Assembly (NCBI GenBank): GCA_022828105.1 | Contig: JAJEJC010000001.1 | Location: forward strand, 174,090 to 238,089 | Direction: 5' to 3' | DNA from: Dehalococcoidia bacterium | Lineage (GTDB): Bacteria; Chloroflexota; Dehalococcoidia; Bin125 | Length of the DNA stretch: 64,000 nucleotides | Shown: positions 1 to 64,000 of the stretch, piece after piece | Numbering within the stretch: the first letter of the stretch is position 1 | Layout of the letters: each line of letters begins with the position of its first letter | Notes under the pieces: generated by a model | Seen by the model: the letters and a program-made list of their open reading frames with translations, nothing else | Databases searched by the model: none | Told to the model about the DNA's origin: nothing | Program-made: the position numbers and the translations under genes

Positions 1-13
1 CTACGACGCGTTC

Positions 14-1096
14 ATGACGGACGACGGGCGGCTTGCGTTCTCGATCGCGGATGTGTCGGGCAAGGGCGTGGCTTCGGCGCTGATGATGGCGGTCGGCCGC
101 GCAGTCTTGCGCAGCGCGGCGAATCAACATCCCGATCCCAGCGAGGCGATCGCCTCGACCAACGATCAGCTGTGCTCGATGAATCCGAAGGAACTGTTCA
201 TCACGGCGTTCTTCGGAGTGATCGACCTGCGGCTCGGCACGTTGACTTATGTCAATGCCGGGCACGATCCGCCTTACATCATGAACTCGAACGGGAAGCC
301 GGAGATGATTCCGCACACCGGGGGGATCGCACTCGGCGTGCTGCCCGGGCTGTCTTACGCGGAGACCACGTTGCCGCTCGATCCCGACGTCACGCTGTTC
401 CTCTACACCGACGGCATCACGGAAGCGGAGGACGCGGCAGGGCGACAGTTTGGACGCGAACGGCTTGAGGACAAACTGACCGAGTTTGCTTCCGAAGCGC
501 CGCAAGCACTGATGGCCGACATCCTGCAGGACCTGGCGGACTTCCGGGGCGATGCGAAGCAGTTCGACGACATTACCTGCATGGCGTTGCAGTTCAACGG
601 CGGCGAGGCGTCGCTCGACTCGTACATTCCGGGTCAGGGCGATGCAAGGCTGGCGTCGGGCTGGCGCCGGATGGTTGTGCAGCCGTCGCTGGATACCTCG
701 CTGCCGAGGGTCGCGGCGTTCATCGAGCGGTTCGCGGAGTCGGAGGGCTTTGATGCGACGGAAGTGTTCCGGCTGAATCTGGCGCTCGACGAGCTGCTGA
801 CCAACACGCTGGAGCACGGGTTCCCGGACCAGACGGAAGATGCGGAGATCACGGTCGCGCTGCGCAGCGAAGGCGATGTGGTCGTGGCACGCTACGAGGA
901 CAACGGTCCGGAGTTCAATCCGCTGGAGGCGGCAGAGCAGGACACTGAACTGGAACTTGATGAACGGCCGATCGGCGGTCTGGGGTTGCAGCTGATTGTG
1001 GCGTCGTTCGATGCAGTAAGCTATGAACGTGTCAATGACCGCAACGTCACTACGCTGAAACAGCGGAGGATGAGCGCGAGCGAGGACAGCGAGTAG
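14..1096 (+). CDS. PP2C/SpoIIE-type Ser phosphatase domain (C-terminal half visible) fused to an RsbW-like HATPase_c anti-sigma-factor kinase domain; the 5' end is cut by the window edge.
   Basis: SIADVSGKGVASALMM and DGITEAED are PP2C/SpoIIE motifs. The C-terminal EVFRLNLALDELLTNTLEHGF region looks like an RsbW/SpoIIAB-type HATPase N-box. The ORF runs to the window start. Confidence 0.75.
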   Translation: MTDDGRLAFSIADVSGKGVASALMMAVGRAVLRSAANQHPDPSEAIASTNDQLCSMNPKELFITAFFGVIDLRLGTLTYVNAGHDPPYIMNSNGKPEMIPHTGGIALGVLPGLSYAETTLPLDPDVTLFLYTDGITEAEDAAGRQFGRERLEDKLTEFASEAPQALMADILQDLADFRGDAKQFDDITCMALQFNGGEASLDSYIPGQGDARLASGWRRMVVQPSLDTSLPRVAAFIERFAESEGFDATEVFRLNLALDELLTNTLEHGFPDQTEDAEITVALRSEGDVVVARYEDNGPEFNPLEAAEQDTELELDERPIGGLGLQLIVASFDAVSYERVNDRNVTTLKQRRMSASEDSE

Positions 1097-1137
1097 GTTC
1101 GCCAGCGAATCTGCAAGCGCCGCAAAGGAGTTGCCCG

Positions 1138-1473
1138 ATGGTCGACCTCTACCCCGAATACGACAACACCGTGCTGGTGCTCAATCCGCTAGGACGAATC
1201 GACGGAACCAATGCCAAGGCGTTCGAGGAGGCGTTGCTGGGCCGCATCGATGCGGGTGATCACAACATCTTGATGAATTTCGAAGGGATCAACTACATCT
1301 CTTCCGCCGGTCTGCGAGTGCTGCTGATGGCGGCCAAGCGAACGAGTCAGTCGGCCGGGAAGCTCGCACTGTGCGCCGTTCAGGACCACATCCAGGAAGT
1401 GTTCAAGTTCTCCGGCTTCTCGGAGATCATCCCGATTCACGATGACCGACCCGGGGCGTTGAACACGTTCTAG
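1138..1473 (+). CDS. STAS-domain anti-sigma-factor antagonist (RsbV/SpoIIAA-like).
   Basis: 111 aa. INYISSAGLRVLL is the STAS signature with a phosphorylatable Ser. AAGGAG sits 8 nt upstream of the ATG. It lies directly downstream of the phosphatase/kinase fusion. Confidence 0.8.
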   Translation: MVDLYPEYDNTVLVLNPLGRIDGTNAKAFEEALLGRIDAGDHNILMNFEGINYISSAGLRVLLMAAKRTSQSAGKLALCAVQDHIQEVFKFSGFSEIIPIHDDRPGALNTF

Positions 1474-1503
1474 GGGCTGAGATCCGACAAGCGTGGGCCG
1501 AGC

Positions 1504-1534
1504 GGGCCCCTGCGTGAAGCAGGGACTAGGGCCC
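1504..1534. terminator. Hairpin repeat copy 1: GGGCCC-CTGC-GTGAA-GCAGG-GACTA-GGGCCC, between convergent genes.
   Basis: Perfect stem CCTGC/GCAGG with a GTGAA loop, flanked by self-complementary GGGCCC. No T-tract follows, as is typical in high-GC genomes. Confidence 0.45.
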
Positions 1535-1549
1535 GTGTTGTGGGAGCGT

Positions 1550-1570
1550 GTCCCTGCGTGAAGCGGGGAC
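1550..1570. terminator. Hairpin repeat copy 2: GTCCCTGC-GTGAA-GCGGGGAC.
   Basis: Same GTGAA loop and CCTGC stem with one G-U position. It sits 35 bp after copy 1, between the STAS gene (+) and the aminotransferase (-), so it could terminate either. Confidence 0.4.
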
Positions 1571-1585
1571 TGTGCATCGCGGCGA

Positions 1586-3022
1586 TTAGAGGCCGAGGTC
1601 GGACTCCAGCTTGGCGATTGCGCGGGAGATGCGGTTGACGAGTTCGTCGGCCTCTTCCAGGTTGGTGGTCAGCGGCGGGGCGAAGGGGATAGCTGCGCCG
1701 CCCCTGGCGAGGACGCCTTCGTCGCGCAGGTACTGGGTGACCCGAGCCTGCACGTTGTCGGCCTCGTCAAAGTCCTCGCCGCTGGCGGGGTCCTTCTTCA
1801 GCTCGATGACCTGCATCAGCCCGATGCCTCGGGTGTGGTGAATGGTGCGGTGCTGCTCGCGCAACTGGACGAGTCGCGAGCGGACGTGCTCGCCGACGCG
1901 GGCGGAGTTCTCGACCAGACCCTCGCGCTCGATGATGTTGAGGTTGCCCAGGGCGACGGCGCAGGAGACGGGGTTGGCGCCCCAGGTGATGCCGCCGATC
2001 GTACCGTCCTTGCCGGCCTCCTCGAAGGTGCGGGCGATGTTGTCGTTGACCAGTGTGGCGGCAATCGGCGAGTAGCCGGAAGAAATCTGCTTGGCAGTGG
2101 TCATGATGTCAGGCTCGACGTCGAAGTGGTCCATGCCGAACCACTTGCCAGTGCGGCCGAAGCCGTTGATCACTTCGTCGGCGATCAGCACGATGTCGTG
2201 CTTGTCGCAGATCTCACGCAGCGTCTGCCAGTACTTCTTGTCGGGGACCCAACTACCATTGGCGGTCGAGATCGGCTCGGCGATCATGGCGGCGACAGTG
2301 CCGGGGCCGGCTGCCATGATCGTGTCCTCGATGGTGCGGGCGCAGAAGACGTCGCAGTCGGGGAAGGTCTTCTCGTAGGGGCAGCGGTCGCAGTTGACGT
2401 TGGGCACGTGGATCGAGCCAGGCACGAGCGGTTCGTAAGGCGCGCGCATGGAGTAGGCGGCGGCGTTGACCGAGAGCGCACCGGCGGTCTGACCGTGGTA
2501 GGAGCCAATCCGCGAGATGACCTTGAACTTCTCGCCGTTGCCGCGGATGTGGTGGTAGTGCTTGGCGATCTTGAGCGCGTTCTCGACGGCTTCGGAGCCT
2601 CCGTTGACGAAGACGGCCTTGCGGATCGTCGAGGGCGTCAGTTCGAAGAGCTTGGACGCGAGCGCGACCGCCGGCTCGGAGGCGTAGGCGAAGGTGTTCT
2701 GGTACGCGAGGTTCGACATCTGCTCATGGGCGATGTCGGCCAGTTCGGTGCGGCCGTGTCCGACGGCGTTGAGCCAGAGTCCCGACATGGCGTCGATGTA
2801 CTCGCGACCCTGGTCGTCGTGGAGGAAGATGCCCTCGCCCTTGCGGATCACCAGCAGGCCGTCATCGGCGGCAAGGTCGGCGTAGGACTGGGTCGGGATC
2901 CAGAGGTGCTCCAGAGATTGCTGTCGGAGTTCCGTATTTGTCTGCGTGGTCATGCAAGGTCCTGTCGTGCCATGTGTTGTCAGGACAGGATAGGCGCAAT
3001 GCCGCGGCGATGGGGCGGTCAA
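1586..3022 (-). CDS. Class III (omega) pyridoxal-phosphate aminotransferase.
   Basis: LIADEVINGFGRTGKWFG and DIMTTAKQISSGY carry the PLP-lysine region of the AT-III family. An alternative ATG at 2953 (MTTQTNTEL) would give the usual ~455 aa. Confidence 0.85.
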   Translation of the reverse strand: MTAPSPRHCAYPVLTTHGTTGPCMTTQTNTELRQQSLEHLWIPTQSYADLAADDGLLVIRKGEGIFLHDDQGREYIDAMSGLWLNAVGHGRTELADIAHEQMSNLAYQNTFAYASEPAVALASKLFELTPSTIRKAVFVNGGSEAVENALKIAKHYHHIRGNGEKFKVISRIGSYHGQTAGALSVNAAAYSMRAPYEPLVPGSIHVPNVNCDRCPYEKTFPDCDVFCARTIEDTIMAAGPGTVAAMIAEPISTANGSWVPDKKYWQTLREICDKHDIVLIADEVINGFGRTGKWFGMDHFDVEPDIMTTAKQISSGYSPIAATLVNDNIARTFEEAGKDGTIGGITWGANPVSCAVALGNLNIIEREGLVENSARVGEHVRSRLVQLREQHRTIHHTRGIGLMQVIELKKDPASGEDFDEADNVQARVTQYLRDEGVLARGGAAIPFAPPLTTNLEEADELVNRISRAIAKLESDLGL

Positions 3023-3624
3023 CGTTGGGCGGAGGTTGGGGCGCCTCGGGCTCGGAGGTCGTAGGCCATGATGACGAGATCGCGGAGCCGGCCGCTGCGG
3101 TCCATGACCCAGCCGGGCAACGTGGCGACCGCCTGGAAGCCGAGCGACTCGAAGACGGCCTGGGCGCTGTGTTGATCGTGGGTCATGCGCGCGGAGATGC
3201 GCTCGAGACCAATCGAGTCGGCGATCGCGAAGATCTCTTCGGCGAGGAAGCGACCCAGGCCCTGACCGCGGATTTGCGAGTTGACGGTGACGCGAATCTC
3301 GCCGATGTGCTCGGTCCAGCCGGCCTCGTTGTGGACCAGCGAGGCCTCGCCGACGATGTCACCGCTGTCGACGGCGAGCACGGTGCTGGTGCGGTGTTCG
3401 GCGATGTTCTCGAGCCAGCGGTCGACGACGCTTTCGTCGGTGATGTCCCAGGGCAGGTAGAGCAGATCGTCGCGGGAGAGCGAGCGGGCGAAGGCGAGGA
3501 ATCTCGACTTGTCGGCCTCACTCATCAGGCGCATGTCGATCTCGCGGCCGCCGCGCAGGGTGGCGCGGCTGGGGTATCGCCGCGCGATCAGGGCGGCTTG
3601 GCGGGCGGATGCTTCGGTGGTCAT
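3019..3624 (-). CDS. GNAT family N-acetyltransferase.
   Basis: RGQGLGRFLAEEIFAIADSIGLERI is the acetyl-CoA-binding motif A of the GNAT fold. Confidence 0.8.
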   Translation of the reverse strand: MTTEASARQAALIARRYPSRATLRGGREIDMRLMSEADKSRFLAFARSLSRDDLLYLPWDITDESVVDRWLENIAEHRTSTVLAVDSGDIVGEASLVHNEAGWTEHIGEIRVTVNSQIRGQGLGRFLAEEIFAIADSIGLERISARMTHDQHSAQAVFESLGFQAVATLPGWVMDRSGRLRDLVIMAYDLRARGAPTSAQR

Positions 3625-3755
3625 CGATCTTCTCCCGTTTCACTGTCCTGACGCGTTGGCGACGGCTCAATCCGATCTCTGCGTTCGCGTGCGCGCAGAG
3701 TACCACCGCGCGCACGCAATCGATTGCAAGCGTGCTACGAGTTTCAGGCGGACCC

Positions 3756-4322
3756 TCAGCTTGACGGTGGTCGCCAACGGGTGGTCTTGGGCTGGAGGCG
3801 GGCGCCGCGGTCGGCGGCCGAGTCTACTTCGATCATGACATCGTCGCCCGGGTACATCGTGCCCTGGCGGACGACGCGCGCGTAGAGTCGTGATCGACCG
3901 GGATGGGTGGCCTGGTTGATGCGGTTGAAGTCGCCGTCGCGGAAGCAGTGGGCGATGATCCGGCAGGGCGCGGCGTAGGAGGTGATTTCTACAATCACCT
4001 GCTCGCCGAGGTGGACGCGCGAGCCGGGCACCAGCTTCTTCCAGTCGAGGCCGCGGACGGTGACGTTCTCACCCGTGGTACCGGGTCCGATTTTGTGACC
4101 GTCGGCGCGCAACTGGTCGAGGATTTCCGCGGAGAAGAGGCAGACGGCGCGCTCGGTTCCGCCGTGGTGGCGGCGGTCGCGCTGGCGGTCTCGGGTCAGG
4201 CCGAACTCGTTGACAACCGCCTCGGGCACGGCGCGTTTGGGCACGCCGCCGGGCGAGACGTTGAGTTGTTCGATGCGGCCGGTGGTCCTGGTGCTCGGTG
4301 TGGTCATGTCGCTCTCCACCAT
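3756..4322 (-). CDS. MOSC-domain protein (YiiM-like).
   Basis: HGGTERAVCLFSAEIL followed by GENVTVRGLD, ending at a conserved Cys (SYAAPC). Confidence 0.75.
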   Translation of the reverse strand: MVESDMTTPSTRTTGRIEQLNVSPGGVPKRAVPEAVVNEFGLTRDRQRDRRHHGGTERAVCLFSAEILDQLRADGHKIGPGTTGENVTVRGLDWKKLVPGSRVHLGEQVIVEITSYAAPCRIIAHCFRDGDFNRINQATHPGRSRLYARVVRQGTMYPGDDVMIEVDSAADRGARLQPKTTRWRPPSS

Positions 4323-4360
4323 GCTTCCGCGATTGGCACGAGTCTAGGGCTTGCTGCGCG

Positions 4361-4478
4361 GGGGGAGAGGGGAGCCCCCCTCTGCCTTCGGCATCTCCCC
4401 CCGCTTCGCGGGGGGAGAGGGGAAGATGCGCTCGGCATTCCACGTGCTGCGCGGGGGGAGAAGGGATCAGCTGCGCCA
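4361..4478. repeat. Palindromic G/C-rich repeat element, copy A (core 4384-4433 with extra GCGCGGGGGGAGAGGGGA arms).
   Basis: The core reads cccccctctgccttcggcatctccccccgcttcgcggggggagaggggaag. It holds an 11-bp perfect hairpin tctccccccgc/ttc/gcggggggaga plus AGAGGGG/CCCCTCT pairing. Confidence 0.8.
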
Positions 4479-6095
4479 GTGGGCGATCATGCCGTCGACG
4501 TAGAGGACTCGGAGGGCGGAGAGGAGGCCGGGGAGGAGTTGGGCTCGCTGTTGATCAGGGACGCCTTCGAGCAGGTCGTCGAGCAGGTCTCGGACGGGGC
4601 GGCGGCCGTCGATTCTTGCGGCGAGCGCGGCGATCAGTGTCGAGATGGGCGCTCCTTGCGGGCGGGAGGTGGAGGAGATCACGGCGCCCCACTCGAACTG
4701 TCCCTCGCCGATGACCGGCTTGCGCTCGATCCGGACGCCGTCGGCGAGGCTGGGTACGGCGTCGAGCATCGGGCTGCGGTTGGGCCAGGCGGCGTCGATC
4801 AGGCGGGCCATCTCGGTGTCGCGGCGCTGGCGCTCCTGCTCGACGGCGGCGACGCCGTCGACGAAGTCGGGCGGCGCTTCGCCCTTTTCCAAGACGACGC
4901 GTTCGTAGCCTTGAGGCGGCTGTCCGGCGACGGCGGCGATAAAGGCTTCGCGCGGGGAGATGTCCTCCGCGCCGTGTACGATGCGGCGCGCTTCCCAGAA
5001 GTAGGAGTCGGAGGTGCGGTTGGAGGCGTAGAAGAGAGCAGCCATCTCGCGGAACTGGTGGTACTGCTGCATGTAGAGCTGGGTGTAGACCTCGGCGGCG
5101 GGCCCGCGCATGTCGGTGTCGCGCAAGGCAGAGGTGACGTAGGCGGAGGCGAGCAGCGCCGAAGAAAGCGCGAGGTGAACGCCGGAGGAGAAGAGCGGGT
5201 CGATGAAGCAGGCCGCGTCGCCAACGAGAATGTAGCCGTCGCCGACCAGGCGTTGCGAGGTGTAGGACCAGTCGCGGATTACGCGCGGCTCGTCGATCGG
5301 GGAGGCGTCGGCGAGCATGGCCGAGGTCTTGCGGGTCATGCCGAGTTGTCCGGCGTAGAACATGTCGGTCCCGGCGTCTGAGAGTTGCGCGCCGCCCCAG
5401 GCGGCGTCGACGACGACGCCAACCGACATCACGTCGTCGGGCAGGGGAATGGCCCAGGACCAGCCGTGCTCGTAGGCCTCGATGAAGATGTTGCCGGCGT
5501 CGGGTTCGGGCAGGCGCTGCGCGCCGCGGTAGTAACTGTAGACGGCGAGGTTGCGGAAGAAGTCGTCGTGCTCGCGCGTCTCGAGGCGACGGGCGATGAA
5601 GCCGGTCTGTCCGCTGGCGTCGACGATCCAGTCGGGCGTGAAGCGGTGCGTCTCGCCGTCGGGCGACTCGACCGTCAGCGAGGTCGGTTTGTCCCCGTCG
5701 AAGGCGACGTCGGTGACGCGCCAGCCTTCGCGCACGTCAACGCCGTTGCGCTCGGCGTTGCGCAGGAGCATCTGGTCGAAGGTCGGACGCCAGACCTGGT
5801 AGGCGTGTGGATAGCTGGCGTTGGTCTCGGCGAAGTGCCAGGACCAGGGCTCGGGGTCGCGGCCCCAGACCATGGTCGCGCCGTACTTGGGGGTGAAGCC
5901 GGCGGCTTCGATCTCATCGATGATCCCGAGGGTTTCAAGTATTGGGATGGAGGCGGGAAGGAGTGACTCGCCGACGTGCTCGCGGGGAAAGACTTCGCGC
6001 TCGAAGAGGGTGATGTTGAAGCCCTGTCGGGCGAGGAGGGTGGCGGCGGTGGAGCCGCCTGGTCCACCGCCGATGACGATGATGCTGTCGGACAT
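4467..6095 (-). CDS. FAD-dependent halogenase-like oxidoreductase (tryptophan-halogenase family) with a ~120-aa C-terminal extension.
   Basis: N-terminal IVIGGGPGGSTAA is GxGxxG. GWSWAIPL matches the WxWxIP flavin-halogenase signature. Lys in GFTPKYGATMVW sits where the catalytic Lys would be. GDAACFIDPLFSSG is the FAD motif. Confidence 0.8.
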   Translation of the reverse strand: MSDSIIVIGGGPGGSTAATLLARQGFNITLFEREVFPREHVGESLLPASIPILETLGIIDEIEAAGFTPKYGATMVWGRDPEPWSWHFAETNASYPHAYQVWRPTFDQMLLRNAERNGVDVREGWRVTDVAFDGDKPTSLTVESPDGETHRFTPDWIVDASGQTGFIARRLETREHDDFFRNLAVYSYYRGAQRLPEPDAGNIFIEAYEHGWSWAIPLPDDVMSVGVVVDAAWGGAQLSDAGTDMFYAGQLGMTRKTSAMLADASPIDEPRVIRDWSYTSQRLVGDGYILVGDAACFIDPLFSSGVHLALSSALLASAYVTSALRDTDMRGPAAEVYTQLYMQQYHQFREMAALFYASNRTSDSYFWEARRIVHGAEDISPREAFIAAVAGQPPQGYERVVLEKGEAPPDFVDGVAAVEQERQRRDTEMARLIDAAWPNRSPMLDAVPSLADGVRIERKPVIGEGQFEWGAVISSTSRPQGAPISTLIAALAARIDGRRPVRDLLDDLLEGVPDQQRAQLLPGLLSALRVLYVDGMIAHWRS

Positions 6096-6130
6096 GAGAT
6101 GAGGTTATCGGGCGTTGTTGGATCGTGAGG

Positions 6131-6190
6131 TGGGGAACCCCCCTCTGCCTTCGGCATCTCCCCCCGCTTGCGCGGGGGGAGAGGGGAGAC
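6131..6190. repeat. Palindromic G/C-rich repeat element, copy B.
   Basis: gggaacccccctctgccttcggcatctccccccgcttgcgcggggggagaggggag. Same family and same orientation as copy A. Confidence 0.8.
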
Positions 6191-6266
6191 CAGAGATGTT
6201 GGTTGAGGGAACGCGAGAGACCCGCGCCGGGGCGCGGGTCTCTGTTGGGTGAACCCGGGTGGTGGA

Positions 6267-7562
6267 CTAGTCGCCGGGGAAGGCGGCTCCGGAACCGGTG
6301 TTGACTTCGAAGGCTCCCTTGAGGTCGAGTTCCTTGCCCATCTCGCGGACGGCGGGGATGACTTCCTCGCCGAAGAGGCGGAGGGAGCGCATGGCGTCGT
6401 CGTGGTTCATCGCGCCGTCGCCGTCCCAGAAGAAGATGTTGCCGGGGCGCAACTCTTCGAGGACGTGGCGGATCTTGGGGATTACGGTCTTGGGCGTACC
6501 CGTGATGATCGAGTACTTGTTGACCTGTTCCTCGTAGGTACCGAAGGCGTCAGCGTCCTGCTTGTCGGTTTCGGCATCCTTCTCGGCCAGCGCGGCGTCG
6601 CGCTCGGCCTGGCGGCCGCGAGCGGCGGCGGCGAAGGTGGTGACCGTCGGCAGCAGCGCGGTGCGGCTGGTCAGACCGGGCAGGTTCTGCAGGTTGCTGC
6701 GAACCGTGCCCTGGTTGCCCTCGAGGAACGGGTTGGCGGGACCGGAGATGTACTTGCGTCCGGCTTCCTCGGCCAGTTCCTCGGTCTCGTCGACGTGGAC
6801 CTTGAAGAGGTAGCCGTGGTGCTCCGTCGATGCCTCGTAGCCGTTTTCGCGCGCGACCTCGTCGTAGTAGTTGAACGACTGCTTGGTCGGCTCGATCTCG
6901 GTGGCGAGCATGACGTAGGGGTAGCGATGCTCGGCGCACCACTTGACGGTGTTGCGCGACATCACGCCGGGGATCCAGATCTGCGGGTGCGGATCCTGGT
7001 AGGGGCGGGCCCAGGGGTTGACGTAGCGGTACTGGTAGTGCTCGCCTTCCCAGCGGAAGGGACCTGGAGTCGACCAGGCCTTGACAACGAAGTCGTGGGC
7101 TTCCTGGAAGCGCTCCCAGTTGAAGGGCGCCTGCGAGTTGTGGGCAACGGACTCGCGGCCGGTACCGCGCACCCAGCCGGTGACCAGGCGGCCGCGCGAG
7201 ATCATGTCGATCTCGGCGAGCTCCTCGGCCAGCCAGAGCGGGTCTTCCCAGATCGGCAGGACGTTGCCGAGCAGGACGATCTTGGCGCGCTTGGTGATGC
7301 GGGCGAGGATGGCCGCTTCGACGTTCATCACGCCGCCCATGCAGAAAGGCGTGGAGTGATGCTCGTTGAGCATCAGGCCGTCGAAGCCCATCTCCTCGGC
7401 GTAGACCTTCTCGTCGAGGTAGCGGTTGTAGAGTTCCGCGCCGATGCGGGGATCGTAGTCCCCGTTGGTCATGCCCAGGTCCTCAATCTCACGCCCGGTC
7501 GCGCCGACCCAGCCTGATTCGAAGTCCTGGTAGGGACGCTCGGTGAAATAGCCAATGAACAT
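6267..7562 (-). CDS. LLM-class (luciferase-like) flavin-dependent oxidoreductase.
   Basis: LNEHHSTPFCMGG and EIDMISRGRL are typical of the luciferase-like monooxygenase TIM barrel. 431 aa including a C-terminal tail. Confidence 0.85.
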   Translation of the reverse strand: MFIGYFTERPYQDFESGWVGATGREIEDLGMTNGDYDPRIGAELYNRYLDEKVYAEEMGFDGLMLNEHHSTPFCMGGVMNVEAAILARITKRAKIVLLGNVLPIWEDPLWLAEELAEIDMISRGRLVTGWVRGTGRESVAHNSQAPFNWERFQEAHDFVVKAWSTPGPFRWEGEHYQYRYVNPWARPYQDPHPQIWIPGVMSRNTVKWCAEHRYPYVMLATEIEPTKQSFNYYDEVARENGYEASTEHHGYLFKVHVDETEELAEEAGRKYISGPANPFLEGNQGTVRSNLQNLPGLTSRTALLPTVTTFAAAARGRQAERDAALAEKDAETDKQDADAFGTYEEQVNKYSIITGTPKTVIPKIRHVLEELRPGNIFFWDGDGAMNHDDAMRSLRLFGEEVIPAVREMGKELDLKGAFEVNTGSGAAFPGD

Positions 7563-7657
7563 GGTTCCGGTTCCTGTTCCTCCGACTCAGTGCGGCATTG
7601 CCCGAGCCGATTGTGCGCTGCTGAGAATGATACGCGATCCCGAACCGCCTGCCCCGC

Positions 7658-8452
7658 CTAGAGTCCCGAGATGAACGAGCTGATTGCGTCGGCGGCGGCC
7701 TGCGGGTTCTCCAGTTCGACGAGGTGTCCCGCGCCCTCGATGACCTGCAGGGTGCTGTTGGGCAGGCTGGCGTCGTAGACCTCGGCCACGCCGATCGGCG
7801 TCACACGGTCGTTCTCGCCCCAGAGCAGCAGCGTAGGCGTCTCGACCTCGCCGATCAGGTGGGGAAGCTGCCGATTGAACATCCACGGCTTCCAGGTCAG
7901 GCGGGCGGTCATCTCGCGGGAGAAGTCCCACAGTTCCTTGAGTTCGGGCGCGGCTTCGTCGCCGAAGACTTCGGCGTACGCCTCGTCGGAGGAGAAGCCG
8001 AGCTTCACGTACTCTTCGAACTCGTAGAAGATCACGTCGGCGATTTCGCCCTCCTCGGGCTGGACGCCGGCGGCGCCGACCAGGACCAGGCTGTCGAGGC
8101 CGTGCAGGTGCATGGCGGCAAGCTCGGCCGCGACCCAGCCGCCGAAGCCCATGCCGACCATGTGGGCGTCGTTGTCGATGCCCATCTTGTGCACGGCGCT
8201 GTGCAGCAGCATGGCAATGTCGCGCGGGTGCCGCGCCCAGGTCGGCCGTTCGGACTGTCCGTAGCCGGGCATGTCGATCGCGGTGACGGTGTGGTTCTGG
8301 GCGAGCAGGTCGTAGAAGGGAATCCAACCGGGCGAGCCGGTGGAGTGGTGGAGGACGACGATGTTCGGTCCGCTGCCGTCCTGCAGCGCGTTCACCTTGA
8401 GTCCCGCGACTTCAACGGCGATCTGCGTGTGTGTCTCTGTCTCTGTGGTCAT
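7658..8452 (-). CDS. Alpha/beta-hydrolase fold protein.
   Basis: HGSTGS region, nucleophile elbow MVGMGFGGW, and a C-terminal GAGHLVELE His motif. The track ORF extends to 8815 but the upstream 121 aa are low-complexity. MTTETETH at 8452 is the plausible start. Confidence 0.8.
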   Translation of the reverse strand: MTTETETHTQIAVEVAGLKVNALQDGSGPNIVVLHHSTGSPGWIPFYDLLAQNHTVTAIDMPGYGQSERPTWARHPRDIAMLLHSAVHKMGIDNDAHMVGMGFGGWVAAELAAMHLHGLDSLVLVGAAGVQPEEGEIADVIFYEFEEYVKLGFSSDEAYAEVFGDEAAPELKELWDFSREMTARLTWKPWMFNRQLPHLIGEVETPTLLLWGENDRVTPIGVAEVYDASLPNSTLQVIEGAGHLVELENPQAAADAISSFISGL

Positions 8453-8636
8453 ACGCGTGCTCCTGAATCCCTGCCGGGGAATTGGCGTCTGAGTGTGCCT
8501 GGATCGTCTGGCGGACGAACTAGTTAGGCGCAGGCTAAGCGCCAATCGAGTGTTGGGCAATTGCGGGTGGGCTGCGGTGTCGGGCGACCCTGCCGGGGGC
8601 CGTGCATAGTACGTGCGGTCGTAGCATGACGGCATC

Positions 8637-11600
8637 ATGCTGGGACTTCTGCGACTGCTCAGACTGGCGGCGTTGCGCGAGTTGCGCGGCGGCTGGGCGC
8701 TGATGCTGGCGGCGTCGGCGCTGCTGATCATCGCGGCCGGATTGGTCGCGCTGCCGCTCGTGTTTCGGGCCGCGTCGGCCGACCTCGCGCTGCGCGAGAC
8801 GATCGAGCAGTCCAATCGCGCCGTCCACTTCGTCGATCACACCCGTGCGGATCGTCCGGCGACACAGGCCGATGTCGTGGCGACGGCGGCGACGGCGGGC
8901 GAGCTGCGCGAACGTCACCTGGGTTCCTTCAAGGGTCTGCAAGGCGCGACGAAGCGGATCCTCGACTCACCGCAGGTGACATCGAGCTTCACGCGTCTCG
9001 ACAACAAAATCACGGAGGAGATGCTGGCCTATCTGACCGTGTTCGAGGACCTGAACGCGCATGCGAGGGTCGTGTCGGGACGCTGGCCGCAGGCGGCAGA
9101 TGAGGTCGTGATCGGCGCGAAGCTGGCGGAGCAACTGAGCCAGGACGTCGGCAGCACGATCGTATTCGGGAGCGCGCAGCCGTACACCATCGTCGGTCTA
9201 ATCGAGCCGGTCTCGGTTGACGTCAGCGGCGTGTTGGCGCTGCATTACACCGATGTCTGGTTTGAGCTTCAGGAGAACCTGGCCGGGCTGGTCGTGATTC
9301 CATACTTCGCGATGTTCGCCGGCGTCGAGGCGCTCGAGCAAGTCGGACTGCCGCTGGTGCATCGGTTCCGGACAGAGCTGAATCCCGATCGGTTGAACTC
9401 GGACCAGGTGGAGAAGGCGGTTGAGGCATTGGCGGCGTGGGAGCAGGAATCGAATCGACTGGTAGGCGGCTCGGCTTCGGCGCTGTTGTTGCCGACTTTG
9501 CAGCGATTCGAGCGGGAGGCGCAGTTCTCGGCCGGGCAGTCGCTGCTGGCCGGTCTGCAGATTGCGGCGGTGGCGATGTTCGGGGTGGCGCTGGTCGGTC
9601 GGGTGATGGCGCAGCGGACGCGGGTGGATCGGGAGCGGCTGGCGGCTCGCGGGGCGAAGCCATGGCAGCAGGCAGGGGCGCAGGCGATGCTGGGCGGACT
9701 GGCGGCAGTCCCGGCGGCGTTGCTCGGCGCGCCGCTGGCTGCGTTTGCATTGAGCCACGCGGGCCGGTTGGACGCCGTGGCGCGTGTGTCTGGCGGCGAG
9801 CCGTTTGACACGCGCCTGACCTGGGAAGCCTGGGCTCTGGCCGTGACCGGCGCACTGATCGCCTGGATCGCGTTCGCCGCCCCCGCCTGGTTCGATTCGC
9901 GCCAGCGGGAAAATCCGCGTGTCGCGGCGGGGCGTCCGCGGCGGCGCTCGCTGTTCCAGCGGGCCTGGCTCGATGTGGCGTTGCTGGCGCTGGCGACGGT
10001 GCTGTTCCTGCAGTTTGAGACCGAAGCTTCGGGCGGCGCGTTCTCGGCGTTCGAGTCGGGCGGGATGAATCCAGTGCTGATGCTCAGCCCGGGGCTGCTG
10101 TTGCTCGGCGCGGCGCTGACGATCATGCGGGTCGCGCCGCGCGTCTGGGGCATCGTTGCCCGGCTGCTCTCGCGATTGCCGATTCCATCCTGGCTCTATC
10201 TCGGCGTGCTCAACGTCGCGCGCAATCCAACCGGTCCGATGTTGCTCACGGCGTTGACCGCATTTGTCACGGCGGTCGGACTGATCTCGGCTACCTATGC
10301 GTCGACGATCGAGACCGTGGAGCGGGAACGGATCGAGTATCAGGTCGGTTCGGACCTGCGCGGCGTCTCGATCGGGGGCAACCTGTCGAACTCGACGATT
10401 GGCCGGGTGACCGAGCCGCTCGAACGGCGAGACGGGATCACGTCGGCGGCGGCGTACCGCGGGATCGGCTCAATCGGCGGCGACCGCGAGGGCAGTCGGG
10501 TGGTGCTGTTGGGGCTGCAAACCAGCCGCATCGGCGAGACCGTGTTGCTCGACGACGATCTGCTCGGCGTGCCGTCGGAGCAGCTATTGGCGGCGATTGC
10601 GCGTGAGCCGGGCCGGGTCGGGCAGGCCTTGCCCGACGGCGCGGAGTCGCTCGTAATCCGTGTGCGCAGCGAACCCGACAACAGCAACCTGGAGATGGCT
10701 GCGCGGGTCATTGACGGGCACGGCCAGGTCCAGATGAGGCAGTTCCGCAGCAACACGGCTACGACCGTGGACTCCGAGTGGCAGACACTGGAGGCGCCGC
10801 TCGCGGGGCTGAATCAGCCGCTTCGGATCGCCGCCATCGTGCTGCGTCCGCAGGCGAGGGTCGTGCGAGCGCCGACGGGCACGCTCTTCATCGCCGGTCT
10901 CGAGGCTCGGGTTGGAGAGCAGTCGGTCGCGGTCGATGCATTCGATGAGGCGGCGCCGTGGCTCGCGGCATCGAGCGGCGCTGGGCAGGACCGGATCGTG
11001 TTTGCGGGCGGCAACCTGGAGTACCGCTGGTCGCAGCTCGACGCGAACGACGAGCGGATCATCGTGCGGGAATCTCCAAACCTGCCTGTGAACGCGGCGA
11101 TGGATCGGAGATCACTGGAGACGGCCGATCTGGACGTCGGCGACGTGGTTCCGATCGTGCTGAGCAATACCACCATTCCGGTGCGGATCACGGCAGCGGT
11201 CGATTACTTTCCGACCTTGAATCCGGCCCAGGGTGGATTCCTGATTGCCGATCTGTTGGCGCTGCGCAGCGCGGCGCTCGTCGCGGCCGTGCGGGCCGTG
11301 CTGCCGATCACGGAAGTCTGGGCGCGCACAGAGACCGGCGCTGCCAATGTGATCGCGGCGGAACTGCTGGACGAGGTGTACCTGTCGAGCACGGTGCTCG
11401 ACGCCGACGCCCAGCTTGCGGCGGCCGAGTCCGATCCGCTGCGCTCGGGCGGGACGGCGGCGTTGTTTGTGGTTGGCTTCATCGGCTTGCTGGTGGTCGG
11501 ATCGGCGGCGCTGGTGTTCACGATGGCGGCGGCCGGCAGCGAGCGGGCGCGTGAGTTCGCGTTGATGCGGACGGTTGGATCGGGCCGGGCGGGACTGACC

Positions 11601-11876
11601 GCGCAGGCGGCGGTGGAGGTGGGCCTGGTGCTGATTGCCGGAGTCGGCCTGGGATTCGGACTGGGCCGGGCCGTCGCCGGCGCACTGCTCGCATTCCTCG
11701 ATGTGACGAGCGACGGTGTCGCGGCCGCGCCGCCCACGGCGTTGTCGATTGACTGGGCACTAGCCGGGATCGGGGTAGGCGTCGTGGCCGCCTGCGCGAT
11801 CCTGGGTACGTCGGCGATTGCCCGCTGGGCGACGGGACGCGATGCCGCGCCGCTGTTGCGGGAAGGCGCCGACTGA
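8637..11876 (+). CDS. Large duplicated FtsX-like (MacB-type) ABC permease, 1079 aa.
   Basis: N-terminal TM, extracellular domain and FtsX 4-TM bundle occur twice. The C-terminal MRTVGSGRAGL...LIAGVGLGFGLG resembles FtsX. Confidence 0.75.
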   Translation: MLGLLRLLRLAALRELRGGWALMLAASALLIIAAGLVALPLVFRAASADLALRETIEQSNRAVHFVDHTRADRPATQADVVATAATAGELRERHLGSFKGLQGATKRILDSPQVTSSFTRLDNKITEEMLAYLTVFEDLNAHARVVSGRWPQAADEVVIGAKLAEQLSQDVGSTIVFGSAQPYTIVGLIEPVSVDVSGVLALHYTDVWFELQENLAGLVVIPYFAMFAGVEALEQVGLPLVHRFRTELNPDRLNSDQVEKAVEALAAWEQESNRLVGGSASALLLPTLQRFEREAQFSAGQSLLAGLQIAAVAMFGVALVGRVMAQRTRVDRERLAARGAKPWQQAGAQAMLGGLAAVPAALLGAPLAAFALSHAGRLDAVARVSGGEPFDTRLTWEAWALAVTGALIAWIAFAAPAWFDSRQRENPRVAAGRPRRRSLFQRAWLDVALLALATVLFLQFETEASGGAFSAFESGGMNPVLMLSPGLLLLGAALTIMRVAPRVWGIVARLLSRLPIPSWLYLGVLNVARNPTGPMLLTALTAFVTAVGLISATYASTIETVERERIEYQVGSDLRGVSIGGNLSNSTIGRVTEPLERRDGITSAAAYRGIGSIGGDREGSRVVLLGLQTSRIGETVLLDDDLLGVPSEQLLAAIAREPGRVGQALPDGAESLVIRVRSEPDNSNLEMAARVIDGHGQVQMRQFRSNTATTVDSEWQTLEAPLAGLNQPLRIAAIVLRPQARVVRAPTGTLFIAGLEARVGEQSVAVDAFDEAAPWLAASSGAGQDRIVFAGGNLEYRWSQLDANDERIIVRESPNLPVNAAMDRRSLETADLDVGDVVPIVLSNTTIPVRITAAVDYFPTLNPAQGGFLIADLLALRSAALVAAVRAVLPITEVWARTETGAANVIAAELLDEVYLSSTVLDADAQLAAAESDPLRSGGTAALFVVGFIGLLVVGSAALVFTMAAAGSERAREFALMRTVGSGRAGLTAQAAVEVGLVLIAGVGLGFGLGRAVAGALLAFLDVTSDGVAAAPPTALSIDWALAGIGVGVVAACAILGTSAIARWATGRDAAPLLREGAD

Positions 11877-14800
11877 TGGCCCGCCAACTGCCGACGCCGC
11901 AACAGAGTCAGAGTGATGCGCCCCGGCGGGGCGAGACGGCGCGCGAGTTGGCGCTGCTCGCGATCCGCCGGATCACGTCGGCACCGCGGCTCTCGGCGGT
12001 GCTGCTGATCGGCGCGCTGCTTGCGGTCGGTCTGGCCAGCAGCGCGCCGATCTTCATCGAGGCGGTTCGGGACCTGGGACTTCGCCAAACGTTGGCCGAA
12101 GCCGATCCTGCCTCGCTTGACCTGCGCGTCGTCCGCTCGAACATCACGGCCAATCAGGAATCGGTTGGCTCGGTTGAGTCGGTGATCCAAACGGAGGCCG
12201 GCAGCGCGCTCGGAGCGCTCAGCTCCGAGCGAATGAGCGCGATTCGGACCGGCGGCTTCACGTTGCGCAGCGACGATCAGCCGTTCAACCCGCCGGATCC
12301 GCCGCACGCGACGTTCCTGGCCCAGAACGACCTGGCGGATGTATCGCTGCTGGCGGATGGTCGCCTGCCGGCTGTTGCCGAGGGAGTGATCGAGGTAGTC
12401 GTCGAGTCGCCGCAGGCGGAACGGTTCGGACTCGTCGTGGGCGACGAGCGCCTGGCGCAGCCGTTCTGGCTGGGCACGCAGCACGAGACGCGGGTGCGCA
12501 TCGTAGGCCTGGTCGAGCCATCGACGGACGAGCGGCGCTGGTCGACGCTGGACCCGCTGTACTTGCCGGTGGCCGCGCGCGACTCCGAACTGCGCTTCTG
12601 GACCAGCCGGGAGAGCATCCTCGGCATCCTGGCCGACCATTCGCCAACGCTGCGGCTGACCGTATTGCAGCGCTACCGAACCGATCTGGCCGGCGTCTCG
12701 GCGACGCAGGCGTCGGCTGCTGCCGATGCGCTCGAACGGATGACGCGGCGGATCGCGCAGGCGATTGACGGCGTGCAGCAGGAGACCGAGTTGGTCGACA
12801 CGCTGGTGGGGTTCCGGGAGCGATTCCAGTTCGCGCAATCGACGCTGCTGATGATCGTCTTGCAACTCGTGGGCGCGGTGCTGGTCTATGCGGTGGTCGC
12901 CTCGGCGATGTTGGCCGAGCAGCGCACCGAGGACACGGCCTGGCTGCGTTCGCGCGGCGCGCGGCAACGGGACGTGGCGGTGTTGCACCTGGTTGAGGCG
13001 GCGATGCTGACCGCTCCGGCGATTGTGCTCGGTCCGCTGATCGGAGTGGGGCTGGTCAGCCTGCTCGGCTTTGTGCCGCCGTTCGACGAGGCGCTTCGGG
13101 AGATCGGGTTCGGCCCGTTCCTGCCTGCGCCGCTTCCGGCCGAATCCTGGTACCTGGCGCTGGGCGCCGGCGCGTTGGCGCTGATTGCGCAGGCCGTGCC
13201 GACGTACCGCGCGACGCGCCAGACGATGGTGACCACAAGGAGAGAGCGAGGCCGTCCGCCCGCGTCGTGGACGCAGCGGGCTCTGATCGACGCGGCTGTT
13301 GTGGCGCTGGGGGCGCTGCTGATCTTCGAGCTGCAGTGGGCCGGGGACCCGATCGATTCGCCGCTGGTCGGGGAGACGCGGCTGGACTGGTTGGCGGTGG
13401 CGACGCCGACGGTGTTGCTGTTCGTGGTCGGACTGGCGGTGCTGCGGCTGTTTCCGACGGCGATGCGGGGCCTGGCCCGCGCCGCGTCGCCGCTGCGATG
13501 GCTCACGCTGTTGCTGGGCGCGTGGTACCTGGGACGGACACCGACCCACTACGGACGCACGGTGTTGCTGCTCACTATCGCCGGCGCGCTGGCCGTGTTC
13601 GCGGCGTCGTTCCGGACCACGCTCGACGCGTCCTACGACGATCGCGCGTTGCATGCGGTCGGCGCTGTGGTGCGCGTGCAGGAGCCGCTCTCGCAGACCC
13701 TGCCGTTCGATCGGATTGCCGAGTCGACGGGCAAGCCGGTGGCGCAGGTGCAGCGGATCACGGGCACGTTCGACGGCGACGAGGACTCGGGCAAGCTGCA
13801 GATTGTCGCTCTCGACGCCTCGACGGTCGCGGGCCAGATGCGCGAGGGCGGGGTCGACTGGTCGATGTCGCCGCAGGAACTCGACACGATCGGCCGGCCA
13901 ATCTCGCAGGCCGAGCGACCGATCCTTGAGTCCGGCGGGCGGGTCAGTCTGCGCCTGACTCCGGTGGGCATCGGACAGAGCGTCACGCTCGGGATCAAGG
14001 TCCAGGACGCGATCGGGCGGTACTGGTGGTATCGGCTGGGAGAGTTGTCGCAGTCCGATAGCGAGACGATTGAGCTGAGCGCCACGATTGGCGGCGAGCC
14101 GACGCTGTACATCCCGCTTGAAGGCGCGAGAGTGGTCGAGCGACGCAGCGCCTGGCGTCCCGGGGTCGGGGAGCGTCCCGAGTGGCCGCTGCAGTTGGTC
14201 TCGGTCGATGTTGCGCTGGCGCGAGCGCCGGGAGCTGTGGTCCTGCACTCGCTCGAGTACCGCTTCGCAGGCGAGACGAGCGTGATCGCCGACTTCAATC
14301 TCGACGAATGGGAGGCGATGCCGCTGTCGGCGGGCGAGGAAGCGGTCGACAGACTTGAGGCCGTGGAGGGCGGTTCGCGATACCGCTGGGATGCGACGCC
14401 GACGTCGCTGCGCGGGGTGCACTACCGCGGCGACAGCGAGCCGCTGCCGGTGCTGCTCTCGTCGGCGGCGATGGCGCAGGGCCGGTTGCGGATCGGGGAG
14501 CTGGTGCGGCTGCGGATTGGTCCGACGCCGATGCGGTTCGAGGTGGTCGGAGAGTTCAAGACCTTCCCCACGTACGACGAGCAGCGCGACGATCCGATCG
14601 TGATCCTCGATCGCGCGTCGCTGGTCGGACGCATCTACGGCAGCGCGTCGGCCGGCGTGTCGCTGGCGGTCGACGATGAGTTGTGGATTTCCGCTCCAAT
14701 CTCGGAGTGGCAGACACTGATCGTTGAGCAAGATGCGGCGGTGGAGAGCGATCAGGCCAACCGGTTCAATGAAGATTCCGACACGCAAGTCACTACTCGT

Positions 14801-15418
14801 ATTGGAATCACGATCATCACTAGATCCGTGCGTCCGGATGACGAACGAGCTTCGACATCGGAGATTGAGCAGCTTGCGGCAGGCGAAGCAGAGGAACAGC
14901 CGCCCCAGGTGCCACACGCAGATGCAACGGTCAGCGGCATTCTGACGCTCGACCAGGCACGCAGTGATTTGGCTGCCGATCCGCTGATTGTGGCCTCGTG
15001 GAACGGCGTCTTCATTGGGGCGCTGGCGGCGGTGGCGATTGCCTCGGCGTTCGGGCTGGTCGTGCTGACGGCGGTGACGGCGCAGGCGCGCAGGGTGGAG
15101 TTCGCGGTTTGCCAGAGCGTGGGCATGAGCATGCGCCAGATCCTGGCAATGATCGCGCTGGAGCAGTCGATTGTGATCGCGATCGGTCTTGGCGCGGGAT
15201 TGGTAGTGGGCACGCAAGCGGGCGCAATCCTGCTTGACTTCTTTGCGCTCACACCGGACGGCCGGGACGTCGTGCCGCCGCTGCAATTCATCGTCGACTG
15301 GCCGGGCGTGGCGGTGCTGTTCGGGGCGTTGGCCGGCCTGTTCGCGCTCAACCTGGGCGCGTTCCTCTGGTTCCTGCGGCGGATCGAGTTGCACGGGGCA
15401 TTGCGGCTGGCGGCATAG
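11876..15418 (+). CDS. Second large duplicated FtsX-like ABC permease, 1180 aa, translationally coupled to the previous gene by an ATGA overlap.
   Basis: VCQSVGMSMRQILAMIALEQSIVIAIGLGAGLVVG is an FtsX signature, and the permease architecture is repeated. The start overlaps the stop of the upstream gene. Confidence 0.75.
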   Translation: MARQLPTPQQSQSDAPRRGETARELALLAIRRITSAPRLSAVLLIGALLAVGLASSAPIFIEAVRDLGLRQTLAEADPASLDLRVVRSNITANQESVGSVESVIQTEAGSALGALSSERMSAIRTGGFTLRSDDQPFNPPDPPHATFLAQNDLADVSLLADGRLPAVAEGVIEVVVESPQAERFGLVVGDERLAQPFWLGTQHETRVRIVGLVEPSTDERRWSTLDPLYLPVAARDSELRFWTSRESILGILADHSPTLRLTVLQRYRTDLAGVSATQASAAADALERMTRRIAQAIDGVQQETELVDTLVGFRERFQFAQSTLLMIVLQLVGAVLVYAVVASAMLAEQRTEDTAWLRSRGARQRDVAVLHLVEAAMLTAPAIVLGPLIGVGLVSLLGFVPPFDEALREIGFGPFLPAPLPAESWYLALGAGALALIAQAVPTYRATRQTMVTTRRERGRPPASWTQRALIDAAVVALGALLIFELQWAGDPIDSPLVGETRLDWLAVATPTVLLFVVGLAVLRLFPTAMRGLARAASPLRWLTLLLGAWYLGRTPTHYGRTVLLLTIAGALAVFAASFRTTLDASYDDRALHAVGAVVRVQEPLSQTLPFDRIAESTGKPVAQVQRITGTFDGDEDSGKLQIVALDASTVAGQMREGGVDWSMSPQELDTIGRPISQAERPILESGGRVSLRLTPVGIGQSVTLGIKVQDAIGRYWWYRLGELSQSDSETIELSATIGGEPTLYIPLEGARVVERRSAWRPGVGERPEWPLQLVSVDVALARAPGAVVLHSLEYRFAGETSVIADFNLDEWEAMPLSAGEEAVDRLEAVEGGSRYRWDATPTSLRGVHYRGDSEPLPVLLSSAAMAQGRLRIGELVRLRIGPTPMRFEVVGEFKTFPTYDEQRDDPIVILDRASLVGRIYGSASAGVSLAVDDELWISAPISEWQTLIVEQDAAVESDQANRFNEDSDTQVTTRIGITIITRSVRPDDERASTSEIEQLAAGEAEEQPPQVPHADATVSGILTLDQARSDLAADPLIVASWNGVFIGALAAVAIASAFGLVVLTAVTAQARRVEFAVCQSVGMSMRQILAMIALEQSIVIAIGLGAGLVVGTQAGAILLDFFALTPDGRDVVPPLQFIVDWPGVAVLFGALAGLFALNLGAFLWFLRRIELHGALRLAA

Positions 15419-15425
15419 GCGCCAT

Positions 15426-15483
15426 GGGGCAGCCCCCCTCTGCCTTCGGCATCTCCCCCCGCTGCGCGGGGGGAGAGGGGAAC
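15426..15483. repeat. Palindromic G/C-rich repeat element, copy C.
   Basis: gcagcccccctctgccttcggcatctccccccgctgcgcggggggagaggggaac, between convergent gene ends. Confidence 0.8.
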
Positions 15484-15491
15484 GAGAGCGA

Positions 15492-16061
15492 CTAGCCCAA
15501 ACGGAAGGGTGGGTAGCGGTCGGTGATGAGGAGGAAGGCGTAGGCCTCGACGCGCAGCAGCCAGCGCTCGACGTTGAGCATGTAGGTGAACAGCGGGCGA
15601 GGGTAGGTGCCGGTGAAGATGATCGCGAGCCAGGCGATCAGCACGACCGGAAACTGCAGGAATCCGAGCACGGCCAGGACGATGTAGTGGGGGACCGCCA
15701 GGAACCACTTGACCAGCGGCAGCCAGCGGCTGAGCTGGGCGGCGTCGGGGTAGTCGAGATCGAGTTTGACCGTCTGCTCCTCGTCGGTGGAGGGGTACTG
15801 ATCGGTCATCAGGTTGAGGTAGGCGTTGACGCGGTTCCAGAGCCTGGTCATCTCGAGGTTGAAGTCGAACCACCAGCGCGGATACTTGTGCCGGACCAGC
15901 AGCATGAGCAGAACCGGCACGGCCATGACGCCGGGCATGAAGTTCATGAGGAACATGATCGGGATGGCAAAGAGCGGACGCAGCAGGGTCGAGATGCGGT
16001 CCAACGATTGCGGGTACTCGATGTCAAGCCGAGCGGGGTACTCGTCAGCGTCGCGCTGCAT
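15492..16061 (-). CDS. DUF4389-family membrane protein.
   Basis: YPPF motif near the C-terminus and two hydrophobic hairpins. The length fits. Confidence 0.7.
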   Translation of the reverse strand: MQRDADEYPARLDIEYPQSLDRISTLLRPLFAIPIMFLMNFMPGVMAVPVLLMLLVRHKYPRWWFDFNLEMTRLWNRVNAYLNLMTDQYPSTDEEQTVKLDLDYPDAAQLSRWLPLVKWFLAVPHYIVLAVLGFLQFPVVLIAWLAIIFTGTYPRPLFTYMLNVERWLLRVEAYAFLLITDRYPPFRLG

Positions 16062-16138
16062 GTGATCGCTCCTTCGAGATGAACCGGTTGGAGTCGATCG
16101 TAGCGATTATGACAAGACGATGCCGGCGAACGGAGGCG

Positions 16139-16708
16139 TCAGGGCGCGATGCCGAGCGTGCGTTGAATCTGGCGGACGTGGAAGAGCTGATGATCGGCAG
16201 CGGTCAGCGCGATCGTGCGCAGCGACATATCCAGTACTTCACCGTCGAGCTCGATGTTGGCCGGTTCGCGCAGTTGCGACGCGGAGAGATCGGCAAGCAG
16301 CCGCTCGGTGTCCTCGCGCACGCTGGTCAGGGCCCAGCGGAACTCCGGCAGCGACGACTCCGACTCGGTGTCGGGCAATGTGACGCCGCCGACTCGGGGC
16401 ACCGCGAGTTGCGGCGCGACCTCGCGGCGCAGCAGCATGAGTTGGGGATGCAGCCAACGCTCGGAGTGGACGAGATGCAAGAGGATTTCACGCACCGACC
16501 ACTCGGTCGGAGCGAGCCGTTCTGCCAGCTGTTCGTCGGCGCACGAGTCGAGCAAGGCGCGCAGTTCGTCGAAGTTCTCGGACAGCGCGGCCTGGACATT
16601 TACAAAGTCAGCGATGATGTTTACCTCAAGCTGTTCCCAACGCCAACGGCGTCGCGCACAGTGTCGAACAACGACGGCGGCGGGACAACTCGACCACGCA
16701 CACTGCAA
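16139..16708 (-). CDS. DinB/YfiT-like (DinB_2 superfamily) protein. The start is uncertain: there is no in-frame ATG, and TTG at 16708 is the best candidate.
   Basis: WSVREILLHLVHSERW is the DinB_2 His-triad helix, with a C-terminal HQLFHVRQIQ. The upstream part of the 533-aa track ORF is an antisense artefact. Confidence 0.55.
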   Translation of the reverse strand: MQCAWSSCPAAVVVRHCARRRWRWEQLEVNIIADFVNVQAALSENFDELRALLDSCADEQLAERLAPTEWSVREILLHLVHSERWLHPQLMLLRREVAPQLAVPRVGGVTLPDTESESSLPEFRWALTSVREDTERLLADLSASQLREPANIELDGEVLDMSLRTIALTAADHQLFHVRQIQRTLGIAP

Positions 16709-16720
16709 TGTCGCTGAGCA

Positions 16721-17650
16721 ATGTTGCTGAGCGACAAGAGGGCATCCAGCTTCATGGCCCGTGTCCGCGAGACTCCGTCCCGAGCAGAGCAACTGGCGAT
16801 CGAACCGACGATCAGCGCGGAGGCTCGCGCCGAGCTTGCGCGCGGGGCGGCCGAGTGGGACGCCGGGCAGTTCTTCGACGCGCATGAGACCTGGGAAGAT
16901 ATCTGGCAGGTCGAGCGGCGCAGCATCCGCAGCTTCTACCAGGGGTTGATCCTGCTGGCCGCCGGTCTGCACCACTGGACCGGAACGCATCGTCCGCGGG
17001 GTGTGCGAATCAAGTTGGCATCGGGAATTGAACGCCTTGCTGCATATGCACCGTCGTACCTGGGGGTGGACGTGACGACGATGATCGCCGAGGCGGCGGC
17101 GCTGCTGCGGCAGGCTCCCGAGGATCCGGCCGGGTTGGCGGACACGCCGCCGGATCGCTTTCCGCCGTTTCGTTGGGCTGTGACGAACGGCGGCGAGCTT
17201 GAGCCTCGGCAGGGGGCTCTGCGTGTGCGGCGACTGCGTGCGGCGGCGCAGTTGCCCACGCGCGGCTCCGAGCTGGCCTCGGGTCTGGACCTGTATGCGG
17301 AACTGTCCGAGTTGGGCGGCGCCGTCACGCTGAGCCAGATGCCGCAGGCGGTGCCGACCGGGATTGCCTGCTCGCCGCCCGACGGTTGCGAGATCCAGAT
17401 CCGGCCGCGCTCCGGGCTGACGCGGCGCGGCGTGGAGATCGGTTGGGGCACGGTCGACGCCGACTATCGCGGAGAATTGCTGGTCTCGATGTTCCTGCGC
17501 GGCCCGGCCGGACGCGGATATCGGATTGAGCACGGTGACCGAATCGCCCAACTGGTGGTTGCGCCGGTCGTGCTCGCGCAGGTCGAAGAAGTCGAGGAGT
17601 TGGAGGAGACGGAGCGGGGCGGCGGCGGCTTTGGTTCGACTGGCCGCTGA
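16721..17650 (+). CDS. dut: DUF309 domain fused to dUTPase in one ORF.
   Basis: The N-terminus FFDAHETWEDIWQ...FYQGLILLAAGLHHW matches DUF309. The C-terminus has dUTPase motifs 3 to 5 (RPRSGL, GTVDADYRGEL, RGGGGFGSTGR). No stop separates the two. Confidence 0.8.
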   Translation: MLLSDKRASSFMARVRETPSRAEQLAIEPTISAEARAELARGAAEWDAGQFFDAHETWEDIWQVERRSIRSFYQGLILLAAGLHHWTGTHRPRGVRIKLASGIERLAAYAPSYLGVDVTTMIAEAAALLRQAPEDPAGLADTPPDRFPPFRWAVTNGGELEPRQGALRVRRLRAAAQLPTRGSELASGLDLYAELSELGGAVTLSQMPQAVPTGIACSPPDGCEIQIRPRSGLTRRGVEIGWGTVDADYRGELLVSMFLRGPAGRGYRIEHGDRIAQLVVAPVVLAQVEEVEELEETERGGGGFGSTGR

Positions 17651-17653
17651 GCG

Positions 17654-18025
17654 ATGACGGTCGCCGCCATCGCTTCGATCGCCCTGGGCGGCGCTGCGGG
17701 ATCCGTGCTGCGCTACGTGCTCAATCGCTGGGTCGGCCAACCTGATGGACTGCCGCTAGGCATCCTCGTGGTCAACCTGAGCGGCACGCTGGCGCTGGGC
17801 ATTGTGGCGACGTTGTTTCTGGACCGCCTGGGCGTGCCCGACAACCTGCGCCTGGCCATCACCGTGGGGCTGCTGGGCGGATTCACGACGTTTTCGACGG
17901 TGTGGCTCGATACGCTGCATCTGCTTAACGGCGGTCGCTGGGCCTGGGCGCTGACCAATCTCGTCGTCTCGGCGGTAGGCGGACTGGCCGCCGCCTGGCT
18001 GGGGCAGCAGCTAGCGCGCCTGTAG
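17654..18025 (+). CDS. crcB: Fluoride channel CrcB/FluC.
   Basis: GGAAGSVLRY, NLSGTLALG and GLLGGFTTFST are CrcB signatures. It starts 3 nt after the dut stop. Confidence 0.85.
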   Translation: MTVAAIASIALGGAAGSVLRYVLNRWVGQPDGLPLGILVVNLSGTLALGIVATLFLDRLGVPDNLRLAITVGLLGGFTTFSTVWLDTLHLLNGGRWAWALTNLVVSAVGGLAAAWLGQQLARL

Positions 18026-18133
18026 GCCTGTTGCGCGACTCCGACCGTTCCTGAGTTGGCGAACGTCCGGCACTCACTCGAATCACGCATTGTGTATAGA
18101 GTGCCTGTAGGCGACGGGGCGGTTGTGTCACTG

Positions 18134-19498
18134 ATGTCATCAAATTCTTGGACGGACCGGCGCGCTGCCGTTGGCTCACGGCTGCTGATCGTCTTGCTCG
18201 TCGCCGGCTCGCTCGTATTGAGCGGCTGCGGCCTATTCGGCGGCGACGACGAGACGCCGAGCGTGGTCGAGCCGCCCGAGTCGGTAACCCAGACCGAGCA
18301 GCAGGACAGCTCGGCCGCGGGAACCGTGAGCGAAGTCGACGACGAGCGAGAGCAGCCGTCCGATGCGGTGCGGGTCACGACCTCGCCCGACCAGGAGTCC
18401 GAAGCAGAGCAAGAAACGCAGGCCGCCCAGCCGCAGCAAGAAGAGACCGACCGCAGCGTGTACGTGGTGCAGGCGGGCGACACGCTGGCCGACATCGCCG
18501 ACCGACTCGGCGTCCGGCTGGACGATCTGATCACGCTCAACGGGATTCAGAACCCCGACCGAATCAGCGTGGGCCAGGTACTGCAGGTGCCGGTCACGGA
18601 AGAGTCGGATGGAGGCGGCGAGACCGGCGTCGATGACGCGGAAGAAGCGCAGCAGTCCCAGGAGTCGGACGAAGAGGACGATCCGCAGGTCGAGCCGCCG
18701 GCGGTGACCTTGCCGACCGTGGCAGTGCCGGCGGCGACGCCGACCCGGGTCTCGTACACCCAGTTCCCGCAGCCGGGATCGGATGAGACGAGCGAGACGA
18801 TCCCCAGTCCTCCGGCCAACTTCCTGCAGTACGGAGCGGCCGCATTGCCCTGGCTGCACGGAATCGCCGAGGTCACGCCAATCATCGAGCTGTTCAAGGC
18901 CTGGCCGATGCCGCAGCTCGCGGTCGGCAGCGACCGCGTCGTGTTGGTCGACACGGGCGGTTTCGGCAGTTTCTCCGTCTCAATCGTCTACACCGACCCC
19001 AACTCTTTCGGCGCGGCGGTGCCGTTCTCGAACCTTGTGGTCTACGACCCGGTGCCCGGCAGCGCATCTCGATACCGCATCGCCTATGACCATGTGCAGG
19101 CCTACGCCCGCGAGGTGCAGGGCATTCAACAACTCTCGGACCTCGATCTGTCGGGCGACGGCATCCGCGACCTGACGTTCCGCGAGATCACCTGCGACGA
19201 GACGGGCTGCGTCAGCAGCTTCTACATCCTGTCGGCCGTTGGCGACGGCTACCAGACGATCACCGGCTCGGCAGCGCAGGTGGCGGAGGTCTCGAACATT
19301 GCGATCGAGGATCGGACCGGCGACGGCGTGTTGGACCTCGTGGTCAGCGGTCTGGCGACGGACGAGTCGGCGCCGGTGCGCTACACCTTCGTGTTTGCAA
19401 CGCGAGGCGTCGACCTCGTTGAGGCGTTGCGCGTCTCTGCCGATGGCGGGACCGAGGCGTCAGCGGACGATGACGACTCGGGCGAACTGGGAGAATAG
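18134..19498 (+). CDS. LysM-domain lipoprotein with an acidic low-complexity linker.
   Basis: Signal peptide plus lipobox LVLSGC. LysM is YVVQAGDTLADIADRLGVRLDDLITLNG. MSSNSW at 18134 is the likely start rather than 18056. Confidence 0.7.
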   Translation: MSSNSWTDRRAAVGSRLLIVLLVAGSLVLSGCGLFGGDDETPSVVEPPESVTQTEQQDSSAAGTVSEVDDEREQPSDAVRVTTSPDQESEAEQETQAAQPQQEETDRSVYVVQAGDTLADIADRLGVRLDDLITLNGIQNPDRISVGQVLQVPVTEESDGGGETGVDDAEEAQQSQESDEEDDPQVEPPAVTLPTVAVPAATPTRVSYTQFPQPGSDETSETIPSPPANFLQYGAAALPWLHGIAEVTPIIELFKAWPMPQLAVGSDRVVLVDTGGFGSFSVSIVYTDPNSFGAAVPFSNLVVYDPVPGSASRYRIAYDHVQAYAREVQGIQQLSDLDLSGDGIRDLTFREITCDETGCVSSFYILSAVGDGYQTITGSAAQVAEVSNIAIEDRTGDGVLDLVVSGLATDESAPVRYTFVFATRGVDLVEALRVSADGGTEASADDDDSGELGE

Positions 19499-19600
19499 GC
19501 CGGTCGGTCCGCGCCTGCCGATTGCCTGCTGATTGCTTCGGGCATAGTCTCATACGGCTAGAGTGCCTGTGGGGTCTGCGTGCGACGGGTAGGGTGACCG

Positions 19601-21712
19601 ATGTCCCTGGTACGACGTCCATCGAGACGCTTCGGGACTCGCTCGGTTGGACTGTTGTGGCGGCTGCCGCTGATCGGGCGAGTCCGGATTCCGCGCAACC
19701 TGGCGCCGCTCCTGCTGGCGGTGGCGGTCGGTCTGGCGGCCGGGTTTGCCGCCGTGGTCTTGACGGCGCTGGTCGACGGCCTGGTCGCGGTGTTCGACGA
19801 GCTTGAGTCGGTGCTGGACAGTCTCGCCGGCGGCTGGACGTTGATGCTGGTCCCGGCGATTGCCGCAATTCCGGTTGCGTTCGTCGTCTCCCGCGTGGCC
19901 TCCGAGTCTCAGGGCGCGGGCGTGCCCTACGTGATGGTCGCGGTCGAGCGCGCGGGCGGGTTTGTGCGGCCAATCATTGCGCCGGCCAAGCTCGTCGCGA
20001 CGGGCTTCACGCTGGGCGGAGGCGGCGCGGCAGGACGCGAGGGTCCGATTGTCCTGATTGCGGCGTCGCTGGCGTCGACGATCGGCCGATTGACTCGCCA
20101 GCCGTCCGACATGCTGGTGCTGATGGTCGCGGCGGCGGCAGCCGGGGGCATTGCGGCCACGTTCAACACGCCGATCGCGGGCACGTTCTTCGCGCTGGAG
20201 GTAGTGCTGCGGCGGTTCAACGTGCGCAACTTCACGGTCGTGGTGGTCTCGGCCGTCGTGGCCAATATCGTCGCGATCGCGTTCTACGGCAGCGCGCACG
20301 ACCTGAACCTGCCCGAGCTCGACTTGGGCAGCAACTGGGAACTGTTCCTGCACGCCCTGGTCGGCGTCTCGGCCGCGATCGCCGGGATTCTCTTCGTGCG
20401 CACGCGGTTCTTCACCGAGGACGTCTTCGAGTTCCTGGGTGTGTCGATGACCGTGCGGCCGATTCTTGGCTTGTTCGCCGTGGGCGTGCTGGCGCTGATC
20501 GAGGCCAACATCCTGGGCCCGGGACTCGACCAGATTCGCCTCTTTGCCGAGGGCGGCATGGCGACCTCGACGCTTGCGGTCCTGATGGTGCTCAAGTTGA
20601 TCGCCGCCTCGCTGACGATCGGTTCTGGCGCATCCGGGGGAGCGTTCGCGCCGCTGCTGTTCGTGGGCGCGACGCTCGGCGCGCTGATGGGCGCGGGCTT
20701 CGAGTCCGCCCTGCCGGGGGTCGTGGGTCCCACCGGCACATACGTCGTGGTCGGCATGGCGGCGGTCTTCGCGGCGGCCGCGCGCGCGCCGATGACCTCG
20801 CTGTTCATCGTCTTCGAGCTGAGCGGTTACTCGCTCGTCTTACCCCTGATGACGGCGGTCGCGCTGGCGACGGCGCTGGCGCAACTGCTCACGCGGGACA
20901 CGATCTACAACGTGCGGCTGCGCCGCGCCGGTCTCGACGTGCGCGACGAACACACGCCGTCGCCGCTGGACAACCTGACCGTGGAGACGACGATGCGGAC
21001 GGACACGCCGATCGTGTCGCGGCTGGCGACGATCCAGGACCTGGCAGCGGCGATGAGCCAGTCGCGCGGCAACGTCGTCGCCGTGGCCGACAACCAAAAC
21101 CGCTTCATCGGGCTGGTCAGCGCGACCGATGTCACGTCGGCCGTGGAGCGCGCGGAACTCGGTCGGCGGGCCTTTGACCTGGCTGCCGTCGCGCCGATCT
21201 TCGTCCATCCCGACGACAATCTCCGCTACGCGCTGTCGCTGCTGGTCGATCATGACGTGCGACAGTTGCCGGTGGTCGCGCGCGAGGACAACACGCGCCT
21301 GGTGGGCATGCTGACCCAGCGCGACGTGCTGCGCGAAGTCGCGCAACCCAGCGATCGGTCGCCCGACCAACGCGGCGCGCCAACACCGGTGCGACGGCTG
21401 GTCGGAGCGGTCGAGATCGAGTGTCGGGTGGAACCGGGCTCCCGAGCCGAAGCCACGACCGTCTCGCGGCTGGCCCTGCCCGAGGCGTCGGTGATTACGG
21501 CGATCCATAGGCGCGGCGAGGTGGTGATCCCGCGCGGCAACGTCTCGCTCGAGGCCAACGACCTGGCCGTGGTACTGACGGTGCCGCCCGAGGAAGGCGC
21601 GGTGCGGTCGCTGTTCGTCAATCGAAGCGGTCAATCGCGGACCAACTGGTGGTTCCTACCGCACCCGCCGCATGCGCCGACCAGCCAGGACGACGACGCT
21701 TCGACGCGCTGA
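19601..21712 (+). CDS. ClC-family chloride/fluoride-type channel or antiporter with two CBS domains and a C-terminal TrkA_C (RCK_C) domain.
   Basis: GREGP and GAFAP (GxFxP) motifs. The first selectivity motif reads GAGVP rather than GSGIP. A CBS pair and a TrkA_C-like region follow the pore. Confidence 0.85.
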   Translation: MSLVRRPSRRFGTRSVGLLWRLPLIGRVRIPRNLAPLLLAVAVGLAAGFAAVVLTALVDGLVAVFDELESVLDSLAGGWTLMLVPAIAAIPVAFVVSRVASESQGAGVPYVMVAVERAGGFVRPIIAPAKLVATGFTLGGGGAAGREGPIVLIAASLASTIGRLTRQPSDMLVLMVAAAAAGGIAATFNTPIAGTFFALEVVLRRFNVRNFTVVVVSAVVANIVAIAFYGSAHDLNLPELDLGSNWELFLHALVGVSAAIAGILFVRTRFFTEDVFEFLGVSMTVRPILGLFAVGVLALIEANILGPGLDQIRLFAEGGMATSTLAVLMVLKLIAASLTIGSGASGGAFAPLLFVGATLGALMGAGFESALPGVVGPTGTYVVVGMAAVFAAAARAPMTSLFIVFELSGYSLVLPLMTAVALATALAQLLTRDTIYNVRLRRAGLDVRDEHTPSPLDNLTVETTMRTDTPIVSRLATIQDLAAAMSQSRGNVVAVADNQNRFIGLVSATDVTSAVERAELGRRAFDLAAVAPIFVHPDDNLRYALSLLVDHDVRQLPVVAREDNTRLVGMLTQRDVLREVAQPSDRSPDQRGAPTPVRRLVGAVEIECRVEPGSRAEATTVSRLALPEASVITAIHRRGEVVIPRGNVSLEANDLAVVLTVPPEEGAVRSLFVNRSGQSRTNWWFLPHPPHAPTSQDDDASTR

Positions 21713-21734
21713 TCGGGTGCCTAGACTCAGGGTC

Positions 21735-22145
21735 ATGCCTCGCCTCTACACGCTCTCGCAGGCTCGCCGCTCGTTGCCCGCGATTGCCGCCGTGGTGACG
21801 GTGATGCGCAAGCGCGCGCTGCGGCTGGACGAGTTGACGGCGATCTCCTCGTCAATGCAGCGCAGTTCCGGCGCCGACGGGGGTCAGGTGGTCGGTGACG
21901 ACTCGGAGATACAGGCCGAAATCACGAAGCTGGAAGGGCAGATCGTCTCGCTAATCGAGCACATCCAGGAGCAGGGAGTGGAGGTCAAGGATGTCCGCCG
22001 GGGACTGGTCGACTGGCGTGCGGAACGCGACGGTCGGGAGGTGTACCTCTGCTGGCAACACGGCGAGCGGACGCTGAGCTGGTGGCACGAGATCGCCGAC
22101 GGCTTCGCCGGACGCCAGCCGATCGTCGCGTCCGAGTGGGTCTGA
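21735..22145 (+). CDS. DUF2203-family protein.
   Basis: MPRLYTLSQARRSLP N-terminus typical of DUF2203, followed by a coiled-coil region. Start taken at 21735. Confidence 0.65.
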   Translation: MPRLYTLSQARRSLPAIAAVVTVMRKRALRLDELTAISSSMQRSSGADGGQVVGDDSEIQAEITKLEGQIVSLIEHIQEQGVEVKDVRRGLVDWRAERDGREVYLCWQHGERTLSWWHEIADGFAGRQPIVASEWV

Positions 22146-22155
22146 GGCGCGTCGC

Positions 22156-22926
22156 ATGACCCATCACCGCACGCTCGCTCCACCCGTACGCCGCGGCGGC
22201 GCGCCTGTGATTCATGCCGAACTGCAGCGTCACTACGACGCGCTGTACGACCAGTTGCTCAACCGGCGTCCAGCGCGTGAGGCTCGGCCCGTGCTCGACG
22301 TGGGCACGGGCGACGGACTCACGCTGGCGGCGATCACGCAGGGCTCGCCGCTGCACGGCGTGGGCGTCGACACGGCCGAGCCCGGCCACTGGCTGGGGCC
22401 GGTCGGATGGAGCGTGATCCAGGCGGATGCGCAACGGCTGCCGTTCGACGACCGGAGTTTCAGGTCGGCGCTGATGGTCGATGTCTTCGAGTGGCTGCGG
22501 CATCCGGCGGCGACGCTGGGCGAGATCGCGCGGGTGACCGACGGACCGATCCTCGTGGTGCAGACGGATTGGGAAGGCCTGTGGTTCCAGGCGGACAAGG
22601 CCGAGGTCGGGCGCCACCTGGTGCGGGCGTTCACGCGCGGCGCGCCGGAGCAGCTTCGCAGCCGGATTCGGGCCGCGTCGACGGAAGCGGGACTGGAAAT
22701 CAGCGGCAGTTCCATCGCGACGATCTCAGCCGAGACGCTGAAACCGAACGGACTTGCCTGGGACGTGCTGGAGTCGATCCGGCGCTATCTGGTGATCGAA
22801 TCGGCGCAGGTCCGCGCGCGGCGCTTCGACGACTGGCGCGCCGAGTTGCAGCGGGCCTCAGACGATGGGCAGTTCACGATGCTGCTGCGTCGCGTCGTGG
22901 CGCTCCTGGAGCGTGCGACTGTCTGA
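22156..22926 (+). CDS. Class I SAM-dependent methyltransferase.
   Basis: VLDVGTGDG is motif I, and QRLPFDDRSFRSALMVDVFEW follows. Methyltransf_11-like. Confidence 0.75.
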   Translation: MTHHRTLAPPVRRGGAPVIHAELQRHYDALYDQLLNRRPAREARPVLDVGTGDGLTLAAITQGSPLHGVGVDTAEPGHWLGPVGWSVIQADAQRLPFDDRSFRSALMVDVFEWLRHPAATLGEIARVTDGPILVVQTDWEGLWFQADKAEVGRHLVRAFTRGAPEQLRSRIRAASTEAGLEISGSSIATISAETLKPNGLAWDVLESIRRYLVIESAQVRARRFDDWRAELQRASDDGQFTMLLRRVVALLERATV

Positions 22927-22940
22927 TCTGAGGCAAGGAG

Positions 22941-22997
22941 CGCCCCCCCTCTGTCGCTACGCGACATCTCCCCCCGCATCGCGGGGGGAGAGGGAAG
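22941..22997. repeat. Palindromic G/C-rich repeat element, copy D (diverged centre).
   Basis: gcgccccccctctgtcgctacgcgacatctccccccgcatcgcggggggagagggaag, between convergent genes. Confidence 0.75.
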
Positions 22998-22998
22998 G

Positions 22999-23886
22999 TC
23001 AGGGGGAGCCGTGGCGGTGGCCTTCTTGATGGACGTGATCGTCCATGTGGAGTTGGAGTTCGTCGCCAATCGTGAAGGTGTGGTGTTCGTCCTGGCGGTC
23101 GGCCTCGTCGTGCACGTCGCCGCGCGAAATGATGGCGAGTTCCCGTCCGAAGGTGCGGCGCAGCACGTCTTCGGTCAACGCGCTGGAGGGGTCGCCCTGG
23201 GCGATCACGCCGCCTTCGGCGGAGTTGATACAGACGACCTGGGAGTAGTGCTCGATCACGGTCGAGAGGTCGTGCGTCGTCATGACCACGGAGGTGCCCA
23301 GGTCGGTCAGGTCGCAGAGCACATCGAAGAGATGATCGTCGGAGACGGCGTCGAGCGCGGCGGACGGTTCGTCAAGCAACAGGATGCGAGGCTGGCGGGC
23401 CAGCGCGCGGGCGATCAGGGCGCGCTTGCGCTGACCGCCGGAGAGCTCGTGGATCTGGCGATCCTGGAGGTCCTGGACGTCCATCATCGCCAGGGCGCGG
23501 TCGACCGCGATCTGGTCCTCGTGGCTGCGAATCAGCCGGCCCAGCCGCCGGTACCAACTGAACTGGTAGCGGCCCATCGAGACCAGTTCGCGCACGGTGA
23601 TCGGAAAGCGCCAATCGACGTTACTGACCTGCGGCATATAGCCGAGAAACGCGCGCGCGCGCTGGGGCGGCTCGCCGCCGATCCGGATCTCGCCGCGTGA
23701 CGGCTTGACGAGTCCGGCGATCGTCTTGAGCAAGGTGCTCTTGCCCGATCCGTTGCCGCCGATGATGCCCGTGAACACGCCGCCCGGAATGTTCAGCGTG
23801 AGGTCCTCAAAGACCGGCTGGCCGGGATAGCCGACGCTGACGCCGCGAATCGCGACATCCGCTCCGGATACCGGTGCAATCGTCAT
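22999..23886 (-). CDS. ABC transporter ATP-binding protein (metal-type, ZnuC/MntB-like) with a His-rich C-terminal tail.
   Basis: Walker A GGNGSGKST, signature LSGGQRKR and Walker B ILLLDEP are present. The tail HDEADRQDEHH...HMDDHVHQEGHRHG is His-rich. MTIAPVSG at 23886 is taken as the start, since upstream of it is low-complexity. Confidence 0.85.
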   Translation of the reverse strand: MTIAPVSGADVAIRGVSVGYPGQPVFEDLTLNIPGGVFTGIIGGNGSGKSTLLKTIAGLVKPSRGEIRIGGEPPQRARAFLGYMPQVSNVDWRFPITVRELVSMGRYQFSWYRRLGRLIRSHEDQIAVDRALAMMDVQDLQDRQIHELSGGQRKRALIARALARQPRILLLDEPSAALDAVSDDHLFDVLCDLTDLGTSVVMTTHDLSTVIEHYSQVVCINSAEGGVIAQGDPSSALTEDVLRRTFGRELAIISRGDVHDEADRQDEHHTFTIGDELQLHMDDHVHQEGHRHGSP

Positions 23887-23944
23887 GGCAACCTCGAACT
23901 GTCCAGGAGCCCGAAGGGCGTTGCCCGCTGATAGCCTCAAGCTC

Positions 23945-24841
23945 ATGCCCAGCCTAGTTGACGCGAGCGGCACAGAGCTATCCCTCGACCGCCCGGCTCG
24001 AACGGTCGTCTCACTGGTGCCTTCGTTCACCGAGCTGGTCTGCGAGATGCGTCTGTCCTCGCGGCTCGTGGGAGTGACCAGGTTCTGCGTCGAACCGGCC
24101 GAACTGGTCACCCCGATCCGAAAGGTCGGCGGCACCAAGAACCCGGACATCGAGCGGATCATCGCGCTGCGTCCCGAGCTGGTCCTGGCCAACCTCGAGG
24201 AGAACACCGAGGACGATGTGCAGGCGCTGCGCGAGGCGGGGCTGAACGTCTACGTCGGCGACGTGCGTACGGCCGACCAGGCGAAGGCAGAGATCGAGCG
24301 GCTCAGCGAGTTGCTGGGCGGGATTGCGATCAGATTGACCGACTCACTTACAGAGGCGCTTGAGGAACAGCAGCATGTCAGCCGTCTCCGCCCACGGGTA
24401 CGGGTCGCGGCGCTGATCTGGCGCAATCCGTACATGGCGGCGTCGGGCGACACGTACATCGGCGATCTGCTGCGGCTCTGCGGCGGGATCAACGTCTGCG
24501 AGGACGCCGCGAGCGGGCGCTATCCGCGCCTCAGCCTGCCCGAGCTGATCGAGCTCGATCCCGAGGTGATCCTGCTGCCCTCGGAGCCATACCGCTTCCG
24601 CGAGCGCCACGCCGAGGAGTTGCTGGCGCAGCACGGCATGTCTGCCGCGCGCGACGGACAGGTTTATCTCTGCGACGGCCAGAACCTGACCTGGTGGGGC
24701 GCGAGGACTCCCGCGGCGATTCGCGATGTGGCCGCGCTGCTCGATCAGGCGCGGGTCGGCTGGCAAGCCGAGGCGGCGATGACGCCCGTGTTGCCGCCGG
24801 GGCTCAACCTGTCGGTGACGCAGCAGGACGTGGTCGAATAG
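23945..24841 (+). CDS. Periplasmic-binding-protein type 2 (BtuF/TroA-like helical-backbone) substrate-binding protein with no obvious signal peptide.
   Basis: ARTVVSLVPSFTELVCEM and PDIERIIALRPELVLAN are Peripla_BP_2 features. Start taken at 23945. Confidence 0.7.
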   Translation: MPSLVDASGTELSLDRPARTVVSLVPSFTELVCEMRLSSRLVGVTRFCVEPAELVTPIRKVGGTKNPDIERIIALRPELVLANLEENTEDDVQALREAGLNVYVGDVRTADQAKAEIERLSELLGGIAIRLTDSLTEALEEQQHVSRLRPRVRVAALIWRNPYMAASGDTYIGDLLRLCGGINVCEDAASGRYPRLSLPELIELDPEVILLPSEPYRFRERHAEELLAQHGMSAARDGQVYLCDGQNLTWWGARTPAAIRDVAALLDQARVGWQAEAAMTPVLPPGLNLSVTQQDVVE

Positions 24842-24856
24842 CGCGGAACCCGGCGA

Positions 24857-25687
24857 TCAAAGCGGGCGGCCGCTGTCGAACATCAGCGCCCGCGCCGCGA
24901 TCTGCGCCGCCAACACCGCTGCCGTCGTCAGATAGAGCAGGCCGGTGGCAGCCATCATCGAGCGCATGCGCGCCGTCGTCCAGGCCATCCAGCCGAAGAG
25001 CAGCGTGAGGCCAAAGCCGATTGCGATGCGCAGCCAGAAGGTCGGGTCGCCGCTCAGCGACTGATCGCGCCCGCCGATCGGTTCGTCGACCGAAACCGCC
25101 ATCGCCGCGCCGAACAGGATCGCCTGGATCACGACTACGAACAGGAACGCAGTCGTGATCTCGACCAGCGGTCGGGCTGGCAGGCGCGGCGTGACCAGGT
25201 ACCAGTGGCCCAGCGCCAGACCGACGGCGGAGAGTCCCAGCGCCAGCGCGCCGAAGGCGAGGCTGAGCGCGGTCAGTGCCGAGGGCGATCCGGCCAGCGT
25301 CGCCGCGGTCAGACCCAGCGCCGCCAGGGAGAGGCCCGAGAGCGCCCAGCCGAGCCGCCGCGCCCAACGGTCGCGATCGGTGTAGAGCGCGAGATTGTGC
25401 AGCACGGAGGCGGCGGTCAGCGCGGCCAGCAGCCAGACGAGCGCCTCGCGCGGTCCGGAGCGGATCAGGAAGCCCTCAACGACGTCGCCGTCCAGCGTGT
25501 AGGCCGTCCAGAAGGCAAGGCCGAGCACGATCGGCACCATGATCGTGGTCGCGCGGACGAATCCGGGGGTCGCCTGACCGCGCAGATGCACGGCGTGCAT
25601 GACCAACACGCCGCCGACGCCGAGTTCCAGCAGCAGCAGCAACAGCGTGTAGGGCAACGCTCCCGAAGCGCTCACCGATCCATCCAC
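24857..25687 (-). CDS. Integral membrane protein of unknown function (about 8 TM).
   Basis: Repeated hydrophobic helices and high GC3. No family recognised. Confidence 0.55.
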   Translation of the reverse strand: MDGSVSASGALPYTLLLLLLELGVGGVLVMHAVHLRGQATPGFVRATTIMVPIVLGLAFWTAYTLDGDVVEGFLIRSGPREALVWLLAALTAASVLHNLALYTDRDRWARRLGWALSGLSLAALGLTAATLAGSPSALTALSLAFGALALGLSAVGLALGHWYLVTPRLPARPLVEITTAFLFVVVIQAILFGAAMAVSVDEPIGGRDQSLSGDPTFWLRIAIGFGLTLLFGWMAWTTARMRSMMAATGLLYLTTAAVLAAQIAARALMFDSGRPL

Positions 25688-25693
25688 CGCGGG

Positions 25694-25906
25694 CTACGCG
25701 TCCAGCTTGAGCAGCAGGACCTCGCGCCGCAACCCCTCGTCGCCGATCTCCACCTGCACGCGCAGGACGCGAAAGCGATCGTCGCGGCCGCCGCGCCGAA
25801 AGCGGAGCACGTCGCCCTTGCTCCACGGATAGTCGGTCTCGAGCGTGTCGAGCAGCGCCTCGCGGCGCTCGGTAAAGGCGTCCGCTTCCCAGAACTCCGT
25901 CAGCAT
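25694..25906 (-). CDS. Small hypothetical protein (70 aa).
   Basis: A strong GGGGAGGGAAGCG-ATG ribosome-binding site and GC3 near 90 percent. Protein is MLTEFWEADAFTERREALLDTLETDYPW. Confidence 0.5.
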   Translation of the reverse strand: MLTEFWEADAFTERREALLDTLETDYPWSKGDVLRFRRGGRDDRFRVLRVQVEIGDEGLRREVLLLKLDA

Positions 25907-26015
25907 CGCTTCCCTCCCCAGACGAACGTACTGCGCAATCGTATCCCATGCGCGGCGATCGTCTGCGCTGATCGGCAGCGTCGGACGCGTGGCGCGCGTG
26001 TGGCACAATGTCGCC

Positions 26016-26459
26016 ATGAGCGACCCCGAGACCTCTCGCCGCTGGTTGACAAAGGCGCTGCGCGAAGCGTCGGGCGAGATGCACGAGCTGATGATCCGCG
26101 CGCTGCGCGGCTCGATGCCCGAGGCCGAAACGCTGGTCGAACGGGCCTGGCGCGACGGGGCGATCTCCGCCTGGCAACTCGGACACCTGCTCTTCCAGGA
26201 TGTCGCAGACCTGCCCCTGCACGACTTCGAGTGGCTGGAGCAGGTCAACCGGCCCGACTGTTACGAGCAGATCCGCGAGTGGTACCAGACGCGGGAGCAG
26301 ATCTCGAGCGTGTTGTACATGCTCTCCGAGTACGAGTGGGAACGAGTGGCAAATCATCGCTTCCAGGGCGAGCTAAGCGTGGAGGCGATTGCGCGCTCGA
26401 TGCACCAGTCGGACCTGGAAATCCTGAACGCGCTGCGGGCGCAGTTGCAGCCCACCTAG
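26016..26459 (+). CDS. Hypothetical protein (147 aa).
   Basis: Very high GC3 and helical composition. Divergent from the previous small gene. Confidence 0.55.
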   Translation: MSDPETSRRWLTKALREASGEMHELMIRALRGSMPEAETLVERAWRDGAISAWQLGHLLFQDVADLPLHDFEWLEQVNRPDCYEQIREWYQTREQISSVLYMLSEYEWERVANHRFQGELSVEAIARSMHQSDLEILNALRAQLQPT

Positions 26460-26469
26460 GTCAGTCGGG

Positions 26470-27366
26470 TCAGTCGGCCGGCCAGCCGAGCGCTGAGGCG
26501 ACCTCAGAGGCGGCGCGGGCAAAGTTCATGGTGTAGATGTGCAGGCCGGGCGCACCGAGTTCAAGCAACTCGCGGCCCAACTCGACCGCGGTCTCGACGC
26601 CGATTTCGCGGCGCTCGGCCTGACTCGACGCACGCTCCAGGCGGTCGTGGATTCCGGACGGAAACTCGGTGCCGTTGAGCGCCGACATGCGCTCGACGCT
26701 TGCCACGTTGGTTGGCGGCATGATCCCGGCGATCACCGGGGTCCGCACCCCGCGCGCATCGAGCTGGCTGACGAACTGCTCGTAGTACTCGGTGCGGTAG
26801 AAGAACTGCGTAATGGCGAAGTCGGCCTGGGCGAGCTTTGTCGACTGATGCGCGAGGTCGGCCTCGACCGACGCCGCCATCGGATGGCCTTCGGGATGTG
26901 CGGCGACGCCGATATCCCAGTCGGCCCGCTCGCGGATGAAGCGGGCGAGTTCGGCGGCGGCGTCGAAGGCAGGGGACCCCCCCTCAGCCTTCGGCAGCTC
27001 CCCCCCTCTGGGGGGGAGCGAAGAAGAGGGGAGCGGAGCGTCGCCGCGGAGGGCGAGGATGTTGGCGATGCCGTCGGACTGGTAGTCGCGGACAATTGCG
27101 GCGACTTCGTCACGCGTGTGGGCGACGCAGGTCAGGTGCGGCATCGCCTCGACGGCGAAGTCCTCGCGGATGGCGCGGACCCAGTCGCGAGTCGGACCGC
27201 GAGTGGCGCCGCCGGCGCCGTACGTGACGGACATGAACTGCGGTCGGTGTGCGGCAAGCCGGGCGAGGGTCTGCCTCAGGCGCTCGGCGCCTTCCTCGTC
27301 GCGCGGGGCGGAAAACTCGAACGACAGCGTTTGGCCCGCATCCAGCAACTGCGAGATGCGGGCCAT
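26470..27366 (-). CDS. metF: 5,10-methylenetetrahydrofolate reductase MetF carrying an in-frame repeat-element insertion.
   Basis: QFMSVTYGAGG, NILALRGD and ITQFFY match the MetF family. Relative to E. coli MetF an extra ~16 aa (PSSSLPPRGGELPKAE) is encoded by repeat copy E. Confidence 0.85.
   Translation of the reverse strand: MARISQLLDAGQTLSFEFSAPRDEEGAERLRQTLARLAAHRPQFMSVTYGAGGATRGPTRDWVRAIREDFAVEAMPHLTCVAHTRDEVAAIVRDYQSDGIANILALRGDAPLPSSSLPPRGGELPKAEGGSPAFDAAAELARFIRERADWDIGVAAHPEGHPMAASVEADLAHQSTKLAQADFAITQFFYRTEYYEQFVSQLDARGVRTPVIAGIMPPTNVASVERMSALNGTEFPSGIHDRLERASSQAERREIGVETAVELGRELLELGAPGLHIYTMNFARAASEVASALGWPAD
26971..27036. repeat. Palindromic G/C-rich repeat element, copy E, located inside the metF coding sequence in frame.
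   Basis: aggggacccccctcagccttcggcagctccccccctctgggggggagcgaagaagaggggag. It translates on the minus strand as PLPSSSLPPRGGELPKAEGGSP. Confidence 0.75.
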
Positions 27367-27396
27367 TACGAGTTACTCCACTCCGCGGCCTTGGGC

Positions 27397-27460
27397 CGCC
27401 CCCCTTCAGTCACTCCGCGGCAGCTTCCCCCCGCAGGGGGGAAGCGAAGAGGGAGGGAGG
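27397..27460. repeat. Palindromic G/C-rich repeat element, copy F (same subfamily as E).
   Basis: ccgccccccttcagtcactccgcggcagcttccccccgcagggggggaagcgaagagggaggg, 30 bp upstream of the metF start. Confidence 0.75.
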
Positions 27461-27469
27461 AGGGTGGAA

Positions 27470-27853
27470 CTAGATGCAGGAGCGGGCCTGGGACGCGCCT
27501 TCGCCGCCGGCCGTGTCGAAGCTCGAACCGCAGGCGCAGGAGTGCGACGCGTTGGGATTCGAGATCGAGAAGCCCTGCTTCATCACGTCGTCGATGTAGT
27601 CGACGCGCGATCCGGCGATCAGCGGCGCGGATTCCTCGTCGACGAGGAAGCGGACGCCGTTCTTCTCGATCACCTGGTCGCCGGCTTCGGCGTCGGTGGC
27701 GAGGGCCATGCCGTACTGGTAACCGGAGCAGCCGCCACCGACCACGAAGACGCGCAGCGCGCCCTCGGCGAAGCCCTTGTCGACCAGCAGGGTCTTGGCC
27801 TTCTCGGCAGCCAGGTCGGTGACATCCAGCATTTCAGTCATCTGAAAGACCAT
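27470..27853 (-). CDS. HesB/IscA/ErpA-family iron-sulfur cluster insertion protein.
   Basis: FVVGGGCSGYQYG and the C-terminal NPNASHSCACGSSF carry the three conserved Cys. GAGAGGA ribosome-binding site before the ATG at 27853. Confidence 0.8.
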   Translation of the reverse strand: MVFQMTEMLDVTDLAAEKAKTLLVDKGFAEGALRVFVVGGGCSGYQYGMALATDAEAGDQVIEKNGVRFLVDEESAPLIAGSRVDYIDDVMKQGFSISNPNASHSCACGSSFDTAGGEGASQARSCI

Positions 27854-27943
27854 CGCGAGCGTCCTCTCAATGGATCGAGTACATGAGCAAGCATAGCGCA
27901 CCTGGCGGATCATCGTGCATCGCGAGCGACGCAGGCAGGGGCG

Positions 27944-27966
27944 GGCAAGCGGGTTCCTGCGTGAAG
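27944..27966. terminator. Hairpin repeat copy 3: TTCCTGC-GTGAA-GCAGGAA, downstream of nuoI.
   Basis: Perfect 7-bp stem with the same GTGAA loop as the copies at 1.5 kb. Confidence 0.4.
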
Positions 27967-27985
27967 CAGGAACTTGGGCGGCTGT

Positions 27986-28471
27986 CTAGTGGTGCTGGCG
28001 ACGGTCCGTGGGGTGGACGGTCTGCTGCACGGCTTTCTGGCCGTTGGGATAGACCCAGTCGTGCTGTTCGAGATACTCGTTGGCCAGCTCGATCAGGTCT
28101 TCCTTGTCCTTGTAGAGGCGGTTGGGGTTGGTGACGACGTTGGTGTAGGAGCCGCCGACCTGGATCGCCTCGTAGGGGCAGGCCTCGGCGCACAGACCGC
28201 AGTACATGCAGAGACGGAAGTCGATCTCGTAGCGATTGACGAGGAAGGAGCCGTCCTCACGCGGCTCGGTGTCGACCAGGATGCAGCCGTCGGGGCAACT
28301 CTGCGCGCAGGTCGAGCAGCCGGTACAGCGCTCGACGAACCAGACGAGGTTGGTGCGCGCGCGCGGCGGGATGTTGCGCTCTTCCTCGGGGAATTGCACG
28401 GTGACCACGGGCTTGCGCACGTGCTTGACGACGGTCATCAGTCCCTTGGCGATGCCTTTGCCGAAAACCAT
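27986..28471 (-). CDS. nuoI: NADH-quinone oxidoreductase subunit I (2x[4Fe-4S] ferredoxin, NuoI/Nqo9).
   Basis: CTGCSTCAQSCP and CMYCGLCAEACP motifs. 161 aa. Confidence 0.85.
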   Translation of the reverse strand: MVFGKGIAKGLMTVVKHVRKPVVTVQFPEEERNIPPRARTNLVWFVERCTGCSTCAQSCPDGCILVDTEPREDGSFLVNRYEIDFRLCMYCGLCAEACPYEAIQVGGSYTNVVTNPNRLYKDKEDLIELANEYLEQHDWVYPNGQKAVQQTVHPTDRRQHH

Positions 28472-28483
28472 GTCGCAATCCTT

Positions 28484-29191
28484 CTAGCGGCTGGTGTAGA
28501 AGTTCTGGTCGTGCGGCAGCGCGCCGGTCCACTTGTCACGCGGCTGGCCGTCGGCGCTGAGGAAGGGTGGGAACAGCGATTCCAGTTCCTGGCGGATCGG
28601 GTCGCCCTCGGGCAGCATGCGCGAGAAGTCGCCGGTCGGCTCCGGCCGCCGCTTGCGGCCGCCGTGGGCGTGCTCGTCGTCGACGACCTGCTGCAGCAGC
28701 ATCAGGCCGGCGAGCAGGGACTCGGGCCGCGGCGGACAGCCGGGCACGTAGACATCGACGGGGACGACGTTGTTGACGCCGGGCAGCGTCGAGTAGCCGT
28801 GGGCGAAGGGTCCGCCGATGTTGGAGCAGGAGCCCATCGAGATGACCCACTTGGGCTCGGGCATCTGCAGGTAGATGCGGCGCACAGGCGGCGCCATCTT
28901 CCAGGTCACGGTGCCGGCGACGATCATCAGATCGGCCTGTCGCGGCGAGGCGCGAAAGATTTCGGCGCCGAAGCGCGACAGGTCGTAGCGGGCGTTAGCG
29001 GTGGCGATCATCTCGATCGCGCAGCAGGCGAGGCCGAACATCGCCGGCCAGAGCGACGACCGCCGGGCCCAGCCGAAGACCTTGTCGACCGTCGAGACGA
29101 GGATTTGAGAACGAAGCTCGTCCTCGACATCGGTGACCGGGTCGAGCAGAGGGATCGGCGCCCCTCCAGTGTCAATCGTCGGAGAAACCAT
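28484..29191 (-). CDS. nuoB: NADH-quinone oxidoreductase subunit B (NuoB/Nqo6, N2 cluster) with a ~60-aa C-terminal extension.
   Basis: [20 protein letters not shown] and GCPPRPE are NuoB Cys motifs. Confidence 0.85.
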
Positions 29192-29318
29192 GCCAACTCC
29201 GTTCAGCCATCCGCGTCAGGATACACGAGCCTTCAAATTGTTCGCCGTGGGCGGGAGCGGCCAACCTGGGCGGCGATGGTAGGTGATCTCGATCGACAAG
29301 GGTGAAACCGCGCCTCGG

Positions 29319-29561
29319 TCAGGCGGGAACCTGCTCGATGTCGAGTTCGGGAAGCACGTTCCGCTCGCGCGCGTGCTCGATGGTCAATGCGACCGGGTTG
29401 CCGTCGCAGTCCAGCTCGAGCAGCGTTTGGTGATCGAGATCGACGATGTCGGTGATGCGTCCGACGGAGAAGACGAACATCAGCGTGTCGGTGTCCTTGG
29501 AGTAAATCCGATTCACTGCCTGAACCTTCCGTCGATAAACGCTGTCACTGACTAGTCGCAC
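29319..29561 (-). CDS. DUF2283-family small protein with a GTG start.
   Basis: IYSKDTDTLMFVF and DLDHQTLLELDCDGNPVALTIEHA match the DUF2283 pattern (YD...D.L...LD.DG.lvGIEi). Confidence 0.6.
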   Translation of the reverse strand: MRLVSDSVYRRKVQAVNRIYSKDTDTLMFVFSVGRITDIVDLDHQTLLELDCDGNPVALTIEHARERNVLPELDIEQVPA

Positions 29562-30111
29562 TCGGAGCTGGACCGCCGATGCTGCCCGTAGGCTTCCTCG
29601 AGCGCCGCATACTCTTGGAAGTACTTCTCCCAGCTCCCGGAGACGCGCTCGCGGAGCTTGCGGGCCTCTTCAGGGTCCATCGGCGGTCCGCCGCCTCGCA
29701 CCGCCTGGCCGACGGTCAAGAGCTTCTCTTCGTCCGGAATTGCGCGTCTCTTCCCGATCGCTGTCCACCCACTTTACTCCGCCAGACCGGGCCCACGCGC
29801 ACAGCAACCGATACAGCACCGGCGTTCTGACCGACGCTCCAATTCGGATATATCCTCAACATCGCGTCAACAGAGCCAATGTCGAGGATAACGTTCGGCT
29901 CACTAATGGCTCAAACTGAAGAACTCCCGTGAATGAAGAACATAGAGGCATCAAGCAAAGACCAGCACGGCGACTGTCGCCTAACAGACTCTCACGAGAC
30001 GGCTGCAGTCATTATACACCCTACTCGTTCCGGCCTCTATTCTAGACTCTTGAAGAACTGGTCTACCTCAATGCGGGAAAGTTCTGGGCCGGGGGACATT
30101 CTCTCCAGTTG

Positions 30112-30348
30112 TCATTGGCAAAGATCGTTCACTGCGTCTGCAATTGAATGGTAGTTAGCCGTGTTGCGAATCAACCCATCTTCGACTACGTGATTTCCAG
30201 TTGAATTCGTGAATCTCTTGTCATAGGACTTAGCGATGGAAGTGCCGCCAGCCCTGCCGATTGATTGGCCCTCACAAAAGACCTCCAGGACTCCATCACG
30301 TTTTTCGATCTCGAACTTCGTGTGTGCGTAGATGTACTGCTTCTTCAC
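30112..30348 (-). CDS. Hypothetical 78-aa protein inside a low-GC islet (GTG start).
   Basis: AAGGAA-like ribosome-binding site. GC is ~50 percent against ~67 percent for the flanks. No family recognised. Confidence 0.35.
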   Translation of the reverse strand: MKKQYIYAHTKFEIEKRDGVLEVFCEGQSIGRAGGTSIAKSYDKRFTNSTGNHVVEDGLIRNTANYHSIADAVNDLCQ

Positions 30349-30719
30349 TCTCTGTTCCTTAGCATCTCAGCGGGTGGCTCCATTGCGCATGAGCGTATCT
30401 AGGATTTCCTTATGTGCAAGCCTTCCGCTCGCGTAGCGACCGCCACGCTTGGGAGCCCTCGGTACTGGGCGGAGTGAGGTTGCCACCTGCCGCGCTCTAG
30501 TGCGGTCGATGTCCCATTGAGGTGTCGGTGCGAAGTGCGCGAGTGTCGTCCTGACTTGGAATCGTTTCTATCTCTCGGCGGAAGAGACTGCCGTGGCCAA
30601 CCAAGCAGGACCATCCCACCCGATACAGTGTCCCAATGACCGACTGGACCAACCAGCTCTACTTCAGCGACATCATCTCCGTCTTGCGGGAGCACATTGC
30701 TGACTGGTAGGCGGGTCGG

Positions 30720-31364
30720 CTACCGAGGTCGCCAGATTCGGTGGAGGTCGACGGTGAGGCCGGGGAGGACTTCCTCGTCCGATAGCTCGTTGGGGCGCTC
30801 CAGGAGGATTGGCTCGGCGTTGGGGCGATGGACCCAGACTTGCTGATTGAACGGGTCGACCAGCCAGCCGAGGCGGACGCCGTTGCGCAGCCACAGATCC
30901 ATCTTGGCCTGTGCTCACTCCAGTTGGTCAGATACCGAACGTACTTCAACCACAAAGTCGGGCGCGACCGGCAACGGGTCGCCGTCGAAGAGGTTGGCAC
31001 TCGCCATTCGCTCGGCGCTGACCCACGCGGCGTCGGGTACTCGCCGGTTGCCGTCGGGCAGCTCGAACTGTCCGCCCGAGCCGTAGACCATGTCTCCCGC
31101 GTCCGTATCCATCCAGTTGCCGATCGCCAGGACGAACGTCATGGCAATCCACTCGCTGGTGTGACCGCTTGGCATGTTCAAGATCAGCGCTCCCGTCTCG
31201 TCCACCTCAAACGGCACGGTCTCGTTCAGGCTGCAGAGTTCAAGCAGCTTCTCGTTGGTCAGTTCCCAGTCGGGCGGAAGGCGCAGGGCGAGCGGGCCGA
31301 TGCCCAGCGACGCCAGCAGCGCCGTCACTTCTTCAGCTTTGCTCTTGGGATGTGCCGCAACCAT
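30720..31364 (-). pseudogene. Uma2-family (DUF820) endonuclease interrupted by a single in-frame TGA at 30915-30917.
   Basis: The N-terminal ORF ends ...VVEVRSVSDQLE-TGA and the protein continues in the same frame as AQAKMDLWLRNGVRLGWLVDPF. It is colinear with the intact paralog at 33315-33989. Confidence 0.7.
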
Positions 31365-31373
31365 GTGGACAGT

Positions 31374-32168
31374 CTACCGAGCGCGTTCGGGCTTCCGGGC
31401 CCACAGCAGAATTCGCTTGAAGGGGTAGAGGAAGGGGCGGTCGTTGGGGAGGATGGTGAGGAGGCGGTCTCGATAGGCGGCTTCGAAGGCCTCGTAGTCC
31501 GGGGTCGGCAGGCGGTCGCGGTAGCCGGTCAGAAGCGAGCCCTTGACCCACTCGACGACGTCCTCGGGACCGGGCAGCCGATGCAGGTAGACCTGCACGC
31601 GGACGTGCTGCTCGGCGAATCCGAGCCGGGCGAGCTGCTCGGCGTACCACTCGGGCGACTCGATGGCGTGTCGGTAGACGAAGCCGTCGAGCGCGTCGGC
31701 GTGCGGCTGCTGCTGCGCCACCTCGCGGGCGACGGCGTGCGAGGGATGGTCCTCGTTAGCCGGCATCTGCACCGCCAGTTGCCCGGCGGAGCGCAGCATC
31801 GCCGCTAACCGGGGGAACAGCGAAGCATGATCTTCCACCCATTGCAGCGACGCGTTGGCGAAGACCAGGTCGAGCTTGCTCGCCTCGAACGCCGCGATGT
31901 CGCCTCGTTCAAAGCGCAGGCCGCTGCCGGCATACTGCTCCGTGTGCTCCAGCATCGCCTCCGAGCGGTCGATGCCGATCGTCTCCTCCGCCATCGTGCG
32001 GATGTGCAACTCCTGCGTCAACTTGCCGGTACCGCAACCTAGATCGACGGCGCGCCCGGCATACACCGGCTCGACCAAGTTGAGGAGGTCGTAGAACGGC
32101 TGCTCCCGCTCGGCGCGGAAGCGCGCATACTGGTCGGGTTGCCAGCCGTCGGGTCGTTGCGAGGTCAC
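31374..32168 (-). CDS. tam: Trans-aconitate 2-methyltransferase.
   Basis: VDLGCGTGKLT, LVFANASLQWV and LAVQMP match E. coli Tam closely. Confidence 0.85.
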   Translation of the reverse strand: MTSQRPDGWQPDQYARFRAEREQPFYDLLNLVEPVYAGRAVDLGCGTGKLTQELHIRTMAEETIGIDRSEAMLEHTEQYAGSGLRFERGDIAAFEASKLDLVFANASLQWVEDHASLFPRLAAMLRSAGQLAVQMPANEDHPSHAVAREVAQQQPHADALDGFVYRHAIESPEWYAEQLARLGFAEQHVRVQVYLHRLPGPEDVVEWVKGSLLTGYRDRLPTPDYEAFEAAYRDRLLTILPNDRPFLYPFKRILLWARKPERAR

Positions 32169-32185
32169 GGATGTGAGCCTAGCAA

Positions 32186-33361
32186 TTGCATCGCCCTAGC
32201 CTGAGACAACGCAAGGGACGGAGGCGGGCTGTCGTGGAACTGAGCTGGTCCGACGCACGCAGGCTGCGCATCCAGGCGCAGGGCCTGGGCTTTGAGCGCG
32301 CGGCCGATGTCGAGTCGGCGGTTCGCGCGGCCGGCGCGATCCAGGCGCAGGACCGGCTGGGGATGCTGCTCGGCGTCGGCACGCGATCGGTCGGGCTAAC
32401 GGCTGCCGACGTCGACCACGCGCGCAACGTGGAGCGGTCGGTGGTGCGGTCGTGGCTGATGCGCGGGACGCTGCACCTGGTGGCGGGGTCCGACTTCCGC
32501 TGGATGCTCGGACTGCTCGGCGAGAAGATGGACGCCAAGGCGCTTAAGCGTCGCGCCGACCTGGGAATCTCGGCAGACGACCACGCGCGGGTGCTGGAGC
32601 TCTTCCGCCGACATCTCGCCGGCGGAGGAACGATCGTGCGAAGCGAGATTCCCGGCGCGCTCGAAGCTGCGGGACTGCCGGCGGCCGGACAGGCGCCGAG
32701 GCATCTGCTGCGCACAGCCTCAATGCTGGGCGTGATCTGCTTCGGCGCCGATCGCGACGACGACGAGGCGCACGTGCTGATCGACGAATGGCTGCCCGAT
32801 CCGGGTTTAGAGCCGTCCGATCCCGCGGCCGAGCTCGCGCGCCGCTACTTCGCCGCCTACGGTCCTGCCACGGCCGCTGACTTCCGCTGGTGGACCGGAC
32901 TCCCCGCCGCCGACACGAGGCGCGGATTCGAGGCTGTCGCGGGCGAACTTGCCGAGGTCAGCGTCGAGGGAACCGCGATGTGGATGACGTCCGAGGCGGC
33001 TGCTCAGACAGAGCAGGTGCTGGCTGCGCCCGACCATCGTGTGCGCGTCGCGGGACCGTTCGATCCCTATCTGCTCGGCTATGCGAAGCGCGAATTGGGC
33101 GTGGCCGGTTCGTTGCTCAAGCGAATCAACGCCGGCGGGGGGATGATCCGCTCCTGCGTCCTGATTGACGGGCGGCTCGTGGGCACCTGGGATCGCAAGC
33201 GGCGGGCGCGCGGACTCGCGGTCACGGTGACAGCGTTCGAGGCGCTCTCGGACGAGGCGCAGTCGCAGCTTGACGCCGAGTTTGCCGAGATCGGACGCTT
33301 CCTCGGTACGGAGATCAACTGGTCTCTGGCGTTGGATCCTGCTGCGGCCAGATCCGAGTGA
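32186..33361 (+). CDS. Winged-helix HTH_42 (YcaQ/AlkZ-like) DNA glycosylase family protein. The probable true start is GTG at 32234 after a GGAGG site.
   Basis: RRLRIQAQGL is the family N-terminus. AGAIQAQD gives a Q-x-Q type motif. Length and overall architecture fit the HTH_42 family. Confidence 0.65.
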   Translation: MHRPSLRQRKGRRRAVVELSWSDARRLRIQAQGLGFERAADVESAVRAAGAIQAQDRLGMLLGVGTRSVGLTAADVDHARNVERSVVRSWLMRGTLHLVAGSDFRWMLGLLGEKMDAKALKRRADLGISADDHARVLELFRRHLAGGGTIVRSEIPGALEAAGLPAAGQAPRHLLRTASMLGVICFGADRDDDEAHVLIDEWLPDPGLEPSDPAAELARRYFAAYGPATAADFRWWTGLPAADTRRGFEAVAGELAEVSVEGTAMWMTSEAAAQTEQVLAAPDHRVRVAGPFDPYLLGYAKRELGVAGSLLKRINAGGGMIRSCVLIDGRLVGTWDRKRRARGLAVTVTAFEALSDEAQSQLDAEFAEIGRFLGTEINWSLALDPAAARSE

Positions 33362-33989
33362 AGTCGATGGTCAGGTCTTCGGCGATCTCGGTCGCCGTCA
33401 ATGACTCCGGCCGTTCCACCTGCTCCGCCTCTTGTTCGGGTCGGTAAATCCAGACGGACGCGTCGAACGGGTCGACCAGCCAGCCCAATCGCGCGCCCTG
33501 CGCGACCCACATCTCCATCTTCTCCTGCTGGGCAGCAAGCTGATCACTGGCCGACCGTACTTCAACGACAAAGTCGGGACACACGCGCCAGATGGTATGG
33601 CCATCACCGGCTATCTCTGCCAGTCGCGCATCGCTGATCCACGCGGCATCGGCCATCCGGCGCTCTCCATTCGGCAACATGAAAGTGGCGCTCGATTCGA
33701 ACGCACGCCCGTTGGCCCTGGTGTCACTCCAAATCAGCGTCTGCGAGTAGATGCGGCCACCCTGATCGCTGCTGTCCGGACCAGTCGGCGCCATGATCAA
33801 CAGTCCTCCCTCGCAGTCGGATTCGATCCGCCAGCCCTCGTTCAGGGCGCCAAGTTCAAGGAACTGCTCGTCCGTCAACTCCCAGAGTCGTGGCAGTTGC
33901 ACTCGAAGCGGAAATGCGCCGTCCGCAACCGCCCGCAATTCACTCGCTGGCCCCGCCGCAGGCGACTTGGGTCGTTCCGCCGTAACCAT
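33315..33989 (-). CDS. Uma2-family (DUF820) putative restriction endonuclease-like protein, intact.
   Basis: PDFVVEVRSASD and GARLGWLVDPFDASVWIYRP are Uma2 family hallmarks. Confidence 0.75.
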   Translation of the reverse strand: MVTAERPKSPAAGPASELRAVADGAFPLRVQLPRLWELTDEQFLELGALNEGWRIESDCEGGLLIMAPTGPDSSDQGGRIYSQTLIWSDTRANGRAFESSATFMLPNGERRMADAAWISDARLAEIAGDGHTIWRVCPDFVVEVRSASDQLAAQQEKMEMWVAQGARLGWLVDPFDASVWIYRPEQEAEQVERPESLTATEIAEDLTIDFTRIWPQQDPTPETS

Positions 33990-34013
33990 CGATTTCCTCC
34001 AGTGCCACCAATC

Positions 34014-35183
34014 CTAGACCGGCGACAGCGCGCGCAGCCGTGCCGTGATCTCCTCGATTGACCGCGCGATGCCCTGGATCTGCTCCTCGGTATTGGACTG
34101 GCCCAGGCTCAGACGAACGGTGCTGTGCGCGGTGTCGGAGTCGAGACCGATCGCCGAGAGCACGTGACTCGGCTCGGTGCTGCCCGTTGAACAGGCGCTG
34201 CCCGACGACGCCGCGAAGCCATCGAGGTCGAGCTGCAGCAGGATGCTCTCCCCTTCGACGCCGGGGAAGCTGACGTTGAGGTTGTTGGCCAGCCGGCGCG
34301 ACCAGTCGGAAGGACCATTCAGGCGGAGCGGATGCACGCGTTCGTTCAGTTCTCGCCACAGGCTGTTGCGCAGCTCGGATGCATGACCTGTGCGAAGCGA
34401 TCGTTCTTCTTCGGCCAGCGCCAACGCCTTGGCCAGACCAACCGCCTGCGCCACCGACTCGGTGCCTGCGCGGCGTTCCTCTTCCTGACCTCCGCCCAGT
34501 TGCAGCGCCTGCAGCGGCGTACGCCGCCTGACGTAGAGCACGCCCGCGCCCTTGGGACCGTAGATCTTGTGGGCCGTCAGGGACATCATGTCGACGCCCA
34601 GCGCGTCGGGACGGATATCGACCGCGCCTGCCGCCTGCACCGCATCGGTATGCACAATCGTGCGCCGGTTCCGCGCCTTCACCGACTGCGCGATTTCAGC
34701 AATCGGCTGCAGCGTCCCGATCTCGTTGTTGGCCGCCATGATGCTGACCACGGTGGTGTCGTCGCGCACGGCCGACGCCAGCGCGTCGGGGTCCACGAAA
34801 CCATCCGAGTCGACGCCCAGCACGGTTAGCTCGAAGCCCTCGCGTTCGAGCTGCTCCATCGTGTGCAGCACGGCATGATGCTCCGTGGCCTGCGTGATCA
34901 GGTGCCGTCCGCGACCCAGCTCGCGCTGCGCCAATGCCGCGCCGCGGATTGCCAGGTTGTCCGATTCCGTCCCGCCCGAATTCAGCACTACCTCCGACGC
35001 TGAGCATTCGAGCACCGCGGCGATCTCGTCCCGAGCTTGATCGAGGAGTCCCGCCGCATACTGGGCTTCGCGGTAGATTCCCGATGGGTTGCCCCAACCA
35101 AGTTCGAGCGCCGGGATCATTGCTTCCAGCACCCGAGGGTCCAGGGGGGTCGTCGCCGCGTGGTCGAAATAGGCTCGGTTCAT
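34014..35183 (-). CDS. Cysteine desulfurase (NifS/IscS-like class V aminotransferase).
   Basis: SLTAHKIYGPKGAG carries the PLP lysine, and SSGSACSTGS is the active-site Cys loop. Confidence 0.85.
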   Translation of the reverse strand: MNRAYFDHAATTPLDPRVLEAMIPALELGWGNPSGIYREAQYAAGLLDQARDEIAAVLECSASEVVLNSGGTESDNLAIRGAALAQRELGRGRHLITQATEHHAVLHTMEQLEREGFELTVLGVDSDGFVDPDALASAVRDDTTVVSIMAANNEIGTLQPIAEIAQSVKARNRRTIVHTDAVQAAGAVDIRPDALGVDMMSLTAHKIYGPKGAGVLYVRRRTPLQALQLGGGQEEERRAGTESVAQAVGLAKALALAEEERSLRTGHASELRNSLWRELNERVHPLRLNGPSDWSRRLANNLNVSFPGVEGESILLQLDLDGFAASSGSACSTGSTEPSHVLSAIGLDSDTAHSTVRLSLGQSNTEEQIQGIARSIEEITARLRALSPV

Positions 35184-35203
35184 GCGCTCAGCGTAACGGG
35201 TTT

Positions 35204-35317
35204 CGGAGCCTGCTCTCGGACCGGGGCCAACGCGTAACGCACGTTGGGCGGGCGCCGAGACGGGAACACGGAGTCGGGGACGGGGTGATTGTGCGCTGGT
35301 GGCGATCAGGGCAAATC
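35204..35317. promoter_or_regulatory. Divergent intergenic region with two exact copies of TCGGAGCCTGCT (35204-35215 and 35306-35317).
   Basis: A 12-bp direct repeat spaced 102 bp apart between the divergent desulfurase and NuoG-like genes. GGGGAGG ribosome-binding site at 35373. Confidence 0.3.
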
Positions 35318-35383
35318 GGAGCCTGCTGATAGACTGCGGGCTGATTCCGCGTGCATGCGCCCGGCTGCACCTGGGGAGGCCCT

Positions 35384-38011
35384 ATGGCGACGATCACGAT
35401 CAATGGACGATCGATTGAGGCTGAGGTTGGCGCACCGCTGGTTGAGGTGATTAAGAACTCCGGATTCCCGATCTCGAACCTTTGCTACCTGGACGGACTG
35501 CCGCCCTACGCGGGTTGCCGCACCTGCGCGGTCGAGGTCGAGGGGATGCGCGGACTGCCGCTGTCCTGCACGACCACGGTGATGGACGGCATGGTCGTGC
35601 GAACCGACACGCCGGAAGTGACCGAGATGCGGCAGGAAGTCCTGGCGGTGATCCTGGCCAATCACTCCGACCGTTGCCTGACCTGTCACCGGATCGAACA
35701 CTGCCGCACGGGCGAGATCTGCCTGCGCGACAACGAGGTCACGCATCGCTGCGTGACCTGCTCGAAGAACTACCGCTGCGAACTGCAGACCAGTTGCGAC
35801 GCCGCCGATGTGGGACGGGCCAACGTTGAGCCGTATCTCGACGAAGCGCGAACCTACTACCGCTTCCAGCAGCCGGAGCCCGATCGGGCCAATCCGTTCT
35901 TCGAGTTCGACCCGCAGATGTGCATCATTTGCACGCGCTGCGTGCGGGCCTGCGACGACCTGCGCCACACGACGGCGATCACGCTGGCGGGGCGCGGCTT
36001 CTCGACCCGGATCGCGTTCGGCGCGGGCGGGCAGATTGACGAGTCGAACTGCGATTTCTGCGGCGCCTGCGTCGATGTCTGCCCGACCGCGACGTTGATG
36101 GAAGCGCCGAACAAGTGGGTCGCACGTCCCGACAAGTGGGTAACCACGACCTGCACGGAATGCTCGATGGGTTGCACAATCCAGATGGGGGTGCGCGACG
36201 GGCGCGGCGTCCAGGTGCGGCCCGGCAACGGAAACGATGTCTCGCGATCGCAGATCTGCGTGCGCGGACGATTCGGATACGACCAGACGCGAGACAAGGA
36301 TCGACTTCGCGCGGCGTCGATTGGCCGTGGGGAAGACGCCTTCGAGCAATCCGGGGAGGCCGTGGTCGAGCACGCGGCGGCTGCGCTGTCGGCGCTGATT
36401 GATCAGCATGGTCCGTCGGCGGTCGGCGTCCTCGGCTCGGGACAGGCGACGCTGGAAGAGCTGTACGCGCTACGGACACTCGCGGCCAGGTTGGGCGTCG
36501 TCAATCTCGACTCCTCGCTGGGGCCAATCACGGCCGCGATCGGTGAGGCGCTGAATGACGCCTTCGGTTCGGAGCATCTGCCTGCGCGGCTGACTTCGGT
36601 GGAATCGGCCGACCTGATTGTCGCCATCGGCGACGACATCTCTTCCTCAAACAATGTGCTGGGCGTGCGGATCAAGGACGCGGTGGCCAACAACGGCGCA
36701 TCGCTGATCAGCATCTCGTCGCGGCGCAATCCGTTGGCCGAATACGCGGTCGACGACGCGCATGCGATTCACCCGGCCAACGGCGATCTCGCGTCGGTCG
36801 CGCAAGCACTGGCGTCGAGCGTGCTGAAGGACCTCGACGTGCGTACGGGGCTAACCGCTGTTGAAGGACTTGCCGACATGAGCGGGTCCGTCGATGGCAT
36901 CGAGTCGGCCGCGGCGACGCTCCTGCGCCGTCGCGGGGGAGCGGTTGCGATAGTCGTCGCGCCGTCTCGCGCCAACGCGTCGCAGGCGGGCGCGCAGGTA
37001 CGCGCAGCGTCGAACCTTGCGATCGCGCTGGCAGGACCGGCAGACGCGCCGGCGGCGCTTCACGTCCTGCCTCCGGAAGCGAACTCGGTCGGTCTGCGCG
37101 ACCTGGGGATTGCTCCGGGCGAGGGCGGACTGGACATCGGCGGGATGCTCGAAGCGGCGCGCAGCGGCAGCCTGAAGGCGCTGCTGGTGGCACGGGACAA
37201 CCCCGTGTTGCTGCATCCTGACCGCGCCGCAACGATTGCGGCGCTCGACGCTCTCGATTGCCTGGTCGTGATCGACGAAGTGGAAAGCGAACTGTCGCAG
37301 CGAGCGACGCACGTGCTGCCCGACGTTTCGGCCTTTGCCAAGGATGGCCACATCACCAATGCGGACCGGCAGATCCTGCGCCTGCGCAGCGCGGCGGCTC
37401 CGCAGCGCGGTGCGGGGACGCTGATCTCCTGGTTGGCCGAACTCGCCGCCCGCTTGCCTGCGGTCGAGACGCCGACGATCACTGAAGACGGCGATCCTGG
37501 CGAGCCGATACCGGCGCCCCAACAGCCGGCCGATGAGCGCGAAGCTCGCGCCGCGCTGGCCGCGCTCGACAACCGCTATGAGGCGCTGGCGGCGGCCGGA
37601 GCCACGCAGTCGCGGATGCCGATCAACGGCGCGGCGACCCAACGCTTCCTCGCGGTCGGAGACATCGGCGCGCCGGGAGCCGAGCAAGACCTGACTCTGC
37701 TGAGCGGGCGCGACCTGTACACCGACCGACTGTCGGCGGCGCGAGGCGATGTCAATTCCGATCTGCTGCATCGGTCCGGCTCGGTGCAGATCCATCCTGC
37801 CGACGCGGCAGCCCGCAACATCGCCGACGGCGCAAAGGTCAGCCTCTCGGCGAACGAGGCGCAGATGATCCTGCCGGCGGAGATCACCGAGGACGTGCCG
37901 CAGGGCGCGGTCTGGGCCTCGCTCCTGCACGACGGCGGAGCGCTCCAGGCGCTGCATCGGGCAGAAGCGGACTCGCCGCCGACGGCAGAGGTGTCGCCGA
38001 CTCCCGACTAG
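35384..38011 (+). CDS. NuoG-like 75-kDa subunit family protein (2Fe-2S, 4Fe-4S, molybdopterin-oxidoreductase-like domains). An FdhA-like protein is not excluded.
   Basis: N-terminal CxxC...C 2Fe-2S ferredoxin fold, CHRIEHC, CVTCSKNYRC and CIICTRCVRAC FeS motifs. GGGGAGG ribosome-binding site. Start at 35384. Confidence 0.8.
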   Translation: MATITINGRSIEAEVGAPLVEVIKNSGFPISNLCYLDGLPPYAGCRTCAVEVEGMRGLPLSCTTTVMDGMVVRTDTPEVTEMRQEVLAVILANHSDRCLTCHRIEHCRTGEICLRDNEVTHRCVTCSKNYRCELQTSCDAADVGRANVEPYLDEARTYYRFQQPEPDRANPFFEFDPQMCIICTRCVRACDDLRHTTAITLAGRGFSTRIAFGAGGQIDESNCDFCGACVDVCPTATLMEAPNKWVARPDKWVTTTCTECSMGCTIQMGVRDGRGVQVRPGNGNDVSRSQICVRGRFGYDQTRDKDRLRAASIGRGEDAFEQSGEAVVEHAAAALSALIDQHGPSAVGVLGSGQATLEELYALRTLAARLGVVNLDSSLGPITAAIGEALNDAFGSEHLPARLTSVESADLIVAIGDDISSSNNVLGVRIKDAVANNGASLISISSRRNPLAEYAVDDAHAIHPANGDLASVAQALASSVLKDLDVRTGLTAVEGLADMSGSVDGIESAAATLLRRRGGAVAIVVAPSRANASQAGAQVRAASNLAIALAGPADAPAALHVLPPEANSVGLRDLGIAPGEGGLDIGGMLEAARSGSLKALLVARDNPVLLHPDRAATIAALDALDCLVVIDEVESELSQRATHVLPDVSAFAKDGHITNADRQILRLRSAAAPQRGAGTLISWLAELAARLPAVETPTITEDGDPGEPIPAPQQPADEREARAALAALDNRYEALAAAGATQSRMPINGAATQRFLAVGDIGAPGAEQDLTLLSGRDLYTDRLSAARGDVNSDLLHRSGSVQIHPADAAARNIADGAKVSLSANEAQMILPAEITEDVPQGAVWASLLHDGGALQALHRAEADSPPTAEVSPTPD

Positions 38012-38203
38012 CACGATTGCCATCGGCATTATGGTTCGGCCCGCTCCGTCGGCGCCACGAACTGTCGATCGGCGAGCGATCCTGCGTGATTGACGGTACG
38101 CTGGATTCGACCGACAGCCGAAGCCGCATCCACTACCCAACCCGTCGGATGTCGCGTCTATCGATCATGCATTGCCCATCCAAGCGCAAACGAGTCAGCC
38201 ACC

Positions 38204-39466
38204 ATGACACTGCAGCATCCCGACTACCCCACCGCTTCGCCGCGCGGACACTATGTGTTGATCGACGGCCCATCAATTGACGGCACGCTTGGCCGCGTGA
38301 TTGGGCAACCGCCTGGTCCCGACACGCGCCCCGACTGGCGGCGGCTTGAGGCGTTCGTCAAGCAGACCTGTGGACCCGCGCCGTACCACGCCACGTTCGT
38401 GTTCTGGTCGCCGGGCCAGCAGGGGTTCATGCATTTCCTGCGCTCCTCGGGATTCATGATCGCGCTGGGCGATCGCTTTGTGCCCGGACAGAGCTGCGCC
38501 GACTTGATCCGCGAGCGGATCAGCAGGCTGAATGAAGCGGCGTTGCCCGACCAGGAGTGGCAGATCATCGTGGGGACGCACAACGAGGAGCTAATCGCCT
38601 CGCTGCCGCAACTGGCCGATCAGGCCGCTCGCATCTCCGTGTTCGGGTTCACCGAATTCCTGCCTGAGATTCCGGAGATTGAAGCGCAGGTCGACTTCTA
38701 TGACATCGAGGACGACGCTCGACTGTTCCGCACGCCGCTTCCGCGGGTTGAGTTCGACGACGAGGGCAACGGAGGCTTCGAGGCCGACGATGAGTACGCC
38801 TTTCAGCCGACACTAGATCGGAGCGCGCCCCGGCCTGCGATTCCGGCGCCGGTGTTCACGCGGCTGGAAGTCGGCGAGCAGCGGGAGCTGTTCCTGATCG
38901 TCGACGGTCGCAGCATCGAAAAGGAGCTGGGAGAAATCCTGGGCGAGAAGCCGAATCCCGAGACCCGGCCCGACTGGGGTACCGTGCTGGAGTTTGCGCG
39001 CAGCCGTGCGCAAACGGCCGACGGCGACGTCAAGGCGCTGTTTGCGCACGTTGCGCCTGGTCACGCCGGATTCCGGCGCGCGCTCAAGGACATCGGATAT
39101 ACGTCCAGCCCGGTCAAGCTCGACGATGCGCAGCCGATGCGTCCGGTGGTCGAGGAGTTCATCTGCGGGCTGTTGGCGGCGCGGGCGTTCCGCGGCGACG
39201 ACAGCGGCGAGGCCGATGCGCCGGACATCATCGTGCTGGCTCACGGCCAGGCGATCTTCGAGGCGCTGAGCGAGATTCCCGATCAGGGCCAACGGCTGTG
39301 CGCGCTGGGATTCCCGGAGCGGATGCCGCCTTCGGAGTTCTATCCCAGGGTGGAACAACTCGATCTTGAGCGCGACGCGCAGGCGTTTGGCGCGGAACTG
39401 CCCAGAGAGTTCGGGGTCGACGTTGACAACTTCGACCCGGACGAGGAACTGTCGCGCCTGTTCTAG
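38204..39466 (+). CDS. Protein built from two tandem LabA/NYN-like (PIN-related) domains. Tentative.
   Basis: Internal duplication: YVLIDGPSIDG...PDW...ISVFGF and LFLIVDGRSIEKE...PDW...LCALGF. The (I/V)DG(x)S plus AD pattern resembles NYN, but the SgDsD acidic motif is degenerate in both copies. Confidence 0.5.
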   Translation: MTLQHPDYPTASPRGHYVLIDGPSIDGTLGRVIGQPPGPDTRPDWRRLEAFVKQTCGPAPYHATFVFWSPGQQGFMHFLRSSGFMIALGDRFVPGQSCADLIRERISRLNEAALPDQEWQIIVGTHNEELIASLPQLADQAARISVFGFTEFLPEIPEIEAQVDFYDIEDDARLFRTPLPRVEFDDEGNGGFEADDEYAFQPTLDRSAPRPAIPAPVFTRLEVGEQRELFLIVDGRSIEKELGEILGEKPNPETRPDWGTVLEFARSRAQTADGDVKALFAHVAPGHAGFRRALKDIGYTSSPVKLDDAQPMRPVVEEFICGLLAARAFRGDDSGEADAPDIIVLAHGQAIFEALSEIPDQGQRLCALGFPERMPPSEFYPRVEQLDLERDAQAFGAELPREFGVDVDNFDPDEELSRLF

Positions 39467-39481
39467 AACGCCGCTCGGTCG

Positions 39482-40636
39482 CTAGAGGTCGAAGGGAAGC
39501 AGGCTGCCGACGCCGAAAGTGACGGCGGCGGCAAGCATCCCGACGAACACGGAGCGAGCGCCGGCGTAGAGCGGGTTTCGGCTGGTGACGAGCGACGTGA
39601 AGAGTCCGGCCACGGCGAGCGTGACCACGCTGGCCACGACGCCGGTGACGAGCGCCCAGTAATCGACGTTCCAGCCGGAGGCGTGCCAGATCAGGAAGGG
39701 CACGAGCGGGATCAGCGCGCCGATGGAGAACGCGGCGAACGAACTGCCGGCCGCCTTCCAGGGATCGCCGAGTTGTTCGGGATCGAGTCCCAGTTCTTCA
39801 CGCACCATCGTGTCGATCAGCGACTCAGGGTTGGCCGACAACTCTTCGGCGACTTGCTCGGCGAGCTCTTGGGAGAGTCCCTTGGCAGAGTAAATGGCGA
39901 CCAGCTCCTGCTTCTCTTCCTCGGGATCGAGCAGGACTTCGTCGCGCTCCATGGCGATCTGGCGCTGCAGCACCTCGGACTGACCCCGCACGGAGATGTA
40001 CTCGCCGGCGGCCATCGAGAACGCGCCGGCCAGCCAACCGCCGATGCCCGCGACGAGGACGGCTTCGGAACCGATCGCGACGCCGGCGACGCCGGCGATC
40101 AGGGCGAGATTCGAAACGATGCCGTCGTTGAGTCCGAACAGCGCCGCGCGGAAGGTCGATGCGCCGTCGGCGCCGACTCCGGCGTGGCCTTCGCCGACGG
40201 CGCCGACCGCGCCGAACTGCGGGGCAAGCTCGGCCAGCGCGGCGCGGTGTTCGCGTTCCTCTTCGGCCAGGTCTCCCGAGTCCGGGTCGGAGACGTACTT
40301 CTTGATATCGACCAGCTCCTCGCGCCGGAGCTGCGAGATGACGAAGCCCAGCCCCCAGATGCGGGCCTGGAAGGCCATCAGGCGGACGCGCAGCGAGGGT
40401 CGGTGCAGCTCGGTCGGGAACCGCTCGTCGCCGAGCAGGCGCACCCAATGGGTGGCGTGTTCCAACTCCGACTCGGCCATGCGGCTGAGCACCTGGGCCT
40501 GCGGAGGATTGCTCATCATAGCGAGGCGGTCGTAGAGCCAGGCGGCGTCGAGCTCGTCAGCGATCATCTCGCGCAGACGCTCGCGGCGCTCCTCCGTCAG
40601 CGGCACCTGGGCGCGTGGCGTATCGAGCGTCGTCAT
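39482..40636 (-). CDS. Membrane-bound ferritin-like / VIT1 (CCC1) family iron transporter (MbfA-like).
   Basis: N-terminal Er/ferritin-like helix pair (ELDAAWLYDRL...ESELEHATHW) followed by VIT1 TM domains with a GLNDGIVSNLAL motif. Confidence 0.8.
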   Translation of the reverse strand: MTTLDTPRAQVPLTEERRERLREMIADELDAAWLYDRLAMMSNPPQAQVLSRMAESELEHATHWVRLLGDERFPTELHRPSLRVRLMAFQARIWGLGFVISQLRREELVDIKKYVSDPDSGDLAEEEREHRAALAELAPQFGAVGAVGEGHAGVGADGASTFRAALFGLNDGIVSNLALIAGVAGVAIGSEAVLVAGIGGWLAGAFSMAAGEYISVRGQSEVLQRQIAMERDEVLLDPEEEKQELVAIYSAKGLSQELAEQVAEELSANPESLIDTMVREELGLDPEQLGDPWKAAGSSFAAFSIGALIPLVPFLIWHASGWNVDYWALVTGVVASVVTLAVAGLFTSLVTSRNPLYAGARSVFVGMLAAAVTFGVGSLLPFDL

Positions 40637-40751
40637 GCGGCCAGTGTATCCCGCGACACCGGAGTTCCCGCGCATGGGCGATGATCAGTCGCAGACGACC
40701 AGCAGACTGGAACACAACGCTGCGAACAGGTTCCACGACGGAGAACGCAAC

Positions 40752-41621
40752 ATGCTCAGACTGGGAATGCCCAAGGGATCGTTGGAGACGCCGACCCTCG
40801 ACCTGTTTCGCCGCGCGGGGTTCGGCGTCACGCTGTCCTCGCGCAGCTACTTCCCGCAGATCGACGACGACGAGATCAGTTGCACGATGTTTCGGGCGCA
40901 GGAGATGGCGCGTTATGTGGAAGACGGAGTCGTCGATGTGGGGATCACCGGGCACGACTGGGTGATCGAGACGGGCGCCGACGTGGTTGAAGTAGCGGAG
41001 ATGACCTATAGCAAGGCGACCAGCCGACCGGCGCGCTGGGTGCTGGCGGTACCGGCCGAGTCGAGTGTGCGGGAGTTGGAGCAGCTTGAGGGCGGCGTGA
41101 TCGCGACCGAGCTGGTGCGCACGACGCGTGAGTTCTTCGAAGCGCGCGGCGTCGACGTGCGGGTCGAGTTCAGTTGGGGCGCGACCGAGGTCAAGGCGCG
41201 GATCATCGACGCAATTGTCGACGTGACCGAAACGGGCTCGTCGCTGCGGGCCAACAATCTGCGCGTGATCGCCGAGGTGCTGGAGAGCACGCCGCGGCTG
41301 ATCGCGAACCGGGACGCCTGGTCGGACCCCGATCGCCGCGAGAAGATCGAGGCGATCAACACGTTGCTGCAGGGCGCGATTAGCGCGACCAGCAAGGTGG
41401 GCCTGAAGCTCAACACGCCGCGCTCATCACTGCAGGACGTGCTCGCCATCATCGGCAAGTTCGGCGAGCACGCCCCCACGATCAGTCCGCTGATTGACGA
41501 CTCATGGGTTGCGCTGGAGATTGTTCTCGATGAACGAGAGGAGCGAGAGATGATCCCCGAACTGCGCCGTGCCGGCGCCAGCGGGCTGGTCAGCTACCCG
41601 CTGAACAAGGTCATCTCCTGA
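40752..41621 (+). CDS. hisG: ATP phosphoribosyltransferase, long form.
   Basis: MLRLGMPKGSLETPTLDLF N-terminus, then DVTETGSSLRANNL and a C-terminal regulatory domain. Start taken at 40752. Confidence 0.85.
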   Translation: MLRLGMPKGSLETPTLDLFRRAGFGVTLSSRSYFPQIDDDEISCTMFRAQEMARYVEDGVVDVGITGHDWVIETGADVVEVAEMTYSKATSRPARWVLAVPAESSVRELEQLEGGVIATELVRTTREFFEARGVDVRVEFSWGATEVKARIIDAIVDVTETGSSLRANNLRVIAEVLESTPRLIANRDAWSDPDRREKIEAINTLLQGAISATSKVGLKLNTPRSSLQDVLAIIGKFGEHAPTISPLIDDSWVALEIVLDEREEREMIPELRRAGASGLVSYPLNKVIS

Positions 41622-44081
41622 GCCGAGGGCGGCGCTCTCGATCCTGCCGCTGAAGAGCCAGACGCCGGCGGCGGCATCTGCAGGCAGACTCCAACGCGCT
41701 GCGCTCGCGGGGCTGGCGCCTGTAGCGACGAACGCTGCCTCGATGACGCCCGAGCCGAGCCTGCGCGCGTAGATCCGGCCCAGATCGTGCTCGCCGATCA
41801 TCACCGGTTCGGTGCGCAACCAGACGTTGCTCGCCGGGTTGGCGGGGAACATGCGGTCCGAAGGCAAGACTTGTTCGCCGTTCGAGAGTTCAGCGCCGAA
41901 CTCGATCCGGCCATCATTATGAACGCGGGCCAGGATCCAGCTCACGCTGGGCAGGTCAGGCGTACGGCTTGGCGGGAGTTCGGCTTCGGGCTCCGGGATC
42001 AACGGGTTCATTTCGAGGCCGAGGCCGGTCAGGAGCAGATCGTGGTTCTCGGCTGCTGCCGCAATTCCGCAGAATGCGCGGTCGAGCATTGCCGCGTAGA
42101 TCGGCGACAGGTGTCTGAGGACGGCGTCGCCAGAGGACAGCGCGGCGCGGTCGACACGGCAGTCGATGCCGCGGCGGTAATCGGCCAACGCTGCCGCGAC
42201 ACCCGGATCTTGCCATCCGTCGGCGGCGTCGCGCTTGCGCAGGACCAGTGCGGCGGCCTCGACCAGCCTGGCGTCGACCTGAGCGGAGAGCGACACGCTG
42301 GCGTGGCTTGCGATCGCGTCCTGCGCGGAGATGACGCTGCCCAGCAAGGCCCATGCGTCGATGGAACGCTCGATACGCAGCGCCGCCGCTCGACCGGCGC
42401 GGACGACCAGCGCCTCGGCGGTCTCGGCCGACTGGAAGCGGCTCGGATCGAATCCTGCTCGGTCAAGCAACTCGCGATGAGCAGCGGCCGAAACAGACTG
42501 CAATGCGTCGCGCGTGGGCGCGGCCGGCGGGGCCACCTCAGTCAGCGGCAGTCCGCCGCGCGACACTTGTGCGAACAGGGACTCGGTGGCGGCTTGCAGC
42601 GTGGTGGTCAGTTCGGACAGATCGCTTAGCACCTGGGTCCGGACGCCGGCCGCGTAGATCGCCTTGAGCTGTACATCGTCGGGGAGTTCAGGCGGTTGTT
42701 CGTCGGACTCGCCGGACAGAGTCTCAGTAGTGACCTCGGTGACTTCAGTGTTGACTTCACCATCTTCGTCAACCGTCGAGACCACCCGGTACTCACTGCC
42801 ATCGACGCTGACCGTCGAGGCGCCGAGATCAAAACCGGTCAGCACCATGATCGGCTGGCTGAGCACATGCCGACTCAGTCGCTCGTCGTCCGGGTCAAGT
42901 GTGATGACTTCGAGCATCACGTCCGTCGGACCGAAGCGCCACGTGAAGAGTCCCCGGAAGGAATGGAGTTGCTCCAGCGGACGGCTGCCGAACGCCGCCA
43001 GCGATTCGTCGCTGTGATAACTCGCGCCGACGCCCCAGAGTTCGCCGTCGTCGCTGTCAGTGCCAATCGCTGAGGTGCGCCAATCGGAGATGTACGGCCA
43101 GCGAACTCGGACCTGGGCATTGCCGTCGACCGAGGACAGCGGGGCGTCGCCAAGATTGCTTACGCGGTAGTGGATATCGAAGGGCAAGTTGAGCACTGCC
43201 TGCTGGGGTGCGAGGATTGCGTCAAGCTTGATCACCGGACCATCGGCGGCCGCCGCGATGCTCAGCCGGTAGCCGGCTTCCTGCAGGTTCTTGAGATCTC
43301 GGTCGCCCCAGTTGGTGGTCTCAAGCGTGTAGGTACCGGCGCCCAGCAGGCGCACGATACGGGAGTTCCAGCGGTCGCCGCCGTCGTCATCGCTCTCAAG
43401 CAGCGCACCGCCGGCGTCGAGCAAGTAGAGAAAGGGGTCGGCTACGGCCGAGGTGAGGTCAATCTGCACTCTGGTCTGCTCGGACAACTCGAAGCGATAG
43501 CGCTGCGAGGAGCGATCGGCGCGGAAGGCGGACTCACAGCCGAAGTGCGACCAGACGCCCTCGGTGGCAATCGAGTCGTCCAGCGTTCCCAGGTCGATGG
43601 CCTCCTGGCAACCGCTGACCACGCGCACGAAGAGCTGGAACGATCCGGAGTCGCGACCCGCCCAGCCGGCGGTACTTGCTTCGATCAAGTATTGCCCGGC
43701 GGGCAGACTCCGCTCGATCCGGGCGTCGTTGCTGCCGCCGGTGTCGTCATCGAAGTCGATCAGGCTGCCGTCCGCGCTCTGCAGGTACAGCACCGGATCA
43801 CGGTCGCTGGAATTCAGATCGATGCGCACTACCGCTTCGGCGTCAAGCGAGAAGCGGAACTGCCGGCCTGGTCGGCCGTCGCGGAAGCGGGACTCGTTGC
43901 ATTCGTCGCCGCTCCAGTCGCTCAACTCGCTCAACGGGCTGTTCGCTTCGCTCAGCTCGCCCAGGTCCGTTGGCGGACAAAGGCCCGGATCGTCCTGGGC
44001 CAGCGCCGACTGCCAGGCGGCCAGTGCCGCGATTGCTGCGACCACTGCGACGATCGACGAGAAGACGAGGAGTCTGCGCAT
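41502..44081 (-). CDS. Secreted 859-aa protein with two N-terminal pre-peptidase C-terminal (PPC)-type domains and a large uncharacterised C-terminal region.
   Basis: Signal peptide MRRLLVFSSIVAVVAAIAALAA. Two repeats of the pattern RFxL...V.IDL.S...DP.LYL...G.L...DDDGG...RI...L.AG.Y.LE. Its 3' end overlaps the hisG 3' end by 120 nt. Confidence 0.7.
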   Translation of the reverse strand: MRRLLVFSSIVAVVAAIAALAAWQSALAQDDPGLCPPTDLGELSEANSPLSELSDWSGDECNESRFRDGRPGRQFRFSLDAEAVVRIDLNSSDRDPVLYLQSADGSLIDFDDDTGGSNDARIERSLPAGQYLIEASTAGWAGRDSGSFQLFVRVVSGCQEAIDLGTLDDSIATEGVWSHFGCESAFRADRSSQRYRFELSEQTRVQIDLTSAVADPFLYLLDAGGALLESDDDGGDRWNSRIVRLLGAGTYTLETTNWGDRDLKNLQEAGYRLSIAAAADGPVIKLDAILAPQQAVLNLPFDIHYRVSNLGDAPLSSVDGNAQVRVRWPYISDWRTSAIGTDSDDGELWGVGASYHSDESLAAFGSRPLEQLHSFRGLFTWRFGPTDVMLEVITLDPDDERLSRHVLSQPIMVLTGFDLGASTVSVDGSEYRVVSTVDEDGEVNTEVTEVTTETLSGESDEQPPELPDDVQLKAIYAAGVRTQVLSDLSELTTTLQAATESLFAQVSRGGLPLTEVAPPAAPTRDALQSVSAAAHRELLDRAGFDPSRFQSAETAEALVVRAGRAAALRIERSIDAWALLGSVISAQDAIASHASVSLSAQVDARLVEAAALVLRKRDAADGWQDPGVAAALADYRRGIDCRVDRAALSSGDAVLRHLSPIYAAMLDRAFCGIAAAAENHDLLLTGLGLEMNPLIPEPEAELPPSRTPDLPSVSWILARVHNDGRIEFGAELSNGEQVLPSDRMFPANPASNVWLRTEPVMIGEHDLGRIYARRLGSGVIEAAFVATGASPASAARWSLPADAAAGVWLFSGRIESAALGSGDDLVQRVADQPAGAGTAQFGDHLSLLSFIENNLQRNP

Positions 44082-44190
44082 CTGGACGGTCCGTTCGTTG
44101 GCTCACTATGTTCGTCCGCGTGTCATGTTACGGGGACACGCGAAATCCTCCGTCTGCCATGGTCAAGGTGGGCAAGGTGAGCACGGGAAG

Positions 44191-45348
44191 TCACGGGTTG
44201 GGGCCGGCGGGATCTTCGGTTCGTTCCTGCTCGGTGTCCGGTGTCTCGGTCTCGGCGGAGTCCGTTTGGGGTCGGAAGCGCTCAGGGACGTCCAGGCGAG
44301 GATCGCCGCTGCGGAAGTCGCTCCAACAGTCGATGGCGCCTTCCAAGGTGATGGCGCAGGCTGCGCGATCGCCGAAGAGCTGCATGTAGGTTCGTCCGGC
44401 GGTGGTCTCGCGATCCGGTCCGCCCTCGAATAGGATGGTGAAGGGGATCGCCCACGCCTGGTAACGAATCAGCTCGGGCGACGGACAGTGATCGAGTTCC
44501 TTGGGCACCAGATGGTCGCACCAGTGGTGGGCCTGACCGCACTGCATGGCGCCGTCGGCGTCGATGGCGCAGCCCTGTGAGCCGATCACATGGACATTGC
44601 GGAACAGCTGCGAGAACTCGGCCGGCGGTCCCGGAGCGTCGCGGGAGGACGCGGTGCGGCAGCGGATCGACCCATCTGCCAGTTCTCCACAAAGTCCGTT
44701 GCCACTCGAGGCGATGCGCACGAACGACCCCATCGCCGAGACGAAGCCCTCAAAGTTCATCCCGCCCCAGCATGTCGTCGCGCCCTCCGAGTCGAGGGCA
44801 CAGAACTCCCTTCCCGTGCTGATCAACTGGACAAAGCCCTCGCCGGCGGGAGACGGGCTGTCGGGGATTGGCCGACCCCAGCAGACGATCTCGCCCGGCT
44901 CGGTACGTGCACACGCGTAGTGCCGCCAGGGATGGACCACGACCTGGACGAGGTCGGACCGCTCTGGCGGCAGCTGTCCGTCCAGCCCGGCCAATGCGAG
45001 ATCGGCATCGGGATTGCGGCTGAGCAACGAGTCAATGTTGTTGCGGAGGTACTGGTAACCGGCTCCCCAGCAGACGGCCGCGCCTTCCAGGCTGATCGCG
45101 CAGGCGTCGGCCGGGCCAACGCTCAGATCGATGAACACGCCCTGAGGTTCATTGTGTACGAGAGTAATATCAAAGCCCCAGCAGTCGATCGCTCCGTCGT
45201 CGGTGAGCGCGCAGACCGCCGTTGCGCCAATGCTGATACGTACCGGCGTCTGGGCTTCGACCGATGCAGCGGGCAACAGCGCAGGAATCAGGGCGAACAG
45301 AGCAATCAGGGCAAACAGGGCAGTTGGTAGCCGGCGGCGAGCGTTCAT
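44191..45348 (-). CDS. Secreted protein with about seven RCC1-like repeats (C-A-[IL]-x-x-[DE]-G-x-[IV]-x-C-W-G).
   Basis: Signal peptide. Repeats CALTDDGAIDCWG, CAISLEGAAVCWG, CARTEPGEIVCWG, CALDSEGATTCWG, CGELADGSIRC, CAIDADGAMQCG and CAITLEGAIDCW. Confidence 0.7.
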   Translation of the reverse strand: MNARRRLPTALFALIALFALIPALLPAASVEAQTPVRISIGATAVCALTDDGAIDCWGFDITLVHNEPQGVFIDLSVGPADACAISLEGAAVCWGAGYQYLRNNIDSLLSRNPDADLALAGLDGQLPPERSDLVQVVVHPWRHYACARTEPGEIVCWGRPIPDSPSPAGEGFVQLISTGREFCALDSEGATTCWGGMNFEGFVSAMGSFVRIASSGNGLCGELADGSIRCRTASSRDAPGPPAEFSQLFRNVHVIGSQGCAIDADGAMQCGQAHHWCDHLVPKELDHCPSPELIRYQAWAIPFTILFEGGPDRETTAGRTYMQLFGDRAACAITLEGAIDCWSDFRSGDPRLDVPERFRPQTDSAETETPDTEQERTEDPAGPNP

Positions 45349-45457
45349 GTCGTGGGACGCAAGATAGGCGAAGACGAATCCGCGAGGTGGTCTAGGATCG
45401 CTGCACGAACCAGCCCGTCAACAGGATCAAGCGATTGCTCTCGATTGGAAGTGCACC

Positions 45458-46897
45458 ATGGGCCTGCGAACGCCCGCCGAGTATGTCGAGTCGCTGAGGG
45501 ACGGCCGCGAGATCTGGTACCGCGGCGAGCGAGTCGACGACGTGACGACGCATCCGACGATCAGCAAGGCGGTCAAGCACGCCTGCATCGACTACGAGAT
45601 GGCGGAGTCGGACGAATACCGCGAGCTGGCCACCTACGAGGAGGACGGCGAGACGCACTCGGCCTACTACCGGGTGCCGAGGACGACTGAGGATCTGCTC
45701 AATCGCTCGAAGTTGATCGAGGCGGCGACCGCGGAAGGCGACACGCTGGTCGTGCTGATCAAGGAGATCGGCACCGACGCGCTGTTTGCGCTGCTGGCGG
45801 TGACGGCCGAGTTTGAGGATCAGACCTACTTCGAGCGCGTCCAGGCGTTCTACGAGCATTGCCGCTCGAACGACCTGGCGCTGGCGGTCGCACAAACAGA
45901 CGTCAAGGGCGACCGGGTCAAGAGGCCGTCGCAGCAGTCGGATCCGGACATGTACCTGCGGGTCGTAGAGCGGCGACCCGACGGCGTCGTGGTGCGCGGG
46001 GCCAAGGCGCACACGTCGGTGGTGACGAATACGAACGAAGTGATCGTGCTGCCGACGCGGGCCATGGGTCCGGATGAGCAGGACTGGTCGATCGCCTTCG
46101 CGCTGCCGGTCGACACGCCCAACCTGCGCTTCATCGCGTCGCCGTTCGGCGACAACGCCACGCACGACGGCGAGCGCCCGATCTCGGCGGTGCGCAAGAT
46201 GATGGAGACGATCACCGTCTTCGACGACGTGTTCGTGCCCAACGAGCGCATCTTCCTCGACGGCGACACCGAGGCGGCGGGCCAGTTGGCGCTGACCTTT
46301 GTCGAATATCACCGCTTCACGGCGGTCTCCTACAAGCTGCCGCTGATCGATGCGCTGGGCGGCTGCGCGGCGCTGGCGGCGGACTACAACGGGATTCTCA
46401 ACGTGTCGCACGTGCGCGAGAAGTTTGTTGACCTGATCCAGTACGCCGAGACGACGCGGGCGCTGCTGGAGAAGTCGGCCGACCGCTGCATTGGCAAGCC
46501 CAACGGCCAGGTCGCGCCCGATCCGATGACGGTCAACATGGCCAAGTCGATCTTCGCGCACGGCTATCACGAGGCGGTCCAGCACGTGCAGGAGCTGGCC
46601 GGTGGCATTTTGGTCACGGGACCGGGAGACGAAGACTGGGAGACGGAGGAGTTGCGGCCGTTGCTGCAGAAGTACCTCGCCGGCCGCGACGGGATCGACG
46701 GCGCGCAGCGGATGAAGCTGCTCAACTTCATTCGCGACCTGACCTCGTCGGACTACGGCGCGTACCAGGAGGTGTTGGCGATTCACGCCGAGGGATCGCT
46801 GCAGGCGGAGCGGTTGCAGATCTTTCGCGCCTTCAACGAGAACGGCGGCGCGCGGCGGGTGATGCGGCTCGCCGGTAGAATGGCGGGCGTCAGGTAA
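45458..46897 (+). CDS. HpaB-family two-component flavin-dependent monooxygenase, oxygenase component (4-hydroxyphenylacetate 3-hydroxylase family).
   Basis: 479 aa with family-typical N- and C-terminal acyl-CoA-dehydrogenase-like folds. Conserved HpaB-like segments such as RGAKAHTS. Confidence 0.85.
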   Translation: MGLRTPAEYVESLRDGREIWYRGERVDDVTTHPTISKAVKHACIDYEMAESDEYRELATYEEDGETHSAYYRVPRTTEDLLNRSKLIEAATAEGDTLVVLIKEIGTDALFALLAVTAEFEDQTYFERVQAFYEHCRSNDLALAVAQTDVKGDRVKRPSQQSDPDMYLRVVERRPDGVVVRGAKAHTSVVTNTNEVIVLPTRAMGPDEQDWSIAFALPVDTPNLRFIASPFGDNATHDGERPISAVRKMMETITVFDDVFVPNERIFLDGDTEAAGQLALTFVEYHRFTAVSYKLPLIDALGGCAALAADYNGILNVSHVREKFVDLIQYAETTRALLEKSADRCIGKPNGQVAPDPMTVNMAKSIFAHGYHEAVQHVQELAGGILVTGPGDEDWETEELRPLLQKYLAGRDGIDGAQRMKLLNFIRDLTSSDYGAYQEVLAIHAEGSLQAERLQIFRAFNENGGARRVMRLAGRMAGVR

Positions 46898-46928
46898 GGG
46901 CCCGCCGACGAGCTCTCGGGGAGCGTTC

Positions 46929-47594
46929 ATGCCGGAACTGCCGCTGTTTCCGCTTCAGATCGTGGTCTTTCCCGGCGAGACCGTGCCGCTGCACATCTTC
47001 GAGCCGCGCTACCGCCAACTGGTCAAGGACACGCTGGAGAGCGGCGAACCCTTCGGCATCGTGCTGACCAAGCGCACTCGACAGGCTGCCACGCCCGAGG
47101 ATCGGGAGCCGACCCACGAGGTCGGCTGCACCGTGCGGATGGAATCCAACGAGGTGTTCCCCGACGGCCGTTTCAACATCGGTTGCATCGGCGAGCGGCG
47201 CTTTCGGATCGTCGAAAAGCTGGGCGAACGGCCCTACTGGGTCGCCGACGTGGATTATCTCGACGACCCGACGGATCGCGACTCGGACGGAGCCTATGTC
47301 GCCTACGACGCCGCGGCCGACCTGTATCGCGATCATCTGGGATTGGCGCTGGCGCTGCAGAACTCGTGGCAGCGCTCATACCGATTGCCGCGTCAGCCGT
47401 ATCCGTTGGTCAATCACATCGCCTCGCGGATCGAGGCGCCGGCGACGGTGAAGCAGGAGATTCTCAAGTCGGAGTCGACGGTGGAGCAACTGAACCTGCT
47501 CAGCCGCATTCTGCGCGCTTCAAACCGCCAACTCACCGACCGCGTGCATCTGCACCATCGCCAGCGTTACGAGGGTCTTGGCGTGGGCAACTGA
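46929..47594 (+). CDS. LON-N (Lon protease N-terminal substrate-binding) domain protein.
   Basis: LPLFPLQIVVFPGETVPLHIFEPRYRQL is the canonical LON_N start. Confidence 0.8.
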   Translation: MPELPLFPLQIVVFPGETVPLHIFEPRYRQLVKDTLESGEPFGIVLTKRTRQAATPEDREPTHEVGCTVRMESNEVFPDGRFNIGCIGERRFRIVEKLGERPYWVADVDYLDDPTDRDSDGAYVAYDAAADLYRDHLGLALALQNSWQRSYRLPRQPYPLVNHIASRIEAPATVKQEILKSESTVEQLNLLSRILRASNRQLTDRVHLHHRQRYEGLGVGN

Positions 47595-47642
47595 CCAGCC
47601 GGCCACAATCGGCATAATCGGCAAAATCGACCCTGCGAGCGC

Positions 47643-48836
47643 GTGCACAGCATGCGGACTCGCTTGCGAGTTGTCGCCGCCCGAATTAACGTGCGAACAC
47701 GAACCGGGAACCTGCCGATTGCGCGGGCCGGTTCGCAGCAACATCAACACGGGGGACCGGCCTTGACTCAATCCGACGAACATCCACAATCACCTCGGTC
47801 CGGCGATGCACGCGGCACCGCAGTTGCCGATCCATCCGACAGCCCGAAGCAAGCCCTTCGCGACTACCACCAGATCACGCGGCTGAGCGAATCGCAGGAG
47901 GATGAGGACCGGATTGCGGAGCAGCCGAAGCTGGTCAGCCGCTTCTATGACGCCGTAACCCGGTTCTACGAGTTTGGCTGGGGTACGACCTTCCACTTCT
48001 CGCCGCGCCGACCGGGCGAGAGCCTGGTCGAGTCGCAACGCCGGCACGACGAGGGGATCGGCGAGACGCTGCGGCTCAAGCCCGGCATGGAGGTCGCCGA
48101 TCTTGGATGTGGGGTTGGCGGACCAATGATCTCGATCGCGCGCGCGACCGGAGCCAGCATCACCGGGATCAACTTCAGTCCCTTGCAGATCGAGCGAGGC
48201 CAACGACTGGTGGCGAAGGCGGGGCTCGAAGACACTTGCCGCTTCCTGTACGCCAACTTCATGGACGTCCCGCTCGAGGATGGCGCGTTTGACGCGATCT
48301 ACTCGTTTGAAGCGGTCTGCCACGCGCCCAACAACCTGCTGCTCTTCCGCGAGCTGTACCGGCTGCTCAGGCCGGGCGGCGAGATTGCCATCGTCGATTG
48401 GTGCTTCACGGATCGCTTCGACCCGGACGACGCGCGGCATGCGCGCATCCGCAGTGAAATCGAGACCAACAACGCGGTCCCCGATCTGCTCACGACGACG
48501 CAACAGGTGGAGACCGCGCAGAAGGCAGGGTTCGAGATCATCGAGGCGATTGATCAGCAGGCGGAGTTTGGCGATCCGCGCGCTCCCTGGTACATGGCGC
48601 TGCAGGGACGCGACTTCTCGTTCACATCGTGGGCGCGAACGCCGATGGGGCGCGGCTTTACGGCGGCGGTGACGAGGCTGCTCGAGTTCGTCCGCATTGC
48701 GCCGTCTGGCACGAGCGAGACCGCCAGGTTCCTGAACGTCGCCGCCGACGCCCTGGTCGAAGGTGGCGAACTGGAGATCTTCACGCCCAGCTTCCTGATC
48801 CACGCTCGCAAGCCGGAGTCGACCGAGGCGTCATGA
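47643..48836 (+). CDS. SAM-dependent methyltransferase of the sterol-24-C / MPBQ (ERG6/SMT-like) family. The start is uncertain, with TTG at 47764 preceded by GGGGGA.
   Basis: FYDAVTRFYEFGWG...FHF and VADLGCGVGGP are the SMT family signature and motif I. Confidence 0.75.
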   Translation: MHSMRTRLRVVAARINVRTRTGNLPIARAGSQQHQHGGPALTQSDEHPQSPRSGDARGTAVADPSDSPKQALRDYHQITRLSESQEDEDRIAEQPKLVSRFYDAVTRFYEFGWGTTFHFSPRRPGESLVESQRRHDEGIGETLRLKPGMEVADLGCGVGGPMISIARATGASITGINFSPLQIERGQRLVAKAGLEDTCRFLYANFMDVPLEDGAFDAIYSFEAVCHAPNNLLLFRELYRLLRPGGEIAIVDWCFTDRFDPDDARHARIRSEIETNNAVPDLLTTTQQVETAQKAGFEIIEAIDQQAEFGDPRAPWYMALQGRDFSFTSWARTPMGRGFTAAVTRLLEFVRIAPSGTSETARFLNVAADALVEGGELEIFTPSFLIHARKPESTEAS

Positions 48837-49927
48837 TGCTGAGCCTGCGGTCTCGACGCAGGGACGACCTCACCGCACTCGACGCGCTGCGCGCCGCGAC
48901 GTATCCCTATCCCTACCCGACGGGCTGGTACCGGATCGCCGACGCGGACTCGATCCGACCCGGCGAGATACGCGCGATCACCTGCCTTGGCAAGCAGTTC
49001 GTCCTCTGGCGAACGCGGGAGAGCGGCGAGATTCACTTGATGGACGCCGCCTGCCCGCATCTCGGCGCCAATCTTGCCGGCGGGCGAGTCGAGGGCGATT
49101 GCATCGAGTGTCCGTTTCACCTCTGGCAGTTCGACGGCACAGGGCGGGCGCAGCGGATTCCCTATAGCGAACAGCCGCCCGAGCGCGTGTTGACCCGGCC
49201 TTACGAGTTGGAAGATGTGCACGGGCAGTTGTTCCTGTTTCACCGCAGCGAGGCGGACCCGGGGGCTGCGGATCAACCGCCCCCCTACGACGTGCCGCGG
49301 ATCGCCGAGGTCGACGAGGGCAGCTTCGTGCGCCGAGGTCAGCGGAACGCGGGGCGTGTGCGGATGCACATCATCGAGATCTGCGAAAACGCCGTCGATA
49401 CCGCGCACTTCCAGGCCTTGCACAGTCAGCTGCACCTGCCCTGGACGCAGGTCCGCGTGCCGGGGGTCGAAATCGTTCACCGCGCCAAGTGGGTGCTGGA
49501 CGAGGACCAGCCCTGGATGATGCACTTCGACGACGACGTGTCGCTGCGGGCGTTGGGTCGGACGCTGCCCGGCGGCGAGACCCACGTGCGGGTCTCCTAC
49601 CACGGACCCGGCAGCGTGCTGACCTTCCGCTTCGAGCTTCCCGGTTGGGGCGAACTCGCCATGGTCAAGACCTTTCTTCCGATTGGTCCGTTGGAACAGC
49701 AGATTGACTTCCAGTGGTACGCCCCGAGGTCGGTGCCGCGCTGGTTGGTCTGGTGGGTGATCGGCAACTGGGTCTCGCAGTTCCCGCAGGACATCGACAT
49801 CTGGGAGAACAAGAGCTTCCAGGCTCAACCCAAGCTCTGCCGCGACGACGGCCCGGTCTTCGCCATGCGGCGCTGGTTCGAGCAATTCCTGCCCGAGTCC
49901 GACGCCGAGCGACTGCCGGGCGCGTAA
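48833..49927 (+). CDS. Rieske [2Fe-2S] non-heme-iron oxygenase (KshA/Neverland-like family), translationally coupled to the methyltransferase by an ATGA overlap.
   Basis: CPHLGANL...CIECPFHLWQF is the Rieske CxH...CxxH motif. ENAVDTAHFQALH is the mononuclear iron D-x2-H-x4-H motif. Confidence 0.8.
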   Translation: MMLSLRSRRRDDLTALDALRAATYPYPYPTGWYRIADADSIRPGEIRAITCLGKQFVLWRTRESGEIHLMDAACPHLGANLAGGRVEGDCIECPFHLWQFDGTGRAQRIPYSEQPPERVLTRPYELEDVHGQLFLFHRSEADPGAADQPPPYDVPRIAEVDEGSFVRRGQRNAGRVRMHIIEICENAVDTAHFQALHSQLHLPWTQVRVPGVEIVHRAKWVLDEDQPWMMHFDDDVSLRALGRTLPGGETHVRVSYHGPGSVLTFRFELPGWGELAMVKTFLPIGPLEQQIDFQWYAPRSVPRWLVWWVIGNWVSQFPQDIDIWENKSFQAQPKLCRDDGPVFAMRRWFEQFLPESDAERLPGA

Positions 49928-49981
49928 TTCCAGCCTCGGACGCCAGAGGGAGCGGGTCCCTGGGCAAGCCAGGGACTGGGA

Positions 49982-51136
49982 CTAGAGCGCGTCGGAACCG
50001 TTTTGGCGGATGTGGCGGGCGACCGTGAGTCGCAGCAGCTCGGTTGGCCCCTCGGCGATCCTGAGCGAACGACTCCAGCGGTAGAGACGCTCCAGCGGGT
50101 GGCCTCGCAGGAGCGCCTGGGCTCCGTGCAACTGGATGGCTCGGTCCACGCTGCGATGCAGGCATTCGGACGCCAGCCACTTGGCGGCGGCGACCTGCGT
50201 GCCGGCGGTCGACTCGTCGGACTCTCTCGCCTCTGCGGCCCGGTAGAGCGCGGCGCGGGCGGCGAAGCTGTCCGCCGCGATGTCGGCGAAGATCGCCTGC
50301 ACCTGCTGCTGCTCGGCGAGCGGCTGTCCGCTGCGGTGCGGACCCTCGATCCGCTCCAGCGTCGCCCGCGCGACCCAGCGCGTCCAGCCGACGCAATCGG
50401 CGGCGACACCGAGTCTCATCCGATCGATGTTCTGCATGGCCCGCGGCATACCGTCGCCGACGTTGCCCAGCAGTCTCGAATCGGGAACGGGTACGGCGTC
50501 AAAGTAAAACGGCGAGTGCGTGCTGCCGTCGATCGATGCGCCCAGTTCGCCCTCGGTGACCCCCGGCGCTTCGCGGTCGACGACGAGCAGCGCCGTGCCT
50601 TCATCGGGCACGTTGGCGACCACGACGAGCCAGTCGGAGTCTGCGCCGCCGGTGACGAATCCCTTGGCCCCGCTGACGAGGAAGCCGTCGGAACCGTCCG
50701 CCAGGGTTGTGCGGATCGCTTCGGTCGGCGCGCGGCGGCCGTCGGTTCGCAGCGCTTCGGTGAAGGCGAAGGCGGCGCGGCGCTCGCCGCGGACGACCGG
50801 TTCGTACAGCGCTTCACGCTGGGCGGGGTTGTCGGCCAGCCGCATGATGCCGGGTCCGGCGCCGAGCGCGGCGGAGGCGAAGGCATTGCCGCTCAGGGCA
50901 AGCGCCTCACGCGCCGCGGTCAGCAGCCGAGGTCCGCCGCCGAGTCCACCATCGGATTCGGGCAGCGCCAGCCGATAGAAGCCGGCGGCCTCGGAGCGCC
51001 GCGCAATCTCGCGCCGCAGCTCCGGCGGCGGCGCTTCCGGGTCGACGCCGCTGGTGATCGGGTCGATCTGCTCGGTCACGAACTGGAGCAGGCGCGATTG
51101 CAAGTCGGACAGGTCGGGAGTCAACTCAAACTGCAT
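49982..51136 (-). CDS. Acyl-CoA dehydrogenase family protein.
   Basis: ACAD N, middle and C domains, with a C-terminal QLHGAQALLRGHPLERLYRW. Confidence 0.85.
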   Translation of the reverse strand: MQFELTPDLSDLQSRLLQFVTEQIDPITSGVDPEAPPPELRREIARRSEAAGFYRLALPESDGGLGGGPRLLTAAREALALSGNAFASAALGAGPGIMRLADNPAQREALYEPVVRGERRAAFAFTEALRTDGRRAPTEAIRTTLADGSDGFLVSGAKGFVTGGADSDWLVVVANVPDEGTALLVVDREAPGVTEGELGASIDGSTHSPFYFDAVPVPDSRLLGNVGDGMPRAMQNIDRMRLGVAADCVGWTRWVARATLERIEGPHRSGQPLAEQQQVQAIFADIAADSFAARAALYRAAEARESDESTAGTQVAAAKWLASECLHRSVDRAIQLHGAQALLRGHPLERLYRWSRSLRIAEGPTELLRLTVARHIRQNGSDAL

Positions 51137-51187
51137 GGATCCGCCTCTCGCTGCGGTTGCCTGGTCTCGGCATGGGATCGGGCATGG

Positions 51188-52435
51188 TCATTCAGTCGAA
51201 TGCGCCAGTGCAAACTCGCGCAAATCACTCGGCGGCGCGTGGCTCAGAACCACGCCGAGCAAGGGCACCGAGCGGAGCGCGTCGCGGGCCTCGATCAGTT
51301 GCTCGTCCGACGCATCGGCGCGCGCCACCAGGATGACGCCGACCGCGGAACGCGCGATTGCGCGGGCGCTGGAGTCGGCGAGCGGATCGCTGGGCAACAG
51401 CACATAGCCGTTGGGGCGAAGCACTCGCGCGGCCTCGCGGAGAATCAGCTCGGAGCGGCGCGGCCGCGACCAGCCCGCACCGTGCAACCAGTGCGGCGGC
51501 TGCGTGTGCGTGAGCTCGAAGGCCGGACGCCGGGCGTCGAGCCAGGTGACCGCGTTGCCGCGAGCAGCCAGCGTCTGCGCCGCGCGAATCAACGAACCGT
51601 TGAGATCGGATCCCTCATCGAGCGGAGTGAAGACGACGATCCCAGAGACCGGGTTCAACGCATTGGCGAGCTGGACGGCGTCGTCGAGCATCGAGCCGCG
51701 CTCCGTCGTCTCAGCGACCCGTTCGCCTGAGACCTGGAAGAGGTCTGCCTGGGCCGCCCGCTCTGCGGCGTCGCTGACCACCGCGATCGGGCGCAGGCCG
51801 AGCCGACCGACGCGGCCGAGGTTGGACGCCGGCGTGCGCGCGACGCGGGCGGTCGCCGCGGCGAGAGCGAGACCGACCAGCAACCCGACCGCCGAGGCCC
51901 AGGCCGCCGACCACTCGGTCGCCGGAGCGATCTTGCGCGCGCCGGGGCGGACCAGGCCGAGCAGGTCGAGCCCTGCATCGTCGCCATAGCGGAAGTGAGC
52001 CTCCTCGACGGCGGCGTTGGCCAGGGACAGGGCGAGCGCCTCGGCGTCGGCTTGCCCGGAGGCGCGCACAGTGACCCGGATCAGCGTGTCGGTCAGTTCC
52101 ACCGCGACGCCGTCGAGTTGAGGCAAGCCCGACTCGCTGGCCATCATTCCCTGGGTCGCGGACTCCTGGACCGAGCGATCCAGCACGAGTTCCGCGTACT
52201 GCTGCGGCGGACGGCCATCTCGCGCCCAGAGATGAACGTCGGCGCTCCAGGCGGCGGCCGTCGTCTGCGAGAGCAGGACGGCGATGATTGCGCCGAGCAC
52301 CGCCGTCAAAGGAGGCAGCCACCAGGCGAACCCGCTGCGCAGTCCGGGAAGAGTCGGCACAGAACGAGTGTATCCGCCACAGTGCAGCAGTCCGCGCACA
52401 GTGAACAGGCAGAGGATTGGCTGAGGCGATTGCAT
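51188..52435 (-). CDS. Wzz/chain-length-determinant-like membrane protein with a BY-kinase-like cytoplasmic domain whose Walker A is degenerate. The start is uncertain.
   Basis: Two TM segments flank a periplasmic domain. The C-terminal VVFTPLDEGSDLNGSL replaces the expected GEGKST. VTWLDAR (Walker A'-like) and VILVAR...PLLGVVLSH match the CpsD/Wzc layout. Confidence 0.6.
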   Translation of the reverse strand: MQSPQPILCLFTVRGLLHCGGYTRSVPTLPGLRSGFAWWLPPLTAVLGAIIAVLLSQTTAAAWSADVHLWARDGRPPQQYAELVLDRSVQESATQGMMASESGLPQLDGVAVELTDTLIRVTVRASGQADAEALALSLANAAVEEAHFRYGDDAGLDLLGLVRPGARKIAPATEWSAAWASAVGLLVGLALAAATARVARTPASNLGRVGRLGLRPIAVVSDAAERAAQADLFQVSGERVAETTERGSMLDDAVQLANALNPVSGIVVFTPLDEGSDLNGSLIRAAQTLAARGNAVTWLDARRPAFELTHTQPPHWLHGAGWSRPRRSELILREAARVLRPNGYVLLPSDPLADSSARAIARSAVGVILVARADASDEQLIEARDALRSVPLLGVVLSHAPPSDLREFALAHSTE

Positions 52436-52456
52436 CGCCTCAGTTACTCTCCGCGC

Positions 52457-55400
52457 ATGTCTCGACTCATGCGTATCTGCCTGCTCACGCTCTGCGCCGC
52501 ACTGGCGCTGTACATGCAGGCCGGGGTGGGGCATGGCGCAGAGTCGCGCGCAGACCTGCGCCTGCACGTGGATGTGCGCGTCGAGCGCGTGAAGCCGGAG
52601 ACCCAGCTCCTCCTGCAGCGGGCGGGACTGGAGATTGAACTGGCGGTGCCCGAACTCAGCCGCTGGCAAGGCTGGGTCTCGACCGATCGGATTTCGGAAC
52701 TTCGCCGCGCCGACGGCGTACTGTCGGTGAGGACGCCGCGCTATGCCAGGTTCGCCGCCGGCAGCGCGTTGTCCGAGGGCGACGAGGCGCTCAACGCCGC
52801 CGCGGCGCGAACGCGGTTCAATGTCAATGGTTCCGGCATTCGCATCGCCGTCATCTCCGACGGCATCGTGGGTCTGCAGGAGGCGCAGCAGCTCGGCGAA
52901 GCTCCAAAACTGGTCGATGCGGAAGCATTCGGCGCAGGCAGCCTGGGCGGCGGGGAGGAAGGCACGGCGATGATCGAGGTCATTCACGACCTTGCGCCGG
53001 GCGCGGCCATTTCCTTCGCCGCCGTGGAGACCGACCTCGACCACATCGCCGCGGTCAAACACTATGCCCAGATCGTCGACATCATCGTCGACGACGTCGC
53101 CTACCCGCTGCCCGCCGATCAGCGCAGCGAGGTGTCGCGCAACACGACGGCCGCGCTTGAACATCCCGATTGGCCGCTGCGCGTTTACGTCACCTCGGCC
53201 GGCAACTGGGCGGAATCGCATTGGTCGGACGGGTGGCGTCCCGGCGTCGACGGCCGCCGGTTGGGTCTGCCGACCCCTGGAGCGACGCACCGATTCGGCG
53301 CGGCGAACGAGAAGGATGGAGCAGAGCCATTGCTCGGCTCGGGTAATGGCTTTCAAGTCCAAGACGGGGATCGAATTCTGGTCGTGCTGTTCTGGGACGA
53401 TGCCTGGGACCGTTCGTCCAATGATTACAACCTCTACTTGGTGTCGGACGACGGCGAGGTGATCGCCTCCGGCGAGACGACGCAAGGCATCGGCAGCGAG
53501 AATCACGAGCCGCGCGAATACATCGAGCACCGACACCAGGGAGAGGAGGCGACGCTCTACGCGGTGATCCAGAATCCCTACAACGACGCGGCGCCGGCGA
53601 CGCTCGACCTGTTCGTCTTCAATACCGGCGGGCCGAGGCCAGAGCTTGCCTACTTCACACCGGACGCAAGTCTGCTCGCGCAGTCCGACGCCGGGGGCGC
53701 GATCACCGTCGCCGCGGTCAACGTCGGCGCGCAAACTGTCGCCGCATACTCCAGCCGCGGCCCAACGCTGAATGGTCTCGACAAGCCTGACCTGGCTGCC
53801 GTCGACCTGGTCACGGTGTCCGAGATCACGGCGTATTCGCCGCGCTTCCGAGGATCATCCGCCGCCGCGCCTCATGTGGCGGCGGTCGCGGCGCTGTTGC
53901 TGGAAGCGCAGCCTGCGCTGCTCGCGGCCGACGGCGGCAACCCGTTGCTGGAACGCCGCCTGATCCGCGATCTGCTGACCGAAACGGCGACGGACCTGCC
54001 GCCGCCCGGGCGCGACCGAGCGTCCGGCGCGGGACTGGTCAATGCGGAAGCAGCCTTGAATGCCGCAATCAGCGACACCGCCGTCGTGTCGTCCACACGT
54101 GACGACGGTCCTGACACGTTGCGTGCCGCGTTGGCCTCCGGCGCGCGATTCATTCTCTTCGACGGCAGGCCGCCAGAGCGAACGATTTCGCTGCGTTCGC
54201 CGCTTCCGCCAATCGCTTCGGGAACGATCATCGACGGCACTGGTTGGACGCTTGACGCATCGAGCGTTGCCACCGGGATCGCGCTTGGCGCCGACTGCGA
54301 GCTCTGGGGCTTGACGATTCGCGGCGGCGCGGAATCCGGAGTACGCGTGAACGGAGACCATGCACTGGTGCGTCGGGTGGGCGTCGAAGGCAGCCGGGTC
54401 GGAGTTGCGGTACACGGCAAAGACGCGTTGATTGTCGAGGTTGACGTACGAGATAACGACGCTCACGGCGTGTGGATCGGCGACGGCAGTTCAGCCGAAC
54501 TGAAGGACAGCAGGATCGAGTCGAACGGGGGCGCCGGCGTGTTGGTCGCCGCCGCGGCGCTGGGCGCTCGGATCGGACCGGAGGGCGAGCCGCCCGTTGC
54601 CGCGCCTCGCTTCCAGGATTGGCCGCCAATCGTGCCAGTCAGTTCGGCCTGGAGCCAACCACGCTCAGGGCCGTCGCGGCAGTTGACAGGAGTGGTGAGT
54701 CTCGACGGCCTGCCTGCTCCAGCCGGCGCGCGGGTCGATGTCTATCTCGATCGCCGTCTCAGCGCTTCGCTACTGATCGATGACCAATCGCGCTTCCGTG
54801 CGACGGTCACGGGTCCGGGCAGCGAGCTTCGGTTCTCGGTCGACGGCGTTGCGGTGGCGGAGCGCGTGCCGTTCACCGCCGGCAGCGATCTGGCGCTCAA
54901 TCTCCGAGCGGTGAGCGCGACCGCCAGGAGCCGTACCGATCCGCCGAGCGGAGGCAACCTGATCCGGGACAACCAGGCAGGCATCGTGATCGAGGACTCA
55001 GCCGCCGGCCCGCGCGGCCCGCGGCTCGTCTGGGGCAACGACGTGGGTGGGCAGCGGTTGGACATCACCTCGCCATGGCCCGCGCCGACGATTGCGGAAC
55101 TCTCCTCGAACGCGGCCGGCGTGAGCGTGTCCGGCACAGCGCCGGGCGCGGCCACGGCGCATCTCTATGCCGGCACCGCCGGCGTGCGCCACTTCGTCTC
55201 GGCAGCGCCGGTCGTGGACGGCGCGTTTCGCTTCGACGGAATGGATGTCGAACCGTCTGCAACTCACTTCTCGGTCCTCGCGCAGCGCCCAGGCGACCAG
55301 ACGACATCGGAGAGCAACGTGCTCCGGATTGCGGTGGCCGGCCAGATCGACCGCGTCACTCCGGACTTCGGATACATCGAGGGTGGCGAGACGGTTCAGA

Positions 55401-55858
55401 TCTGCGGGTCCGGCATCGCCCGAGACACTGCGGCTCCGCAAGTCTGGTTGGGCAACCGGACGGCCAGGGTGCTCTTCTGGTCGCCGGACTGCGTCAGCGT
55501 GTCAATACCGGCAGGCGAGCTTGGCTTGGCAGACATCGCGCTGTTGGTGGAAGACGCGAGGCCGATTGTCGCGCTGGACGCTTTCGAGTACCGAGCTGAG
55601 CGGGTCGTGCGGCTGCGCAGCGGTTGGAACATGGTCACCTGGAGCGGGTCCAGCACCCGAGTCGGCAGCGCATTCGCTGCGTTGGCTCAGCGCAACTTCC
55701 GCGTCTTCGCCTGGGACACGGAAGGCCAGTTCTGGAAGATCTACGCGCCCGAACTGCCGGCCAGCCTGAACACGCTGCGGACGCTGACTCACGATCAGCC
55801 GCTGATGATCTTGCTCGACGACGCCGACGTCGACTGGCCGCAGCCTGCGCCTGAGTAG
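52457..55858 (+). CDS. Secreted S8 (subtilisin-like) peptidase with parallel beta-helix repeats and C-terminal IPT/TIG-like domains.
   Basis: Signal peptide MSRLMRICLLTLCAALALY. Catalytic Asp (AVISDG), His (MIEVIHDLAPGA) and Ser (GSSAAAPHVAAVAALL). The start at 52457 is 21 bp from the divergent upstream gene. Confidence 0.8.
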   Translation: MSRLMRICLLTLCAALALYMQAGVGHGAESRADLRLHVDVRVERVKPETQLLLQRAGLEIELAVPELSRWQGWVSTDRISELRRADGVLSVRTPRYARFAAGSALSEGDEALNAAAARTRFNVNGSGIRIAVISDGIVGLQEAQQLGEAPKLVDAEAFGAGSLGGGEEGTAMIEVIHDLAPGAAISFAAVETDLDHIAAVKHYAQIVDIIVDDVAYPLPADQRSEVSRNTTAALEHPDWPLRVYVTSAGNWAESHWSDGWRPGVDGRRLGLPTPGATHRFGAANEKDGAEPLLGSGNGFQVQDGDRILVVLFWDDAWDRSSNDYNLYLVSDDGEVIASGETTQGIGSENHEPREYIEHRHQGEEATLYAVIQNPYNDAAPATLDLFVFNTGGPRPELAYFTPDASLLAQSDAGGAITVAAVNVGAQTVAAYSSRGPTLNGLDKPDLAAVDLVTVSEITAYSPRFRGSSAAAPHVAAVAALLLEAQPALLAADGGNPLLERRLIRDLLTETATDLPPPGRDRASGAGLVNAEAALNAAISDTAVVSSTRDDGPDTLRAALASGARFILFDGRPPERTISLRSPLPPIASGTIIDGTGWTLDASSVATGIALGADCELWGLTIRGGAESGVRVNGDHALVRRVGVEGSRVGVAVHGKDALIVEVDVRDNDAHGVWIGDGSSAELKDSRIESNGGAGVLVAAAALGARIGPEGEPPVAAPRFQDWPPIVPVSSAWSQPRSGPSRQLTGVVSLDGLPAPAGARVDVYLDRRLSASLLIDDQSRFRATVTGPGSELRFSVDGVAVAERVPFTAGSDLALNLRAVSATARSRTDPPSGGNLIRDNQAGIVIEDSAAGPRGPRLVWGNDVGGQRLDITSPWPAPTIAELSSNAAGVSVSGTAPGAATAHLYAGTAGVRHFVSAAPVVDGAFRFDGMDVEPSATHFSVLAQRPGDQTTSESNVLRIAVAGQIDRVTPDFGYIEGGETVQICGSGIARDTAAPQVWLGNRTARVLFWSPDCVSVSIPAGELGLADIALLVEDARPIVALDAFEYRAERVVRLRSGWNMVTWSGSSTRVGSAFAALAQRNFRVFAWDTEGQFWKIYAPELPASLNTLRTLTHDQPLMILLDDADVDWPQPAPE

Positions 55859-55913
55859 GCAGGTCGAGCGTCGCTATCATCGAGGCAACCTCCCCGGCAA
55901 TCCGACGACGAAA

Positions 55914-56762
55914 GTGAGCAGGACCATGGCGATCGGCAAGTTTGTGGAACCGCAACCGGGCGTAGACCTCGGAACGGCGCAGATCGTGATCGACGAACGA
56001 GCGCTCGACGACTACTACCGCGGACTGGAGATCGAGCAGCCGGGCCAGGCCGCCAGCGCGCCCTCGATGGTTGCTGCAAACGTCGACATGTCGACGCGCA
56101 TGTACTTCGAGAACGACTTCGGCAATCTCTGGCTGCGGCAGGAATGGGACTTCCGCAAGCCGCTGCAACCCGGCGCGACGTACGAAGCCTCGGGGCGGTC
56201 GTTGGACGTCTACCAGCGCCGCGACCGCAGCGTGATCCTGACCGAGACGGTGCTCAAGGATGAGTCGGGCGACGTGGCGGTGGTGCAGCGGCATCACCAG
56301 TCCTTCGTGCTGGACCAGAGCGAAGGCCAGGTGACGCTGCGCGATCCGTCGAAGAAGGAGGGGGCGCGATCCTACTCACTGCCCCAGGGAAAACCGTTCG
56401 GTCCGATCGTGCGCACGATCAGCCTGGAGATGTGCGGTTCCTTTTTTCACGGCGACCGCAACTACCACACGGACAAAGAGGCGTCGGAAGAGCTCGGATT
56501 CACCGACGTGGTCGTGGGCGGCAAGATGACGATGTCGCTGATCGGCGAGCTGTTGGATCGGCGCTTCGGCGACGCGTGGAAGTCGTCGGGCAAGCTGCTG
56601 GTCAAGTTCACCAACATCGTCTGGCCGAACGAGACGGTCCTTGTCAAAGGCGTATTGCAGGGCGCGAATTCCGACGATCCCTCACGCCGCGACATCGCCT
56701 GTTGGGTGGAGAAGGACAATGGCGTCATCGCGGTAGTCGCCGAGGGCAGCCTCGAGCTCTGA
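55914..56762 (+). CDS. Double hot-dog fold MaoC-like dehydratase.
   Basis: C-terminal GDRNYHTDKEASEELGFTDVVVGGKMTMS is the MaoC dehydratase motif. The N-terminal half is MaoC_N-like. Confidence 0.75.
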   Translation: MSRTMAIGKFVEPQPGVDLGTAQIVIDERALDDYYRGLEIEQPGQAASAPSMVAANVDMSTRMYFENDFGNLWLRQEWDFRKPLQPGATYEASGRSLDVYQRRDRSVILTETVLKDESGDVAVVQRHHQSFVLDQSEGQVTLRDPSKKEGARSYSLPQGKPFGPIVRTISLEMCGSFFHGDRNYHTDKEASEELGFTDVVVGGKMTMSLIGELLDRRFGDAWKSSGKLLVKFTNIVWPNETVLVKGVLQGANSDDPSRRDIACWVEKDNGVIAVVAEGSLEL

Positions 56763-56795
56763 TGCCTGAGAGCGGGAATCTGACTGCGCGGTCCG

Positions 56796-57068
56796 ATGTC
56801 CGATGACCTGACGGTCTTCGTCCCGATCGGTATGCGGCCGCTCACCGGGGGTCTGAGAACCGTTGCGGCCAGCGGCGCCACCATCTCACAGGTAATCGAC
56901 GATCTGGAGTCGCGCTATCCCGGCTTTCGCGTCTCGCTGGTCGAAGACGGACACCTGAAACCGAGTCTGACAATTGCCGTAAACAGCGTCGAGCAGCCAC
57001 TGGGTTTGCTGGCTCGGGTACCGGCGGGCGCGGAGATTCACATCATCCAGGCAATGGCCGGGGGCTAA
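56796..57068 (+). CDS. MoaD/ThiS-family sulfur-carrier-like small protein ending in Gly-Gly.
   Basis: 90 aa with a beta-grasp pattern and a C-terminal AMAGG. Confidence 0.75.
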   Translation: MSDDLTVFVPIGMRPLTGGLRTVAASGATISQVIDDLESRYPGFRVSLVEDGHLKPSLTIAVNSVEQPLGLLARVPAGAEIHIIQAMAGG

Positions 57069-57308
57069 AGGACCGCGATCAGGATTCCAACGACGCCCAC
57101 GGCGACGGCGATCGTTCCGATCAGGATCGCGGTGTGGCGATTGGCGCGGCGTTCGGCGTCGGCGTCAGCCTGGGCAATCCTGTACTCCATGCGAGCGTCC
57201 TGCTCCCGGAACCTGGCGTCAATACGGTCGAAACCGCCAAGCGATTGCAGCGAATATCCTGTTGAGGATGATGAATCAGCACTCTCCCAGCAGATCGAGG
57301 AGCCGCCG

Positions 57309-59597
57309 ATGACTACCGAAGCCAAGCCAGCGTTCAACGTGGTTGGAACTCGCCCGATTCGGCCTGACGGCGTTGACAAGGTCACCGGCCGCGCCAACTA
57401 TGGCGCCGACATCGCACTGCCGGGCATGCTCTACGGTCGGATTCTGCGTTCGCCGCACGCGCACGCGCGGATCCTCAACATCGACACGTCGAAAGCGGAG
57501 GCGCTGGACGGCGTTCGTTGCGTGATCACGCACGACGACTTGCCCGGCGCATCCGACGCGATCCTCGACTTCGGCGAGAGCGTGTCGCCATACAAGTGGG
57601 TGCTGGAGCAGACGTTCGCCTCCGAGAAGGTGCTGTTCCAGGGTCATCCGGTCGCCGGCGTCTGCGCCACCGATCCGCACATCGCCGAGGACGCGCTGTC
57701 GCTGATCGACGTGGAGTACGAAGTCTTGCCGCCGGTGCTGTCGGTGCACGACGCAATGGCGGATGGCGCGCCGATCCTGCATGAGGGGATGAAGACGGTC
57801 GAGATGGTTGCCCGGTTCGTACCCGGCGACGGTCGAGGCGAGCGTGATTCGAACGTTGCCTCGCAGCTCGAGCTTGAGCATGGCGATCCGGCGGCCGGCT
57901 TCGAGCAAGCGGACATCATCCTTGAGGGCGAGTACGAAACGGCGGCGGCGCACCAGGGATACATCGAGCCGCAGACCGGCACCGCGTACTGGAATCCCGA
58001 CGGCACGCTGACCATCTGGACGTCGTCGCAAGGGCCGTTCGCGATCCGCGACACGGTCGCGCACATGCTCGGCATTCCCATGGCGGACGTGAAAGTCGTG
58101 CCGATGGAGATCGGCGGCGGATTCGGCGGCAAGACGAAGCCGTACATGGAGCCGGCCGCAGCGATCATGTCCAAGAAAACCGGCCGGCCGGTGAAGATGT
58201 ACATGAACCGCGAAGAGGTGCTGATCGGCACAGGTCCGACATCGGCGACCTACGTGCGCTGCAAGATCGGTGCCAAGAACGACGGCACGCTGGTGGCCGC
58301 CGAGGCGACGCTGGCGTACGAGGCCGGCGCGTTCCCGGGATCGCCTGTGGGCGCGGGCGCGTCCTGCATGTTCTCCTCCTACGACGTGCCCAATCTCTAT
58401 GTCAACGCGCTCGACGTGCTGACCAACAAGCCGAAAGCGCACGCTTATCGCGCGCCGGGGTCGCCTCAAGCAACATACGCCGTCGAGTCGCTGCTCGACC
58501 AGCTCGCCGAGCGGTTGGAGCGCGACCCGATGGAGCTGCGCGCGCAAAACACTGCTCGCGAGGGCACACGCCGGGCGGACGGGACGCGGATGCCGCAGAT
58601 CGGGGCTGAGGAGACGATGCAGGCGGCCATGGACTCGGCCCACTACCGTTCGGAACTCGGCATCGACGAGGACGGCCGCCTGCTCGGCCGCGGCGTTTCA
58701 ATGGGGTTCTGGCACAACGCCGGCGGCGAGTCATCGGCGTACGCCATGACCAACGCCGACGGAACGGTCAACCTGTCGTTGGGCTCGGTCGATATCGGCG
58801 GGCAGCGCGCCGGTCTGGCGATGCAGTTTGCGGAGTCGATGGGGATTGGCTACGAGCAGGTGCGGCCGCAGGTCGTCGACACCGACCAGATCGGTTTCAC
58901 CAACGTCACTGGCGGCTCGCGAGTTTCGTACGCCAGCGGCCTCGCCGTCCACGAAGCAGCGCTGGACATGCAGCAGCAACTGTCAGCGCGCGCGGCGCGA
59001 ATCTGGGAGTGCGACGAAGCCGCGGTCTCGTACGCGAATGGCGTCGTGCACGGTCCAGACGGCAAATCGATGCCGTTCGCGGAACTTTGCGGACAGCTAC
59101 AGCGGACGGGCGGTCAGATCCAGGGCGCGGCGGACGTGTCGCCGAATCGTCCGGGTCCCGCCTTTGCCTGCCACATCGTCGATGTAGCGGTGGATCAGGA
59201 CACGGGCAAGGTGGACGTCGTGCGCTACTCGGCGGTCCAGGATGTCGGCACGGCGGTGCACCCGTCCTACGTCGAAGGCCAGGTGCAGGGCGGCGTCGCT
59301 CAGGGCGCCGGCATGGCGCTGACGGAGGAGTACGTCTACTCGCCGGAAGGCCGGATGACCAACGCCAGCCTGCTCGACTACCGCATGCCGACCTCGCTCG
59401 ACCTGCCGGAGATCGAGACGATCCTGGTCGAGGTGCCCAACCCAAGCCATCCCTACGGGGTGCGAGGCGTCGGCGAGGTGCCGATCGTGCCCCCGCTGGC
59501 CGCCATCGCCAATGCCATCTACGACGCCACTGGCATCCGCATGAACTCGCTGCCGGCCAGCCCAACCAAGCTGCTGGATCGGCTGTTGGAGGAGTAG
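57309..59597 (+). CDS. Xanthine dehydrogenase / aldehyde oxidase family molybdopterin-binding large subunit (CoxL/XdhB-like).
   Basis: Ald_Xan_dh_C and C2 domains. Motifs GGGFGGK and ...QVQGGVAQG...E. GAGGAG ribosome-binding site. Start at 57309. Confidence 0.85.
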   Translation: MTTEAKPAFNVVGTRPIRPDGVDKVTGRANYGADIALPGMLYGRILRSPHAHARILNIDTSKAEALDGVRCVITHDDLPGASDAILDFGESVSPYKWVLEQTFASEKVLFQGHPVAGVCATDPHIAEDALSLIDVEYEVLPPVLSVHDAMADGAPILHEGMKTVEMVARFVPGDGRGERDSNVASQLELEHGDPAAGFEQADIILEGEYETAAAHQGYIEPQTGTAYWNPDGTLTIWTSSQGPFAIRDTVAHMLGIPMADVKVVPMEIGGGFGGKTKPYMEPAAAIMSKKTGRPVKMYMNREEVLIGTGPTSATYVRCKIGAKNDGTLVAAEATLAYEAGAFPGSPVGAGASCMFSSYDVPNLYVNALDVLTNKPKAHAYRAPGSPQATYAVESLLDQLAERLERDPMELRAQNTAREGTRRADGTRMPQIGAEETMQAAMDSAHYRSELGIDEDGRLLGRGVSMGFWHNAGGESSAYAMTNADGTVNLSLGSVDIGGQRAGLAMQFAESMGIGYEQVRPQVVDTDQIGFTNVTGGSRVSYASGLAVHEAALDMQQQLSARAARIWECDEAAVSYANGVVHGPDGKSMPFAELCGQLQRTGGQIQGAADVSPNRPGPAFACHIVDVAVDQDTGKVDVVRYSAVQDVGTAVHPSYVEGQVQGGVAQGAGMALTEEYVYSPEGRMTNASLLDYRMPTSLDLPEIETILVEVPNPSHPYGVRGVGEVPIVPPLAAIANAIYDATGIRMNSLPASPTKLLDRLLEE

Positions 59598-59622
59598 GCG
59601 CTGCAGCGCAGGATGCTGCGCT

Positions 59623-60354
59623 CTACTCGGCGTACTCGCGGGCGAGGTCGTCCAGCAGATCGACCATGAAACCGGGTGCGGAGAAGAAGGGCGAGTGGTC
59701 GGTGGACCACTCGACGACCCGGTCGGCTCGACGGGCGAGCGTGCGTTGACCCTCGGCGAGCAGCGCCTGGTCCTCGGTGCAGACGACGTAGGTGGTCGTG
59801 ATCTTGCTCCAGGCGGTGTCGCGCGGAGCGTCCTCAAGCGGGATCGCCGCCTCGTCGCGGACCAGTTGAGTTAGCGCGTGCTCGTAATCCTCGTCCGAGC
59901 ATTGATGGTAGAAGGCGTAGCGAATCTTGTCGTCCTGCACCGTAGTCGAGCCGTCTTCGCCGGCGATCACGGCCGTAGCGAGTTCGGGATTTACGAAGTT
60001 GTCAGGCATCGAGCCGTCGGTGTCGGGCATGATCGCGGTGAGGTAGACAAGATGCTTGACGTTGTCGTTGCCCAGCGGCGCCGTGGTCAGCGAGACACCG
60101 CCGAAAGAGTGGCCCAGCGCCACCACAGGGCCGTCGATCGCGTCCAGCGCAGCGCGGACGATCGCCTCATTCTCGGCGGAGTCGGTGACGCCGCGGAGCT
60201 GGCCGCTGGGCTCGTGCATTCGACGCCGCTCGACGGCGACGACCGGCACGCCGCGAGCCTCAAGGCCCCCGACGACCTTGTCGAAGCACCAGGGCCCGTG
60301 CCAGGCGCCGTGAATCAGTACGACGGTTGCCGGTGTGCTGTTAGCAGTGGTCAT
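59623..60354 (-). CDS. Alpha/beta hydrolase (esterase/lipase-like).
   Basis: VLIHGAWHG and the nucleophile elbow GHSFGG. Confidence 0.8.
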   Translation of the reverse strand: MTTANSTPATVVLIHGAWHGPWCFDKVVGGLEARGVPVVAVERRRMHEPSGQLRGVTDSAENEAIVRAALDAIDGPVVALGHSFGGVSLTTAPLGNDNVKHLVYLTAIMPDTDGSMPDNFVNPELATAVIAGEDGSTTVQDDKIRYAFYHQCSDEDYEHALTQLVRDEAAIPLEDAPRDTAWSKITTTYVVCTEDQALLAEGQRTLARRADRVVEWSTDHSPFFSAPGFMVDLLDDLAREYAE

Positions 60355-60392
60355 GCGCTTACTCCTGCCGCTGTCGCACGCAGGCTAGCGGA

Positions 60393-60469
<77 letters not shown>

Positions 60470-60530
60470 ACGGGGGTCAGCGTACCATCGTCCCGCACTG
60501 AGGATGACCCGCCTGGGCTAAGATTGGGAC

Positions 60531-60815
60531 ATGGCACTCAACAAGTTCGCCTTCCACAACATCCTGGCCCAGGAGATGGACGCGCCCTCTTCCACTGCTG
60601 AGAAGCTGGCCGACCTCATTGACGAAGCGAACGACGAGCTAGTCACCAAGCAAGACTTGGCAGCAACCGAGGCTCGGCTTCGAAACGAGTTAGCGGACTT
60701 TCGAGCTGAGTACCTCGCAGAAATGAACCGACATCTCCGCTGGCTGATGACGGCGGCCATCACTCTCGGTGGGGCGATGATCGGTTTGCTCGCCTTCATC
60801 GCAACAAAGATCTGA
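60531..60815 (+). CDS. DUF1640-like coiled-coil protein with a C-terminal membrane anchor.
   Basis: TKQDLAATEARLRNELADFRAE coiled coil, then the TM segment AITLGGAMIGLLAFIATKI. Confidence 0.6.
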   Translation: MALNKFAFHNILAQEMDAPSSTAEKLADLIDEANDELVTKQDLAATEARLRNELADFRAEYLAEMNRHLRWLMTAAITLGGAMIGLLAFIATKI

Positions 60816-60841
60816 CGCACAATCACGCGGTCGCTTGCGGG

Positions 60842-61300
60842 CTAAGCGTTCTGCGGCCGCTTGAGCATCATGCCTGCTCTTCGGCACTTCACGACCAGCT
60901 CACCCCGCTGATTGATCCCGCGATGCTCGAAAATCACGATCCCTCGATCGGACCGACTCCGTGATTCTCGTCGTTCGATTACCTCGGTTTCGCATGTGAT
61001 CGTGTCGCCGATGAAGACGGGGTTGGGGAACGTGGTTTCGTCGAAGCCCAGGTTGCCGAGCGTGGTGCCCAGCGTGGTGTCGGCGACGCTCAGGCCGACC
61101 GCCAGCCCGAGCGTGAAGATGCTGTTGACGATGCGTTGGCCGAACTGCGTGTTGCCCGCGAACTCGGCGTCGAGATGTAGCGGCTGACTGTTGTGCGTGA
61201 GGGCGGTGAAGAGGAGATTGTCGGCCTCGGTCACGGTGCGCGACGGCTCGTGCCGAATCACGAGCCCCGGTTCCAGTTCCTCGAACCACTTGCCGGGCAT
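60842..61300 (-). CDS. MaoC-family (R)-hydratase / dehydratase.
   Basis: [12 protein letters not shown] and [13 protein letters not shown] MaoC motifs. GGGGAG ribosome-binding site before the ATG at 61300. Confidence 0.8.
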
Positions 61301-61314
61301 GCCGGTCTCCCCGC

Positions 61315-62025
61315 CTACGCGAAGCGCGCCATGTCGTCGGCGGCGTATTGGGCGACCGCGCGGTCGGCGACCGCGGTTTCCTCCAGTCGCTCCAACAGAC
61401 CGGAAAGCTGCGCAGCCGGGATGGCGCAGGTTACCTCGGCGTTGGGCATCTGCGTGCGGACGCGCGAGAGCTGGCAACCGACCGATGCCGCCATTTCACC
61501 GGCCTTGGCGATGGCGATGATGTGACACTGCGGCTTGCCCTCAATGCGCAGGTCGGGGAAGGCGTCGTGCAACACCATCAACTGGCGTCCGGTGATCCGC
61601 AGCAGCACGACATCGGGGTCGGACGGCGACTCGCCCAGGGGTCCGTAGACGACCTCCTCCGGCTTCTCCTCGACAACGGGAATGGCCATTGCGGCTTCGG
61701 GGGTGACCCAGCCCGATTCGAGCAGCGCGCCGACATCACCGCTCTCCAGCACGTCGCCGAGTTCGAGGAATCCGTGCGTGACCGATCCAACAGAGCAGTT
61801 GCGGTGATCGGCGGCGACGGTGGAGAAGGTGCGGTCGGCGGCGTGCATCCAGAACACGCAACCTGCCGAGACCCGGCCGGTGCGCCCGTCGTCGGACGGC
61901 GCTGGCATCGGATTGTCGAAGCCCGCGACGCCCGAGGGCGCGTCGTGGAAGGTGATCGCGAGCGGCGCGTTGGCGAGCCCAAGCGCGCCTTCGAGCTGCT
62001 CGGAGAGTTCGGTCCAGTTGGTCAT
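61315..62025 (-). CDS. DUF169-family protein.
   Basis: Length and conserved Cys/His pattern (CVFWMHAAD...[10 protein letters not shown]) resemble DUF169. Low certainty. Confidence 0.5.
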
Positions 62026-63350
62026 GCGTGAGTTCCTTCACTCGGAACCGCGCCGGGGCGCTGAAAGGCCTCGCGCAGCGTAGGCGGGAAGAGCCGCCAG
62101 TGGCTCGGCAGCATCGCCGCCGCGCAGCCAAGATAGATGACCCCGAAGATCCAGCGAATCAAGTTGTTTTCCTGGAAGAAGAACTGGCTGATCAACTGGG
62201 CCAGGAAGACGCCGAGCAGCGCGAAGCCGGCCCGCGCTGTGAGCTGGCGGTCGATGATCAGCATGACGCCGAAGATCGACTGCGCAGCGGTGATAAACAC
62301 CTCCGCCACCTGCGTGTCGCTCGACGTGATCCCCGACAACGCGCCGCCGCCGGCAATGTAGGCAATCGGCACCGACGCGATCAGCAACGTCCACTGATTG
62401 ACCTTGCTGGAGATGAGCATGTTGACGCCCAACCCGGCCGAGCCTCGCCAGACCAGGTAGAGCGCGGCCAGGAACTCGGGAGACTCCGAGGCGAGTGGCG
62501 CGATCCATTGGATCACGAAGAACTCGCCGATGCCTACGTCGCGGCCGACGTATTCGAGTCCGTGCACGAACGGCTCGGCGGCGAGCCCGATCACGATGGC
62601 CGAGTAGACGATGCAGAAAATCACCGTCGCGCGGCGCGGCCAGGGCGGCAGGCGTCCAATGGCTTCCGCCGGGCCCTCCAGGTCGGGCTCGTGGACGGGA
62701 GCGCGCGCGAGCCGGATCACGTACCAGAGAAACAGCACGCCCAGCAGGATCGTGTCTTCGAGCGCGATGCGTCCCTTGGCGACGATCACGAACGAGTAGA
62801 GCGTGGCGACAATCAGGATGCCGATGTCGAGCGTGATGCCGCGCGGCAGTGTCAGCTCGGGCTCGGTGCCGTCGTTGGGGCGGCCGCGCAGGTCTCGCCA
62901 GGCGTGGCGGGCCGTGGACATGATCAGCTCGCGCGGGCCCGCCGCCTTCCAGGCGAAGAGGAAGATCACGGTCGCCCAACCGACGCCGAGCAGCAATCGG
63001 TTGGCGCCGGTCATGTTGGCCAGCGCCAGATTGGCCTTCTCCGAGAAGCCGGCGAACGCCACCGGATCGGAGGCGAACTGGCCTGCCTCGAACGCGAGGA
63101 GCAGGTCGACCGCGTACTCGGGCAGCACGGCGATGAAGGCGACCAGGGCGACGGCCAGCGCCGCCGGAATGTCGTGCTGCGACGCCTCTGCGCCGGAGGA
63201 GATGAGGAACGCCGCCGTCAGGATCGCCAGCCCGGAGATGGCCACCTCGAGGTACGTATCCAGCTCGATTCCGCCAAGCCGGAAGACCAAGGAAGGGATA
63301 CCCGCCAGGACAGCAAGGATCAGCAGCGTCCACGGAGATCGAAGGTTCAC
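62022..63350 (-). CDS. CaCA-family cation/Ca2+ antiporter (YrbG-like Na+/Ca2+ exchanger).
   Basis: Two alpha-repeats (GAEASQHDIPAAL...; ...SESPEFLAAL) and 10+ TM segments. Confidence 0.8.
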   Translation of the reverse strand: MNLRSPWTLLILAVLAGIPSLVFRLGGIELDTYLEVAISGLAILTAAFLISSGAEASQHDIPAALAVALVAFIAVLPEYAVDLLLAFEAGQFASDPVAFAGFSEKANLALANMTGANRLLLGVGWATVIFLFAWKAAGPRELIMSTARHAWRDLRGRPNDGTEPELTLPRGITLDIGILIVATLYSFVIVAKGRIALEDTILLGVLFLWYVIRLARAPVHEPDLEGPAEAIGRLPPWPRRATVIFCIVYSAIVIGLAAEPFVHGLEYVGRDVGIGEFFVIQWIAPLASESPEFLAALYLVWRGSAGLGVNMLISSKVNQWTLLIASVPIAYIAGGGALSGITSSDTQVAEVFITAAQSIFGVMLIIDRQLTARAGFALLGVFLAQLISQFFFQENNLIRWIFGVIYLGCAAAMLPSHWRLFPPTLREAFQRPGAVPSEGTHA

Positions 63351-63410
63351 TGGAACAGCGTAGTCAGCAATCCCGTGAACGCCAGCGCCGACCGGGCGCA
63401 GGAACGCAGT

Positions 63411-64000
63411 TCAGGCGTCGCCCAGCCTCGCCAGCGCGTCCGACAGTGCCGGGTCCCAGTCCGACTCGGCGAGCCGGCGGGGCGGCGTGAAGCGGAGTTG
63501 GGTGGGACCGATCTCGATCTGGCGCGGCACGGGGATGCGGCGCTGGGCGTCGCTGAAGCGGAGACCGGGTGCGAGGCGAATGACGACTCGGTCGCCCTGC
63601 GACTGGATCGACTCGGCGCCGATTCTCGAGGCCAGCACCTTGAGCTTGAGCGCGCCGAGCAGATTGCGCGCCGGTAGCGGGAGCGCGCCGAATCGATCCT
63701 GCAGCTCGCGTCCCAGTTCCTCGACCGTCTGCGGCGACGCTGCCGCGGCCAGACGCTGATAGAGCGACATGCGCAGGCCGGTGTCGTCGACGTAGGACTC
63801 GGGCAGGAAGCTGGGCACCGCAAGGTCGACGCTGACCCGCGTGCCCTGCTGCGTGCTGACCGTAAGTTGGCCGGAACGCCTGGAGCGGGCGCGCTCGACT
63901 GCTTCTCCCAGCAGTTGCGTGAACAGCGTAAAGCCGACCGCGCCGATGTGTCCCGATTGCTGCGCGCCGAGCAGGTTGCCGGCGCCTCGAATCTCCAGGT
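63411..64000 (-). CDS. mfd: Transcription-repair coupling factor Mfd, C-terminal part. The gene continues beyond the window.
   Basis: The C-terminal TRCF domain (PESYVDD...LYQRLA...ELQDRFG.LP) and the upstream in-frame LEIRGAGNLLGAQQSG helicase motif VI run to the window edge. Confidence 0.8.
   Translation of the reverse strand, partial: LEIRGAGNLLGAQQSGHIGAVGFTLFTQLLGEAVERARSRRSGQLTVSTQQGTRVSVDLAVPSFLPESYVDDTGLRMSLYQRLAAAASPQTVEELGRELQDRFGALPLPARNLLGALKLKVLASRIGAESIQSQGDRVVIRLAPGLRFSDAQRRIPVPRQIEIGPTQLRFTPPRRLAESDWDPALSDALARLGDA

Follow-up and report, generated by a model that had tools for sequence, protein, structure and literature searches.

An AlkZ-like HTH_42 protein and its Tam-like and Uma2 neighbors in a conserved nuoB-nifS interval of a Dehalococcoidia bacterium

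[quoted passage not shown] In Streptomyces, Q-x-D (YQL) and AZL2 proteins were reported to keep a conserved chromosomal position, a habit that is not typical of cluster-borne AZL proteins (PMC9040887). A second family of interest here, Uma2 (COG4636, DUF820), was characterized as a proliferating and possibly selfish family whose genes duplicate in tandem and lack recurrent neighbors (PMC551604). In the literature searched, no Uma2 member with an established function or demonstrated nuclease activity was found.

These families meet in a 64-kb stretch of DNA (the window) from a Dehalococcoidia bacterium. The interval in question is bounded on the left by a nuoB-like gene (28484..29191, minus strand; Pfam Oxidored_q6) and on the right by a NifS/IscS-type cysteine desulfurase gene (34014..35183, minus strand; Pfam Aminotran_5 and NCBIfam NifS/IscS family), here called nifS. 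Between them lie Uma2A (30720-31364, minus strand), a gene for a Tam-like class I SAM-dependent methyltransferase of 264 aa (31374-32168, minus strand), a gene for an AlkZ-like protein of 375 aa (32234..33361, plus strand), and Uma2B, which is intact and encodes 224 aa (33315-33989, minus strand). The four genes named in an initial annotation of this DNA are all real, and their positions were confirmed. For the AlkZ-like ORF, a TTG at 32186 is a possible alternative start; the GTG at 32234 was adopted because homologs align from there and the gene called on an identical public contig (P0001, 375 aa) also starts at that codon.

The 375-aa protein is a genuine member of the HTH_42/AlkZ-like family, as the initial annotation had proposed. 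PF06224 matched it with E 1.7e-65 (222 bits, cut-off 25.9) over profile positions 1-329 of 329, and AlkZ (PDB 5UUJ) matched with E 4.8e-19 by phmmer and, over the full length, with E 2.7e-38 by profile comparison. E. coli YcaQ gave no significant BLASTP similarity and was marginal by profile comparison. The AlphaFold model (pLDDT 94.5, pTM 0.92) has the C-shaped fold with three winged-helix motifs and a C-terminal beta domain, and the best Foldseek match to it was 5UUJ (E 1.5e-24, TM 0.80), followed by AlkX/YcaQ (9ZD6; E 9e-14, TM 0.70). The AIQAQD that had been read as an AlkZ-like Q-x-Q arrangement comprises residues A35-D40, with the Q37-A38-Q39-D40 codons at 32342..32353 on the plus strand (Q37, 32342-32344; Q39, 32348-32350). 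Both the single-sequence phmmer alignment and the profile HMMER alignment to 5UUJ set Q37-A-Q39 on the Q-A-Q of AlkZ. Thus the alignment proposed as a check on that reading found Q-x-Q at the catalytic position, one of the two arrangements (Q-x-Q or Q-x-D) on which the claim depended. Because Q-A-Q sits at the AlkZ motif position and 112 of 112 full-length close homologs keep the motif as Q-(A/S)-Q-(D/E), we assign the protein to the Q-x-Q (AZL) type and not to the Q-x-D type. Among representative homologs, about 140 of 146 have Q-x-Q and about 103 of 146 have Q-x-Q-(D/E).

With AlkZ of Streptomyces sahachiroi, the protein shares full-length homology, the predicted fold and Q-A-Q at the aligned catalytic position, and its 375 aa equal the 375-residue deposited chain; it differs in that identity is only about 25% and in that the residue after the motif is an invariant Asp, giving Q-A-Q-D where AlkZ has Q-A-Q-V. 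With E. coli YcaQ/AlkX (YQL) it shares the superfamily, the fold and a conserved neighborhood outside biosynthetic clusters, but the third position of the Q-Phi-D motif is Gln in our protein and the Asp comes one residue further on. AZL2, described in Streptomyces, likewise has an AZL-like sequence and sits at a conserved chromosomal site away from biosynthetic clusters, and its motif, H-Phi-(S/T)-(D/E), has the acidic fourth position in common with Q-A-Q-D; that position alone is shared, however, as our protein has Gln at positions 1 and 3, where AZL2 has His and Ser/Thr.

By its motif and fold, the protein is predicted to be a monofunctional DNA glycosylase of the Q-x-Q (AZL) type. By analogy with AlkZ, duplex DNA would be bound on the concave surface of the three winged helices, Q37 and Q39 would hydrolyze the N-glycosidic bond of cationic N7-alkylguanine adducts or crosslinks, and the abasic sites so left would pass to base excision repair. 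[quoted passage not shown] NCBI names the homologs merely "winged helix DNA-binding domain-containing protein", and the model also matches the Lhr C-terminal domain, but that match (TM 0.53) is far poorer than the one to AlkZ. Further, the Lhr domain lacks Q-x-Q (PMC9040887), while both glutamines are invariant in the family studied here. We consider an inactive regulator quite unlikely.

To place the gene in its chromosomal context, the window was compared with the corresponding loci of 11 close Chloroflexota relatives and of one more distant genome (L017), 13 genomes in all. The order nuoI-nuoB-[variable]-tam<>AlkZ-like-[0-3 Uma2]-nifS was found in 11 of 11 close relatives. The divergent tam and AlkZ-like pair therefore appears to have been inherited in place within the nuoB-nifS slot, and not to have been acquired recently. 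In L017 the AlkZ-like gene, at 50% identity, still lies between nuoB and nifS, and tam is absent. One AlkZ-like locus was found per related genome, a count that refers to the retrieved loci. Identity across loci was 92-97% for nuoB, 78-90% for nifS and 50-91% for the AlkZ-like protein.

Such a fixed position bears on whether the AlkZ-like protein confers self-resistance to a genotoxic natural product whose source is this bacterium or its community, the Streptomyces AZL pattern. Several observations are in line with self-resistance: the Q-x-Q motif, the closest similarity being to AlkZ, the enrichment of AZL proteins in biosynthetic clusters (PMC9040887), the faster evolution of the AlkZ-like protein than of NifS and NuoB, and a Trp-halogenase-like gene about 26 kb away. 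However, a Pfam check of the 64-kb window, covering the called genes of the central stretch at 22.2-43.4 kb and the 17 largest of the ORFs beyond it, found no PKS or NRPS gene and nothing else obviously devoted to genotoxin biosynthesis, so that within the checked parts the gene, in contrast to AZL genes, does not lie in or near a biosynthetic cluster. In 12 genomes it keeps its syntenic place among housekeeping genes, whereas the neighborhood and copy number of Streptomyces AZL genes were described as variable; the habit typical of AZL genes, though not defining for them, of lying near clusters in multiple copies and in variable neighborhoods is thus not seen. In addition, the Q-x-Q type makes up about 45% of HTH_42 proteins overall, and many of these come from non-producers (PMC7367128). 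Self-resistance is in our judgment decidedly unlikely. The AlkZ-like gene is more probably a repair gene that is vertically inherited at a fixed position in the Chloroflexota/Dehalococcoidia lineage, and not a toxin-cluster resistance gene.

The significance of the locus is modest, and no new system is revealed. It does place a Q-x-Q (AZL-type) HTH_42 glycosylase, as predicted, in a conserved housekeeping position in metagenome-recovered Chloroflexota/Dehalococcoidia genomes. Since an AZL-type motif occurs in such a slot, motif type alone is no sign of toxin self-resistance, and the Q-x-Q motif by itself should not guide resistance-based genome mining.

The neighbor on the left had been annotated as a trans-aconitate methyltransferase. 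It is Tam-like, and it is divergent from the AlkZ-like gene as stated, but it scores 186.9 bits against a cut-off of 297 for NCBIfam PRK01683 and 177.4 bits against a cut-off of 320 for PRK14103. Because both scores fall well under the equivalog cut-offs, "tam" is used here only in the sense of Tam-like. The likeness to Tam lies in the class I SAM-dependent methyltransferase domains and in full-length similarity to PDB 2P35, deposited as a trans-aconitate 2-methyltransferase (E 2.6e-32, residues 8-256 versus 5-255). The gene is present in 11 of 11 close relatives at 59-81% identity. Between it and the AlkZ-like gene are 65 bp (32169..32233) in which an alignment of 12 loci revealed the conserved motif GTGAGCCTAGCAA-N11-12-CCTAGCCTGA; no sigma-70 consensus was matched in this region. 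The region probably holds two back-to-back promoters, and the conserved motif might reflect co-regulation. The small-molecule methyltransferase gene and the glycosylase gene would then have one conserved 65-bp promoter region in common; as far as we can infer, nothing beyond that region points to a functional link between the two.

Both Uma2 proteins scored over the Pfam Uma2 (PF05685) cut-off of 27: Uma2B with E 4.8e-30 (104.7 bits), and Uma2A with one match in each half, E 8e-15 (55.1 bits) and E 9e-09 (35.5 bits). Uma2B also matched PDB 1WDJ (TT1808), which with 3OT2 represents the family, at E 8.9e-17, and weakly matched the PADLOC defense candidate PDC-S03 (E 6.8e-08). The two proteins had been called paralogs, alike but not identical, and indeed they are 43% identical over their full length, a level that makes them old paralogs. 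The first reading overlooked an in-frame TGA in Uma2A, at 30915-30917, which splits the gene into ORFs of 149 and 60 aa. The same split is present in two other public assemblies (L013 and L014), whose contigs are identical to the window there. Four intact orthologs (L001, L004, L009 and L010) have Arg at the stop site, encoded by CGA in the closest two (L009 and L010). As the TGA stands where the closest orthologs read CGA, Uma2A is a fresh pseudogene, just inactivated here by a CGA-to-TGA change. The PD-EXX-K/PD-EXR-K signature of two near-invariant carboxylates plus Lys/Arg was found in both genes. The residues are D114, E143-V-R145 and K157 in Uma2B and D111, E140-V-R142 and K154 in Uma2A, where the stop at codon 150 removes the Lys. 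This D...E-x-R...K arrangement is the "PD-EXR-K" variant of Feder and Bujnicki.

The placement and number of Uma2 genes varied among relatives. Uma2A lies 9 nt downstream of tam, and Uma2B about 24 nt downstream of nifS with a GGAGG in the spacer, each on the strand of the gene before it; each Uma2 gene, a few bases downstream of its host gene, is probably read from the host transcript. The left position holds zero or one copy and the right position zero to three, for a total of zero to four around the AlkZ-like gene. Uma2 genes occur on both sides in 6 of the 13 genomes, on the right only in 5, and on neither side in 2. Thus the bracketing by Uma2 genes noted earlier is real in the window and does not come from random sequence matching by chance, yet the arrangement is not fixed. 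The two genomes lacking Uma2 (L005 and L011) do not group as sisters in the core-protein tree; in both, the stop codons of the AlkZ-like and nifS genes are 12 nt apart, as compared with 649-653, about 1310-1318, or 1990 nt elsewhere. In the Uma2 tree, the A genes form one clade, the B genes fall into several subclades that include tandem copies, and a third clade comes from elsewhere. These observations suggest a history of tandem duplication and repeated loss, with the Uma2 genes being long-resident, PD-(D/E)XK nuclease-like members of COG4636. Tandem duplication and patchy presence are shared with COG4636 at large; what differs is that the copies here are long resident in one syntenic interval and not randomly scattered, and that one is a pseudogene. 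The locus thus offers a clean natural series for Uma2 birth and death: a single junction holds 0, 1, 2 or 3 copies in tandem, and a pseudogene made by one base change completes the series.

The initial annotation combined the four genes and the adjacent low-GC islet into an accessory DNA-damage or self-protection module. In a version of this proposal, Uma2A, tam, the AlkZ-like gene and Uma2B act as one, with the glycosylase unhooking lesions and the Uma2 nucleases processing the DNA intermediates. In 6 of 13 genomes, A- and B-type Uma2 genes do flank the AlkZ-like gene; the distant L017 is one of them, and there the Uma2 A and B orthologs, at 64-66% identity, are better conserved than the AlkZ-like protein; the association is therefore old, and it is possible that it is under selection. 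Moreover, the convergent Uma2B and AlkZ-like genes have 47 nt of their 3' ends in common, an overlap through which their expression could be coupled, and in relatives the interval is rich in defense-type genes. Against a module, L005 and L011 keep tam and the AlkZ-like gene without Uma2, the A copy is missing in 7 of 13 genomes and is a pseudogene in the window, tam is absent in L017, and AlkZ-like homologs in L012, L015, L018 and L020 have neither neighbor. The Uma2 genes, further, sit downstream of tam and nifS and not of the glycosylase gene, and a general lack of recurrent neighbors is what was reported for COG4636. With Uma2 copies ranging from zero to four, with PKS and NRPS genes absent from the checked parts of the window and with the tam<>AlkZ-like slot kept in 11 relatives, the self-protection proposal found no support, and a single module is unlikely. 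We infer that the four genes are not functionally coupled; they are likely separate genes in an old common neighborhood and not one system.

The stretch between nuoB and tam is a variable spot that in relatives carries restriction-modification and toxin-antitoxin genes. The nuoB-nifS interval might be a long-lived defense hot spot in which the Q-x-Q-D glycosylase and Uma2 are kept together by cooperation, the former making abasic sites in foreign or toxin-damaged DNA that is alkylated or hypermodified and the latter cutting there. This reading, though highly improbable, would give Uma2 a first function and extend HTH_42 glycosylases to defense. In the window the spot includes a small DUF2283 gene (29319..29561, minus strand; Pfam E 7e-06) beside a called ORF of 42 aa (29552-29680). 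The DUF2283 region is 87% identical in nucleotides to L006 5271-5686, and it is at another location in L004. Next comes the low-GC islet (29800..30620). Its low GC is real, 0.535 overall (about 0.50-0.56 at 29800-30600) versus 0.664 for the whole window, but its membership in a module did not hold up, as it appears to be an unrelated, decaying piece of debris within the variable spot. Neither blastn nor tblastx matched the islet segment to a related locus; the segment is unique to this genome, and its 78-aa ORF (30112-30348, minus strand) had no match in Pfam, NCBIfam, PADLOC, PHROGs or Rfam. Between the islet and Uma2A is the 5' stump of a DNA methyltransferase-endonuclease fusion gene (30636..30710, plus strand), which encodes MTDWTNQLYFSDIISVLREHIADW*, 24 codons. 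By blastn the stump is 82-86% identical to the starts of intact genes at L001 6857-8494 (545 aa) and L006 7029-8657 (542 aa), and the intact L001 fusion protein contains N6_N4_Mtase (E 4e-46) and Mrr_cat domains.

All four genes named in the initial annotation lie where it had put them, with the qualifications that the left Uma2 gene is broken and that tam can only be called Tam-like. On the minus strand are Uma2A, the left Uma2 (COG4636, DUF820) gene (30720-31364, with an in-frame TGA inside), the Tam-like methyltransferase gene (31374-32168) and Uma2B, the right Uma2 gene (33315-33989). The AlkZ-like gene, encoding an HTH_42 protein, is on the plus strand from 32186 or 32234 to 33361; the GTG at 32234, which gives a protein of 375 residues, is the start both in the gene call on a public contig of identical sequence and in the alignment of homologs. 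The family assignment of the AlkZ-like protein held. Pfam PF06224 covers it end to end (E 1.7e-65), and AlkZ (5UUJ) was the only solved relative retrieved by sequence, at E 4.8e-19 in a single-sequence search and E 2.7e-38 with a 33-sequence profile. An AlphaFold model built from a 33-sequence alignment (pLDDT 94.5, pTM 0.92) matched, best first, AlkZ (E 1.5e-24, TM 0.80), AlkX/YcaQ with DNA (9ZD6, TM 0.70) and the Lhr C-terminal domain.

In both the single-sequence and the profile alignments, the Q-A-Q of the AlkZ-like protein falls on the Q-A-Q of AlkZ, so that a Q-x-Q motif, as proposed initially, and not the lack of both Q-x-Q and Q-x-D, is found at that position. The residues are Q37 and Q39 of the 375-residue protein, the same numbers as in AlkZ by coincidence. 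E. coli YcaQ gave no significant BLASTP match; hhalign aligned it weakly (probability 3.6%) with a gap placed in the motif, and this alignment was left out of the motif placement. Previous work defined three subgroups of the HTH_42 superfamily by motif, namely AZL, (Q/H)-Phi-Q; YQL, Q-Phi-D; and AZL2, H-Phi-(S/T)-(D/E), and showed that mutating either glutamine in AlkZ, HedH4 or LldU5 abolishes or strongly lowers excision (PMC9040887, PMC7367128, PMC8934636). Taken with these definitions, the placement of Q-A-Q on that of AlkZ confirms, at the level of sequence, the predicted Q-x-Q (AZL-type) assignment. All of the 112 close homologs compared have the motif, as Q-(A/S)-Q-(D/E). At E <= 1e-3 this very large family comprises 13,447 cluster representatives, and among 150 representative homologs at 31-77% identity Q-x-Q-(D/E) is the commonest form (about 103). 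The idea that Q-A-Q-D is a new motif variant was rejected on this account; judged from these homologs, the Asp after the motif is not special.

The product of the methyltransferase gene aligns full length to PDB 2P35, deposited as trans-aconitate 2-methyltransferase (E 2.6e-32), but with the two NCBIfam equivalogs for trans-aconitate methyltransferase it reaches 187 and 177 bits, below their cut-offs of 297 and 320, and it is therefore called Tam-like and given no substrate. The 65-bp region between it and the AlkZ-like gene (32169-32233) contains a conserved GTGAGCCTAGCAA-N11-12-CCTAGCCTGA motif, also present in L001-L011, the related Chloroflexota loci. The motif contains CCTAGC and two CTAG-centred TAGNCT hexamers on opposite strands, which could serve as -10 elements for two divergent promoters or as a site for a regulator. 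SOS control of the pair was also considered and rejected, since the intergenic alignment shows the CCTAGC-containing motif alone and no visible LexA box of the GAAC...GTTC type. Scans for sigma-70 promoters and terminators were uninformative, and an Rfam search of 28500-35500 found no credible structured RNA.

The closest loci, with AlkZ-like identities of 63-91%, all come from metagenome-assembled Chloroflexota/Dehalococcoidia genomes, several with isolate names that we take to resemble those of sponge-metagenome bins. The order nuoI-nuoB-[variable]-tam<>AlkZ-like-[0-3 Uma2]-nifS is kept in 11 of 11 related genomes. In a more distant relative, L017 (nuoB 92%, nifS 78% and AlkZ-like 50% identical), the AlkZ-like gene still sits between nuoB and nifS, with an ortholog of Uma2A (A-type, 66%) on its left and one of Uma2B (B-type, 64%) on its right, and there is no tam. 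AlkZ-like homologs at 33-56% identity in L012, L015, L018 and L020 have neither tam nor Uma2 adjoining. We conclude that the AlkZ-like gene is vertically inherited at a fixed position in this lineage, and that tam is its neighbour solely within the closer clade. The gene for a NuoG-like molybdopterin oxidoreductase (35351-38011) lies right of nifS on the plus strand in the window and L003, and left of nuoI on the minus strand in nine other relatives (L001, L004-L011), a pattern consistent with the entire nuoI...nifS block having been inverted with respect to this gene.

Within 10 kb to the left and to the right, the genes are of housekeeping type (MTHFR, an Fe-S assembly gene, NuoI, NuoB, NifS, the NuoG-like oxidoreductase, VIT1 and HisG), and in the remainder of the window none of the 17 largest ORFs encodes a PKS or NRPS. 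Both observations argue against self-resistance to a toxin, a reading that fits many Streptomyces AZL genes.

Both Uma2 proteins match Pfam Uma2 and share 43% identity over their full length; the 64-kb window holds no other copies. Uma2B also has a match in TT1808 (1WDJ; E 8.9e-17) and a weak one in PDC-S03, a defence candidate of PADLOC. Their D...E-V-R...K arrangement is the PD-EXR-K variant of Feder and Bujnicki, in whose account COG4636 genes proliferate, may be selfish, undergo tandem duplication and lack recurrent neighbours (PMC551604). The literature searched yielded no demonstrated activity for the family. In L005 and L011 there is no Uma2, and only 12 nt separate the AlkZ-like and nifS stop codons; this gap is 649-653 nt with one Uma2 gene, about 1310-1318 nt with two and 1990 nt with three. 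A neighbour-joining tree built without bootstrap from five concatenated core proteins does not place the two empty loci as sisters. An A-type gene is on the left in 4 of 11 relatives as well as in the window. In the Uma2 tree the A copies group tightly in one clade, the B copies, tandem ones included, fall into several subclades, and genes from other locations make up a third clade. Members of this third clade are more distant, 38-41% identical to A and B, and in some relatives (L001 1156-2601; L008 5494-6075) they are found close to the NuoG-like gene; within 21 kb, L001 carries five Uma2 genes. The empty sites had suggested recent mobile insertion, a reading that was dropped because the L017 orthologs are 64-66% identical; an old array that has lost copies repeatedly is the better fit. 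We conclude that the Uma2 genes have long resided here, undergoing tandem duplication and repeated loss.

Uma2A is on the strand of tam and starts 9 nt past its stop. The start of Uma2B lies about 24 nt past the nifS stop, likewise on the same strand and with GGAGG in the spacer, as in every filled locus, and tandem copies are about 10 nt apart. From this short same-strand spacing we infer that each Uma2 gene is positioned to be read off its host gene's transcript, that of tam or nifS. The AlkZ-like and Uma2B genes converge with a 47-nt overlap (33315-33361); convergent overlap is also seen among L001-L010. The extra C-terminal tail of Uma2B runs antisense into the AlkZ-like end, and the final 10 AlkZ-like codons are antisense to the part of Uma2B that encodes its conserved '...FTRIWPQQDP'. 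Where Uma2 is missing, the AlkZ-like protein has another, shorter tail, ending ...WSLEVESTA, versus ...WSLALDPAAARSE before the stop. Homology of filled and empty junctions stops after the W-S-L codons of the AlkZ-like gene, and comparison of the junctions by eye gave no clear sign of a target-site duplication or of a terminal repeat.

The initial annotation's bracketing of tam and the AlkZ-like gene by two Uma2 paralogs stands in the window, but Uma2A is interrupted. Its TGA (30915-30917) is four codons ahead of the Lys of D...E-V-R...K. Four orthologs are intact with Arg at this position, encoded by CGA in the two closest, so a single C-to-T change made the stop. Two other public assemblies have contigs identical to the window over this stretch, with the same split. 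Recoding of the TGA was rejected as unnecessary, given the Arg of the orthologs and that CGA to TGA is one transition. Most likely, one of the two resident Uma2 genes has been freshly broken.

The nuoB-tam stretch is a variable spot, from about 115 bp (L003) to 5.2 kb (L006). In relatives it carries an N6_N4_Mtase DNA methylase fused to an Mrr-type endonuclease domain, HigB/HigA and BrnT toxin-antitoxin genes, a DUF6602 protein and a Ser/Thr kinase. The fusion gene is intact at this spot in L001 (6857-8494) and L006 (7029-8657); in the window a 24-codon stump remains (30636-30710), about 1.5 kb having been deleted. Positions 29362-29777 match a DUF2283 segment of L006. The low-GC core (29800-30620) lacks a counterpart in every relative and matches no family. 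Its 78-aa ORF (30112-30348, minus strand), called as a gene in public assemblies, drew a blank against Pfam, NCBIfam, PADLOC and PHROGs and has no homolog in related loci. The low-GC islet, which had been counted into a DNA-damage module, is debris and cargo of the variable spot, outside any repair module.

The proposal that the four genes form an accessory DNA-damage or self-protection module is not supported: L005 and L011 lack Uma2, L017 lacks tam, and the Uma2 genes are placed behind tam and nifS. The most likely picture has four parts. The AlkZ-like protein would be a conserved repair glycosylase; the Tam-like enzyme would be unrelated to it, with a promoter region in common; the two Uma2 genes, one freshly broken, would ride on neighbouring transcripts; and a decaying variable spot would lie next door to tam. 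That the AlkZ-like protein and Uma2 cooperate as glycosylase and nuclease is very improbable, and is given what little weight it has because the Uma2 flanks are old.

Elsewhere in the window, about 26 kb from the AlkZ-like gene, are a Trp-halogenase-like FAD-dependent halogenase (4467-6095, E 6e-44), a luciferase-like monooxygenase nearby (6267-7562) and, about 1.4 kb further from the halogenase, a class-III aminotransferase (1586-3022), which together may be a small set of genes for tailoring or biosynthesis. Positions 8637-15418 encode, side by side, two very large proteins (1079 and 1180 aa) that have permease domains of the FtsX/MacB type. Within 47643-49927 is a 397-aa sterol-methyltransferase-like protein with Sterol_MT_C (Pfam, E 1e-23) and CMAS/Methyltransf_11 matches, its ORF overlapping, in the ORF calls, that of a Rieske/KshA_C-type oxygenase by about 200 nt. 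As a bacterial homolog of sterol C-methyltransferases, this Chloroflexota protein could be relevant to the question of where methylated sterols of bacterial origin come from.

Follow-up and report, generated by a model that had tools for sequence, protein, structure and literature searches.

Our analysis points to a pair of adjoining genes, encoding a sterol methyltransferase (SMT) and a Rieske non-heme iron oxygenase, which rather likely constitutes a horizontally mobile sterol-tailoring cassette, combining methylation at C-24 with an O2-dependent oxidation of the B ring. In the scheme that we propose, the SMT would carry out the SAM-dependent methylation of the sterol side chain at C-24, and the Rieske [2Fe-2S]/mononuclear-iron oxygenase would oxidise the B ring at the expense of O2, so that a delta-24 sterol would emerge alkylated at C-24 and oxidised in its B ring. 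The ring reaction is probably a C7(8) desaturation, the likeliest step to be expected, which would give rise to delta-5,7 or delta-7 sterols. The sterol itself could be supplied by a lanosterol pathway of the bacterium or by its host, electrons for the oxygenase would be delivered by a reductase or ferredoxin encoded elsewhere, and the two genes would have been passed on together between symbionts of sponges that belong to several phyla, the genome studied here being presumably that of a sponge-associated member of the Chloroflexota.

The features of the locus are compiled in Table 1; "the window" denotes the whole 64 kb stretch of DNA that was analysed. Read directly, the junction of the two genes is GCG TCA TGA TGC, in which an ATG at 48833-48835 lies over the stop codon TGA at 48834-48836, confirming the ATGA overlap that had been described in the first-pass annotation. 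A second ATG, at 48836, shares one base with the same stop codon and is the start used by the public gene call, and a GAGG is found 4-7 nt upstream of this start region. The two open reading frames also overlap or abut in related loci (L002, L003, L017, L060, L070, L077 and L079). Judging by this arrangement, the SMT and Rieske genes are translationally coupled.

Table 1. Features of the SMT-Rieske locus and its flanks (positions within the window)
Feature	Position	Strand	Basis and remarks
HpaB-family flavin monooxygenase component	45458..46897	+	Pfam HpaB_N 6e-80, HpaB 1e-51; left flank, outside the system
Stand-alone LON N-terminal domain protein (LON-N)	46929..47594	+	Pfam LON_substr_bdg 2e-33; left flank, outside the system
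Promoter match of sigma-70 type, left cassette edge	47591..47618	+	Consensus scan; weak evidence
SMT-Rieske cassette, segment missing from collinear relatives	47595..49985	+	blastn comparison of the window with L088 and L089
Sterol methyltransferase (SMT/ERG6 family), 357 aa	47763..48836	+	Pfam; gene call on the source contig
ATGATG junction, SMT stop TGA over either Rieske start	48833..48838	+	Read from the sequence
Rieske non-heme iron oxygenase, Neverland/KshA lineage, 363 aa	48836..49927	+	Pfam; alternative start ATG 48833
Acyl-CoA dehydrogenase (ACAD), convergent with the Rieske gene	49982..51136	-	Pfam Acyl-CoA_dh domains; right flank, outside the system

The Rieske oxygenase and its proposed ring reaction

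The oxygenase matches the Pfam families Rieske (1e-21) and KshA_C (3e-21, 77 bits). Its cluster ligands, C73-x-H75...C92-x2-H95, fit the pattern CxH-x16-17-CxxH, and its catalytic iron motif reads E184-x3-D188-x2-H191-x4-H196, complemented by D319; the CxH...CxxH and D-x2-H-x4-H motifs and the KshA/Neverland-like lineage of the first-pass annotation are thus borne out. Alignments to Neverland-type proteins run in a single stretch, with 186 bits for Xenopus NVD (34.5% identity over 345 aa), 173 bits for Danio NVD (31.7%), 160 bits for DAF-36 (30.3%) and 157 bits for the Bombyx protein (32.8%), whereas KshA, compared with NVD at an equal database size setting, reaches 134 bits in two fragments. 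These alignments extend from query residue 5-27 onward against eukaryotic residue 57-119 (363 aa versus 428-460 aa), and the window protein lacks the N-terminal membrane-anchor extension of the eukaryotic 7-desaturases. In public databases, homologues are labelled 'cholesterol 7-desaturase' or 'cholesterol 7-dehydrogenase'.

A neighbour-joining tree with 100 bootstraps unites the characterised NVD, DAF-36 and DES7 proteins in a clade (100/100) outside of which the window protein falls, and it was therefore rejected as an orthologue of the characterised 7-desaturases. It belongs instead to a bacterial clade (99% support) that joins unstudied protist proteins from Gefionella, Leptophrys and Corallochytrium (100/100). 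The placement against KshA and DAF-36 proposed in the first-pass annotation is thereby answered in two parts, as the protein is nearer to Neverland and DAF-36 than to KshA by score but lies outside the characterised clade; by sequence, it belongs to a well-supported sister subfamily of the characterised cholesterol 7-desaturases. To our knowledge, no enzyme of this Rieske clade or of the SMT clade described below has been assayed so far. SdmA was considered as a further identity for the oxygenase and rejected: the NCBIfam model NF052579 scores 46.8 bits, with the Rieske domain alone aligning (residues 32-199), compared with 404.6 bits for the Rieske gene inside an OSC cluster (L045), which matches positions 4-346 of the 351 in the model, and no SdmB, 3Beta_HSD- or SDR-type gene adjoins the Rieske gene in the window or in any pair locus.

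Does the oxygenase act on the ring at all? Its gene is closely coupled to that of an enzyme of the side chain, and its subfamily is separate from the characterised 7-desaturases. In Myxococcota-type loci (L006, L010), a gene of the geranylgeranyl-reductase (GGR) family, to which the bacterial sterol C-24 reductase Bsr belongs (PMC12004948), stands between the SMT and Rieske genes, and the gene for a His-box FA_desaturase-like membrane protein follows the latter. Moreover, a 46% identical Rieske homologue is encoded by Enhygromyxa salina, which produces 25-hydroxycholesterol with no enzyme known for it (PMC10202945). All this would fit a partner of the SMT that acts on the sterol side chain, be it by C-25 hydroxylation, by C-22 desaturation or by introducing into cholesterol or another saturated host sterol the delta-24 bond that the SMT requires. 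However, the characterised relatives NVD, DAF-36, DES7 and KshA all act at C7-C9 of the rings, no sequence feature indicates the side chain, and the E. salina gene is solitary, with sterol genes not found nearby. We consider a side-chain reaction unlikely, if still worth keeping in mind.

An activity as KshA-type 9-alpha-hydroxylase, which would initiate steroid catabolism or yield 9-alpha-hydroxysterols, is less probable again. KshA is the top solved structure both by sequence (5.5e-38) and by fold, the AF2 model (pLDDT 87.9) matching 4qdf and 4qdc best in Foldseek with a TM score of 0.71 at 25-27% identity, and the Pfam assignment is to KshA_C. Furthermore, 9-alpha-hydroxy-5,6-epoxy-delta-7 sterols with 24-alkyl side chains occur in Ircinia echinata (PMC6267468). 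Yet NVD and DAF-36 score higher and over the full length, neither a KshB-like reductase nor KstD or other steroid catabolic genes were found among the scanned ORFs of the window, and the conserved partner is a biosynthetic methyltransferase. B-ring oxidation of the kind catalysed by Neverland remains the reading we prefer.

The methyltransferase and the substrate of the pair

The longest ORF of the methyltransferase extends from GTG 47643 to 48836, the gene caller picking TTG 47763 as the start. It combines a class I SAM-binding fold (Methyltransf_11, 1e-19) with the sterol-specific C-terminal domain Sterol_MT_C (PF08498; 1.2e-23, 83.4 bits where 21.7 is the cutoff), which is matched over profile positions 1-66 of 66 by residues 327-392 of the long ORF. 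It also contains the motif FYDAVTRFYEFGWG. Region I, YEFGWGTTFHF (Y69 to F79), fits YExGWGxxFHF, and Region II, DLGCGVGGP (D113, G115, G117, G120, P121), fits DxGxGxxGP. The residues that all functional SMTs have in common, 25 in number (Brown & Welander 2025 preprint), are present without exception at constant offsets from the yeast numbering (12, 10, 17), mapped by motif and offset rather than through an alignment with ERG6. Where yeast has position 249, the protein appears to carry an Asn, as opposed to the Gly needed for propylation. The UbiE profile scores 37.6 bits, none of the NCBIfam quinone methyltransferase models reaches its cutoff, and the 849 homologues go under the JGI name 'sterol 24-C-methyltransferase'. 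On the grounds of Sterol_MT_C, Region I and the 25 residues, we assign the protein as a true SMT-family enzyme, in agreement with the sterol-C24/MPBQ-type methyltransferase initially annotated and not with a generic UbiE/COQ5 protein. In a neighbour-joining tree, SMTs with a Rieske neighbour form their own clades, apart from the SMTs of OSC clusters.

The first-pass annotation had left the substrate as a quinone or a sterol-like scaffold, of which the sequence evidence strongly favours the sterol and disfavours the quinone. It had also seen no scaffold-forming enzyme in view, and indeed no OSC is present among the scanned ORFs of the window, a finding that would suit a pair acting on some lipid other than a sterol, for instance a hopanoid or different triterpenoid, or a prenylquinone, its sterol features reflecting family resemblance. 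Terpene and fatty-acid C-methyltransferases do occur among the SMT relatives, and not all of the bacterial SMT homologues tested acted on sterols. What makes such a substrate quite improbable is the sterol-specific domain together with the complete set of functional-SMT residues, and the genomic context of relatives: one with an 80% identical SMT carries, on the same 3.49 Mb contig, both the pair and a separate SdmB-SdmA-ERG24-CYP51-SMO/OSC cluster, another Rieske homologue is flanked by sulfatase genes and a Steroid_dh gene, and the GGR-family gene between SMT and Rieske in the Myxococcota-type loci likewise speaks for a sterol setting.

Boundaries and probable mobility of the cassette

Adjacent SMT and Rieske genes recur in 16 of 80 related SMT loci, in either gene order and often overlapping. 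These pair loci are spread over at least five phyla, their sources being Chloroflexota, Myxococcota, Acidimicrobiia, Alphaproteobacteria and Gammaproteobacteria; most bear sponge-symbiont MAG names, and they have no gene family in common other than SMT and Rieske. Their Rieske orthologues are full-length and show 40-67% identity, with the exception of L059 (30%), which falls outside the main Rieske clade. As several SMTs of the same clade (L005, L007, L009, L011, L020) lack a Rieske neighbour in the surrounding 10 kb, the pairing is frequent, not obligatory.

The edges of the cassette are marked by a presence/absence polymorphism. Two loci collinear with the window, L088 and L089, retain HpaB (93% identity), LON-N (about 86%) and the acyl-CoA dehydrogenase gene and are missing SMT and Rieske; by blastn, homology stops at 47594, the LON-N stop codon, and restarts at 49986, at the ACAD 3' end, the stretch in between measuring 440 bp in these loci compared with 2391 bp in the window. 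At the left edge, the sigma-70-like consensus scan matched 9 of 12 positions, with two sites observed against 0.6 expected.

The four plus-strand genes in a row and their domain calls were confirmed as initially annotated, and short gaps of 31 and 168 bp separate the co-directional HpaB, LON-N and SMT genes. However, neither HpaB nor LON-N occurs in any of the 80 SMT loci, nor SMT or Rieske in any of 22 HpaB loci, and LON-N, whose sole Pfam domain is LON_substr_bdg, accompanies HpaB in L088-L091. The co-occurrence proposed for the four genes therefore holds for the SMT-Rieske pair and fails for HpaB and LON-N, and the single four-gene cluster was rejected. As relatives keep HpaB-LON-N-ACAD without the pair, HpaB also does not contribute the third oxygenation activity once ascribed to it; it scores 217 bits on TIGR02309, under the equivalog cutoff of 480, and the flavin reductase that had been suggested as its partner (Flavin_Reduct-type) is not among the scanned ORFs of the window. 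Thus, one pathway of all four proteins decorating an isoprenoid-quinone or sterol-like scaffold is scarcely credible, the row and its short gaps being outweighed by the homology break precisely at the LON-N stop codon, and HpaB and LON-N are unrelated neighbours of the cassette.

For the SMT-Rieske cassette, a bolder and more tentative proposal can be made, namely that it encodes a sterol B-ring desaturase of Rieske type, the first from bacteria, which acts with an SMT and is traded horizontally among sponge symbionts of many phyla, and through which sterols of the symbiont or of the host would become delta-5,7 24-alkyl (ergosterol-type) sterols. In cultured cells of Ircinia muscarum, delta-5,7 sterols, comprising 7-dehydrocholesterol, ergosterol as well as 7-dehydrositosterol, account for about 90% of free sterols (PMC4210886), a profile that fits the ring reaction preferred above. 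If the proposal is true, keratose sponges, Ircinia among them, would owe their delta-5,7-rich, side-chain-alkylated sterol profiles in part to symbionts, and bacteria would possess a further route to the alkylated steranes that serve as animal biomarkers.

Comparison with known systems

Bacterial sterol C-24 methyltransferases as such are known from uncultured and from sponge-symbiont bacteria, and their enrichment in Ircinia symbionts has been reported (Brown et al. 2023, PMC10070321; Kelly et al. 2022, PMC9531527). The window SMT resembles them in family, in the combination of Methyltransf_11 and Sterol_MT_C, in the functional residues and, by the MAG names of its relatives, in habitat. While the described enzymes adjoin SMO/OSC-CYP51-ERG24-SdmA-SdmB clusters, the window SMT is in no such cluster, forms a separate clade in the neighbour-joining tree and has another Rieske protein as its partner; neither of the two studies mentions a Rieske or 7-desaturase partner for SMT, and we found no description of the pairing in the literature. 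Hoshino & Gaucher (2021, PMC8237579) do speak of a bacterial SMT accompanied by 'three uncharacterized genes'. This is possibly the same association, as the GGR-like, Rieske and FA_desaturase-like genes that follow the SMT in L006 and L010 are likewise three, a likeness in gene number; the window SMT is accompanied by the Rieske gene only.

Among Rieske oxygenases, the closest counterparts are Neverland, DAF-36 and Tetrahymena DES7, with which the window protein shares the CxH...CxxH and E-x3-D-x2-H-x4-H motifs, a KshA_C-type catalytic domain, 30-34% full-length identity and homologues annotated as cholesterol 7-desaturase. Unlike them, it is bacterial, stands in an operon with an SMT, belongs to a separate, strongly supported clade and is devoid of the N-terminal membrane anchor. 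The 3-ketosteroid 9-alpha-hydroxylase KshA agrees in fold and iron ligands and as the top solved structure, but is less similar than NVD, and in place of KshB or catabolic neighbours, which were not found, the window enzyme has a biosynthetic partner. SdmA, the sterol C-4 methyl oxidase, is likewise a sterol Rieske oxygenase near SMTs in bacterial clusters; its C-terminal domain is, however, of the VanA_C type, and the similarity to the window protein, which has no adjoining SdmB, is limited to the Rieske domain. A precedent for the proposed logic is provided by Capsaspora owczarzaki, for which a conversion of cholesterol to ergosterol via a Rieske C7-desaturase, an SMT and a C22-desaturase has been proposed (PMC4967820). 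There as here, an SMT and a Rieske sterol oxygenase would remodel an existing sterol instead of building one, although Capsaspora, a eukaryote, employs unlinked genes, its NVD orthologue being an orthodox one and its C22-desaturase a P450, whereas the window combines two coupled genes only.

The methyltransferase-Rieske pair and its neighbours

The window DNA is GC-rich (about 66%) and sits on a metagenome scaffold of 942,667 bp (ENA ERZ23491425, KELL22-1_SAMN22237338, scaffold_1), and the nearest proteins to those it encodes carry Chloroflexi/Chloroflexota MAG annotation. The four co-directional reading frames described in the first-pass annotation as a single cluster are all present, with the positions and domains listed here, as are the sequence motifs quoted from their products. 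The reported overlap of the last two genes is also borne out by direct reading of their junction, TCATGATGC, in which either ATG overlaps the stop codon of the methyltransferase.

Coordinates and domain content of the four genes in the window
Gene	Position	Strand	Domains
HpaB	45458-46897	+	HpaB_N + HpaB
LON-N	46929-47594	+	stand-alone LON N-terminal domain
methyltransferase (SMT)	47763-48836	+	Sterol_MT_C, 83 bits (cutoff 21.7)
Rieske protein	48836-49927	+	Rieske + KshA_C

The proposal that these genes act as one unit did not hold. When 80 loci encoding relatives of the methyltransferase, taken from GTDB species representatives, were searched with all window proteins, HpaB, LON-N and the downstream acyl-CoA dehydrogenase (ACAD) were found in none, and a reverse search of 22 metagenome loci encoding HpaB relatives recovered neither the methyltransferase nor the Rieske gene. 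Co-occurrence in other genomes, which had been suggested as a check, was not seen for the four genes together. For the last two it was: 16 of the 80 loci have a full-length Rieske orthologue directly adjoining the methyltransferase gene, at 40-67% identity except in L059, whose Rieske protein is only 30% identical and falls outside the main Rieske clade.

Two of the 22 HpaB loci, L089 and L088 (the latter recovered from a metagenome of Aplysina aerophoba), lack the pair but match the gene order of the window over the entire neighbourhood, in the common order VIT1, HisG, PPC protein, RCC1-repeat protein, HpaB, LON-N, ACAD, hypothetical protein and S8 peptidase, with identities to the window proteins of 93% for HpaB, 86% for LON-N and 82% for ACAD. 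DNA homology to both breaks at window position 47594, the LON-N stop codon, and restarts at 49986, the intervening stretch measuring 2391 bp in the window versus 440 bp in the relatives. Thus, the methyltransferase and Rieske genes make up a cassette of two genes that some close relatives have and others lack, and HpaB and LON-N, whose adjacency is kept in L088-L091, are merely its left neighbours. No repeats, integrase or tRNA mark the edges of the cassette, short repeats occurring at chance level only; the sole tRNA detected, a tRNA-Pro, lies about 10.5 kb away, and the left edge carries a weak promoter-like match.

Other features were seen in passing. On a freshwater metagenome contig (L093:1181-4125), two HpaB paralogues stand in tandem, sharing 58% and 32% identity with the HpaB of the window. 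Within the window, 4467-15418 is possibly a small locus devoted to a natural product or to export, in which a tryptophan-halogenase-like flavoprotein, a luciferase-like monooxygenase and an alpha/beta hydrolase adjoin two very large FtsX/MacB-type permease proteins (1079 and 1180 aa). The minus strand encodes a 397-aa fusion protein (39482-40675) that joins a VIT1 iron-transporter domain to a rubrerythrin/ferritin-like N-terminal region, overlaps the longest-ORF start of HisG and is free of overlap in the public gene call, as well as two putative Uma2-family endonucleases (30915-31364 and 33315-33989), where GC drops to 0.62 and few confident ORFs are found besides a methyltransferase and an AlkZ-like glycosylase.

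Identity of the two enzymes

The description of the methyltransferase as SMT-like (sterol methyltransferase), rather than as a generic UbiE/COQ5 enzyme, is supported by profile scores: the UbiE/COQ5 profile scores 37.6 bits only and all NCBIfam quinone methyltransferase models remain far below their own cutoffs. Region I reads Y69-EFGWGTTFHF-79 and Region II DLGCGVGGP, and, mapped by constant offsets from yeast numbering, all of the 25 residues conserved in every functional SMT (Brown and Welander) are present. As the equivalent of yeast position 249 appears, by offset mapping only, to be Asn instead of the Gly required for 24-isopropyl formation, methylation or ethylation would be expected of this enzyme, and propylation would not.

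The Rieske protein possesses a complete set of cluster and iron ligands, and its AlphaFold model is confident (pLDDT 87.9). Its top match among solved structures is KshA, a 3-ketosteroid 9-alpha-hydroxylase, both in sequence (134 bits, in two fragments) and in fold (TM 0.71). An identity as SdmA, the bacterial Rieske sterol C-4 methyl oxidase, is ruled out, because the SdmA model matches it with 46.8 bits over the Rieske domain only, versus 404.6 bits over the full length for the Rieske gene within a sponge Chloroflexota sterol cluster. We further compared it with five characterised cholesterol 7-desaturases, taken from the supplement of PMC7425431. With the four animal enzymes it shares 30-34% identity over the full length (157-186 bits), which argues that it is nearer to Neverland (NVD)/DAF-36 than to KshA; Tetrahymena DES7 scores 84 bits. 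Some homologues, including an Enhygromyxa salina protein (46% identity), are publicly named 'cholesterol 7-desaturase' or 'cholesterol 7-dehydrogenase'.

In a bootstrapped neighbour-joining (NJ) tree, the characterised 7-desaturases form a clade with one heterolobosean protein (100/100), and the bacterial Rieske proteins form a clade of their own (99/100), which is grouped with unstudied proteins of Gefionella, Leptophrys and Corallochytrium (100/100); the window protein also lacks the eukaryotic N-terminal extension. Despite the similarity, it is thus no orthologue of the characterised 7-desaturases and belongs to an uncharacterised subfamily. Rieske proteins of a third group, full-length and with KshA_C, are encoded near SMTs in the Dehalococcoidia loci L064 and L072, at a distance of about 6 kb, and in L059 (7420-8703); these are 27-30% identical to the window protein and branch outside both the NVD and the bacterial clade. 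SMT-Rieske fusions, considered as Rosetta-stone evidence, were rejected, as the long Rieske homologues (518-805 aa) have no methyltransferase domain; of four whose source was looked up, three are eukaryotic with N-terminal extensions and one is a JGI metagenome protein.

Distribution and sterol context of the pair

The paired genes occur in either order, their reading frames frequently overlapping by a few bases, and in a seventeenth case (L082) they lie 2.4 kb apart. Record titles place these loci in Chloroflexota/Dehalococcoidia, Myxococcota, Acidimicrobiia (Candidatus Poriferisodalis), Pseudomonadales, Rhodospirillales and other Alphaproteobacteria. All-against-all clustering of their ORFs found the methyltransferase and the Rieske protein to be the only gene families in common. 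In an NJ tree of the methyltransferases, the Rieske-paired copies form two clades, and those inside SMO/OSC-CYP51-ERG24-SdmA-SdmB clusters a separate one; the same two groups recur in the Rieske tree, consistent with the two genes having been inherited together. In one unclassified MAG (L075:5494-10734), the Rieske gene is flanked by two SMT paralogues, one of them the deepest branch of the SMT tree. Many of the MAG names agree with sets of sponge symbionts in the literature; the 'jk18x' and 'p16x' bins, for instance, follow the naming used for Ircinia MAGs by Kelly et al. 2022 (PMC9531527), and the 'KELL22' label of the window scaffold may point to that study too.

Where would the sterol come from? 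The ORFs scanned in the window include no OSC, in keeping with the earlier remark that a scaffold-forming enzyme is missing from view, no KshB-like reductase, and no flavin reductase, the partner that was to be sought for HpaB. On a 3.49 Mb Chloroflexota contig, an SMT 80% identical to that of the window and its Rieske gene lie at 2.69 Mb, 1.96 Mb from an SdmB-SdmA-ERG24-CYP51-SMO/OSC cluster that contains no SMT; with both on one contig, at least some close relatives are able to produce the scaffold on their own.

A four-gene form, found in a Myxococcota MAG (L010:10001-14826) and in L006:2209-7157, comprises the SMT, a flavoprotein of the geranylgeranyl-reductase (GGR) family, the Rieske protein and a His-box FA_desaturase-like membrane protein (Pfam 28.9 bits versus a cutoff of 29.7); the window lacks a counterpart of this last protein. 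Bsr, the bacterial sterol C-24 reductase, is a member of the GGR family (PMC12004948). In L010, a supposed fourth conserved gene further downstream, of about 430 aa, proved to be a wrong-frame Arg/Pro-rich artefact, the actual gene being that for the membrane protein. Although L006 carries a Spirochaetaceae label, its genes share 87% identity with their counterparts in L010, which suggests mis-binning or recent transfer.

A Rieske homologue 49% identical to the window protein belongs to a conserved locus on 22 contigs (L085, L086 and L087, 1-11190) with TonB-dependent receptors, DUF1214, a sulfatase, an alkyl-sulfatase and a 5-alpha-reductase-like Steroid_dh, which looks like a system for sterol-sulfate uptake and modification. 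A possible module for sterol sulfation lies at L083:18759-22846, on a relative's contig (ERZ25069412 ctg853966), about 5.4 kb downstream of the SMO/OSC cluster and separated from it by three unrelated genes; it encodes a DUF1214 protein, a Sulfotransfer_3 protein and an SDR with a fused APS-kinase domain. Sulfated sterols are common in sponges.

Proposed reaction and relation to known sterol systems

In the mechanism we propose, the SMT would methylate a delta-24 sterol at C-24, with SAM as the donor. The Rieske oxygenase would be supplied with electrons by a reductase or ferredoxin whose gene lies elsewhere, pass them from its [2Fe-2S] centre to the iron at His191/His196/Asp319, and oxidise the sterol using O2. 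Since, to our knowledge, its characterised relatives all attack the ring system at C7-C9, C7(8) desaturation is the favoured reaction by analogy; 9-alpha-hydroxylation and oxidation of the sterol side chain are the alternatives. As correlations, two observations fit the proposed mechanism: delta-5,7 sterols, 24-alkylated ones among them, account for about 90% of the free sterols of Ircinia muscarum cells in culture (PMC4210886), and in Capsaspora a conversion of cholesterol to ergosterol has been proposed via a Rieske C7-desaturase, an SMT and a C22-desaturase (PMC4967820). The cassette would connect, in a concrete way that can be tested, the genes of symbionts with the unusual delta-5,7 sterols found in Ircinia sponges.

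Side-chain-alkylated steranes are taken as fossils of eukaryotes and early sponges, a reading already weakened by bacterial SMTs. With a cassette that moves between symbiont phyla and is present or absent in close relatives, the capacity for sterol decoration would spread by gene transfer, independent of the core pathway. As the Rieske subfamily contains protist proteins, its reaction, once solved, would annotate these as well.

Bacterial SMTs and sterol clusters containing SdmA/SdmB (PMC10070321), as well as the enrichment of SMTs in sponge symbionts (PMC9531527), have been published; neither paper mentions that the SMT has a Rieske or 7-desaturase partner, and neither a bacterial cholesterol 7-desaturase nor a Rieske/SMT pairing turned up in the literature searched. 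In Hoshino & Gaucher 2021 (PMC8237579), desaturation-modifying genes are described as largely missing in bacteria, and the three SMT-accompanying genes mentioned there may correspond to the Myxococcota four-gene form. The oxygenase of the cassette is a candidate for such a missing class of bacterial sterol enzymes. What is new relative to these systems is a mobile cassette of an SMT and an NVD-like Rieske oxygenase, set apart from the core sterol cluster, with the oxygenase drawn from an unstudied subfamily.
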